Shown: positions 1 to 64,000 of the stretch, piece after piece
Numbering within the stretch: the stretch's first letter is position 1
Layout of the letters: each line of letters opens with the position of its first letter
From: Nemertoderma westbladi
Lineage: Eukaryota > Animalia > Xenacoelomorpha
Length of the DNA: 64,000 bases
Assembly (NCBI GenBank): GCA_032718475.1
Contig: JAUCBJ010000187.1
Span: forward strand, 1 to 64,000
Reading direction: 5' to 3'
Program-made: the position numbers and the translations under genes
The notes under the pieces: generated by a model
Told to the model about the DNA's origin: nothing
Database searches by the model: none
The model's input: the letters and a program-made list of their open reading frames with translations, nothing else

Positions 1-3000
1 CACAACAACTCAATCGCCCAGTTGTTCGTTTATGTTTACTGGAAAGAGACAGAGAACTCTCCGGAAACTATGGAAGGCAAGACACTCTTCCCACGACCAC
101 CTCCCTAATTCCTCAAACAACTAGGGACTCCTCAACGTGATACGTCTGGAGTGGGTGTATGATTATATTATTTTACCTATTTTATTATATTTTTATATGC
201 GAACTTTATTATGTACTTTATTATAATCGTTTTTATTCAATTTTATTTAGTAGAATGTTGTTTTAGTGATTATTTAGTAGATTAGTGCAATATATTAGTG
301 TTTATTACGTACGTAATTACTTATAATATACATTTAGTGCGACGGCGAGAAAATAATTATTTTTCTCTTTCCTTACTGTCCGTATCATATTATAAATACG
401 TGACTACAGTAAGATGAAATGTCCGTACTTATTAAAGTACAATAAAGCCACTACTATATTCAAGTGTTATTGGTAGGCAGAGTATTAGGAATGCAAAGTT
501 CAGATCCTCGTGTCTCGGCTAAACCAAGCTCTGGGTAGACCTTGGAAACGACTTGCCTCTTCACACTGACATTGCTTCGTGCGATATTGCTCTTCTACCT
601 TATATTAAATAATACATATAGTAGCGTGATGTCCCTCTAACAGTAGCGTAAAACGCAAATAAATCTGTTAAACCTTTTGACCATCTGTAATTCTAGTCGA
701 TTAAGATATCGCGGCACCCACCGATATACTTGAAAGACAAATTCTAGAATCAGTGGTTAACGTCCCCAGACAAGTTCTGGAATAAATCGGTGCCCATCTT
801 AAATATTACTTTAATATTTAGTAAAATTCTGTAAAATTCAGATCCTTTAAATTTATAGTCAATTAAGATATCGTAGCACTTACCGATATTCTTAAAAGGC
901 AATTTCATAGAATTAAGGATCCTATGTCCCCAGACCTGCTCTGGAATCAAATTGTGTCAATTGTACTATCAAATAATAAAATTCACGTGAATAAATTTAA
1001 ATTCATATTTTAAATGAATTTCATAAATTGTCATTTTGTACAATTTATAACATTCCCAAAATTCCATTAATTAATAGATCATGGGAGCGGAGATTCACCC
1101 TATTGAGTGTATTAGAGTGCGAGAATCTCCAACATATAGTCAATAGCCGATAAAATTAATAAAATCATGCATAAAGAGGATATTGACAATTAAAGAATTA
1201 TTATTAAATAGCATCCCAGATCTGTATGCATGAGAATTACCCTAATTCTACCGCTAGCATTCCATAATGTCACCATAGCAACACCCACGCTAGAATTAGA
1301 AGCAAGTTAAAAGAACAATAGAAAGCTTGTCCCATTGCATAGCATAGAGAATATAGCACACTGCTAGTATCCAAGGATACACAGTAATAACGTGACATTC
1401 TGGAAGGCACTGACTAATGGACAAATGGCCTGTATGTGTGCAGTTGGTGACAGTTGTGTGGAATTTGTGCGTTTGTAGGTGAATGTTACTGCTAAGGTGT
1501 GTTTACAGTAGCTAATCGCAATTGTGAAAGTAGCCCAACTCTCCTATAGAAAGAACCTAAAGTGGATTCAAGCCTTTGGGACGGACAGTGGAGTGACTTG
1601 TGCCGGTTGTCGTTGTCGTGCTGTTGCTACATGTTGGCGTAAACACCGCGACGACGATACATCGGCGCTGAGAATCCCACTGTCCGGGGCGAAGAGAGGT
1701 AGGCAGCGACGCCCGCTCGCCTAAACATAAACTCATTACAATATTAATAAACTCAGATAGCAGATCTAACGGAGTTGATAGAAGATGATCTTGGTATCAG
1801 GGAGCGATATACTCTACCTTTACAAGCATTTGTGGATAGCTTGATACGCGATGAAGCCGATCCAACCATTACGGAGGACGATGGTCGTTATATCGAACCG
1901 CCGATGTCCCAAGAGCAACTTACGTGTGAATTGGACTATCGAAAATTCACCGCTCGCTATACGCATCGTAATGGTACGTATATGGACTTCCTAACTACCG
2001 GCCATCCTATCGATTTACATGATACGGACGATGTAGACACCGAAAGGGAAATGGTTCTATTTAAATATCATACCCAGCGGAGTCGTAACGATAAACCGAA
2101 AATAGATCACGAAAATTCTATTCGTAACAGACTGGGAAGACGAACCAATATGCCTAGAATCTGAGGAGATTCAGCCTATCGCGCCCGGAACAGCGACAAC
2201 GATTACATCATAGAATGGTATCAAGGTCCACAGTGTCTCACTGCGTACGATTATCGACATGCCAACTATGTTTCTAGGCAACGTTGTCGGTTATGCGCAT
2301 CGAGAGACCACGATACGCCCATGGACACCAACGTCCGCTGTTCCTATTTCCAAGAACAACCGACTATGGAAATTTATTGCGCATATTGCAGACTCAATAA
2401 CTTGCATATCTTTGCGGTTTGCCCTCAATTTATGACTCAATGTCACCATTGTCAACTAAAGGGACATGCTAGTTTCGACTGCCCTTTTAATCACGATTTG
2501 GAAAGCGTAGATGAAATGATCACACTACGTTACATCAGAGCTTGGGAAGCGAACGCTGATTTACATTGTGATTCGTGCCATCGCTATTATCCCGGACGCG
2601 CTTACGAAGGAGTTTATGCGTTCCATCCTTATCTATTCGCTTCGGTTGAACAGAAATCACGCATATCAAGTTACGAGCTACTGAAGCGCGTTGGAGAATG
2701 TATTTCAACCAAATTCGTACGCAAATTTCTCAGGAGTGTTAATCCTAGCGACCTTCATTCCTATAACTTAATCAATTATATCCATCAGGATCCGGACTAT
2801 GGAGACTTGTTTGTTAACTCACACCCCGAGTTACAGGAAGTATATCGACGGCCTTACGAATACCGAGCCCGCGAACGCGAGTTGGAAAGGACCATTAAAC
2901 CCCGGAGGTTTCTAACTGCCTATGGTCCACCCACGGCCCTCGTTCAGACCACTCGTAAAGGACCCGTAAGAGTGGCTGTCTTGAAACGAGCTCTCAAAGC

Positions 3001-3292
3001 CGTTAGACCCCTCTCCCCGGACGTTGATGTCAATCAACCCGGTACTTCGACTGGCGGATACACCGACCATAATCCTACACCCTCTGATGCAATCATATTG
3101 CACCCTTCACCCAGGAGTTATAGCCCTCCTTGTAAAGTGGCTCGCCCCAAAGAGAAAAGGACTCTGGCTAGCTTTAAGAAACTGCGTAAACGCCGTCCGC
3201 GCAAGAAAGACTAACTGTTTAGAGTATTTACGTATATTAGAAACTGTGATTTTGTATATTTTATAGACTCAAATCCCATTTTCTAGGAGCGG
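1..3292 (+). mobile_element. 3' internal region of a BEL/Pao LTR retrotransposon (family C, copy C'): end of integrase, long 3' region with extra ORF, PPT
   Basis: 1-~810 aligns closely by eye with 45798-46621 (integrase C-terminus QQLNRPVxRLCLLERD and downstream UTR of element C). GGAGCGG at 3286-3292 directly precedes TGTAAAAG. Confidence 0.85.
1775..3214 (+). CDS. Extra 3' ORF of BEL family C (two pieces, 1775-2164 and 2321-3214, probably one disrupted gene); Cys/His-rich zinc-knuckle-like protein with basic C-terminus
   Basis: Motifs CAYCRLNNLHIFAVC and CHHCQLKGHASFDC (CX2CX4HX4C); RCRLC in the gap between the two ORFs; K/R-rich tail; lies between pol end and PPT. Confidence 0.6.
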
Positions 3293-4600
3293 TGTAAAAG
3301 CTTCTGTGGGATATAACTGGCCCTTTTGCTTTGCAATCCAGTTTCCCCCCTAGGCGCTGGAATACTCTAAAAGCCTCTATAACTATATATATATTCCCCT
3401 CGCCCGCAAGGTACCGTTATAGGTGTTTTAACGGACATAAAAGTCATTCTTCTATATACGTGTTTTGGCGGACATGGTAAGGCAAAAAACCCGCAATGCA
3501 CCAAATACCTGCACACAGCTTATCCTTGATGATTCATATTACGACATCTAACAGCTGGTTGCTGACATGGAAACAGCCATTGGCCACATGGTTCTTTGTT
3601 TAGCTTAAGCCAATCAGAGCGATTTTTTCTGTCGATGTGGAGCTTTTCGGCCGATCATACTAGGAGTGTTCAGTCTTACTGTTTTTTGTGATACTGTTGT
3701 GTTGTTGCTATCTAGGCCAGGAACACCGGCTCTAGAGTCAATTCGTTTTCATACTTTAGAAGAAACATTAGTAGGCTTAAATTATAGAGCGTATAACTGT
3801 TATCATATCAATCATAACGACTCAATCGGCACATACATTGTCATATCATATCTTAACCTACCGTCTTAATGCTTTTACTGTTGTCATATTTTGTATTAGT
3901 TGGTTGAATATTATTTGGAGAACATTTATAAAGAACCCAAATTTCCCAATTTTCTTGATACACTACAGGTTAGAGAGACGGGTTATATATAGCGATTGCG
4001 ACTTATATTATTGTGTATGTAGTGAATTTAATGCTATTTGATAAGCACTACATTGGTCCGTTGCTGTTCTCTTTATATATGATAAAAATCATTGACGGTC
4101 GGCAAATTAGTGGGCAGTATTGTGTGTTACCGGTAGTGTGCATGATTGTGACTGATAACTAAGCATTTCCTAAAGAATGCGCCTCATACGTGAATCATAA
4201 GCCTTACCGACTTACCGTTGTGATTAGTATAAGTCATATCTCTGTTTACCTAGATAGAGCGCCACGTCCTAAAGGAACTGTTAATATTTCCCGAAAGTGA
4301 ATAATATTAGTCAGAAATTATTTATTAACGATCAATCGAATAATACAGTACAGTAAGCTTACACTGCAATAATAATCTAAGCCCTCAGAATCCAGTCTCC
4401 CGGGTATATCCAGCGGGTGAATGGACGCGCACTAGGCTGGCTTCTGCTAATGTTGTGTTTATTGGTATTAAATATTTGTCATCTTCTAAAGTCTATTTAT
4501 AAACCAAAAGACATATAAATTTTGGCAGGTTAAACTGCTAAAGGTCTTCAAAAGCGCGTACAACCGGTTCTGTCGCCCGGTGCCTGTAAGTGGGATATTA
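3293..4600 (+). repeat. 3' LTR of BEL copy C' (right end truncated, approximate)
   Basis: Starts TGTAAAAGCTT after the PPT, like the LTR at 33047. Shares AGCCAATCAGAGCGATTTT and other blocks with 33047-~34500. Confidence 0.7.
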
Positions 4601-5838
4601 ACAAATGTTTCCACTACTTCTGGCTCCTCGTAAATACTACCCGAGCCAGCCTCACTCTCTGATAGTCCCAACTGTCCCAGTTCTAGTCGGCGCTTCTGCT
4701 TGGCCTGATATTGCATAAGCCCCCTTAGCCGGGCATGCATATCATCCTGCATACGCTTTCCCGCTCTCTCTCTCTCTCTATCCTCTCGTAAACTTTGCTC
4801 GGCCAACTCTGCCTCTCTCGTCTCCCGCTCTCTACGCTCGTTCTCTACTCTCATCTCTCGCTCTTTACGCTCATCCTCTACTCTCTCTGCCCTCTCTCTA
4901 CAGTCTCTCGCCACTCTCTCGGCTCTCTCTCTACATTCCCTGGCTAGCTCTCTCTCTTTCTCTAGCAACGCTGTTCCCTCATTCAACTGCCTCTCTAATT
5001 CTTTCTGGTCTGGCGCCGCAAGGTCTAATAGACATGCCAGATCTATCTCTAACACCCTTCTTGCTTTTGCGGAGGATGTAGCGGACTTGTCAGTCGCGAC
5101 GGACTCCCGTTGCCTCTCTGTCCTACTAACTTTCCCCCGTTTTCTGGGGTTCTCGCTAACCGACGAGACCGAATCCTCGGAGTTAACCTCGGATTCGCCC
5201 TCGTGCGGATCTGCCCAACCCACTAACTTAATTCCCCTAGCATCCACTAAATACGGCCCTATGTACACCACTTGGGGCTCCATAATCCCGGATCGCCACA
5301 GTTCAAATAGTTCGGTGGCGACCCCCCTCGCTCTCTCATTCGCTAGTTCTCCCTGCCCGAAACGAACTAGGTATCTGAAATGTTTATTCGACTCACCTAG
5401 TCGCTGGCTCAACTTCCCCTGGTCTACCTTTGCTCCTCGTCTGGCCTCTTTGAGCTGTTTCTTCGTCGCATTGTAGGCTCGTCGGAGCCAGTCACTGGTT
5501 CCGACGTCCTCGTCGCCGATGTCTCCTCCTCCCCTCCTGGTTCGGCGTCGTACCGGCGGCCCCACTGTCGCTGTTCCGGTGGGCCATCCGTCGCCCTCGG
5601 CCTGTGGCTGGCCGGCAACTTCGGTACTTTGACCGCTGTCATGCGTCGACTCGTCTCCTCCCCCTGGTAGACGGCCGCCCTCCGCTTGGACTGCCGGATC
5701 GTCTCTCGTCGGCGAATCCGGCGTCGTAGGTCGATACCGTCTCGTCGCGGCCTCGCGGATAGTTAGGTCGTTGGTATCGTCCGGGGTCCGCGGTGGTGTC
5801 CTTTCTCCCTCTGATTCTCGGGGCTCCTGACTACTCAT
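4486..5838 (-). CDS. Truncated gag-like/coiled-coil ORF of an LTR retrotransposon fragment (probably Gypsy-type); the last ~35 codons are probably read-through into the C' LTR
   Basis: 450-aa ORF with an E/R-rich coiled coil; starts ~130 nt after a PBS-like TCGGTGACGCG that abuts an LTR end; no pol follows. Confidence 0.55.
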   Translation of the reverse strand: MSSQEPRESEGERTPPRTPDDTNDLTIREAATRRYRPTTPDSPTRDDPAVQAEGGRLPGGGDESTHDSGQSTEVAGQPQAEGDGWPTGTATVGPPVRRRTRRGGGDIGDEDVGTSDWLRRAYNATKKQLKEARRGAKVDQGKLSQRLGESNKHFRYLVRFGQGELANERARGVATELFELWRSGIMEPQVVYIGPYLVDARGIKLVGWADPHEGESEVNSEDSVSSVSENPRKRGKVSRTERQRESVATDKSATSSAKARRVLEIDLACLLDLAAPDQKELERQLNEGTALLEKERELARECRERAERVARDCRERAERVEDERKEREMRVENERRERETREAELAEQSLREDRERERAGKRMQDDMHARLRGLMQYQAKQKRRLELGQLGLSESEAGSGSIYEEPEVVETFVNIPLTGTGRQNRLYALLKTFSSLTCQNLYVFWFINRL

Positions 5839-5969
5839 CTTTGTTCTCTCTCTCCTGGTGGCTGGCAGTCACAGTTTTAGCAGTAGGGACTTTTGTACTC
5901 CCACGGGACTTTTGTACTGTGACGGGATCAGAGAATCCCGGCCGGTTAATTTGTGTTACGCGTCACCGA

Positions 5970-6437
5970 TGTGATTGGAAATAATAGTTTGTTGTTGTTA
6001 TTCTGATGTTGATATAGATTAATGATAATATGATATACGTGATAGCACAGTTGAGATATTGTTAATAGAAGTTGAATAATGTACCGGTAGTTACGGTGAT
6101 GTTACAGGTGACGGACGGTGACGGTACAAAAGTGTCACCGATCTGCCCTAGATGACTGAGATAACTGAATGGTAATGTAAATTGATGGATAATATATATA
6201 TTCACTCTTACACTACTGTGGCCTTAGTACCTAGTGGATGCTCTCCCTTGTCCCTGATTGGCTAATAGGTTCATTCTCGCCTCTCACCTCTGTGGGAGTG
6301 CTTCCCCCCCGCTGCTGTTACTTTCCCTCTCCAGGAGGTTTAACCTCTGACCTCTCTTTGTGTGGCTCTTTGGGGTTTGTTGTCCCCATTATTGGTTGTG
6401 TGATACGAGGTTAATGGTGATTAACCTCGTATCCCCA
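5970..6437 (-). repeat. Putative 5' LTR of the Gypsy-like fragment
   Basis: On the minus strand it ends ...CCAATCACA, followed by TCGGTGAC (TGGTGAC-like PBS). Has TATA-like (~6192-6200) and CCAAT (~6257) boxes and a 13-bp hairpin at 6402-6433 near the other end. Confidence 0.5.
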
Positions 6438-6487
6438 AAATTGCTGAAAGGCGCCACTTCCCAACTTTATGGGGTTATGAGGCGGAA

Positions 6488-7682
6488 TTGAATCTGCTCA
6501 CAGAATTGGCTACTGGAACAGAAGACAGAAAAGAAAGAAGAACCAACCTGCTGAAATGTAAAACGACACTAAAGATTGCTACAATGAACACACGCACGCT
6601 GAAAGCACATAGCAAACAGGGTGACATGGTTGCTCTGGCAATAGAATATAACATCGACATCATCTGCATCCAAGAACATCGGATTTGTCATGAAGACACT
6701 GCCATGAAGTACAATGACATTGGAAATGGATGGACATTAGTAACAAGCTCAGTAGTAGCAATGAAGAAATTATCGAAGCAATTCATCTTTGTTCAACTCA
6801 TTGAAGCAATTACAACTGCTCACATACAGCAACAATCAAGACTTACCTGGCAAACTGTAAATGAGGTATCTGGTCGGAAAAGTTGCGCAAAGGGACGCCT
6901 CAAAGCCAATAGTCCTGAAGAACGTGTTGGGAAGTGGAAAATCACTTCAGCAACTTGCTTGTGCAGCCACCAAACATCGAGTTCAGCCCTACAAGGAAAA
7001 TATATGACTAGACACTACCTATAGAAACAGGGGACTTCACACCTGCCGAACTCCAAAGAAGCATTAAAAGCATGTCCAATAATAAAGCGAGTGGATTAGA
7101 TGAAATCCCAGCGGAGGTATGGAAAACAGGAGTGCTAAACAGACCATTATTGAATGTTTGCAACCGGATGTTAAAAGGGGAAAAGCCACCACCAATTTGG
7201 ACTAAAGGTCAACTAAAGCCTCTCCCCAAGAAAGGAGACCTCGGCATACCAACAAACTATCGTGGGATCTGTCTGCTTGTGGTAGCTGCCAAAATATACA
7301 ATAAAATGATTCTATATAGGATTAGGCCTCACATAGAGAAACTACTGCGTAAGAGCCAAAACGGATTTCGACCAAGTAGATCAACAATAGCTCAGATACT
7401 TGCACTACGGAGACTGATTGAAGGAATTAAGTCGAAGAATATCCCCGCAGTCATGACTTTTGTGGACTTCAAGAAGGCATTCGACTCCATCCATAGAGGC
7501 AAAATGCTTGAAATCCTAAGAGCTTTGGAATACCAGAAGTAATTGTTGCTGGCATTGGATTGTTATATTGTGACACAGAAGCGCAGGTACTCTCACCAGA
7601 TGGTGAAACTGAGTTTTTCTCAATCCTGGCTGGGGTACTGCAAGGTGATACATTAGCACCATTACTATTTTTAATTGTGCTG
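6488..7682 (+). mobile_element. Degenerate non-LTR retrotransposon (RTE-like LINE): APE endonuclease N-terminus, internal deletion, partial RT; cut at 7683 by BEL element A
   Basis: LKIATMNTRTL and IDIICIQEHR (APE). NKASGLDEIPAE, NYRGICLL, QNGFR, FVDFKKAFDSIHR and GVLQGDTLAPLLF (RT motifs). Confidence 0.9.
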
Positions 7683-9652
7683 TGAAAAGTCTAGTAGTAT
7701 ACCGCTTACCGGATCCTAGTAACGATGTATCTTACCGTAAGATCTAGCAGTGTATACGGGCTCGTACAGTATCTGACAACAAATCCCAGTCCAGGGTGTC
7801 TAAACAAACAGATACAAATACGCGAACAACTACTGGCGAGGAGCAGAGCCTGGTGTCTATTCTAAGTATGTGAACGAGTCAAATGCCCAATGAACTAGAC
7901 AAAAGGATGCCTGTCCTCTAACCGGTGAGGCAGATGTACAGTCTACGGTTACAGACCAAACTCACGGGAAACTGACCTGTACCAAATCAGTCTAAAGGGG
8001 GTCTTGCCTAAAGTAACGATACTGCTGCTCAGACAAACAACAGTCTATTAAGTAAATACTCCTTCTTGCCATAACTAAATACTAAATATCTCCTAAAATT
8101 ACAAATACGAATGGTAGAACTGCAGAATAAATCTTATCGAGAAGTAACCTAAAGTAAGTTAGTACTAGTAGAGCTCTAAGGGTACATATGTTTTAGGGCG
8201 TGTGTGTGTGGGTGTGTTACAAATAAAACAATTTTGGTGTACTCCATTGTACTAGGTTTTAGTGATTTACTGACTGAAACAATACCGTGCGCTAGCTATG
8301 AAAATAAGCTAGTCGCGCTCTGTAGAACTTTATACTTACAAATTACATCAAAGCTCTCTCCTTCCTATCCACAACTCAACATGGCAATTACGGGGTTAGT
8401 AACTACACCCGTGATCGGCACAAATACCAGATTCTGGTTGTAAGATAAGAAATAGGGGTTAATTGCTACCGTACGTTAGCTGATCTGGTATACAATTTGA
8501 TTCTAGAATTTTGTTGCCACGGTGGTTAGCAGCAATACCTATCAGTACGTGGCAAAGCGCGGTAGGATATTAATAAACCTCCCTAGGCCAAGCGAGTGCC
8601 GGTAGCAGAAATACTCCTTGCCTGATCAAATAACTTGGGTTCAGGCAGGGGGGGGGGGGGGGGGTACTAAATGTATAAACTACGAAATGAAACCAGTACC
8701 GAACTGTCGGTATCGCAAGTCACAAAATTATGGAACGTATGCTGTCTGTACCTAATGTGTACTTGCGTACTGACGAACAGCAATGGTTCACACCTGTAGG
8801 AGATACAGGTTAATCCGGGGATTTTGCTTGTTTGCTCCTGTCTAAGGCTAAAATATTCGATCCTAAATTTTACTGCGTCCCAGGACGGCGTCACGCTTAC
8901 CCTGATCTATAGGTCTTCCTGCGGGCAAGGGCGTCAAACAAAGTCTTACCTTCCTCTGAAGTGGGCGCTGTATGGCAAGGGGGCATGCTTCGAACAGGCG
9001 CGAGGGCAAATCTAATGTGGGCGCTTAGCGTGTTGTGGACATCTTTCCCTGCGTTGCTGACGGCCTAACGGTCTAGGCTGCCATCTTCCAAATGCTTGGC
9101 TGTCCCAGTGGTGGGCAAAGATAAATATACATGTTCAAAGTTTACAGTATATTTGTGTAATTTACAAAGAAACTTATCGAAACTAAACTTTACAAATAAA
9201 CATAAGATTGAATAAGCAGTTAGTGATAATAAGTGATAACCGAAGGCAAACCAGCCCTTATATAGCAAATCTGGGACATAGAATCCGCTAGAACCTTCCA
9301 GAGCATTCCATGGCCTCACATTGGAGCAATAAGATGTTCTATGCCCTATGATTGGCCCAACTCATCGTTCCATATGTTGTACGCACCTCATTGGCTTATC
9401 TAATTAAATCAAGGCGAAAATAAATAGCCCAAAAATGCAAATTTCCCGACCGGGATTCGAACTTGTAACCTACTTGTAATGTAACCAACGCCTTAACCAT
9501 CTGACCACTGCGCCAACATAGTTACCTATGGGTTTATGTGTACCAATATGAATAGGCATTGTACATTACTGTAATTTAATCAAAATGCGTCGCATTTTAG
9601 AAAGTTTTTACGTTATGCTACAAATGCTACCTTATAGTGAATTAATCCATCA
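7683..9652 (-). repeat. 3' LTR of element A (1970 bp; ~120-bp deletion at ~7970 relative to the 5' LTR)
   Basis: TG...CA ends on the minus strand; near-identical to 21704-23531; follows the PPT (plus-strand CCGCTCC 9653-9659). Confidence 0.92.
9431..9514 (-). ncRNA. tRNA-derived Pol III cassette in U3 of LTR A (not an intact tRNA)
   Basis: Minus strand GGCGCAGTGGTCAGATGGTTAAGGCG...AAGTTCGAATCCCG...TTTTT contains an A box, a B box and an oligo-T terminator. Confidence 0.7.
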
Positions 9653-10044
9653 CCGCTCCATGAAAACAGTAAGTAAGACTGTTTTCACCAATCGAAATAC
9701 AAACTATTTACAAAATATCTCTTAGGTCTAATGGTGGGGCCTAAAATATAAAATAATCACTATCTAATTATTGCATACTTATTATTGCAGGTACAGTGTA
9801 AATACAATCTATCATACGTCATATAAAATACCAATTTACCAATAAACTTTAGTGCATAAAATACAAAAAAAGAGCTTTCGGTTATCAAAATAAACAAATT
9901 AAACAAATTAGAACAAATCAGAACAAATAATTTCAAACCTTTCGATAATCTTTTATATATTACAAATATACATAATAGATTTTCCAAATTAAATCAGTCC
10001 AATATAAACAAACAAAATGCGCAAATAATTTCCAAATAAGTCTT

Positions 10045-11165
10045 TAAAGTGTCCTCCTGATGAGCTTAAAAGTTCGTCCTACTGGTCTGGATAACGTCTT
10101 CTGAGCGCTAATCGCTAATGGTAGGCTCGCAAGCCTTCCTTTCTCCATAATCTCGCTCTCTAACGTTCGCTCCTCAATGCCTTCACCCTTTTATACGATT
10201 AATCGGTGACTTCTAACTGGGCTTGGGCTCCTACGTCGAGTTGCCTGCGGTTCTAGAATACCGGGAAATGAAACGACCGCCATCTAGCACATCCGTCGGG
10301 AGCGATCAACTTCATTGAAGTCGGTAATATGTGAAGGCAAGTTGCTTACGATTTTCTGAACGCAACTCCGCAGCCTCTAACACATCGTCAAACGTTACTG
10401 ATGGGAGGAAACCCACTCCTTGGGTTCGGTTTGATCGTAGGATATCCAATAAAATGGTAGGCTCACAAGCCTTTGCGAGCTCCTCGATCTCGCCTTTCTC
10501 GTACGCCTTGTATGCCCTATAGGGGCTTAAGGCTTCCCGTTTCTCCTGTGTCGACTTATTAGACTCGTCTACTACCATACTATAGACGTCTGGTTCCACT
10601 AATTTGGGTTCATAAATGACAATCTCGCCCGCGTTCGGTCCACTCATCTTAAACGAGTGGTACAGATTCGTCAAAGGGTATCCACCTTCTTGGTAATGCA
10701 GACTTTGGTGGTTTGGGCATCGTGCTAATATCGGCTCGGGGTTCTCCGGGTTCAAGCGCATGGGAATCACGTTGTCTTGCGCACGCATACATCCTCCACA
10801 TTTATAGAACAGTTTATAAATGGAGAACGCTTCCTTAGTTTCCGGATCCGCTCCTCGAGCGCGTCTATAAAGATTGTATCTCTGTGTCTCGGGTCCTCGC
10901 AAACGTCGCTGGCGTCGCATAACGCATCGTAGGGGTACAATGCATTGATCTCAGCGCGTAACTCCTCCGCTCTTGTGTTATAAGCGTCCAATCGCAGTCG
11001 CGTAACATTTGGATCCGCCTTGGACTTAGCGAGCTTGGCTGTACTTCTCGCCATACTCTCAACTCCGAACACATTAAAGTTTTGTCCCCATATCGGTTGA
11101 ACGGTGCCTGGTGCTCCTGTTCCTGTGTGAATCCCTGTATATAGTGTTTCTACTAGAGGAAGCAC
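10045..11165 (-). pseudogene. Extra 3' ORF (ORF2) of element A, frameshifted and apparently internally deleted
   Basis: Homologous to B ORF 59767-61621 (STAKLA, LYPYDALCD, ETKEAFS, CGxCMR, IPMRLN, YQEGGYPL, YRAYKA). Confidence 0.75.
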
Positions 11166-11852
11166 AAACAGAGGTTAGATGTGAGGAGACTTAGAGTTTG
11201 TCGGCTTTTGGCTCAAATTTGCTCTAAGACCCCTACCCATTTGCCTAATGACTTTGGGTTTCGCGTGATTTCGCAATGGCTTCTAATCCAAAAAAAATGT
11301 GCCTATAAAAAACGAATTCCGGGTAAACTAGCCGCGAGTCTAAAATACTCACCTTTTAATTTCCCAAACTATGTTCCCAAAGAAAATAGTGCAGTCGAGA
11401 ATTAATTTGATCTATAATAATAGTAGACACGACTACGTAGAACAATGCCGATTTTCTTTTCCAAAAAAATTTATCAGTAGGCTCGCAAGCCTTCCATCCG
11501 CTCTTGTCCTCCCCAATTATAATTTTTATCTAGCTGTATCCTAGAATTCGCATTCACTGGAGATTCGTTTTTCTTAAATTTAAATCCAACCAAATGGATT
11601 TGTCTAATAATTTTTGAAAAATTGTATCACTTGTGGGTTCCAAGTGGAATTCCATTCCTACTGTACACACAATCCCGCTCCTATGTGATACATAAGGGTA
11701 CTACCCTCCATGTTCACATATAAAGACAATGGAATTCCACCACTGCCTTTATCTACAGTAAAGAGGAATACAAATGCATATACAGTAATACAAAATACTA
11801 AATTACTAAAATACGGTAAGGCTATGTGGCGGCCATCAAGGGTCCCACATCT

Positions 11853-14800
11853 CTATTTACTAAGATTGGGTGGAGATTTGTATTCTCCTGTCTCGTTTCT
11901 AGTCTCCTCAAGGAGCACGAGACGTTGTACAGGCCTATCTACGGTACGTCCGTCAATAGTCCGTACAGTAACTGTCCTTACTACACCAGATGTAGGGTGC
12001 GTGGTCAAAATGACTCCAGTCAGCCAGAACCGTGAGCGAACAACTGAGTGATTTTCCAAGATTTGTTGCCGTATCCGTCGCTATCGACAGGTACCGAAGT
12101 GGGCAACAATGTCGTCGGCGCCTGCATAAGCAGGTGCGCTGGTGTTAAGGCAAACTGTGAGTTGTTGTTGTCTGGGATCAAAGCGATCGGTCTAGTATTC
12201 AAAACTGCTTCGATTTCTATTAACAACCTCGTCAGTTGGTCGTCTGTCACTATGCGTTGCGTTGGTATTACTTTCGCCATAGCCGTCTTAATTGAGCCAA
12301 TCAGCCTTTCCCAAATGCTGCCTCTCCACAGACTTTCGGAAGTGTTAAAGTTCCAAACAATACGGTGAGGACGTTAGTGTACGTTGGTGACGGTTATAGT
12401 AGGTCATGACGTAGTTCCTCGGAAATCTGGTTTTGGTCCAACTTCCTTAAAGCTCTGGTGATTTCGTTCCGTGCACCCACAAAGTTAGTCCCTTGGTCGC
12501 AATAAATGGATTTGACCAATCCACGTCTAGCGATAAATCGCTGTAAGGCTAGGATAAAGGCGTTGGTGGTCAAGTCTGTCACACGCTCAATATGGACAGC
12601 TCTGCTGGCCATGCAAGTGAAGATCAACCCCCAACATTTTACGTGTACCCTTCCGCGTTTCACGATTATGGGTCCAAAACAGTCTATCCCTGTCTCAGTG
12701 AAAGGGGGTCTAAAAGCCTGTAATCTCGCTAGTGGTAGTTCACTCATTTCTTGGTGTCCTATCCTCGTGTGCACCTTCTTACAAATCATACAGTTCCGTG
12801 TTACCGAACTCAATGCCTTGCTAGGCCTAATCAGTACAAACCTCGAGCGTAAGTGTGATAGACAGTGGTGCCTACCTACGTGTTTGAGTCATAAATGTGT
12901 GTCCAGTATCATAGCGCGCTGTAACTCGTGGTGTTGCGGTATGATGATAGGATACCTAAAGTCAAGTGCAAAGTCAATGTTTTGGAGTTTGGACTTGTGA
13001 CAAAGTAAGCCCCTATAGATTATCGGACTCCAACTCAAAATCGGTGAAGACTTGATCTGTTTACCCTGATTGATTGCTGTGAACTCTCGTGCGAAATATC
13101 GCAATTGATAATGACGATTAATATCAACTTCACAAAGACCAACTTCCTCTAAGGTAAGTCTTCTAGGAAAGTCGCGTTTGCGTCTGGCATATTGTCTCAA
13201 ACGTTTGAGCCATGCTAACTTGCGGCACGCATCAGTCCATGATCCAGTTAGGTTTACTATCCTGTCAAAGTAAGTGTTAGTGACGTCATCAGGTAAGGTA
13301 TAGTCGAAATGTGGATACTTGTTCGGACTTGGTAGGCCCACGGGCCTTCCGGTGAGTGTCTCCCTTTGTAAAATAGGTTTGTCTGAGTCCTCAAGTAATT
13401 TAATCTCCACGGTCTTATCTTTACCGTCCGCACTCAGTGAATTGACTGGCAGTAACGGAAGCTTTCTAACCTTAGTCACACATTTACTCGTAGACGGTAA
13501 ATCAAGTATTTTCCTTGAGCGGAGTGTGATTGCTGTGGCCACACCTTCGTCCAAAGAAGTCAAATTCGGTAAGTTGTCAATCGCTAATGGGTGTGTACTA
13601 GTCCGCTCCAATGGATTCATTGCGTCCTTGTAGTACACGTCATTTCTTTCCAACGAGTCGTCTAAGGGAAAGTCTAGTAGACAGTCTGGTGAGGCATCTG
13701 GCGAACAGTCTGGTGAGACATAGCGCGGAACTTCTGGCGAAATGTCCTGTTGCCTGTCCCAAAGAAAGTCTGGCGTAGCTTCTGTCAGAAAGTCTGGTAT
13801 AAAGTCTAGTGGACAGTCTGTTGAGATGCCTGGTGGAAAGTCTGGCGAGACGTCCTGTAGACAATCTGTCGAGAGTTCCATAAAACAATCTGGCGAATAA
13901 TCCGGAGAACAATCTGGTGTCCTTTCTGGTGAATAATCTGGCGAGACATCTGGTGAACAATCCAGCGAAACGTCTGATGAAACGTCTGGTCGAGAGTCTG
14001 GTGAGACGTCTGGCGTAATGTCAGGTCTAACGTCCAGGTCATCAGATTTCGTCTGTCCTCGTTTCCTCTTGACCTTGGCGCTGGCTTTCGCTTTAGACTT
14101 GACAACAGTGTCGATTTTTATCTCGGCACCTTCCGGTATGGTATTAGTTGTTGCGTCGAATAACGGTGGCCATTCGTCTGATGGTCGTTGTAGGAAATCA
14201 GGTCCTCTAAACCAAAAGGATTTATTGTCCGGTTTACAAAAGTCAATAGGTGACATCCCCCGTGACGCGATGTCAGCTGGGTTCAGCTTCCCTGGACAGT
14301 GACGCCAATCTTGTTTGAGCGACCGGTCTAATATTTCAGCCCATCTGTTGGCTACGAAGGTCTTGAACTTGAATGTTTCGTTGTTTATGTACCAAAGTAC
14401 CAACGTCGCATCCGTCCAATATGTGACCTTCAAGTTAGCCTCCAGCTCGCGTTGAACTAGACTGACAATATCGGTGGATATCGTCCCGGCTTGCAGCTCT
14501 CCACGAGGTACAGTCATATACTTCAATGGCATTGTTCTAGCTCTTGAAGTAACGAGAGACACTTCGTAGCTGTCAGATGTCACTTGTCGTCTAAGGTATA
14601 ATATAACCCCCAGTCCGTCCTTACTAGCATCACTAAAGCTGTGAAGCTCCAAATCAGCAGGAAAGGTGGTCTGCAAAGGAAAGTATACCCTCGGTATGGT
14701 ATAGTCTTGTAAAAACGTCCGTTGGGCTTCCCAGTCCCTCCATTGCTCAGCTAACTTTTCTGGGATGGGGTCGTCCCATTCCAGTCCGGCTTGCCAAATG

Positions 14801-17800
14801 CTAAGGAGTATGATCCTGGCATGTAGGATCACTGGACTAATGAAACACAATGGGTCATACAATCGACTCATGGACGATAAGCAAGTCCTCTTAGTGAGAG
14901 GTCTAATCTGTCCGTTGGACCTTACACGTACCCTAAAGTTGTCGGTGTTCGGGTCCCAACTAAGTCCTAATACCTTGGTCGTAGGTAGAGGTTCTAGGTC
15001 TAAGTCCAAGTCTCCTCCACTGTGATTAGTCGGGTCGAATGAGTTCACTAATTCGGGTTCATTGGAAGCGAACTTCGTGAGGCCAAATCCGCCCTCAGCG
15101 AGACAATCTCGGAGTTGGTGTGCTACGGTCGTAGTGCGCTCCAGAGTGTCACAACTCTTGAGGCCGTCATCCATGTAGAAGTCTCGTTCCACTGTCCGAG
15201 CTACCTCTGAGTCGAATTGGTCTTGTCTGTCTATTGCTGTCTGCTTTAAGGCGTACATGGTGCAGTTGGGGCTGTCCCTGACTCCAAAAACTCTTACCTG
15301 CATTTGGTAAGTTTCTGGCGGAAGTTATAAATTTCCGTCCGGGTACCAAAGAAACCTTAAACTGTCCCTGTCCCGCTCCAAAGCCTTAACCTGGTGAAAC
15401 ATAGCCTCTACATCACAGGTGAAAGCCACTTTGCGTTGTCTAAAATGCATTCGGACTCCCATGAGGTAATTATTTATATTCGTCCATCAGTTTGCTGTTC
15501 ATAGACATCCCTTGGTAAAGCGACTACACGTTGACTACACGCACCTTGCCAGGTTTGTCCAGGTGTCGAACAAAATGATGTGGCAGGTAATATGTCTGAT
15601 CTGTGGTTACCTCTGGATTTAACATCCTAATGGCGTATCCCTTTTGGAGATACGTCTGAAGTTGCGTATTGTATTGCATATGGGCCGTCTCATCACGCAA
15701 AAATCGCTGCCTTATTGATTTGAGTCGCCTCAAAGCAAGCGGGTAGTTGTTAACGAGCTTAGGTTGTACATTGCGCCACAACATGCACAACATGTCGTAG
15801 TGGCCATTCGCGGTCTGGCGAATGGTATCTCTCATAATATTTAATGACCATTTTTCCTGTTCTGACATAGCGGTCTCGTAACTACCGGGTTCTCCTGAGT
15901 CCTGTTCTAACCATTTAATGGTCCGTTCAGTCAGCAGTCGGTCAAGCGCTGCTTGCACTGCGCCATGGTCCTCGTCCACGTCTTCGTCCGCTGTGGTGGC
16001 TAGTGTCAATGTGTCTGGTAGGCTCGCAAGCCTTCCGGTGTCACTAGTCGGCGTCGAAAAGTTGTGAGGCAGTTTGACAACCTTCTGATCTGTCGGTAGG
16101 CTCGCAAGCCTTCCAAGATCAACGACCAGTGTCGAAGCCTGGTCGGTGGGGTCAATGACCTTCGGATTTTTCGGTAGGCTCGCAAGCCTTCCAAAACCCT
16201 CGTTCATCGAGTCATCCACAGCAACAACCCTTTGGTCTTCAGTAGTCAATACAATCTGGTTTACTGCAAGTAGTTGTAAGTCAGAGGTCCATGTGGTCGT
16301 GTCCAGATCAGTTACGTCAGTATCAGTTATGTCAGCGTTAGCGACGCAAGTCTGTCGTAGTGCAGTCTGTACAATTGGACCACAGGAGTGTGAAGGATAA
16401 TTATCTATCGTAGTAGTCAATAAACTACACGTACTCAAAACGTCATCCTCCTGGTCCCTTACCTCTAGTGAACGCACTGGTGCTCTAGTATACCAACCTA
16501 TGGCAGTTCTACATGCGTAGGGGTGCCCGCTGTAATAACAGATGGGCGTGTCTCCCACATCTGATGTAAGTTAAACTGGTCTTTCCCAATCAACATCGCG
16601 ATTGAGCGATAGTTAACAGGACATTCCGGTATTCCAAGGTATCGGAAATACTTACGATCTTCCGGTGATTGCTCTGGCACAGGGCCGAGCAAGTTACTAA
16701 AGTCCTTAGTGGCTGCAAAGGTCAAATTTCTTACCGGAAGTAATGAGCACTCCTCCTTGCTATGTTCCGCTTTGGAAAGAAGAGTGTCTAAGGTTAATTT
16801 TACTCTTAATTTTACTCACAGGAATCGCTCTCTTACCATGCATGCTGCTTACAGTATACTGAGCAGTCTTACCTTTACTCATGTCCGTAACTACGTCGGT
16901 TACTTGTTCGTTGACGTAACTATGCGATGACGCAGAGTTTAAGATAGCGTATATACGCTTGCTCCCTCGGGTTCCAGTAATCTTTATAGGAATCACACTA
17001 AACCCTTTCAAATGGTTCTGTGTAAGGAGTGTTATTGATGGTTGTTCCTCCCCCGCATGCACGTAAAAGATGTCGTCTTCCTCCTCGTCTTCGTCCGATG
17101 ATCCGGATTGATCCATACAGTCAGTATAGAACGTACGAATCTCGCGCGGCGCACGCTCCTTATAAAGTGCGTCGCATCTAGCCACTTTATCTGGATGCTC
17201 TCGTCAAAAGCGTTTGGTCGGAGTATGACTATTTGTGTGGAGTAACGCATCGTGGTTACGTCCACATAGAGGACATGTATCGTCGCTCGGGCAATCCTTC
17301 CGGACGTGTCCAGGCTGGGTACATCTCCAACAAGAATCGAATGATCGAATTTGCAGTCTTCTTTCTTCAACTCCCAACTCTCTAAAGGCGCGACATCCAC
17401 GTAGTTTATGTCCGCTGTGGTTTCTGCCATTCCGCTCGCAATATGAGCATCCCACAAAGTGCGCCGGTAACTGTTGTCGTGGCTGCTTGGTGCCGATAGG
17501 CGTCAGAACTTTAGAAGTTTCCGTTGGGGTGGCATAAGTCACGGCTTTCAAGTTCATCGGAAATGGTTTAGTCCGATTCGGCGCAGCAATAGCTATCTAT
17601 TCCTTCTGCCGCTATATGGTGATCAGTGTAGTTTGATCGAGTCTCAACCACGGCCTCTCGTGAAATCAGTTGGTAGATGACGGTAAGCTTTAATGGCCCG
17701 CCGGCCTCTTCACGCTGATACTCAATACGTCGCCATTCTCGTCGTAATCGATGATGGAGTCGACCGATTATCCTAGTTAGAACTGTCGGTGCGTTGGCGT

Positions 17801-20650
17801 ACTCGAGTTGTCCAATGGACCGTAAAGTTCCTATGGCGTTCTTAATTTCGTCCGCGAGTCGTAGAAGATCGATCGGTTTCGAAATGCTTCCTCCTCTACA
17901 GAGGTCTTTGATAATAGATTTAGCCATGGCTACGTTGCCGCCGTAAATCGAATACAAACGGTCGTATGCCAACTCAACGGCATTCGGAACTCCAATAAAG
18001 GTTTCCGCTAGAAGTTAGAGCAAGTAGTTAAACATCTCCGTCGAGGTGAAGGCACACTTAGCGATCTGGGACTCTACGTAGTCTACCAGCGTATGCCAGT
18101 GCTTTGCGTTGCCAGAGAACTTCGGTGGTTGTTGTGCCGGTAATCCATGTCTGGCCGCAATCTCGCTAACTAAATCCAACTGTCCACGTCCGTGTTCGGT
18201 TACGTCGTCTAGTCGTTCCCTTCTGCGCGTTGTCCGTCGGTAAGAAATATTAACGGGATCTTCTTCTCGATGGTTCGGAGTTTGTCTAGTCTCCTGTTCT
18301 CTCCTTGGTAGTCGATGTTGTCTAGGTTGTTCCAACTCCACGCTGGTTCGTGATCGATCCGACAGTTGCGCTTCGAGTCGCTCTTCGAGTTGAGCTAGTC
18401 GGTCCGCCATCTCAGTGAACTGTTTGGCACTAATCGCTTCCGCTGGTTGCAACGTGGGCTTCTGCAAGGGTGTTTCTTGTGGGGGATTGTCGATGTATGG
18501 GTTCGTCGATCTCTCCTCTCGTTTGTAATCAGCCGCCGCTCCAGTACGGAATATTTCCCGTTCTGTCGACTCCGTATTGCTGGATGAATCGCTGTCGTCG
18601 GGATACGGTGGTTGGAGGGTTCGCGTACGGCGTATTACTCTTGGTCGAGTTAATTGTGGTCTGGGATCTACGGCTCTCCGTTGTTCGGTAGGCTCGCAAG
18701 CCTTCCACGAAGTCGTAAGTCTCATCGAACTCAGTTCGATCCTGTGGGTACTACCCACATCCATCGTCCTTCGTTGTTCGGTAGGCTCGCAAGCCTTCCA
18801 CGAAGTTGTAGGTCTCGATAAATATTGGGTGCAGGGTCTAGTAAAAACATCAGAGTTAAGTGCTACTGTAGGTTGATAAATGACTGGGTTCGCGCAGCAC
18901 GTCACAGGTTTAACTTGTAATGGTTTACTCACCTGTTTTACCGTCATAAACATAGGTTCGTCTCTCTCTACAAGTAAACTACGGCTTACAGTAGGTGGAC
19001 TACTTATCTTACCTGCGAGAATCGGCGATGAAGTCGCTCGTGGCTGCGGAATCGATTCCGACATAACAAACCTATTACCTTGCACGGGTGATATTTCCTT
19101 CGGTTTTGCAACCATAACCAGTTTTACTGGAGTCGTGGGTTTGAGCATAGGAATAACTTGGGGAAAACGTTGACAGTAATCCTCGACGAACTCCTCTCCT
19201 CGATCTATCGCTCCCACACTTCCTTCCTCGATTCTCTTCTGCATTCCGCGATATCGAGTCTCCATGCAATCCAGGGCAGACAAGTCATGCCCAGCTCGAG
19301 ACCTTATAGATCTATCTCTCGCATCGAGTTCGAGGTCCTCTTGCGCATTCGCCGCCTCGCGCGATCTGCGATTTCGTTCGAACTGGAGCTGCATCTCCCT
19401 TTCGTGTCAATCGGCCACCTGTTGTTGTGCCGCTAACTCTGCTTCCTGTATAGCTAAACGAGCATTTATTTGTCACGCCTCCAACTTGGAACAAGCGTCG
19501 GATGCTGCTTTCTTCCGTGCTAACTCAGCTGCGTTTACTGCCACAACTCGTGCTAACTCGTCAGCTGCCGCCCATCGTGCTAACTCATCAGCTGCAGCCT
19601 GTGGTGCTAACTCGTCGGCTGCTGCCGCTGCAGCCGCTTCTCACGCTAAGTCCTCCTCCAGTCTCCGCATTTCTGAAGCTTCAAATTCGGCTTGAGCCTG
19701 GAGTTTCGCAAAGTTCGCTACATCATCTATACCCTGTCTTTCTCCTTCGGCCGCAATCTGTGCCAACTGCCGTTGCGTTTCTTCCTCAGCGACTTGTTGT
19801 CGGCGTGCAACCTCCTGTTGTTTTCGAGTAATTACAGACGCTGTCCTACTAACGTCGCCAACATCGCTCCGTACACTAACGAACGATCTATCCAGTTGTG
19901 AAATTTGGTAGGCTCGTGAGCCGTCCGTAGATAGAACTTCAGTCGTCCCTCGCGGTTCGACTTCCGGTTCTTCGATCGGTATGCCGCATCTACGAAGAAA
20001 ATTAGTGAGTGTCTCTAACCACCCGTCCAGGCAGTATAGTTCTTCTTCCTCTTCAGGTTGTAACAACGCGTCCGAAACTGACTCACCTAACAGTTGGTCG
20101 AGTTGTTCTTGCTGAGTCGATCCTACAACCGACTTAAACTGAATGAGGCTTTCCCTCGCACTTACCAACTTATCTATTATCTTTACCTGAGTAAAGTTGT
20201 CACCACGCAACTCTGCAAGTTCGTGTAAACCTTTAAGTTTATCTATGGAAGCATGTACCCTACTTTCTATCCTTACCTGTAAGGTGTAGAACTCGTATCT
20301 TGACATCGGGGCGGTTAACTCGCGTAAAATGCAAAAACCTTCTCCGAAGTTTCGAGTAATCTGGGCCATGTGTCCTCCTATACTCCTAATAATGTTCTCC
20401 TGGCTTCCAGTCGAACTTACCATGGCCGGTTCCCACGATCTGGTCTGCGGGACGGTAAGGAAATCTTCAATTCTGCCGTCGCCACGCGTTGCGGGTTCCG
20501 GTATTTCCGTTCGGGGTACCGGCGATGCACGCAGTGTGACATCAGTAGAATCTTGGGTTCTCCTTCTCGGTTCGTCTGATGTCGATCTGTCTGTGTCGCA
20601 CGAGTCATAGTCAGTAGGTGTTTATCGAGTCGAATGTGGGGTGTCACTTA
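11853..20650 (-). pseudogene. gag-pol of BEL element A (multiple stops/frameshifts)
   Basis: Gag PPKFSGN..W and CCHC knuckles; PR ILNSASSHS (catalytic D>N); RT DFYMDD; RNase H LHSFSDAS; IN HX6H...CX2C, GIDCFGP, CDQGTNF. Confidence 0.93.
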
Positions 20651-20695
20651 TGTCTTATTATATAAGTCAAGTAAGGGTAATAAAATGTCAAAGTA

Positions 20696-20925
20696 TCAGA
20701 ATGTTGAAATGTCAAACTTACCTTAGTATATATATATACCATATATATACCGTAACCGGTACAAATAAAATGTCAGAATGTCGAAATGTCAAACTTACCT
20801 TAGTATATATATATACCATATATATACCGTAACCAGTACAAATAAAATGTCAGAATGTCGAAATGTCAAAATTACCTTGGTATATATATATCATATATAT
20901 ACCCTAACCGGTACAAATAAAATCA
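20696..20925. repeat. Tandem repeat, ~77-bp unit x3, in the 5' leader of element A
   Basis: TCAGAATGTYGAAATGTCAAA recurs at ~20696, 20773 and 20850. Confidence 0.85.
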
Positions 20926-21703
20926 AAACATATAATAAAATATGTAATAATCTAGCCTACCGGCTAAATTTGTACGAATAAGTGAGATAACGGTATACAC
21001 TACCAAAATGTAGATCAACAAGTACAAATAATAGGCAAAACAGCAAAGTCTAACGGGAAATAAGTACCAACAACACTACTAATTATAAAGTGGAACCCAC
21101 AAATTTTGAGTACTACTGTGCTGATAAGTTTGAACGACACGAGTCGTAAAACTTACGCTCCTTTGATCTACCAGTCTTACCTACTTTGATCTCCCGGATG
21201 TGGGTCATTCCGTTTTCGGCGTCGCGGACGAATTTTGTGTCTCCCAAACTTTGCGAAAAGCGGTCTAATCCCTCGAAGTGGTCCAGAAATGAGTCCTTGA
21301 GTCCTGAAAAGTCGAAGGTGAGAGTTTACTTCTACTCTACGAAAAATCTTCCTAGGTACCAATGCAACTTGGTCTTTAAACCCTATGTACCTTTTCAAGT
21401 ACCAAAAAGTAACACCGCACACACACGGCGTAAAACAAACTAACTTATTAACTAACTGATTACAAACTAACTAACTATTTATAGCTATCCAAATATGAAT
21501 AAAACTACCCTAAAGGCCTACTGGCAGGGGACATTCTACAAATTACTAACTTTACTAATTTTAAATTGTAAAATATCTTCCTACCTTTACAATAGCTAAT
21601 AATATATATTTATATATATATCTCCTACTTTGAGATCCTTCTCGGTAAGAGATATCCTACGGCCTACAAATCTACTAATATGAAGCTATAGAATATTCCC
21701 TAC

Positions 21704-23531
21704 TGAAAAGTCCAGTAGTATACCGCTTACCGGATCCTAGTAACGATGTATCTTACCGTAAGGTCTAGTAGTGTATACGGGCTCGTACAGTATCTGACAA
21801 CAAATCCCAGTCCAGGGTGTCTAAACAAACAGATACAAATACGCGAACAACTACTGGCGAGGAGCAGAGCCTGGTGTATATTCTAAGTACGTGAGCGAGT
21901 CAAATGCCCGACGAACTAGACAAAAGGATGCCTGTCCTCTAACCGGTGAGGCAGATGTACAGTCTACGGTTACAGACCAAACTCACGGGAAAACAATCCC
22001 CGCGCAGTGAATACTAACTATCGCTAACGGACCTAAATACCGTAACTTGCCGCGGTGTGATTTATATGGTTTATATATGAGCTAGTGGATTAACAGACTA
22101 GCGTAACAATACTGACCTGTACCAAATCAGTCTAAAGGGGGTCGTGCCTAAAGTAACGATACTGCTGCTCAGACAAACAACAGTCTAATAAGTAAATACT
22201 CCTTCTTGCCGTAACTAAATACTAAATATCTCCTAAAATTACAAATACGAATGGTAGAACTGCAGAATAAATCTTATCAAGAAGTAACCTAAAGTAAGCT
22301 TGTACTAGTAGAGCTCTAAGTGTACATATGTTTTAGGGCGTGTGTGTGTGGGTGTGTTACAAATAAAACAATTTTGGTGTACTCCATTGTACTAGGTTTT
22401 AGTGATTTACTGACTGAAACAATACCGTGCGCTAGCTACGAAAATAAGCTAGTCGCGCTCTGTAGAACTTTATACTTACAAATGACATCAAAGCTCTCTC
22501 CTTCCTATCCACAACTCAACAGGGCAATTACGGTGTTAGTAACTACACCTGTGATTGGCACAAATACCAGATTCTGGTTGTAAGATAAGAAATAGGGGTT
22601 AATTACTACCATACGTTAGCTGATCTGGTATACAATTTGATTCTAGAATTTTGTTGCCACGGTGGTTAGCAGCAATACCTATCAGTACGTGGCAAGGCGC
22701 GGTAGGATATTAATAAACCTCCCTAGGACAAGCGAGTGCCGGTAGCAGAAATACTCCTTGCCTGATCAAATAACTTGGGTTCAGGCAGGGGGGGTACTAA
22801 ATGTATAAACTACGAAATGAAACCGGTACCGAACTGTCGGTATCGCAAGTCACTAAATTATGGAACGTAGGCTGTCTGTACCTAATGTGTACTTGCGTAC
22901 TGACGAACAGCAATGGTTCACACCTGTAGGAGATACAGGTTAATCCGGGGATTTTGCTTGTTTGCTCCTGTCTAAGTCTAAAATATTCGATCCTAAATTT
23001 TACGGCGTCCCAGGACGGCGTCACGCTTACCCTGATCTATAGGTCAAGGGCGTCAAACAAAGTCTTACCTTCCTCTGAAGTGGGCGCTGTATGGCAAGGG
23101 GGCATGCTTCGAACGGGCACGCGGGCAAATCTAATGTGGGCGCTTAGCGTGTTGTGGACATCTTTCCCTGCGTTGCTGACGGCCTAACGGTCTAGGCTGC
23201 CATCTTCCAAATTCTTGGCTGTCCCAGTGGTGGGCAAAGATAAATTTACATGTTCAAAGTTTACAGTATATTTGTGTAATTTACAAAGAAACTTATCGAA
23301 ACTAAACTTTACAAATAAACATAAGATTGAATAAGCAGTTAGTGATAATAAGTGATAACCGAAGGCAAACCAGCCCTTATATAGCAAATCTGGGACATAG
23401 AATCCGCTAGAACCTTCCAGAGCATTCCATGGCCTGACATTGGAGCAATAAGATGTTCTATGCCCTATGATTGGCCCAACTCATCGTTCCATATGTTGTA
23501 CGCACCTCATTGGCTTATCTAATTAAATCAA
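21704..23531 (-). repeat. 5' LTR of element A, missing the outer ~240 bp of U3 (including the tRNA-like cassette)
   Basis: Matches 7683-~9412 then diverges; no TSD recoverable. Confidence 0.92.
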
Positions 23532-24980
23532 ATATTAACGCCCTATGCATTTTCTTTTTAGAAAAGCCATTCGAAGAAGGGTTGCTGATTTGTCATCTCT
23601 CTTAACAATGCAGTTGTGAGCGGAATGATTTTTTCCGAATTGATGAATGATCTTCAAAATATCAACTATGTAGAGGTGGAGGGCATTGATATTATTAGTG
23701 TATAAATTTATTATTTTATTCATTAATGTTAAAATTAACACAATTCACAAGGATATTTAGACTAGCGGGAAATTAAATAATAACGATTTATTACATCGAA
23801 AATAATTATCCGTTTTTTCGTGTGACACTAAGACGTAAAACTAGCTGTGGCGGCGTAAGCGAGCAATGCTAATTATCTAAGTGTCTATTTAATCAGGTAA
23901 AAGTGTCGCATAATAATAATAATATGTATAGAAAGAATCAATGTTGGTAGTGAGGTACTGTACTACCGGTATTTGTCGTGTTGTGTGTGTGTGAGAAATT
24001 GTATATGGAATAACATATTGGATGAACGCAAGATGTTAAGGTCTTTGTTAACGGATACTACAGTATAGCGCCAGCGGTGTAATTTTATCGAATAATATTG
24101 CGATGTACAGTAGTTTATCGGAGAATATTGCGGTCTAGTAATTTTAGTTATTTAGTTAAAATTTAATAGAATATAATAATATAGGCCAAGTTTTGTTGTT
24201 CTCGAATTTAACACGCAACGCACTGTACTTTATTGGTAATATTGCGGTTGGCGGCTTATTGGAATTGGAATTGTTTTATTGACATCAAAGTTTGAAAACA
24301 ATAAGAAAGTAAATGTGGTAGAGTATAAACAAACACCGACATAAGAAACACATTTACACATAATTTGAGACGGACTTGCACATGAGATACTACCGTTAGT
24401 TCGAGTTATACTGAAATATATGTGAAATATGATGTCGGGGATAGCTCCAAGCCAAGAGACAATGTCTCGTTTCCATGCGGGTCCCCTGGGAATACAGTTG
24501 TTTAAAATTAAATAAAAGGACATACATTAAATTATCACGCGGATTATAAAATATCTTACTTAAAATTCCTACAGTATAAAGATTTAATAAAATGGGTTAA
24601 ATAAAAGGACATACATTAAAAGTATAAAGATTTAATAAAAAGAGTTAGTATAAAATAAGCATATAATATAATATAAATAAATAGAAATCGGTAAAGAAGC
24701 AGATATTTTGGCGATAATGGCATATATAATGGCATAATTTGGATTGTTTAAAATACATTAAAATAATTACACGGTTTACGGTTTTAAGCATTAAAACATG
24801 ACGGACAATATGATGGACATTATAGGTATTGTACTTTAAAATGTAATAAATACTGAGTAGGCCTAATATAAACAAATAGTTTTCGTTTAAATTCTTTAAT
24901 TCAGTAGGAATTACAAGAACACAACATGGTTGGTTGTGGATTAATTTATAACAGCGAATGATTTCTGAACAACATATTAA

Positions 24981-26110
24981 GGGGGGAGGGGTTCACCCGC
25001 CCAGTCTTTTTTTTCATCATATTTTTTTAAATGTGTTCTCCGATGTGAAATTTTATGGTGATTCCGAATCTGAGTTCAGTTTTTCGATTAGGTATTTTGT
25101 TCTCGAGTTATGGCAACTTTGGTAATTTTCACCCAAAATTTCAAATTTTTAATTTTGGTGCAGCACCACATTTGACACCAAAAAAGACAATCAAACACCC
25201 ATAAATGTGCAAATATTTTGCCATTTTCGGAATCAGCGGTGAAAATTATCCTATAGGTATCAAAACCACAAAAGTAGATTATATTTGAAAAATTTGAAAA
25301 AATTTTCACTTTTTGTGCATGTTTGGTCAGTTGTTATCAGGATGAAATTTAAATGTCATTTTTCTCGCATTGGCTTTTTTGGGACACTTTCTCTATCTAC
25401 TTTTTAACTACTCAACGGATTTTCGTTCTGTTTGCAGAATTATGTAGAGGAATATTCCGCGTAAAAATTGTATAGACAGAATTTTGAAATTTTGTTTAAA
25501 AAAAAAGTTATAACTTTTTTCGTTTAAAAAATACCGAAAAATCGAAAAAATCCAAAATTTCGCGATTTTTTACACAAAAGATGCCATAAACTTTTTTTTG
25601 AAAAAAAAATTCAAAATTCTGTCTATTCAATTTTTGCGGCGAATATTCCTCTACATAATTCTGCAAACAGAACGAAAATCCGTTGAGTAGTTAAAAAGTA
25701 GATAGAGAAAGTGTGCCAAAAAAGCCAATGCGAGTAAACTGACATAAATTTCATCCTGATAACAACTGACCAAACATGCACCAAAAGTGAAAATTTTTTC
25801 AAATTTTTCAAATATAATCTACTTTTGTGGTTTTGATACCTATAGGATAATTTTCACCGCTGATTCCGAAAATGGCAAAATATTTGAACATTTCGGGGTG
25901 TTTGATGGTCTTTTTTGGTGTCAAATGTGGTGCAGCATCAAAATTAAAAAATTTCCAATTTTGTGTGAAAATTACAAAAGTTGCCATAACTCGAGAACAA
26001 AATGCCTTATCGAAAAATTGATTTCAGATTCGGAATCACCATAAAACTTTACATCGGAAAACACATTAAAAAAATATGATGAAAAAAAAGACTGGGGGTG
26101 AACCCCCCTC
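24981..26110. mobile_element. Palindromic non-autonomous DNA transposon (Kolobok-like MITE)
   Basis: ~550-bp inverted arms; TTAA on both sides (24977-24980, 26111-26114); purine (GG/GA) termini. Confidence 0.85.
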
Positions 26111-26762
26111 TTAATTGTGAAGTTTTACAAAATAACGTCTGAACTGCGTCTATAAATAAACTAAAAGCCTCTTTATATAACCAAATTCGTGCAAAATTTA
26201 ATAAACTCGGTAATAATTATTGATAATTATATATAAAAGCTATAATTTAGCGGAAGATTAAAATGGGGAAAGACGTTCCTTAACACAATTAATACATGGC
26301 TTACAGGGCTTTACCCGATGGTTATACTGTAGTGATATGCTATCAAATATTCTAGATTTGCCTTCTTTGATATTTTTGATATTCAAATTTAGGTGTTGAA
26401 ATTATATCTGGACCTATCTGAAATTTATTAGATGTACAAATGGGGGGGGGGGGGGGGGTGCACCTCATATGGAACCTCACATTTTGGTGTCTCTGGACCC
26501 TAATATGGGGTGAAACTTATTTTTTTGCTACTAAACATCGTCTGGGCTATTTTAAATATAGCCAAACCAAAAAATTTTGAAATTGTCCCCAAAATGGCAC
26601 TTTATTGGCCCAAATTGTCTTATTGCGCCAAAGTCTATTTCTCCACTAATATTTGTTGGAATTTATCAATATTTAGAATATAAGTTCAGAAGAACCCCGC
26701 ATCTATTCTTCTGAACGTTTTTAACTGAAATTGGATTTGGGTCACTTTAGAACAAAAATGCC

Positions 26763-29627
26763 TGTGATATCTGGCTCCCGATCAGATCACAAAATATAAT
26801 AACATATTAAAATACTTAATATTAATTATTATTCGATAGTTTATAGTTTAAAATATCATAGTAAGTTCCCTATTAGCCTAGGACCCAACTTGTACTACAC
26901 CGGTATAATAATACAGTAGTACGCTATTTGAAATTCCCGCCAATACGGTAATAATGTAATTTATGTATATCACAACTCTCCCTCCACCGAGTATTATAAT
27001 ATACCAGTTAGTTTGTATTATAGTACTTGAGTTAATCTAACACCACTGTTTGTTTCATTTGAGCCTCCATTTAGATTAATCATTATCAGTTATCACATTC
27101 GAATCACTGGTGAGAGGGCGTAGAAATCGACGATTGCGAAGGTATGTTCTACCATTATTATCCTTCTTCACTATATATGAACGTCCATTTCCGCGAATGA
27201 ATGTGACAATTCCTGTACTCTTCCAATCTTTATGGATTTTGTCCCGAATACGAACAGGATCTCCTATAGCTAACTTTCGCAATGGGTGTGATCTCGAGTT
27301 ATATAATTGTTTATGTCGATTGAAAACATAATCTCGCTTGGTGAGTGCATTATCTATCTCCATCGGGTGTATCGAATTATATGCAGACTGGTGTGCTGGA
27401 AGATTGGTTCGTTGAAGCCTGCCAAACAGCCATTGTGCAGGGGACAACCCATCTTCTCTTGGTGTGTTTCTCCATTCTAATAGAGCGGGTTCAAAGGATA
27501 CTTTATCAAGACACCCATTTTTCCAATGTTTTTTAATTAATGTCTTCATTGCTTTAACGCCAGCCTCAGCATGACCGTTGGACTGAGGATATCCTGCTGA
27601 TGAAGTTTCATGTTCTACTCCATTTTCTGTGCAGAACTTTCCAAATTCACCTGAACTGAATTGGGGTCCTCCATCACTTCTAAGACGGTTGGGAATACCC
27701 CAATCAGCAAATAAAGTTCGTAGAGTATCGATCACATTCTTGCTCGTTGGGTATCTTCCGAATGAAGCGACACATGGCCATCCGGAATATCTGTCAACAT
27801 AAACTAAAAAGTGTTTTGCTGCATACTCAAACATGTCGGTACTAGCTGATTCGAATGGCCTTGCTGTTGTTTCAGATGAATCAGGTTTCATTGGTTCCTG
27901 AGTCTGACTTGGACGCATGGTTTGACATATCTCACAGTCTTCTATGACTTGTTTTATGTCATTTCCCATTCCAGGCCAGCAAAACAAAGTTCGAGCACGA
28001 GACTTTGTTCTTGTTATTCCCTGGTGAGATAGGTGAAGAATCTTCAATATATTACGTCGTTGACTGGCTGGTACCACAATCCTTGTAGCATCAACCATGA
28101 TCAGACCATCATCTACAGATAAGCGATTCCAGTCCTTTTTATAGCACCGACCTGGGTGGTTGATGGAAAGTTTCACAACATCAACTTTGTCCTTCACTGC
28201 ATTGTATATGATCTGATAATCATCATCATCTTTTGCAGCTGCTCTAATAATTCCAAGTGAATTATCTTTATCTATGCCAATATCATTTGATTGAAGATGT
28301 TGACAAATAATCTCTTGAATGGATATTTTATCAACAACTTTGTCAATTGGATCGGGATCTGATATTGGCGAACGACTAAGAGCATCAGCAATATTATGAG
28401 TTTTTCCTTTCACCCACTCTAGTTTAAACACATAACCCGATAATTTTTCAAGTAATCTTTGAAGACGTGGATTTTGTATAGCATCAAGATTAGTACCATT
28501 GCATATACCAATAAGCGGTCTATGATCAGTGTGGACGACAAATGCTGTACCAATAAGGTATAGTTTACAACAATATATTGCCCACTGAATAGCAAGGAGT
28601 TCTATTTCACATACAGCATATCTTGTCTCGGCATCTGATAAGTAGCGTGATCCACAACGCACTAACCGTTTACTTCCATCATTGTGTTCTTGTAACAGGG
28701 CATAACCAATTCCGGTTCTGGAAGCATCAGTTAATAAGAACGTTGCCAATTTCGGATCATAATGTGCTAGAACTGGTGTAGTTGTCAATGACAATTTAGT
28801 TGCTTCAAAGGCTTCAGTGTGTTCATCCAACCACTGATAGGCATTCTTCGGAGATAAAAGTCCACGTAATGGTGCTGACTTCTGGGCAACTCCAGGGGAA
28901 AATTGTGAGAGTTGGTTGACTAACCCAAAGAAACTTCTTAGGTCAGTGATTGTGCTAGGAGTAGGGAAGTCACGGATTGCAGCAATTTTTTCTGGATCTG
29001 GTTTAGTACCTTTGCTACTAATAATAAAACCAGCAAAACGAACTTCCTGAGCAATTATGAATTTCTTTTTTGATAAGGTAATTTGATGCTTTTGACATCT
29101 ATCCATAATTTCTCTTATAGTGACTTTAACATTATCAAATGTATCACCATAGACAAGTATATCATCCACAATTTTCAGTTTTGATGCAATGCCATCTAGA
29201 GCTGCATCACCTCGTGCACAATATTCATCTCCAGAACTTGACAAACCCATTGGAGCTCGGGCATATCTCTTCCGGCCCCATGGCGTTAAGAAAGTTGTGA
29301 ATGGTTTACTGTCATTGTCCAAAGGAATCTGCCAGTAACCTTTTGTGGCGTCTAGAGTAGCAAACCATTTCGATGCAGCTGGGACAGAAGAGGCAATATC
29401 TTGTGGTGTTGGGAAAGGGTGGACTGGTCGCTGGACAAGTTCACAAAATATAATAACATATTAAAATACTTAATATTAATTATTATTCGATAGTTTATAG
29501 TTTAAAATATCATAGTAAGTTCCCTATTAGCCTAGGACCCAACTTGTACTACACCGGTATATAATACAGTAGTACGCTATTTGAAATTCCCGCCAATACG
29601 GTAATAATGTAATTTATTTATATCACA
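26763..29627 (-). mobile_element. Gypsy (Mag-like) LTR retrotransposon with internal deletion of U5/PBS/gag/PR
   Basis: LTRs 26763-26974 (TGTGATAT...ATATCACA) and ~29441-29627; TSD ATGCC at 26758-26762 and 29628-29632; PPT GGAGGGAGAGT. Confidence 0.93.
27076..29440 (-). CDS. Gypsy pol (RT-RNase H-integrase), N-terminally deleted but otherwise open
   Basis: LDATKGYWQIPL, KIVDDIL, TDAS..GIG, TDHRPL, ADALSR, HX3H...CX2C, SDGGPQF, YPQSNGHAE. Confidence 0.93.
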
Positions 29628-31081
29628 ATGCCTTTTTGATATAAAAAGGCTCCAGGGTATTTCCAGCCAAATTTGTTCAGAAGAATTATGGACAAAGTTA
29701 TTCAGAACAAGTGCACCAAATTTCAACTTATTTCAGTTAAAATTTGCGGATAAATAGCCTTTTTAAAAATAATATCATTCTGAGATATGGGTGGTTAAAG
29801 TTTAAGGAACAATTCAAACCTTCCCGCTATTTTAGATAATATCATTTTTATTTGTTCAACAATAACTTTGTCAAAATTGAATGAAATTCTACGAAATGTT
29901 TCATGCTTGTTCTTACGTTTTGGCTAATAACTTGAGTTTGAAAAAGATATAAGAAAGATTGTAGATTTGAAATCTCCATTATTTTCGGCACATGCTTGTA
30001 TAAATATATTTCGCCATTTCCAAAATAGGGGGGGGGGGGGGGGGGGGGGGGTGCTAGCCCCACCTCCCCGCTCCTCCTCCCTCAATGAATCCGCTATCAA
30101 TGGGAAGTAATAGTGTTAAATTTTGCTACTTAGAACTGTTAAGTTACCAAAGTAACACAATTATATTTGATTGACGGATTGTGAAGCACAAATTAATGAT
30201 TCGACGATAAAAGGCGTGTTTAGAAACTAGAATTATTGACTTCCTAATAAACTGATGATAAATAATGAGAGCTGTAATTAATTGGATAATCGCATAAAAT
30301 GTAGATTTATTCCAAAATTGTAAGATTTGCTGATAAAAACTACATAATATATTATTTCTTTTTTTTAAAAGCTCAACTACAGTAATTAAAAATTTTTAAT
30401 CTTAAATTGTTACTTTTTTGCTCGAATTTAGACCCAAATCGGGAGAAAAAGTTGCACTATTTTCGCTAGGAAATAAAGTAACCACTACGTTTGCAATGAT
30501 TTTACTTTTCATCCCACCGAAAAAATTTAAACAATTTCTTAACTTTTATTAAATGTGTTCAAAGAGCATTGACGAAAAAAAGGTTTTCACGTAATTTTAT
30601 CAAAATCCATGCACGCACTCAAAAGTTATGGAAAATTTAGTGTCTGCGCGGCGTACTCCAAAACGGAACTCAATATCCAATATTGGGTTATGTTGTTAAG
30701 CGGCTCTCTAGTTACGTAATAAATATTCGAGAACACTAAATTATTTAACATTGAGTAAGGCAGCATCAGGAGTTGAAGAGTACTGTACTATAGATCAATT
30801 TATTTTGTACCACTACTGTATATCGCTGTACATTTAATTAAAGAATTAAGCAACAAAAAAAGTACCAATTTAAGAATAAAATTACGTATTATTAGGCTTA
30901 CATAGGGAAAAAAAAAAACGTAGGATTTTTTTTTTCAATATTCTCTCGACCCTTTATTAACCTCGCTGACGCACGGTAAATAAAATGCCTCGAGAATAGT
31001 GAAAAAAAGTATTACTGTACTTTAGCGGTAGATAATTATCACATAATTTAATTATCCCTCCACTCCACAAAGATATTAGAT

Positions 31082-31248
31082 ATGAATTGGTTTATTCTAT
31101 TCTTGTTAGTTACACTGGCCATTGCTGTCAATAGTGACCAGAACCAACAAATACGCAACAAAAACCTATTTATCATAAAACGAGGAGGAGAAATCCTGAA
31201 CCTATCCGGCCCCGATTCAAAACAAACGCTGTATTCGGGTGATGCGAG
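31082..31248 (+). CDS. Possible first coding exon of a host secreted protein
   Basis: MNWFILFLLVTLAIAVNS-DQNQQIRNKNLFIIKRGGEILNLSGPDSKQTLYSGDA is signal-peptide-like and is followed by an AG|GTTAGT donor; no further exons identified. Confidence 0.4.
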
Positions 31249-33046
31249 GTTAGTACTGTAGTTTCTAACAACTATTTAAAACAATTTAACAAAATTATTA
31301 ACCAACAAGACAGACAGACCCCATAGACGTAGTTTTGCGTGGGAAGGTTTAAAATTTTAAGGCCTTTATCCCGGAATGAGATTTTAAATTTTCAAATTAC
31401 TACTCATCCGCCATTTTTCAACCAATTTTATATTTTTTTGGCTCATTCGAAAGGATTTTGACAATTCTTAAAATGTTATCTTATGGAATTTTGATAAATA
31501 TTTCCATTTTCCATTTTGTGTAGTTGCCTTATTACGGACAGTATGTTCCCGGATTTTACGTTCCCATCAAAACGGACATTGTGACTTCTCTGTTTTGTCT
31601 GTATCATGACATCTTCATACCTTTATATGAATATTTATTGTGTTGCGACCTTATTTAATTATATATGTACGTACAGGGTCGGATTTAGAGTTGGGGGGGG
31701 GGGGGGGGGGGGGGCTGTGCAGCTGTAGTGGTTGAAGCGCGAGGCCCCCCCTACTTTATAATAGTAAAAAGTACTTCATTCAGGTAATTATAAATGAAAT
31801 TCATTCTACATAATGTTTTTTAAGATCATAGATTAAGATAATTTACTCCATAATTCCACATGTCTCGTTCAATATTTCGCTAAAAGCTTTCTAATGATAT
31901 AAAAAATTACGACTAATGTGAAGAATGGCCACGATACGGAGGGTGCGATTTCGCAAAAGACGCTTTTTAAAACGCTTATAAAAAACATTTATAGGAAAAA
32001 TCGAAAATTTCGGCTTCATAGTTGAACTAGTTGAACTAGTTATGTTTTAAATTGCAAGCAATATGATAAAGGTTTGTAGAAATTTATTATTTTTTTTGGG
32101 GGGGGGGGGGGGGGGGGGTGTTCCGTGGCATCACAAAATGACACTACTGTATATTACGGGTCATGGTGTACATACTGTACTTTATAATACAAAACGGGAC
32201 ATCATGTCGTCACTTTTATAATCCAGAAAAGTTGCTCAATTTCATTTGTATTAATCAAATAGCTAGAATTGCGATCGAAATTGATGTGTGATAGGGAGTT
32301 GTGAGGGTGTAAATTTGTTAATAAGCCGGGGTAGCAATTTTGATGTCGATTATACCTAGATACATAAAGTACAGTTAAGTTAAATACAAATTATTGCAAT
32401 CTATCTACTGTATAGGGCCTTCACACATGCAGACCGGAAACTGGTACTTGTAAAAGCAGTGCAGCAGATGTGTTAGAAGAAATTCATTTTAATTTAGCGA
32501 TAATTTAAGTGCTACTAAATTTACAATGTATGAAATGACCATATTAACCCTTACAAGCAATACTTATTTTTTTAGAAATATTTGAGATAAACTTATTTTT
32601 AGGCTTATTGTCCACCGGTGAAACAGGAAATTATAAGAAAAATTAAAAAAATTAACAATTTTCAATGCAATAATGCGTTTTATTGGTGTATCACATATGG
32701 CACGCTATGCATTGGCGATATCAAAAGTATCGAAATATTTTACTGCATGATGAGTCATATATGGCACAGCAAATACAAAATGTAGTTGGCTGGAATGAAA
32801 GTGGATTGTGGTTGTGCGATTTTGTCAACACATTGCATTACAGCAAGTTAATTGTAGATTGCATGGTGGTGGCACAATTTTATTTTATTAAGCTATCAAA
32901 GCATCTCAATGCAGTTGCAATGCAGCACTCCGATTATAGATATAACCTAATCAATACATATTTTCACTTTAGGCCTACTGTTAGCCATTAGTGAACCACC
33001 TTCATACAGTAGTTACACAACACAGATCAACCTTCACCTTTTCACC

Positions 33047-34700
33047 TGTAAAAGCTTTTGCGGATATAACGAGCCATTTTCTCCGCAATATACCGTGTAG
33101 GTGTTTTAGCGGACATAACAAGCCATTTTCTCCGCAATGTAACGTGTAGGTGCTTTAGCGGACATAACAAGCCATTTTCTGCCGCAATGCGCCTAATACT
33201 CTAAAAGACTGGAACTCAGATGACGAAATCTGTCAGCTGATTTACTGTAAACGTGGCACATCTCTTTGTTCAGCTCGCTCAGCCAATCAGAGCGATTTTC
33301 ATTTTATCTTGCACAGAGGCCTACGGAAAACCGCGCAATGCATTACGGTTTTTGTTTACCTTTCTGAGCCTCAGAACATCGGCTTAGAAATTATTCTGTG
33401 CTTCTGTAGAAGTTTCAGACTTTAGCCAAACATTAGACGGCTTTGATTATAAGAACGTAAATCTATTATCAAATCAAACCAAACCATACCAACCTGCATT
33501 ATTTTACTTCTGTTTACTGTCTGTTATTAATTGTTATATGTTGATGGATATGTTGTTCTAAAGGTCTGAAGGTCTGAAAGCGCGAACAATAATAGATTTT
33601 TAGTTTCTTTATTGCACCGTAGGCAATAAAGTCGAAAGTACTGGTCGAGCGGTAAGCTGTAGGCCTACCTGCCCATCTACCCAAACCGGTACTTACAGGT
33701 ACAACAGTATTATTCGATTTTTTTAATTATATACCGGTAAGTCTTGATATTTAATTAGGGACTGCAGCCCTGGTTTTTTATTGAGATTTTACTTATTTCT
33801 GTCAGTTTTATTTATCTGTAAGTGTAATATTGAGCAGAAGGCGTTCAAATTGTACAGATAATTTGTAGACTGGATTGTTGTCTGACTGTTGTTAAGTCTG
33901 AAGAGATTGCAGTGTGTATAGAGTGTATGTCCGATAAAGTACAAGTTAGGAAGGTGGGGGCATCCAGTGCTGTAAGGTAAATCCCCCCCGAAAGAATACG
34001 TCGTACTACTCGGTTAGAACGCATACTAACTAACCATTTCGCCATTAACCATTTAACTGCATATACTGTAGGTTATTTAGGCTTGATAGTAGTCTGCCAG
34101 CGTTTGGTCTGTATTTTGTTTGTGTAGTCTGCACGGGTAGTGTAATATTTATTATTCAGAGTATATGCGAGTATTCGCAACCTACATAACTCCCCAAGTT
34201 TATTCCTACAGTAATTGTGCTTGTTATACATACCGTTATAGTTAAATTAACCCCGGTACTACATCAGGGCTGCTTGGCGTAGGTAAAGACTGGTGATTTT
34301 ATGCTCTAGTCACTCCAGCAGATACTGTGGTTCTTTTAGCTGTACAAGTATCTTTAACTGCTGGTTATTTGTTGTATAAGTATTTGTACCTAATTTAGGG
34401 TTTAGTGTACAGTACTTTCCGAAGGTAATTAGTGTGTAGGCAGTATATTTGTGTTGTAAAGTGGTTAATAGGCACATTAGCTCTGGTTGGCTGCGGTAAT
34501 TAACTTCTAGGTAAGGACACTCTGGGTACATAACGTAGTACTTATAGAGCTGTAGAGCTAAAGACTATAAGTCGTCAGACGGTGGTATTTTCTTATCTGG
34601 ACAACGCAATTTATTTACTACTGCTCAATTATTTTCAAATACCGTAGTTTCCTGTCCGTTTGTAAGAACCCGAAATTCTAACTCCTTGTTAGGCTGGTTT
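33047..34700 (+). repeat. 5' LTR of element C (right boundary uncertain) with three ~50-bp tandem units at 33047-33200
   Basis: Homologous to the LTR starting at 3293; GCGGAYATAACRAGCCATTTTCT x3; CCAAT box ~33283. Confidence 0.6.
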
Positions 34701-37700
34701 GTAGATTTCCTGCAAAATTACCCTAAAATTTGTACGTGTAACTTTTGGTGTTTATTTAAGAGATTGTAATCTCACACAGTAATTGTATGTAATTTGTAGT
34801 AATAAGTAACTTAGTAAAGTATAATTATTTGTTTTAGTGTCTAACAGGTAGCACTCCACTGAGAGCGTTCAGCTTCTGTGTAGTGACTCCTTACCAGAAA
34901 TAATAACATTTATTTCAAACTTTGACAAAACCCATTATACGGGTATATATATATTATAAATCAACTCAAACCGATTTATAAAATAGTAGGCCTGTTATAC
35001 ATCAATTGGGTCTTAATATCAGTTGAGCTACTGCTTGATAACAGTAATAAAGTAAAGGAAAGTAACCCTAAAATTCAGAAATTCAGTTATTCTAAAATAA
35101 TTGACATTACCGGTATTTATAGTAGGCTTATTATATTTATTTCTATAAATTTATGCTGAAATTATATACCGGTATTCTGTAATTAATCCTAGTCTATAAT
35201 CATACTTATATATATACTATAAGTGTATACCGGTATTCTAATATATTATATATATCGCGTTACATTGAGTAACGGTATCTGTAATTGATCACTAGGCTTG
35301 CAGTTGATACTGAATTACTAGACCTTGCTTTAACTGTCGTTATAGTAGTAGGCATTCAACTGTACAATCAAACATGGCTGACACAAAGCAAACTCTGTCA
35401 GATAGTCTCCTAGAAAGAACAGTCTGCGACTCAGACAGGAGTGCAGAACATCTGAGACCGAAGTCCAAGTCCCCTCCCACTGTAAGAAAGGTCATCCCTT
35501 CAGTAGTAGTATCAGACCTTAGGCTAGTCAAGCACCGTAGTTCTATTATAGGCACTCGGGCTCAAGTCAAGCGGGACCAAGAGGCAGCTGTTAAACAGCA
35601 GCAACACCTGAACCTAGAACTTATTTCTCAGCGGCCCGATAGCTCCAGTAGTTCAGATACTGTAGAGTTGATACCCGAGATCGGAGCAAAGATGGCAGAA
35701 GCGGTTTATTCGGATCCACTTCTCATTCTTCCTGAAGCCGTACTCACTAGGGTATTGATTGCGGTGGAGGAACATCAAATCGATTGGGCGAGAAGTAAGC
35801 GATCGACCAAGGACAGTTATGCGGGATACACAATGGAGGAACTGAAGTCTATTGTCTAGACACAATGGAACTTCCCCGGACCCGGACTCCCGTTTAACTT
35901 ATCGGAAGCTGCCTGGGAGGACTTATACAGGATGGGAGTGGTAAAGGACACTAGAGATCCAGCTGTATGGAAGAGGTCGGCAGCAGGATATGTATAGGGA
36001 TTCTTCAGCTCTTTGGAGCGATTAGAGGAACAACTGTTTCAACAACCCCAAGGACCTCAAGAGCAGGGAGAGCTGCTTTATCAAGTTAGAGAACAAATCT
36101 TACGGATCAGACTGATCCTTTCGGCCTTTGAGGAAGCCTCAAAGAGAAGCCAAGACACGTCGTTGCAAGTTGCCATAAAGACTTGGTTCCAATGGGTGAG
36201 TCTTAAAGTCCAAGGAACAACACAATGGAAAATTCAGCTAACTGAGCGCGCGACCCACGGAGAATCAACGGACGCTACCTTTTCTCAGGTGGAAAGCGAC
36301 GTTACATCAGAGAAACCTCAGAAGAAGGACGCTATTGACATCTATCTGTCGGACTATCAACGATTTATAGGTGACAAAGAGTTAAGGAGACGGCTAGCTG
36401 GACTTCACCCTAATAGTGAGGGAGCCAAATTTGTGTTAGACTCATTAGATGCGGAAATGTTAGCCGCGGAGCAGGCTAAATTTGATGAAAGCATCCTCAT
36501 CGCTAGAGAACAGGAAGAACAATTAAAGAAAAAACGTATAGAAGACTGAAAGGCAGCCGCAGCGGCAGCGGCAGAAGTTGAAAGAAAAGCGGCAGCGGCA
36601 GCGGCAGTGGCAGAAGCGGAAAGAAAAGAGGCAGAAGCGGAAGGAAAAGCTGCAGCGGCAGCGGCAGCGGCAGAGGCAGAAAGAAAAGCGGAAAGAAAAG
36701 CGGCAGAGGTAGAAAGAAAAGCGGCAGTGGCAGAAGCGGAAAGAAAGGCAGCAGAGGCAGTGGCAGCAGCAGAACGGAGGGCATCTGAAGAAACAGCCCA
36801 ACTAGAGTTGGAAAATCTTCAAGAGAAGCAAGACTACTTAAATAAACGGAGAACAGCTAGTCAAATGCAGATGATAAGTCAATCTACTCCCAAGAGGCAG
36901 GGATTTACATCATCTGATGAAGGCGATACAACAGATCCTGAAGGCGGAGGAAATAGATCTCGTTCCAGTAAACGTAGAAGAACGCCCCACCATCAGAAAT
37001 TGCCTAATTTGCCCCCAGCTGTGAGAAGGCAACTAGCTAGTGCAGACTTAGGTAGTACAGAACACACAGACCAAATTATTAGAGTAGAAAGACTCCCGAC
37101 TATAGTAGATGAGCCTGAAATAATTAGGCCTGTTCTCGAAGCCACCCCCTCTGTGATAGAGACCCCTGTACTTCCAGAACCTCACTCTAAATTCCCTTTG
37201 CACAGTACTAAACTACCTGTGCCCAGTAGAATAGTCCCTGAATCCGCCCCGGTCCTGGACGCCGAGCAAGACATCAACGATTTGTCGCCCGTCGTCCCTC
37301 GTCTGCCCGCTACTATGTTGGCGACTCCCGCTTCAGCGGTAGAGTGGGTGGATGAGCGACGGCGGGGGATGGATCTCCTGCTCGGACAAATGGAGGAACA
37401 TCGGGTACGTTCCTCCCAACAGGTCCGGGAGTTGGAAGGGACTGTTCAGCAGTTAAAGGGAACAGTAAGAGAGGGTAGGTTAGAATTGCAAGAAGTGCAG
37501 CAGAGTATCGCGTTAGAATGCGATAAGTTAGTAAATATACAAAAGGGTATACCACCACCCCCTGTAACAATGTGTCAACCTGTTAGGTCTGAAGTATTTC
37601 ATGCGCAAGGTGTGTAGCCTACACGCATCTATACTGCTAGTGAAGTAGAAGCTCCTATAGTAAACCCTATTAAGGATAATTATAAACCTGTTGATAATGA

Positions 37701-40700
37701 TATTCCATATAGACCTGATCATAATCCGAGAAATTTATATACCGATAACTCAATATTAAATAATACGATGGCACAAGAAAGTTTTACGCGTCAAATGGCT
37801 AGAACCGAAGCCCGTCAAGTGGTAAAGGTGGGAGAGATCGTCAAGTTCAATGGAGATGAGATGAAATGGTTACCTTTTATTGAATATTACAAAGATAACA
37901 TACAGAACTCTGTACTATCTAACGGAGAGAAACTTAGATTCCTCATCAAGTGTTTGGAAGGACCTCCCAAGTTAATGGCGTTAAAATTTATTGGACATCC
38001 CGATGGATTAAGACAAGTTTGGGATACGCTAAACATCAGGTATGGTAATAGGACAAACATAGCTTGGTATTTGTATGCGAAATTAGTAGCGCCCCGAAAG
38101 TTTCTTAGCAGCGGGATTATAGAATTTTCCGATGAGATCCAGGAGATCTGTAGACAGTTAGATTGGCTAGGTAAGTCTCATGAATATCAGAGTTCTATGG
38201 TTGTTGGAGCAGTGGCCTCTACTTTGCCGAAGGGTGGAGTAGGTACGCGTTGGGACAAGAGAGTGCTCTATATGATGGACCAGCAACAAAGAGACCCTAC
38301 CATGGCTGATCTCATGTCATTCTTAAATGGAGAGGTAAGATTACAGCTCCTAAAGCAGTCCCGAGAGAAGACACTGGAAAATAAGGTAATTGAAAAACCC
38401 GTTTCTAGGAGAAAGGTAACACCAGTGTGTTATACCGATGACGGCGAAAGCCAAACCTCTCAAGAGGAGAACAGCAGAAAAGACACCGAAAGATCTTACT
38501 ATGTCAACTAAGCACCTAAAGACGTAAGTAAATTTAAGTCTCGAACCAGTGACAGGAGAGAACAGGTAACAAAAACTCCTCCTACGTCTCCTAAGATAAT
38601 TCATGGAAGAAAGTCCGAGGAAAGAACAAGTGTGCACAACACTACCCAAGGTAAAGTAAGTAACATCAAACCCAAATGTGCATTGTGCGACGGGCCCCAT
38701 CGTTTAAGTGTATGTGATGAATTCTTAAAGAATTCCCTAAAAGATAGACTTGATGTCACGTGGGATAAGCGGTTGTGTTATAATTGTCTCAGACAAGGAC
38801 ACCAATGGCGAACCTGTTACTCTGATGCAAGGTATGCTAAGTGCGGCGCGAAACATCATATCTTGCTGCACACCGAGTTTGAAAGAACCAGCCCGAGTCA
38901 GGTAAGTGAGTCCGAACTACATGTCCAATTCAGTGATGTGAACGACACTGACCACAGCTCTGAGAAGGAAGGATTTTACATGGACGAATTCTCCGATGAA
39001 AACGAATCCTGTTATATGATAAACACCGCGGTGTATCGAGCGCTTACGTATGAGACTGAGACCGATAATGAAGTCCAATCGAATATTCCAGACCGACAAC
39101 CGTCTTGGAAAGCGCCAACTTCCAACGTCAGAATTCGGGAATTCCCCGTAGTTCAGCTGAGAGTCCATGGGCCAGGAAAGAGTTTTATAGTAAACGCCCT
39201 CCTAGACTCCGGCAGCACAGGAACATTCATCGACAAAGAACTAGCTGAAGACATCTTTGCTGGACAACCCAAGTTCCGAACTAAGTTGAACCTTTCAGGA
39301 ATTATGCAGGTTTGGAAATCTACAGTAGCTACAGACTACTATGTAGGCGCATTGTCCACTCCCCAGGACGAACTAGGAGAATACAGCATAAGGTCAGTAA
39401 AAATGGTGACGATAAAGAACTTTGCTACCAGCCAAGTGGAACCTTACAACTGGGATGAAGACGATTTTACCCAGCAGCATAATATCCCTAGATTCAACAC
39501 CGACTACCCAGGGGTACAGATATTGATCGGCCAAAATGCGCATGAGGCGCTTGAGACATTAGAAAAACGGCCTGCTCGACCGCAACCATTGCAAACATAT
39601 GCGGGAAGAACAAGAGTAGGTTGGTACTTCACTGGACCTTCCCGTAGAACACTCATGGAAAGATCACCTACTGACCACATACACCAGGTGAGTGAATGGG
39701 AAGAAGAAATCAGTAAGGGAGAGACCACACCTGAGGGAACACCATACTCCTCAAATAACGACGATATTACCCAATTATTTGACGAGGAAAATACAATCGA
39801 CCTCCTCACCGAAAGTGAAGCTTGGAGAAACCAAGTGCACCTGTGCCATCTCATCAATCATGGCGGACAATTCGACTACAATGACGAGCTAAATGAGGTG
39901 ATAGATCGACACAACGCTAAGATTCGTGATGAACACGCTGTACGATTCTTTACTCAAGAAGCTGTAGAGCCTAATTCCTACGACAAAGCACTATCGGTCG
40001 AGGAGGAAAGAGCCAAGCAGATCCAGGAAATGACTACACGTTTTCTTAAAGATCAAGGTAGGTATGAGATTGGTCTTCCATTCCGACGGCGATAACCCAA
40101 CTTTATAAATAACCGACCCTTAGCAGAGAAGAGAATCGCGCAACTACATCGGCGTCTTATGGCCAATGCTTCAGCTAAAGAGATATATAAGACCCAGCTG
40201 AAGAAATTCATCGATAAGGGATATGCGGAGTGAGTACCGGAAGAAACAGCCATAACTGAGAGAACGTATTATCTAACACATCATTACGTTCCCAAACCCG
40301 GTAAACCCAACGAAGTCCGGGTAGTATTCGACGGCTCCGCCCTTTACATGGGCCAATCCCTTAATTCTGAGTTGTTGCCGGACCCAACTTACTCCAATCC
40401 TTGTTGGGAATACTCTTAAGATTACGGCAATATTCTATCGCTTTCGCCTCGGATATAGAAGGCATGTTCTTACGAGTTAAGGTGCTGGATAGGGATCGAG
40501 ACAGCCTACAATTTCTGTGGTGGCCTGAAGGAGACCTCAACCAAAAACCAGTGGAGTACTGGATGACCATACAGGCTTTTGGGATCATCTCGAGCCCCTC
40601 GAACGCTTGTTCAGTAGTGCGCACCACTGCTGATGACAACCGAGACGCCTTCTCTAAAGCAGTTATCGACAACATCAAACGGGATATATATATGGACGAC

Positions 40701-42549
40701 AATTTAAAGTCCCTCCCATCGGTGGAAGAAGCCATTGATGTTGCCAAGGGAACGGTAGAATGTTTGAAACGCGGTGGATTTCGACTAACCAAATTCACTA
40801 GCAACTCCCGTGAGTTTCTGGAATCGATCCCGGTAGAAGACCGAGGGGTTAAAGACCTGGACCTTATCAAGGACGATCTTCCGGAAACCAAGACGCTTGG
40901 TCTGAAATGGGACATGGAGAGAGATATCCTGTTTTTCCAGCTAAAACAGCGAGATAATCCAGTTCGAACTAAACGGATTTGTCTAAGTATCCTGAGCACT
41001 TATTTCGATCCATTGGGATTTATTAGCCCAGTTATATTGGTTGCTCGGAGTTTAGTTCAACAAATGTGGCTTGAAAACCACTCGTGGGACGATCCACTTA
41101 AGGGAGAACTACTAAAGAAGTGGATGAAATGGGAAGATTCTCTACCATCTATCGAGAACTTTACGATTTCCCGTTCATATTTTGGTCACATTCTCCCCAC
41201 GTATTCCTATCAACTCCATGTGTTTGGAGACGCCAGCGATATGGGAATAGGTATAGTAGCCTACCTGAGAGTTGAAACTCCGGATGGAATTAAAGTTGCC
41301 TTGATTACCTCTAAGGCCTTGATAAACAACAAGCTACGAGTTCCTCGAGCGGGAGTTAAAGGCGGCTCTATACGCTACTGCCATCGGCCGGAATGTCACA
41401 GAACAGATCGACTATCCACTGGAGAAAACTGTCTATTGGACTGATGCTTTACTCGTTTTGGAGTATATAACCAATGAAGTCTGTCAGTTCAGCGTCTTCG
41501 TTACCAACAGAGTCGCCATTATACTTAGTCGCACTAATGTAGATCAATGGAGACATTGCCCTGGGACGATTAATCCAGCCGACATCGCCTCCAGAGGAGC
41601 AACTCCTCAAGAACTGATAGATACTCCAGACTGGTTAGGTGGACCCGACTTCCTAAGTAAAGAAGAGGATGAATGGCCTCCTCATCTCACCACGGCTGAG
41701 ATTAGACAAGCCAAGGGAGCGGAGAAAATCAAACCTAAAACCCGGACGAGTAAATTGAAGTTATTTAAACCCGTGATAGATCTGTCTGTACTAACTCCGG
41801 AGACGACGCTGTGGATCTAAACTCCCCCGCCACAAATAAATCTGTTGTGGAAATTAGAGAAAGAGACTGGAAATCTGGAACACCAGACGTCTCGCAGGGA
41901 CTCTCACCTCTCCTGCAGAGAGCGATAAATCACTATAGCTCCTGGAATCGGCTTTGTAAGGCCGTCGTGTATTTGAAGCGATGCTTCCATCATCACTACT
42001 CCAGGACGAAGATTGCTAGTGATACCGCTCCACTGACATCTGCACGCACAGGTCCATGCTATTAAAGATCTTCCCAAATACAAGGTATCAGATAGGTTTC
42101 TAATGGAGAAGATCAGTTACCAGGAGCATGAAGATACCAATAAGCAGATACTGAGACTCCTGCAATGCTTTGAAGATTCCGATAAGTATTTCCTCGTCAC
42201 CTTCAAGGCAGAACCCCCTAAGTCGATTTTTTTCGATTTTCATGTTTTTGACTTTTTGGGTAATTCGATATCGGCTTTTTCGTCTGGCAGAACACCGAAG
42301 CTTTTCTACCAGCCATTTTTGAGTTATAAGCCAAAGACAGTTCCCCGTAACTTATGCCCACTTCGAGGCAGAACCCCCCAAGTCAATAATTGGCTTGCAA
42401 AACACCGTAAATTCAAGTATATGAAATTCAGTCCACCTGGCAAAACCCCTTAAATCAGAAATAACAACCTGTAAAACCCCTTAAATCCGAAACAATAGCC
42501 TGGCAAAACCCCGTAATTTATCATTTATATAACTGGTTTGTATTGCGGC

Positions 42550-43420
42550 CAGGACACAAATATTAATTAGGGACACAAACATTATTGAGGGACGCAAACA
42601 TTAATGAGGGACACAAAACATTAATAGGGCAGGGGTCCATGGTTGCCAATGGATATTAATATGAGCGATGGTGATGCTTGCCATCAGACGATTAGATATT
42701 AAGTGATTAACTGGAAAAAAATACTACCATGGGAACGTGAGTTTCGATCAAAGAACCGCCGTTTTGTATACATTCCATCTTCCTAATTAGATGGAAATTA
42801 ATTGAAAGCGACGTTCGGATACGTTGTTCAGCTGCCTGTTTTCTGCTACCCCCCCCCCCCCCCCCCGGCTGGTATACCCCCATATTTTCAATTTACCTCC
42901 TACCACCACCATTCATGTTACCATCCCCCCCCCCCCCATGTTACCATTCCTGACTCCCCCTCATGTTCATCATTTTTTTACTCCTACTCCTTCCCTTTTT
43001 AGTAACAACATCGTTTATTGTTTTGGTTAGAAAAACCATCTCTGTAACCTAATCCTTTCCTTCAATTGGCAATAACATAGTTTATTGGCTTGGTCAGATT
43101 AATATGTTATTATTTATTGTTGTTATTTTATTGCTTGACAGTAATGAGAATTGTAATACTGTAATATATTGTATGTGTATGGGTGGTAACATGAATCATA
43201 CTAAGTGCGAAGGGCGATAGTGCCCATGATTAATGTTTGTGCCCTTGATTGATATCTGTCCCTCGTTTATTGTTTGTGTCCCTCATTAATGTTTGTGTAT
43301 CTCATTAATGTTTGTGTCTCTCATTAATGTTTGTGTCCCTCATTAATGTTTGTGTATCTCATTAATGTTTGTGTCCCTCATTAATGTTTGTGTCCCTCAT
43401 TAATATTTGTGCCCGTGATT
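42550..43420. repeat. Inverted arrays of a ~19-bp minisatellite (foldback-like)
   Basis: GGGACACAAACATTAATGA-type units at 42550-42625; reverse-complement TCATTAATGTTTGTGTCCC units at 43228-43420. Confidence 0.75.
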
Positions 43421-44180
43421 GATATTTTGTTTTTCGTTTGTATGATTCTCGTTTTTGTCCAAGTTGCTATTAGTTACTCTAGGTTGCCGGACGTTTTGGA
43501 CAATTTGGTCAGCAACTAGCAACTTAATTTGAGCAACATTAACTTTTAGTCTCCGTTATAATATGAGGCATCTTTAACAGCAACAAAGTTCGCGTTTACA
43601 TAGAGCAACTTGATCGGCAACCTGAAATGCTTACTAAGTTGCTGATAGAGTTGCTCAAAATGTTGCCACGTACTGTAGAAAAGACAGGTCATTAATTATT
43701 CGTCATGACGTACTGTAAGTGAACTTTACTTTAACGTAGCTGTAACCCTGTAGCTAGACTTTGTTCTTACTGTAGAGTACCACCCATGGCTATATTTTGT
43801 ACTTAGAGTTCCGCTTTGCTTGAATCTAAATTTTGTTCTTATAGTTCTGCATTTTGGCTACATTTTGTTCAATTTGTATTGATACATGATTCTAACTACA
43901 GTCCCGTACTTATTTTAGAAGCAATTTATACCAAAATATCAAAAACTTATGGAGCCCTTTAGAATTTTGAATTCAAAAATTTCCAACATGTGCGCAAGTG
44001 TGTTAAGCTATATTGTATGTGATTATTTGTTATTATTGCGTTTACAGCTAATACTAACACCTGATCATGTGCTAGTTAACATGTTAGATAGCACTTATTA
44101 GCTAATAACAAATGCGCACATGTATTACGTGCGCACTACGCACTAAATTATTAAGGACGTACGATACGCCTTGGCTATTA

Positions 44181-44376
44181 TTTGATATATTTTGCGTGTT
44201 TTTTGTAAAAATTCGTACTTATGGTGTTTTGCCAAATTGAGGATACCTTGTTTTTTAGGCAATACCCCGCAACTATCGCATAGTTACGGGATAATACCAG
44301 AAAACGGTGTTCCCCTTTGTTTTGGCAAAACACCATAAGTCAGAATTTTTACAAAAAAACCGCAATATATTTCAAA
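44181..44376. mobile_element. Small palindromic MITE nested in the TIR element
   Basis: ACTTATGGTGTTTTGCCAAA / TTTGGCAAAACACCATAAGT arms extending to ~55 bp. Confidence 0.65.
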
Positions 44377-46621
44377 GGTAATTCTAAATCAAATTAAAAG
44401 TTTAATTATATGAATTCTATATATATTTAGTTATCAAAAAACACAATAACAAGTAAACTGAGGCATCTCTCTAAAAAATAAACAGTTTTTATCGATTATC
44501 TCAGAACTACAAAAATCGACTTAGGGGGTTCTGCCTTGAAGGTGATGTCCTGTTGTTGAGAAATCCACAGATGTGCTTAAGGGATCATTTCTCTAGCATA
44601 ATGATAGATGGGTTAATACGTGTTGGAGGGAGATTAACTAATGCTCCATTATCCTTTGACACTAAGTTTCCCATACTCATTAGAAATCTTGAAATACAAA
44701 TCAAGATGATTGTAGATGTTCACAGTAGACTTTACCATGCTGGTAGAGAACGAGTTCTTAGCAAAATTCGAACTCGCTATTATTTTCATAAACCCCGTAG
44801 AGCTCTGAACCAAGTTCTTAGGAACTGTATACCCTGTAGGAAAGCATTCAGTAGGCCTTTAACACAGCGAGAGGCAGAATTACCTAGGGAACGAGTAAGC
44901 TTATATGAACCACCCTTTACTAATACCGGTGTGGATTTATTTGGCCCTATTGAAGTATATCGTGCTAGGACTATAGTCAAGCGATGGTGTGTCATCTTTG
45001 TCTGTATGACTTGTAGAGCGATCCATCTAGATATGGTGAACGATCTATCTACCAACAGCTTCATACTGAGTTTACGCCGACAGATCGCTCGCTTTGGAAC
45101 TAGCAACACGATGAGATCTGATAAGGGAACGAACTTCATTGGCGCCAATAATGAGATCAAGGCTTACGTTAGAGATTGGATCCAAAGACAGGTGGACGAT
45201 CAGTTGAGGGTAACAGCATCTAGCTGGACCTTCAACGCCGCCGACGCCCCTTGGTGGGGAGGAAGTTGGGAGAGATTAATAAGAAGCATGAATGAATACT
45301 GCATTTCACTTTATAGTGCCGTGCCGCGCATATCTCACTGACGAACTTTTGCGGACGTTAATGGAAGAAATCGCCGCCTATCTTAACGAGAGACCGCTTA
45401 TGCCAGTCTCAACGAGTCCCGACTCCCTGGAAGCGCTAACACCCACGCACTTCCTACTGAAGAAACCTGTAGCCATGCTCCCACGCTCGGAAATCACGGA
45501 CGGAGACAAATACTGCCGACAAACTTGGCAACTTATGCAGTTATTATCCCATCGTTTCGCTGACCATTTCGAAAAACATTATCTGCCTACGCTACAATTT
45601 CGAACCAAGTGGTTTGCGCAGCAAGAAAACGTCAGCGCCGGAGACATGGTCCTTATTGTGGAATCAGATCTTCCACGTAAGCGGTGGCAGACAGGTCGTA
45701 TCATCGAGACTCATATCTCCGATGATGGTTTAGTGCGATCGGTAGAACTCGTCGCCATGCGACGTAACTTTAAGAAACCTGGAATTGTATTCGAAACGCA
45801 GCAGCTCAATCGCCCAGTTGGTCGTTTATGTTTACTGGAAAGAGACAGAGAACTATCCGGAAACTATGGAAGGCAAGATACTCTTCCCACGACCACCTCC
45901 CTAATCCAACAAACATCTAGGGACTCCCCAATGTAACAGCATCTGGAGTGGGTGTGTGACTATATTATTTTATATTTGTTTTTATTATTTTTATATTTAT
46001 GTATGTATTATTATGTAATTTTATTATAATCGTTTTCTTTAATTTTATTTAGTAGAATGTTATTTTAGCGATTATTTAGTAGATTAGTGCAATATATACT
46101 CGTGTTTATTACTTAATTACTTGTATTATATATTTAGTGCAACGGCGAGAAATAATACTTTTTCTCTTTCCTTACTGTCCATATCATATTATAAATGCGT
46201 GACTACAGTAAGATGAAATATCCGTACTTATTAAAGTACAATAAAGCTCCTACTATACTCAAGTATTATTGGTAAGTAGAGTATTAGGAATGCAAAGTTC
46301 AGATCCTCATGTCTCGGCTAACCCAAGCTCTGGGTAGACCTTGGAAACGACTTGCCTCTTCTCACTGACATTGCTTCTTGCAATATTGCTCTCATACCGT
46401 ATATTAAATAATACATATAGTAGCGTGATGTCCCTTTAACAGTAGCGTACAACGTAAAATAAATCTGTTAAACCCTTTGACCATCTGTAATTCTAGTCGA
46501 TTAAGATATCGCGGCACCCACCGATATACTTGAAAGACAAAACTCTAGAATCAGTGGTTAACGTCCCCAGACAAGTTCTGGAATAAATCGGTGCCCATCT
46601 TAAATATTACATAGTTAATAT

Positions 46622-48525
46622 TATAGAATTATATTCTCTAAACGCCGTGGATTTTCAAAATTTTATTTTATTCGAATTAACTTTGTTAAAGATTACATTA
46701 AGTCCTCATTTGTATTTGCTATATCTACTTGTACGATGATTATTCAAGTGGTTCAGTAGCTCAGTCGGTAGAGCGTTGGAAATTATATGTAGTGTGTATT
46801 GAGTTCGAATCCTAGTAGGTGCGAATTATTTTTTGTGCAGAATTTCAACTCATTTAAATTGACCGCTACAAATTAATTACATTTGCTCGAAGTAAGATTA
46901 ACCAATGAGATTGTAGTTATTAGATTGTAACCAATGTCGTACAAGTTATATATTCGTTGGACCAATAGCTATCTTTAAAAACCTGTTAGAACTCATAGAA
47001 CAATCGAGAATTTTCTCGATTGATTGCGGCACAAATTTGGTATAAAATGTGCGATTTCGTTCATTAGTTATATCTAAATCTCAGTCTATATCTCAATCAT
47101 TCGTGCTTTAGATTATCTTTATTAGTTATCTATTAGTTTTTTGTTACGTTTATGTATATCTTCTGTAATAAAGTCAGAATTATCGCTAATCTGCCCTTTT
47201 TCTATCTGTTCTACTATGCTTCACCACGGTGAACTCAACTGAGGGACAGGATGGCTGGCTAAACATCGGGCCACAGCAATGAACGGGAACATCTAAGGAA
47301 TGTAGACAGGAGACAACCCGCAATATCACTCTTAGTTATTCGCCCATCGCCTGAAAGGTTAGACAGCGTTCGATGCCTTGCTACCTAAGTATAAGACCAA
47401 AGATCGAAGGTAGAGGTAGTGACACGCTGTACGCCTAAAATTACATCTAGGGACTGTACTGTTTTAATTCAGGAAAAAACCGCAGTAGACCTTCATATTC
47501 CTACGGGGGAGAGCAGGCAGAGATACTAGTACGCAGATAGGACGTAGGCACACCGGTACAAAGCATACACATTGGTAGGGTGCAGCAAACTGTACGCCTA
47601 ACTCTTGCTAAGTACAGGTGCGTCTGTGACTATTTGTAGTACAACGGTGTCCATTGCATTAGAACTTGTAGGCCAGGAGGGTTACTGTGTTTCACCTGAA
47701 TTAGGATTGTACCGTTCAGGCGGTAGGGCAGTTTACGACTAGGCGGAAATAAATTGAGGCTATTTAGGGATACTAACATCTACCGTGTCCCCGCCGACAT
47801 CCTGATAGGAAGTTACCAAGCCCACCTAGGTAACCAAAATTCTAGATAGGACGCCAGGCTAGCTATTAGTAACCGTACGCCTACTGTAGTAAACTAACAC
47901 ATTTCTTCTTAGTATTAGGGACCTGGTAAATTAAAATTGCCGAATTCTGGGCGTAGCATTAATCTTATGCCTGAATTTGAGTCCTGGAAATACGCAAGAG
48001 GGGAAGGAGCCTTATCATTCGTGAGTATTGGACCTACAAGTTACAAAATTAGAATATTCGTAAAATGCACACCGTACCCAGTAATTATATATATGAAGGA
48101 GCAAAACTGATCTTGACGGTTCAGAATTAACACACGCGTGTTGGAAATTATTTACACCTCAAAATATATAAAATTAACTTTGTCCGTACTGCACTTTGCC
48201 CGCTAGTTAGACATCTCCAGATCTCTGCACCTAGCTAGCGTCCTTTTCGCCCAACCATATAAATCACACCGCGGCAAAGTATACGAGCCCCTTAGTCCGT
48301 CAGTGAGTCAGCCTGATTTTAGGATTCGCTGCGCGGGATTTTGTTTTATCGAAGTTTGTCCGTTCGTAGACTGTTTTCTGCCTCACCGGTTATAAGAGAC
48401 CGATACTGCAATATATTCGCCTACTTGGAGTTTACTGTTTTGGTGAGAAGGTCGGATTTATGATTTGATTCACAAACTTTATAGTATGATATTGCAGGAT
48501 TCGTGTATTTGTTACTGTCTCTTCA
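46622..48525 (+). repeat. 5' LTR of element B (1904 bp, TA...CA ends)
   Basis: Reverse complement of 61622-63524; CCAAT boxes at ~46902, 46931, 46962; TATAAAA at 47041. Confidence 0.92.
46750..46834 (+). ncRNA. tRNA-derived Pol III cassette in U3 of LTR B
   Basis: A box TAGCTCAGTCGG 46757-46768; B box GAGTTCGAATCC 46801-46812; T6 at 46829-46834; no good acceptor stem. Confidence 0.72.
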
Positions 48526-49340
48526 TTTAGTAGGAATATGTTTTACTGAACTACGGTTCGGTAGGACTAAAGTTATTTGAAAATTTTTGTATTTTGAGAT
48601 AAAATTTATATTTGATTAGCTAAGTGCTAATTTTTTGAAATAAAATTTGATTTGAACCGCGTGTAAAATATTTTGGAATTGAATACCGGTGTTTAAAAGT
48701 GTTTAAATACCATATTGTACCGGTACAAAATTTTCGTAAAAGTAAAACCTAACTCTTTTGTTTTTTCAGGATTCAGAACTCATTTCTAGACTGTAACGAG
48801 AGCAAGACCGTGTTTAGCAAGTTTGGGAGATAGATAACCCAACAACTTTGGTTGGGAAAATCGCACTTCGTCCGCAACGCTGGAAACGGAAAGGTTCACG
48901 TCCGGTTTGTATCTGGGAATCTGTTTTTCTGGAGAATCATTGGAGTGGGTGAGTTTGAAAAGTTGCATAAATAAGTTAGGCATTACCGTATTAGTTAAAA
49001 TTATTGTGGGTTCCACTGTCTCAAGTATTTATGCATTCTGTACGATTTCTTTGTTCATTGCTGAATTAGTCCGTATTATTGTATTTAATTTACCTTTTGA
49101 TAACGCATATCGTTATCCGATTTATTTGTTATAAAATTGGCCGCTAGGCTAATTTTATTATATACTTATTCCGTGACATTTATTTGCTGTAAAATTGGCC
49201 GTTTAGGCTAATTTTATCCATCTGCTATAAAATCGGCCGGTAGGCTAATTTTATATGACTGTAATTAGTACCGTTTAAATATAAATACGGTAAATTTGAT
49301 ACTTTGACACTCACATTTTACTTGACTTACAACTACCGAA

Positions 49341-52300
49341 ATGAGTGACAAACAAGACTATACGAAGAATACACCTACCGACTATGACTCATGTGACACG
49401 GATAAGTCAGCAACGGAAGAACTACAAGGGAAGACTCGCGAGCCTACCGAACCTACACCGTGTGCGTCACCAGTACATCCAACGGGAGTACCGGATGCCG
49501 TAGTACGAGGCGACGGCAGGACCGAGGACTTTCTAACTGTTCCGCAACCTAGATACAGGGAAACGGACATGGTAAGTTCAGTAGGAAGCCAGGAGAGTGT
49601 GGTTAGAATCGTCGGAGGCTACATGGCGCATATTACCAGGAGTATTGGAGAAGGCCAACGCATATTAGACGAGTTAACCGCTCCGATGTCTCGGTTTGAG
49701 TTCTACACCCTCCAGGTTAGAGTATAAAGTAGAGTACATAAGTCCGTAGATAATCTAATTGGTCTACAAGATCTAGCTAGACAGAGACAGGACGTGGATA
49801 CTCAACTTAGAATCCTCGAGAAACTAATGATCGCTAGAGAGAAACTGATTCAGTTTAAGTCGACGATTAGGCAGATACAACAGGAACAAGCGGACCAGTT
49901 GTTAGGTGAGTCAGTTTCGGACGAATTATTGCAGCCCGAGGAAGAACAGGAACTGTACCGACTGGATGGACAATTGAAACATCTGACGGACCACTTACGT
50001 ATGTGCGGCGAAGACGTCGGCGATTTGGAAACCGTGCCGGAATATATGAGGGAAACTTCACCCGTACAAATCGAATCGGCACCGGGAATACTGGACCAAT
50101 CGTTAGTGAGTATTCGCATTGAAATTGGCGAGGTAAGTATAGTGACGTCAGAAATTTCCAGACAGCAACAACAGCACTATAGACAACAACGGGAAATTGA
50201 GGAACAAACTCAACTGTTGACGGCACAAGCGGCGGTAGAAGAAGAAAAACTACGCGTTGCAAATGTTGCGAGAATCTCTCAGCTGCAAGAACAAGCCGAG
50301 TTGGAAGCGGCTGAGATGGAAAGGTTGGAGCTAGAAATAGCACAGCGAACAGCGGCAGCTGAGTTAGCGCAACAAGCGGCAGCAGCTGAGTTGGAACGAC
50401 AAGCGGCAGCGGCTGCGCAACAAGCAGCAGCAGCGGAGTCGGAGCGACGAGCAGCAGCAGCTGATTTAGAGCGACGAGCAGCAGCGGCTGATTTAGAGCG
50501 ACGAGCAGCAGCGTTGGAAGAACACAAGCGTATTTCGGAAGTAAGAGCTGAGATGAAAAAACGGCAAATAAAGGCTCAATCAGCTATACGATAAGTGGAG
50601 TTCGAGGCGCAACAACAACAGACGGAACAACGCGAGAAAGAAGTTAAACTTCATTTCGAACTCGAGAAGAAGGCGAGAGAATTAGCCAACGCGAAGGAAG
50701 ATCTGGATCTACAAGCCCGCGATCGATCGATGAGATCTCGTGACGGACATGATTTGGACCAGATAGAGGTAAGGCACCGCCAAATTCAGGAACGAATGAA
50801 GGAAGGAATTGTAGGGGCACCTGGGGGAGAAAGACAATTGGTTAAAGACTTATGTCAAAGATTCCCTCAAGTAACTCCTATGTTTGCACCGATTCAGACT
50901 AAGGAACCTGTTTCGATTGCTGGTAGTAGTAATATTTCTCCTATCCATGGTGCGACGGAACACAGGTTTGTTATTCCGGACAAGTTTACACCGCCAAGAG
51001 CATCGTCGTCGCCCATTCTGAAAGTCAAGGTAAGTAAGCCACCGATTACAGATCGTAGTAGTTTGTTGACCGGACCTGCACTACTGACGACAAAACAGGT
51101 GAGTCCACCTTCGACACCAAAACCCGTTATGCATTACACATACCCAATGACGTTTAGGCCTACAAGGCCTTTAGATTCAAACGCTGTCATTCGACCACCG
51201 TTTAATCAGTTTACATCGCAATCTACAACTTCGAGGAAAACTTGTGAGCTTACCGAACAACGGAGAACAGTGGATACGCGACCGTTTAATCAGTTTACAT
51301 CGCAATCTACAACTTCGAGGAAGACTTGTGAGCCTACCGAACAACGGAGAACAGTGGATGATGTTCCGAAACGGAATGTTAGAATTCGAACGACACAACG
51401 GACGCGAGCACGTCGACCACCGTATCCAGGTGACAGTAGTACTTCAGCGAGTCGGATTACCCGGAACGCGAGGTATTTAGAACAGGAGCGGCCGACGAAT
51501 ATAAACGTGAGCGTTCAGATAACTCCTTTATCGATAATCCTCCACACAATACACCAACACAGAAAGCGTTACAACCAACAGACGCGATTAGTACGCAACA
51601 ATTCGCCGATCTAATGCGACCAGTTGTAGACAAGTTGGCCCAGATAGAAGAACGTTTAGAAGAAACTCAAACTGATAGTTCGCGAGGTAACGAGTTCGAA
51701 CACTCTAGACACCCGAAGCAGCAAAGAAAACAACCCTCGAGAAACACCTCGTATCAGGGAAAAGCGCCAAGATGAGAGAACATCAACTCGATTGCCAACC
51801 AAGGACGCGAAACTTTGAACGTGGCCGAGGAGATAGCGAAATTTGCAGCGAGACAAGGACTACCGGTGCAACAACCACCTAAGTTTTCCGGTAACTCGAA
51901 ACATTGGCACACCTTTGTGGACTACATCGAAACACAAATAGCAGCGTGCGCCTTTACATCAAGGGAAAAATTCAACTACCTGCTACAAACGTTGACGGGA
52001 GAACCGAAACGTTTAGCGGAGACCTTTGTCGGTGTACCAGACGCCTTCGAACTAGCGTACGATCGCTTAACTTCGATTTACGGAGGCACCGTAAGCATGG
52101 CTAAGTCAGTCATAGAAGAACTCTGTAAGGGGGGGGGCTATAACAAAACCCGTTGACTTACTGAAATTAGCTGACGAGATTAAGAACGACATTACTACAC
52201 TACGCTCGATTGGACAACTTGACTACGCGAATACTCCGACAGTCCTATTGAAAATAATAGGAAGATTACACCATCGACTTCGTCGGGAGTGGCGAAAGAT

Positions 52301-55300
52301 AGAATATCAGCGAGAAGAGAGGGGCGGATTCTTGAAGTTGGAAGACGTCTACTTACTGATATTCAGAGAGGCAGTAGTCGAGACGCGTTCGAACTACACG
52401 GACCAACATATTGTGGTGGAAGGAATAACCTTACCATCCTCCAACAGACAAAAACCACCGATGACATCCACAAAGACGGTTACCTACGCAACATCGACCG
52501 ACACCCGACAATTTTCGGACAGTAATAAGGTATCCGCACCAATTGGAACCAAACAGATCCGACAGCAACTGAGCACAGACTTTAGCGGTTGCCAATATTG
52601 CGAACGGCTAGGTAAACGACATACTAGCCATAAACTGAGAGGTTGTCGACTATTCCGCGAATTGAACTCGGAGGAACGACGACTGCAAATACGGCCATTG
52701 GACTCTTGTTGGCGGTGTACGCTACATGGACATGTCCGTAAAGACTGCCCAAATACAGACACCTGTCCTTCCTGTGGACGCAACCATGACGGTTTGCTCC
52801 ACACAGACAGTCATACGCCGACCAAACGCTTCACCAGGGAACACCCGGAAGCGGCAGCAAGATGCAACACAGCATATAAGGGTCGAGAGTCAAAAACAAC
52901 ACCGACTTTCGTGACACACATTAGAGATTGCTTCTCGGAACAATCAGGATCGTCGGATGAAGAGTCGGAAGACGAAGACGTTTACTTTGATACTGGAGAC
53001 GAACAACCATTGATTGCACTTCTGACGCCTGATCAACTAAAGGGGTTTAGTATAATTCCTGTCAAGATTACTGGCACCAAAGGGAGCAAAAGGATCTACG
53101 CTATCCTGGATTCAGCCTCATCTCATAGCTACGTGGATGAGAAAGTAGCTGATGTTGTGACGGATCTCCGACAAGGTAAGAACGTCAGTTACACCGTAAG
53201 TAGTATGCATGGACAACGTGCAATACCAGTGACACGAGTTAAGTTGAACTTAGACACTCTTCTTCCGAAATCGCAACATAGTGAAAAGGAGAGGTCTTTG
53301 TTACCCTTTAAAGATTTAACTTTTGCGGCCACAAAGGACTTTAGTAACCTACTAGGTCCTGTCCCAGAACAATCCTTGGAGGACCGTAAGTACTTCAGAC
53401 ACCTTGGTGTACCTGAATGTCCTGTCAACTATAGGTCGGTAGCAATGCTGATCGGGACAGATCAATTCAACCTACATCAAGTGTGGGAAACCAGACCATC
53501 GGGAGTCGTAGCGGGAAACGCATACGCCTGTAGAACGCCGATAGGGTGGTATACTCGAGCGCCTGTGCGCACACTGGATATAAGTGACGAGGAAGACGAT
53601 ATACAAAGTACATGTAGTTTATTAACTACAACTTCGACTCATTCCTTTTCACAAGACGTAGACTATACTACACTACATTCGACAAAACATGACACGACGT
53701 GTGTAGCGAGTATGATAAGTCACAAGGAGCAGCTAATCCACCAGGTGAGTTTAGAACTTGGGAAGAAGACGAGTCAGCCAGAGATTCCCTCGACGACAGA
53801 TGATAACGCCGGAAGGCTTGCGAGTCTACCTCAACCAATAACCTCAACAATGCCCGTCGATATCGATGACGACGCGTTAAGAAATCATCAAGTGGAACAA
53901 GCTGCACTGGACAAAGAATTAACGGAGAAGACTATCAGGTGGTTAGAACAAGATACAGCCGAACCTGGTAGCTACGAACCATGTATGTCGGAACAAGAGA
54001 AACAATCTTTGAAGATCATGGAAGATACTATCCGCCAGACGAAAGACGGACATTATGAGGTAGGGATGCTATGGCGTAACCAACGTCCTAAACTCATAAA
54101 TAACTATCCGCTAGCCTTAAGACGTTTACACTCAATACGACAACGTCTATTAAAGGACGAGAAAGCCCATCTGCAGTATAATACTCAGATGGAGACGTAT
54201 TTAACGAAGGGATACGCTATCAGAATGACTAACCCAGAGATTGTGACTGACCAGACATACTACTTGCCACATCACTTCGTGAGACACCCCGACAAACCAG
54301 ACAAAGTACGTGTAGTCAATGACTGTGCGGCTCTGTTTGAGGGAATGTCCCTCAATAGCGAGTTGATGGATGGACCAAACATGAATAATTATCTTATGGG
54401 GGTGATTATGCGCTTCCGTCAGCGTCAAGTAGCCTTTACTTGTGACGTCGAAGCTATGTTTCACCAAGTGCGAGCGTTAGAGCGAGACAGAGACAGTTTG
54501 AGGTTCCTCTGGAACCCGGAAGGAGACTTAAGTCTACCACCGGCGACTTACCAAATGCAAGTACGCGTTTTCGGTGCCAGGGACAGCCCAAACTGTACGA
54601 TGTACACCCTAAAGCAAGCCGCTAGGGATCAGAAACATATATATGACCCAGAGATAATCAAGATCGTAGAACGTGACTTTTACGTAGACGACGGGTTACA
54701 GAGTTGTGACACAGTAGAACGTGCTATAACAGTAGCACATCAATTACGGGACTGCTTAGCGGGCGGAGGTTTTAACCTCACCAAATTCGCCTCAAACAGT
54801 GCCGAATTGGTAGACTCATTCGGAACGACTGAGCGTGGAGGTGGTGACATTGACCTAGAGTTCGAACCACTACCGACGACCAAGGTGTTGGGGCTCTTTT
54901 GGGACCCAAACACGGACAACTTTCGAGTGAAGGTGAGACTGGACACTCAAGAAAACACTCTGACAAAGAGATCCTGCTTGTCAAAATTGAGTCGATTGTT
55001 CGATCCATTAGGTTTCATCAGTCCAATAATACTGCAAGCCAGAATTTATATGCGCAGTATTTGGAAGGATGGACTGACATGGGACGAGCCGATCTCATCA
55101 GAACAAGTGGACTTATGGAAAACCTGGGAGGCAGAATTATCTTCACTAGAGGATTATTCCATACCCAGAGTGTACTTTCCATTACAAACGACATTTCCTG
55201 ACAATTTGGAATTACATTGTTTTTCCGACGCCAGTGACAACGGCTTTGGTGTGGCAGCGTATTTACGCAGACAAGTAGACTCAGACGAGTTTGATGTTTC

Positions 55301-58300
55301 GCTCATTACTTCTAAGGCTAAGACCATGCCTACTAAGTATATGACGACGCCACGCGCTGAGCTACAAGCCGCAACCCTGTCAACCACAATCGTGAACCTT
55401 ATACAGACGGAACTACAGTCAAGTTTACAGATATTTTATTGGACTGACGCGACGTTGGTTTTATTTTACATAAACAACGACACACTTGAATTCAAGACAT
55501 TCGTAGCTAACCGTCGCGCAGAAATTCTAGACCATTCAATAAAGGAAGATTGGCGACATTGTCCCAGACCACAAAACCCAGCCGATATTGCGTCACGAGG
55601 AATGATGCCCGAGGAATTCTGTAAACCGGAGAACAAAGAATTTTGGCAGCACGGACCACAATTCTTGCAAAGATCAACACTACATTGGCCGCCACTATAT
55701 GACAACAAGTCTAACACTATCCCTAAAGACGCCGAAATTAAAAAACCAAAGAAAGGGAAAGCAAAGAAAAGGACGGCAGCTAAACTTAAGAAAAAACCGA
55801 AGGCGAAATGGAAAGATATAACTTCAAAGGTCAAGAACGGAAGACTTGCGAGCCTTTCTACACCAGACATATCGCCAGACGATCAACCAGACACGTTACC
55901 AGACGTATCGCCAGACGCGTTACTAGACGGTCAACCAGACGTTTTGCCAGACATGTCACTAGATATTTCGCCGGATGTTCCGCGAAACATTTTACCAGAC
56001 ATGTCACAAAATGTTCTACCAGACACTAGTAACATATTGACAAATAGTAAAGCCGCAGTTTCTCTATTGGAGCGGCCTTGTATTGACAAACTACCAAATT
56101 TGACACACTTGAGTAACCATAAGCACAGTGAAACCTCATGTATTACAGATGTGGGTAGTACCTACGCTAATGTAAATACAGGTGTTACTTTGCGCTCAAG
56201 AGACATACCAAACTTGCAACCTATGGCGAGACCTGGGATTAATATCGGCAGAAAAATAAGTTTACCGAAACCCACTGACCCCATAGATTTCAAACCACCA
56301 TTAACGATTGACTTACAAAGTACTGACAATCAAGGTAAGAAAACAAAGAAGGACAAATTACTTGTAGACCCGGACGGATTAACAGTCAACAAGGGAATAC
56401 CTACCGGCGGACCCGTGGGCCCTTCTAGTAAATCAAAACCTTCCAAATTCTCCATTGACTTACCTGATGACGTCACAAATACTTACGTCGACCGTACCTA
56501 AAGAGGTGAGGTCTCTATAGGGGTGCGGTCAACAGGCGGCGGCAGACTCGTGAGGGTCTGGGGGCACGTTAAATCCGTAATATAGTGTTGGGGAGTCACT
56601 GAAGGCCCTCGTGTCTAACAAACCATGAATTGCCATGGTGCCGTGGTACCGTCTAGTCGGCCTGTTGCCGTACTGCCAATCCTGTACACAGTAGGGGTGG
56701 TGGCATGGCGTGATTTGTGGCTCATGTGGCGTGGACTATGTTTTGTATGTGGGCGATCAGTGGCAGTTTGCTTGGGGCTTGGATGGTTCCATTGACCGTC
56801 AGCTGTTCCGTTTTTTTGATACTATATGTTATTGTCTCCATGTTCAGCTGATTTGGTCTTTGGTGGCATTGGAATAAACCGTCGGGTCTTGAGTTTTCTG
56901 TTGCTGTGGGTATGTGAGTACACGTGATTGTATGTGTGGCCACTGCGAGTGGGTATGGGAACCCTTGCCAGTTGGTCCAGACGCCGCTGGTATTAGTAGG
57001 ACCATACTTTACTGCGCCCCAGCATACTTTGTGCACACAAAGTTATTTTGCCCTGACGGCAAAATAAGGTACTCTCGATTTTCCGGTCGTCGATACAATT
57101 TTGTCCCCTCCGATTTTGTCTTTCCCGATTTTGACCCCGATTTTGTCTTACCCGATTATGTCATCTGTGTGTGCATGGTATGTGTCAGATTTGTGTTTAC
57201 CGTAGTGTACTTGATTTCGTGAACATCTGTTGAGTACACGTGTACAGGACGGGTAAGTGGTTACTTGTTCCTAGCTTTCGAGCTAGTCAATATTGTTTGT
57301 GGAACTTACTTCCCCTCAATATTGCCGGCGAGGCAGGTGAAAACGTGTCAATATTCCATGTTGGGTAGCGCAAGCCCGCTTGGGACAAGACCGTCGGTTA
57401 GGCCCAAGGGCGACCTTGGTGCTCGATCGCTATCGACTGGTCCACCTGCCGGTTGACTCTTTGTTATACTTTGAGTTGGCTCAATGTACAGTCAGGCCAC
57501 AGTAAGTTGACAGTAGCCGCCCATCTGGCTACACGTTCGACGAGCTGTGCTGGTGTGATCGGGGGACCGAAAACAGAACCCGGGAAGCATCAGGCCACCC
57601 TCCGGCCCGGTCTGATAATAACATCTGTCGGACTGGCCCCAGGGGTGGTGGAAACACGTCCGCCTCGTGGGTGCGCCTCGGGGAGGAGCCCAGAAGGACG
57701 AAAGCGATTGTAAACCTAACAGACTCTTGGACAAACGCTTGCCGAAAATTAGCGTGGATTGTACGTTTTGTACAATACGTTAAAGGCAAACGCGACTTTA
57801 CACGTCGACTTACATTGACTGAGATTGACAGGTGTGAAATTAAATTAATTCGCCATTACCAACTGCGATATTTCGCACGCGAATTCACATCTATAAATCA
57901 AGGTCAACCAATCAAGTCGTCACCAATATTGAGTTGGAGTCCGATAATTTATAATGGCTTAATTTGTCATAAATCTCGGCTTCAAAACATTGACTTTAAC
58001 ACAAACTTTAGATACCCAATAATAATACCGCAGCATCACGAATTACAACGTGCAATGATACTGGACGCACATTTACATCTGAAACATGCTGGAAGACACC
58101 ACTGTCTTTCCTACTTACGTACAAGATTTGTATTAATTAGACCCAGTAAAGCGTTAAGTTCAGTGACACGTACGTGTATTATTTGTAAAAAGGTACACTC
58201 TAGAATAGGTACTCAAGAAATGAGTGAACTTCCACAAGCACGACTTCAAGCATTCAGACCACCTTTTACAGAGACTGGAATTGATTGCTTTGGTCCCATA

Positions 58301-59105
58301 CATACGAAACGTGGACGTATACTAGTAAAACGCTGGGGACTGATTTTCACATGTATGTCCAGTAGGGCAGTTCATATTGAACGTGTGATGGATCTTTCCA
58401 CCAACGCGTTTATACTAGCATTGCGGCGATTTATCGCTAGACGCGGACTAGTGAAATGCTTGTACTCAGACCAAGGGACAAACTTTGTTGGTGCCCGAAA
58501 TGAAATTGCTAGAGCCTTTAAGAAATTAGATCATGATCAAATCTCAAACGAACTACGTCCTTACAAGATTGTTTGGAAGTTTAATCCTCCAGATAGTCCA
58601 TGGAGAGGCGGAGTCTGGGAGAGATTGATTAGATCTATAAAAACAGCCATGGCAAAAGTAATTCCAGTAAACCACATTTTGACAGACGACCAACCGACAA
58701 CACTGTTTGTTGAAATCGAGGCAATACTAAATACTAGACCAATAGTATTAGTACCCGATGACAAACAATCCCAGTTTGCTTTGACACCGGCACACCTGCT
58801 TATGCAGGCACCGACTACTTTGACGCCTATTTCTTTTCCAATGGAAGGCGATAGCTACGGTAGAAAAGCGTGGAAAATCACGCAACTACTAGCTAACAAA
58901 TTCTGGGAAATATGGCAAAACCATTATTTGCCCTCTATTTCTGCCAGAACAACATGGTACAATAACACCCGCGCATTAACGTACTGTGACGGTACGGACA
59001 ATTGACGGTCGTACAGTAGACAGACCGACTCAACGTCTCGTACTTCTTGAAGAGACTCGAAACGAGTCTGGAGACTACAAATCTCCAACAAATGTTAGTA
59101 AATAA
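49341..59105 (+). pseudogene. gag-pol of BEL element B; gag disrupted, pol open over 52248-56495 + 57707-59005 once the intron is removed
   Basis: PPKFSGNSKHW; CCHC knuckles; PR ILDSASSHS; RT DFYVDD; RH LHCFSDAS; IN GIDCFGP, SDQGTNF, PWRGGVWERL; small deletion near 58980. Confidence 0.94.
56496..57706 (+). ncRNA. Group I self-splicing intron (subgroup ID-like), 1211 nt, in BEL pol
   Basis: 5' exon GACCGU pairs with IGS GCGGUC (56525-56530), U.G at the splice site. P3 GGCAGGUG(57332-39)/CACCUGCC(57443-50). P4 CG(U)GUC/GACCG. P7 U(C)GACUG(57433-39)/CAGUCA(57489-94). P8 57451-57481. J8/7 CAAUGUA. Terminal G57706. Excision gives ...YVDR|IVNLT, matching A's YFDRIVNLT. Confidence 0.88.
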
Positions 59106-59159
59106 TTAGGAGTTTACAAATAGATTTCCACGTACCTGTACACTGTAGTAAGGACAGCG

Positions 59160-59255
59160 GTAGAATTCCATTGTCTTTATATGTGAACATTGAGGGTAGT
59201 ACCCTTATGTGTCACATAGGAGCGGGATTTGTAGGTATAAGAAATGGAATTCTAC
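59160..59255 (+). other. Conserved structured RNA element downstream of pol (A copy at ~11644-11740, minus strand)
   Basis: 13-bp closing stem with a compensatory change between A and B; three inner hairpins; internal GGAGCGG. Confidence 0.65.
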
Positions 59256-59530
59256 TTGGAACTCACAATATTGAGACATTTTCGAAATTTTAGACAATCC
59301 ATTTGGATTTGAAAAATTTTTAAAATTTTCTCCAGTGAATAGATTTCAGGGTACAGTCGGGTGGAACTTAAAATTAGAGAAACAAGAGAGGAAGACTTGC
59401 GAGCCTTTCTTAAAAATTTTAATTAAATTTTACACGGTCTTGTTTCAATAAGTTACGTCAAAATAGACTTCCCTATATTTATTACTAATTCTTGACTGCT
59501 TATTTTCTGATAATAGTTTGGGATCAAAAG

Positions 59531-59735
59531 GTGAGTATTTTAGACTCACAGCCAGTTTAGCCCAAATTCGTTTTTATTTCGGCAAAAAATTTTAGATAAG
59601 AAGCAGCGTGTCATTAAAGAAACCCTAGATCTTAGGCTCTGGGTAGGAGGTTAGAGCGTTGTCGAGCCAAAAGGGCAGACGAAAACTCTCACGTCTCCTC
59701 ACAACTAACTACAAACTCTGTTGTATTCCCTCTAG
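59531..59735 (+). other. Putative spliceosomal intron in the ORF2 leader (A copy 11153-11352, minus strand)
   Basis: AAAAG|GTGAGTATTTTAGACTC donor, CTAAC branch point and pyrimidine tract-CTAG acceptor conserved in both families. Confidence 0.6.
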
Positions 59736-59766
59736 TAGTAATGATTATGTAACTACACCTCTAATT

Positions 59767-61621
59767 ATGGAGAAGGAGATACATGGAGAGCCGAGATGGG
59801 GATATGATATCCAAGAGGAAGCAGCAGCGCCATTCGAGAGATTTGGAGCCAAAGACTACACTATATTTGGTATAAAGGAATTATCAGAAAGTACTGCGAA
59901 ACTCGCGAGAACTAAATATGACTCGAATGTATTAAAGAGAAGGCAAAACGCATTAAATGAAAGAATCGAAAGTTTGCGCAAAACCTTCAATGAACTTTAC
60001 CCGTACGACGCTTTGTGTGATACGGGAGACATTAGCGAAGACCCCGATACTGAAATTAGTCGTTTGTATCATACCATGCAATACCTAAAGACGCACGAAC
60101 CTATGCCTGCGGTACGCGATGAATTCGATGGAATGCACCTTTACAGACGAACTCGAGGGGACGATAGAGAAACCAAGGAAGCATTTTCAGTTTATAAACT
60201 TTATTATCAATGCGGTTCTTGTATGCGCGAACAACGAAATGCGATTCCAATGCGTTTGAATAAGGAAAATCCCGAACCGATATTGGCGAGGTGTTCGAAC
60301 CATCAACAACTACGCTACCAGGAAGGAGGGTATCCTTTATCAAATCCATATCATTTGTTTGCTATGACTGGACCAAAGGCGGGAGAAACTGTCGTTTACC
60401 CACCTAAGGTTGTTGAACCCGATGCATTTGAACTTACGCTGGACGAGGCGAATCAGTCAACCCGCGAAAAGAAAGAAGCTCTTAGCCTATACAGAGCCTA
60501 CAAGGCTTTCGAGAAAGGTGAGATGGAAGAATGGGGCGGAAGACTCGCGAGCCTACCTTACCATTGGACGTCACACGATCAAACTCCAGCTAAGGAGATG
60601 ACACCGGAAGTTTTCGAGAGCATAAACTTTGCTCAAAACGTTATTCAGAGACTACAGATTGCATCCCCGGAGAGGACAAGAGAAATGCAACCATATAGTA
60701 CTTCGACTACGAAACCATTGAGTACGACACTCAATTTTCCTATTAGTATACCAGTCCGACAGGATACGACGTACGAAATACCCATCGTGGATCATCCAGA
60801 AATCATTTCAAACTTGGAGTTCCTTCCTGCAGTTGTTTTTAGCGATATGAGTAAGATATATGATTTACGTAGACATATTACTCAAAAGGTCATGTATAAC
60901 GTTCCACCTCATATTCAAGACTTTAGGGAACTGGATAGAGCTGGTGCTGATATAGCTCCGAGTAATTTGAAAGGATATTTAACCAGAACGATTCGTTTAT
61001 GGATTGGAACTGGAACCTTCGAGTCGGATACAGATATTGCCGCGGATTGGCGAGGTAAGGTTATTCGTTTCGAAGATGATAAGGACATAGAGAAGATTTG
61101 GCAACCTTCGGAAGAATTGTTGGACGAATGGAATAGAACGTTTAGATCATTTTACGATAACGAGGGCGGCAGTCATCAACAGAGTTTGACTTCTAAGACT
61201 ATACAAATTAGAGCGGCGGACGGAGTCTTGCACGTTTTCAGTAGACAGAGGAGCGACAAACGAATGCCGATACCTCCAGCAAATACAAAGTGACACCATC
61301 TCATCACTGACATAGTAAAGAAGATGGACCAAGCTTGTAATATCGATGCTAGAATGCTACCGAAGATGGTAAGAAATATGATTTTAGATAAAACTGTCGT
61401 AAAGATTGGATCAGGAGTAAGAGAGGACTTAATTAGCGACTTTGCCGGCATGACGGACAGCGATGACCGACTACCGACACCGTACGTCGACACTCGACCT
61501 CTTATTTTGTGGTCTATAGAACAGGGATATTTTCGTGAGTATAATACTCAGAAGACTGGAACTGGATACATTTCCTACCTGTTATTCAATTGGGATTATA
61601 AGGAAAGTAAGAGAGCTGATG
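59767..61621 (+). CDS. Extra 3' ORF (ORF2) of element B: Cys/His N-terminal domain plus C-terminal DEDD 3'-5' exonuclease-like domain; one in-frame stop (61291-61293), truncated by B'
   Basis: ORFs 59659-61293 and 61324-61635 are in the same frame. TIQI...LHVF, LPKMVRNMILDKTVVKIGSGVREDL and YVDTRPL resemble WRN-exo/EXD/mut-7 motifs (by eye). Confidence 0.6.
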
Positions 61622-63524
61622 CGAAGAGACAGTAACAATACCTGCAATATCTTACTGTAAAGTTTGTGAATCAAATCATAAATCCGACCTTCTCACCAAA
61701 ACAGTAAACTCCAAGTAAGCGAAAATATTGCAGTATTGGTCCCTTATAACCGGTGAGGCAGAAAACAGTCTACGAGCAGACAAACTTCGATAAAACAAAA
61801 TCCCGCGCAGCGAATCCTAAAATCAGGCTGACTCACTGACGGACTAAGGGGCTCGTATACTTTGCCGCGGTGTGATTTATATGGTTGGGCGAAAGAGACG
61901 CTAGCTAGGTGCAGAGATTTGGAGATGTCTAACTAGCGGGCAAAGCGCAGTACGGACAAAAGTTAATTTTATATATTTTGAGGTGTAAATAATTTCTAAC
62001 TCGCGTGTGTTAATTCTGAACCGTCAAAATCAGTTTTGCTCCTTCATATATATAATTACTGGGTACGGTGTGCATTTTACAAATATTCTAATTTTGTAAC
62101 TTGTAGGTCCAATACTCACGAATAATAAGGTTCCTTCCCCTCTTGCGTATTTCCAGGACTCAAATTCAGGCATAAGATTAATGCTACGCCCAGAATTCGG
62201 CAATTTTTTAATTTACCAGGTCCCTAATACTAAGAAGAAATGTGTTAGTTTACTACTGTAGGCGTACGGTTACAAATAGCTAGCCTGGCGTCCTATCTAG
62301 AATTTTAGTCACCTAGGTAGGCTGGGTAACTTCCTATCAGGACGTTGGCGGGGACACGGTAGATGTTAGTATATCCCTAATAGCCCCAATTTATTTGCGC
62401 CTAGTCGTAAACTGCCCTACCGCCTGAACGGTACAATCCTAATTCAGGTGAAACACAGTAACCCTCCTAGCCTACAAGTTCTAACGCAATGGACACCGTT
62501 GTACTACAAATAGTCGCAGACGCACCTGTACTTAGCAAGAGTTAGGCGTACAGTTTGCTGCACCCTACCAATGTGTATGCTTCGTACCAGTGTGCCTACG
62601 TCCTATCTGCGTACTAGTATCTCTGCCTGCTCTCTCCCCCCGTAGGAATATGAAGGTCTACTGCGGTTTTTTCCTGAATTAAAACAGTACAGTCCCTAAG
62701 ATGTAATTTTAGGCGTACAGCGTGTCACTACCTCTACCTTTGATCTTTGGTCTTACGCTTAGGTAGCAAGGCATCGAACGCTGTCTAACCTTTCAGGCGA
62801 TGGGCGAATAACTAAGATGATATTGCAGGTTGTCTCCTGTCTACATTCCCTTGATGTTCCCGTTCATTGCTGCGGCCCGAAGTCTAGCCAGCCATCCTGT
62901 CCCTTAGTTGAGTTCACCGTGGTGAAGCATGATAAAACAGATAGAAAAGGACAGATGTGACAAGTATTTCTAACTTTTATTACAAAATCAAACAATAACT
63001 ATTATACAATAAACGATGTAATCTGAAATAATAATCTGTGTAAGAATGAAGATGTGTAAGAAAGATAGATTGATAACTAATGAACGAAATCGCACCTTTT
63101 ATACCAAATTTGTGCCGCAATCAATCGAGAAAATTCTCGATTGTTCTATAGGTTCTAACAGGTTTTTAAAGATAGCTATTGGTCCAGCTAATATATAACT
63201 TGCACGACATTGGTTACAATCAAATAACTACAGTCTCATTGGTTAATCTAGGTACAGACAAATGCAATTTAATTTGTAGCGGTCAATTTAAATGAGTTGA
63301 ACTTCTGCACAAAAAATAATTCGCACCTACTAGGATTCGAACTCAATACCTACTACATATATAATTTCCAACGCTCTACCGACTGAGCTACTGAACCACT
63401 TGACTAAACATCGTACAATAGATATAACAAATACAATGAGGACTTAATGTAATCTTTAACAAAGTTAATTCGAATAAAATAAAAATTTTGAAAATCCACG
63501 GCATTTAGGGAATATAATTCTATA
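61622..63524 (-). repeat. 3' LTR of a second family-B copy (B') in opposite orientation; tRNA-like cassette at 63311-63397
   Basis: Reverse complement of 46622-48525; adjacent to CCGCTCCATGAAAACAG (63525-), the same PPT junction as in element A at 9653. Confidence 0.92.
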
Positions 63525-64000
63525 CCGCTCCATGAAAACAGGATATTATCGTGCATAAAATATACGGTTTTCACCAATAATCAATCAAACTATAGAATAC
63601 TTAGGGCGTACTTACATATTTACAAATTAAATTTCAAACAATACTTCCTTTCTACATAATGATTCGATACAAAATAATTACAAATTCAAACTTTACATAT
63701 TTAAGGCTCTACTAAGTAAGTACAATATAAATCTAAATTAAATTCACTAATATAAATCTATTGCATCTCAATATTGCATAAATTCAAACAATTACAAATA
63801 CAAATAAATGAAAATCATAAGAAAGGCTCGCGAGTCTTCCATCTACTATTGCATCTCAAATATTGCATAAATTCAAATAATTACAAATACTTTCGTGCCT
63901 AAATGTAGATTGCATAAGTTCGGAATAATTACAAATATGAGTCTTTCTAAGCACAAAACTTTCTAACTATAAAACTTTCAAAATACAAAATATAACACTT
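63525..64000 (-). mobile_element. PPT and 3' UTR of BEL copy B' (continues beyond the window)
   Basis: Similar to A 9653-~9800; contains the family hairpin motif at 63821-63840. Confidence 0.85.

Follow-up and report, generated by a model that had tools for sequence, protein, structure and literature searches.

A likely self-splicing group I intron with an ID-type core in the pol gene of a BEL/Pao retrotransposon, with inferred spread by reverse splicing

The pol gene of a BEL/Pao retrotransposon located in the analysed window (the whole stretch of DNA, 64,000 nucleotides) contains a group I intron with an ID-type core, which is likely self-splicing and which, we infer, has spread by reverse splicing; this combined reading is held with reasonable confidence. 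The intron occupies positions 56496..57706 of the forward strand and carries no endonuclease ORF, as seen from its sequence, from intron-less joints in public runs, and from its match to a model, R1, introduced below. Taken together, the data point to a genuine group I intron, likely active, in a genomic setting that is new for such introns.

The host element, hereinafter element B, spans 46622..63524 (+) if the 1.9-kb repeats on either side are included (at 46622-48524 and, in inverted orientation, at 61623-63524), as delimited by sequence comparison. The 5' part of pol, comprising the protease–RT–RNase H region, is open over 1460 codons (52116..56495, +; PF05380, E 1e-42), and the 3' part with the integrase region, identified by Pfam and by relatives, lies at 57707..59005 (+). 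The pol domains (PF05380, PF17921, PF18701), with the integrase last, are of the Pao type, and relatives of this pol are 34–43% identical to it. Element B is degenerate, its gag region being broken by stops and frame changes. Its repeats are 92% identical, and the left copy is co-oriented with the 5' LTR of a related element A, situated on the minus strand. Since the LTRs of element A are direct and the repeats of element B are inverted, so that the latter lacks two direct LTRs, element B looks rearranged; the inverted repeats may reflect a rearrangement, a separate solo LTR, or a misassembly. In both elements, pol is followed by a 548-aa ORF (59647-61293, +; homolog at 11147-11759, −) with no Pfam or Atlas match. 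At 58979-58983, a contig from the public run X4 has 104 letters against three in the window, and thus the window copy has likely suffered a deletion near the end of pol.

The window as a whole is a nest of LTR elements. It also contains a short gypsy-type element with a partial pol only (27076-29460, −), framed by 192-nt LTRs that are 98% identical (26784-26975 and 29438-29628), and, near its start, two long ORFs without a Pfam match (2165-3214, +, and 4486-5868, −); a tRNA search of the window found none. For the 3' pol part, 120 relatives were listed, of which 20 are named by organism, namely, 19 animals and one bacterial bin; the neighbouring gypsy protein likewise has 120 listed relatives, nine of them so named (seven aquatic arthropods and two bacterial bins). 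BEL/Pao elements have been described as a metazoan group (PMC3118150). Transposon matches do not by themselves prove a taxon; an animal nucleus is nonetheless a very probable location of the intron. The initial, sequence-only reading, which had placed the insert in a BEL/Pao pol gene of a probable animal nucleus, is in line with the Pao-type Pfam domains and with the predominance of animals among the named pol relatives.

The insert (1211 nt, GC content 0.52 against 0.43 and 0.40 in flanks of equal length) lies between ...GAC CGT and ATT GTA..., with no target duplication and with a boundary ambiguity of a single base (A on both sides). The pol frame (52116-56501) reaches a stop two codons past the start of the insert, downstream of which the 3' frame resumes. 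At the homologous site, element A, which is 71% identical to element B over the intron-site region, reads D-R-I-V-N-L-T without interruption (D-R-I-V at 13255..13266, −, located by sequence comparison). Contigs skipping exactly 56496-57706 occur once each in the public runs X1, X2, and X4, where the shorter arm of the joint has 40, 19, and 189 letters, respectively, and twice in X6 (shorter arm of 40 letters); run X3 yields only near variants of this joint. The joined exons in X4 and X6 may equally stem from transcripts or DNA of intron-less copies. These natural empty sites fix the ends of the insert: U before it, G as its last base (G57706), and no duplication. Thus, several earlier observations made on the letters alone stand, namely, a GC-richer 1211-nt insert splitting CGT|ATT without a target-site duplication, the uninterrupted DRIVNLT in element A, and the 5' exon ending in U with the insert ending in G; the search for intron-less copies, suggested at the same time, has returned exact joints in X1, X2, X4, and X6.

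An insert of equal length, shifted two bases to the left, begins with GT (56494) and ends with AG (57704), and hence removal by the spliceosome might be considered. The product would read D-P-I in place of the D-R-I of element A, with proline at this position in none of 28 homologs; moreover, the 3' end is purine-rich and has no pyrimidine tract, and no joint at 56493/57705 is among those listed. We regard spliceosomal removal as hardly credible.

The ends defined by the empty sites agree with a ribozyme fold. In P1 (56490..56530, +), the exon end (56490-95) forms six out of six pairs with the internal guide (56525-30), including a U.G pair at the 5' splice site; base-by-base checking extends the helix by the first four intron bases to ten out of ten (exon end and intron start against 56521-30), and the guide holds the same position in relatives. 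The proposed pairing of GACCGU with GCGGUC, U.G included, is thereby not only reproduced but lengthened. P1 is followed by a conserved 5' block (56531..56670, +) comprising the P2 hairpin (56543-60, with a GNRA loop) and subsequent stems, which was identified by blastn, alignment, and folding and is common to viral and eukaryote-like relatives; according to the alignment with relatives, one conserved 5' hairpin has diverged in the window copy. Further downstream, a non-coding central expansion with short direct repeats (56770..57320, +, limits approximate; folding z about −0.3) occupies the place where the aligned relatives have a variable hairpin. The catalytic core (57324..57496, +), supported by the R1 match, folding, and covariation, comprises P3, P4, P5, P6, P7 with the G-binding site, P8, and J8/7. 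In it, P3 (57332-39/57443-50) forms eight out of eight pairs, P6 four out of four, and P8 nine out of nine; P4 has one bulged U; P7 (57433-39/57489-94) contains a U-A pair, a bulged C, and a G-C pair. The pseudoknotted order of helices is correct, P4, P6, and P8 following in sequence within the P3–P7 core, and the layout originally proposed (an 8-bp P3, P4, P7 with a bulged C, P8, and J8/7 in canonical order) is thus borne out base by base. The P9 domain and the 3' end, with the terminal G at 57706, occupy 57495..57706 (+) and were recognized by motifs common to relatives. P10 with the 3' exon is weak, having 3 bp only, two of them G.U. Of the tetraloops reported initially, the GNRA loops are in place, capping P2 and P6, and the UUCG hairpin (approximately 57271-57286) is present but closed by a U-A pair. 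Folding z-scores are not diagnostic here: −4.0 for the P9 domain and −1.45 for the core, yet −4.35 for the 3' exon.

A search with Rfam, the first check suggested for the insert (RF00028), yielded no group I match in the window at either gathering or E-value thresholds. The same group I models also miss all 15 control loci (taken out of 24 relatives), including introns at the cob and cox1 sites, and have no match in the seven eukaryote-like loci described below. Rfam thus appears blind to this intron subfamily, and further cases in animal genomes may have been missed. We relied on model R1, built from 17 AT-rich mitochondrial-type cores, none of them from the window or from viruses; the set was selected out of 26 extracted cores by excluding long, near-duplicate, and eukaryote-like ones. 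Over the 64 kb, R1 gives one hit, 57324-57496 (57.8 bits, E 1.7e-12), and the next one scores 10.5 bits; 26 positions match by construction, because the training set was chosen with two window motifs. Agreement elsewhere in the core is not built in: among the 86 matches to the two motifs alone, the 3' strand of P7 is found in 85 and P3 with at least seven of its eight pairs in 80. Both flanking motifs, moreover, occur once each in the window, at the correct places, with chance means of 0.10 and 0.03.

Covariation provides further support. In 40 aligned cores (an alignment fitted to the model except in P7), 97.8% of cells pair, 16 out of 26 pairs change on both sides, and none of 500 shuffles matches this covariation, which covers P3, P7, and P8. 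The first P7 pair, which is not part of the model, is UA in 15 cores, CG in 14, AU in six, GC in two, and other in three, and the bulge beside it is C next to UA or AU and A next to CG or GC. Such covariation of the P7 bulge with the neighbouring pair is the pattern of the guanosine site. Judging by all these features, the insert almost certainly adopts a group I fold. The assignment of the core to the ID type, put forward in the sequence-only reading, is supported by the R1 score and by motifs common to cob- and cox1-site introns, with the reservation that the R1 training set is partly circular. In fungal mitochondria, cob 393 and cox1 715 are group ID sites (PMC7595605).

The intron is represented in the host runs by many variant copies. 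On 56400-57800, we obtained 988 contigs from X2, 132 from X4, and 11 from X6, counts that do not amount to a copy number. Position 56527 within the guide differs from the window in 14, 11, 16, and one contigs of X1, X2, X3, and X4, respectively, and in X1–X3 such contigs account for about two thirds of the summed depth; contigs with the guide letter of the window are present in the same three runs. The window copy itself has private differences from most contigs. Immediately behind the terminal G, or with one base in between, two contigs of X4, three of X2 (agreement 0.61), and one of X3 pass into unrelated sequence, and these other 3' flanks have no match in the window. One of them is similar, with two mismatches, to a gag peptide of element A, an observation that we do not count as evidence. 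In X4, depth over the intron exceeds that over the near flanks; this was not used, since contig depth cannot rank parts. Because of the variant copies, the variable guides, and the other flanks after the terminal G, the intron appears with good confidence to be a multi-copy family occupying several insertion sites.

These contigs also bear on whether the window copy results from a chimeric assembly, or from host sequence to which viral or symbiont DNA has been joined. Its nearest kin are viral, and no contig among those listed bridges its own exon–intron junctions. Against that, the guide pairs with the exon at ten out of ten positions, the insert ends exactly at the empty site, contigs with the guide letter of the window occur in X1–X3, and the same four runs, from three studies, contain numerous variant contigs over the intron as well as over the pol flanks. 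An artefact of this kind is very improbable.

One X4 contig carries the end of the SMART template-switch primer and a fourth G directly before 56496; the primer itself ends in three G (PMC8579666, table). The first splicing step is expected to yield RNA that starts at the first intron base and bears one additional G; the matching structure is seen here in a single contig. Capped RNA likewise gives an additional G at its 5' end. Run X4 is on record only as "DNA?", and none of the listed runs is recorded as RNA. In the single X4 contig that covers the guide, its letters form four out of six pairs with the window exon, and so the primer-plus-G contig likely comes from another copy or site. Circle joints are absent among the listed joints, where contigs can show presence but not absence.

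The same observations help to weigh the possibility of a single ancient insertion at the pol site that was amplified as a passenger and is now a decaying or protein-dependent relic without self-splicing. The degeneracy of element B, the weak P10, the diverged 5' hairpin, and the private differences of the window copy all fit such a history. It is at variance with the intact state of all core helices, with guides that vary and other flanks that begin right after the terminal G, and with the primer-plus-G contig at the first intron base, and we consider it improbable. Splicing is probably still active in the intron family.

Pattern scans for relatives returned 24, 55, four, and 33 loci. They include mitochondrial introns, such as L001 at the cob site and L017 at the cox1 site, as well as introns in or beside giant-virus genes for capsid protein, RNA polymerase, and DNA polymerase and in a virophage capsid gene. 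Loci L002–L024 we take to be iridovirus-like from the C-terminus of their capsid protein. The core of the window intron is 70–75% identical to that of the viral subfamily, and the 5' block and P9 motifs are common to both; the nearest kin is thus formed by capsid-gene introns of giant viruses and virophages and by eukaryote-like copies, ahead of mitochondrial ID introns. A common motif immediately follows the guide in the relatives, and the guide itself differs with the target. Pairing of the guide with the own exon at six out of six positions, with U.G, is found in the window and in L002, L004, L019, L046, L064, L069, and L093, and was not found in L084 and, against the apparent exon, in L054.

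Several viral and mitochondrial-type loci deserve separate mention. In L046 (130-599), a virophage major capsid gene has a family member two codons past its apparent start; in the giant-virus contigs L084, L091, L093, and L100, two or three members occur within a few kilobases at capsid or RNA polymerase genes; and one viral relative has a DUF7487 ORF adjoining the intron. L080–L083 are ID cores beside cob- or cox1-like peptides in bacterial genome assemblies, likely due to mitochondrial contamination.

Seven metagenome loci (L036, L044, L052, L054, L064, L069, and L070) hold the family in eukaryotic-looking, non-viral DNA. In L069, an 810-nt copy with U|...G ends lies in the same contig as a precisely empty unit of its repeat (intron at 95-904, empty unit at 2614-2773); this repeat, AT-rich, tandem-like, and from another organism, has no Rfam match. 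Family members in L070, L052, and L036 likewise lie in AT-rich, tandem-like repeat DNA, with the 5' half missing from the L036 copy. L064, L054, and L044 have members in microsatellite-rich or AT-rich non-coding DNA; in L064 (minus strand), situated in CT-rich repeats, the guide matches the CT-rich flank at six out of six positions. The 3'-end motif of the window occurs in four of 66 distinct cores, namely, the L036/L069 group, L054, L064, and viral L106. A 5' loop common to the eukaryote-like copies was seen by eye, and a pattern written for it matched none of the 66 distinct cores.

In phylogenetic trees, the window row belongs to no supported clade, and tree tests are compatible both with a placement beside the eukaryote-like copies (p-AU 0.35) and with one beside the iridovirus-like introns (p-AU 0.25). 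As the trees leave the window unplaced, we name no donor; the kinship suggests a possible viral origin. A pattern specific to the window copy had no match in metagenome contigs, phage records had no match to the intron, none of the 229 relative loci had a retroelement protein beside the intron, and the viral contigs contained no BEL relative.

The proposed mechanism would start with a free G attacking the U.G pair in P1 and becoming added to the 5' end of the intron, whereupon the exons would join into an open pol mRNA. In unspliced RNA, translation would stop two codons into the intron, before the integrase, and this RNA would serve as the template carrying the intron into new retrotransposon copies. 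A copy made from spliced RNA would lose the intron and a copy made from unspliced RNA would keep it, which would account for the observed coexistence of filled and empty sites in DNA. New sites would be picked by the 6-base guide, which differs between copies: the intron would reverse-splice into RNAs, and enzymes of the retroelement would reverse-transcribe and integrate them. A spread route that needs no endonuclease, namely, reverse splicing guided by 4–6 bases and followed by reverse transcription, has been proposed for group I introns (PMC10964413, PMC3679873). The longest ATG ORF of the intron has 96 aa, and no endonuclease gene was found in it; hence, reverse splicing would be the simplest route to new sites, and a retroelement RNA as the target would supply the otherwise missing steps of reverse transcription and integration. 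The sequences lean slightly towards spread by this route.

The alternative is movement at the DNA level by a protein acting in trans, as in IStrons or with a homing-endonuclease parent located elsewhere, the central expansion being a gene relic. Precise insertion without duplication would suit such enzymes too, IStrons move to unrelated genes (PMC13565253), an ORF of the DUF7487 type adjoins a viral relative, and several sites are occupied in one genome. We consider this route unlikely, given that the intron has no ORF longer than 96 aa, that its central region has no protein-level match to the relative loci, that no longer form is seen among the listed joints and loose ends, and that the core is of the ID type, with IStrons belonging to IA2 (PMC13565253).

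More tentatively, the reverse-splicing reading may be extended to a protein-free ribozyme family, kin to the capsid-gene introns of giant viruses and now mobile in nuclear genomes of animals and other eukaryotes, which would combine a variable 6-base guide, reverse splicing into retroelement and other RNAs, and fixation in DNA by a borrowed reverse transcriptase. If true, the whole route of reverse splicing, reverse transcription, and integration could for the first time be followed in a natural system, and the ribozyme would act as a switch between integrase mRNA and intron-carrying genomic RNA. According to one review (PMC3679873), the complete path from reverse splicing to integration in a genome still lacks evidence; with an intron whose RNA is normally reverse-transcribed and integrated, this route becomes testable. 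Tools for RNA circularisation and trans-splicing could likewise profit from a ribozyme that works in animal Pol II transcripts.

According to published reviews, nuclear group I introns occur in no genes other than the rRNA genes of microbial eukaryotes (PMC3679873; restriction repeated in PMC10964413), and a database of 42,459 introns lists, for multicellular animals, only placozoans, corals, and sponges, mostly with mitochondrial IB4 introns (PMC11835236). The corresponding statement of the sequence-only reading agrees with these reviews and is to be refined in that endogenous polinton-like viruses of protists carry nuclear group I introns outside rRNA genes (PMC12220804), and putative ones have been mentioned for the rDNA spacers of sharks (PMC8393795, with reference to a meeting abstract of 1997). 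Its other statement, that no case is known of a ribozyme intron in a Pol II-transcribed retroelement of a probable animal nucleus, agrees with our title-level survey of mainly open-access literature: apart from partial precedents (the two just named, giant-virus capsid genes, and bacterial IStrons), neither an LTR retrotransposon nor an animal protein-coding nuclear gene appeared there with a group I intron, although the database files of PMC11835236 could contain such records. A multi-copy group I intron in the protein gene of an animal retrotransposon thus breaks the rRNA-only and mitochondrial pattern.

Known systems resemble the window intron in different respects. Fungal mitochondrial ID introns (cob 393, cox1 715; PMC7595605) are similar in core sequence and in the layout of P3, P4, P6, P7, and P8; in contrast, the window intron resides in a nuclear retroelement, has no LAGLIDADG or GIY-YIG gene, differs in the 5' and P9 domains, and has U-A/C rather than C-G/A at the G site. 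The capsid introns of giant viruses and virophages (L002–L024, L046, L047, and L084) share the core, the 5' block, P9, and the guide position, yet measure 400–550 nt and sit in viral genes, whereas the window intron has 1211 nt and sits in a retrotransposon of the host genome, and the tree does not group them; the group I introns described in the capsid gene of Faustovirus E12 (PMC6247863) may belong to this subfamily. IStrons likewise are group I ribozymes that move to unrelated sites, with the insertion hidden by splicing, but they are bacterial, of the IA2 type, and carry TnpA/TnpB (PMC13565253), whereas the window intron has no ORF longer than 96 aa. Introns of polinton-like viruses are also nuclear-integrated, outside rDNA, and near a capsid gene; as described, they belong to DNA viruses of protists, have 309–376 bp, and are detected by RF00028, and they are found neither in a retroelement nor in an animal (PMC12220804). 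Finally, the nuclear introns of rRNA genes (PMC3679873, PMC10964413) have the nuclear location and the proposed spread by reverse splicing in common with the window intron, which differs from them in occupying the protein gene of a retrotransposon, presumably transcribed by Pol II and likely in an animal.
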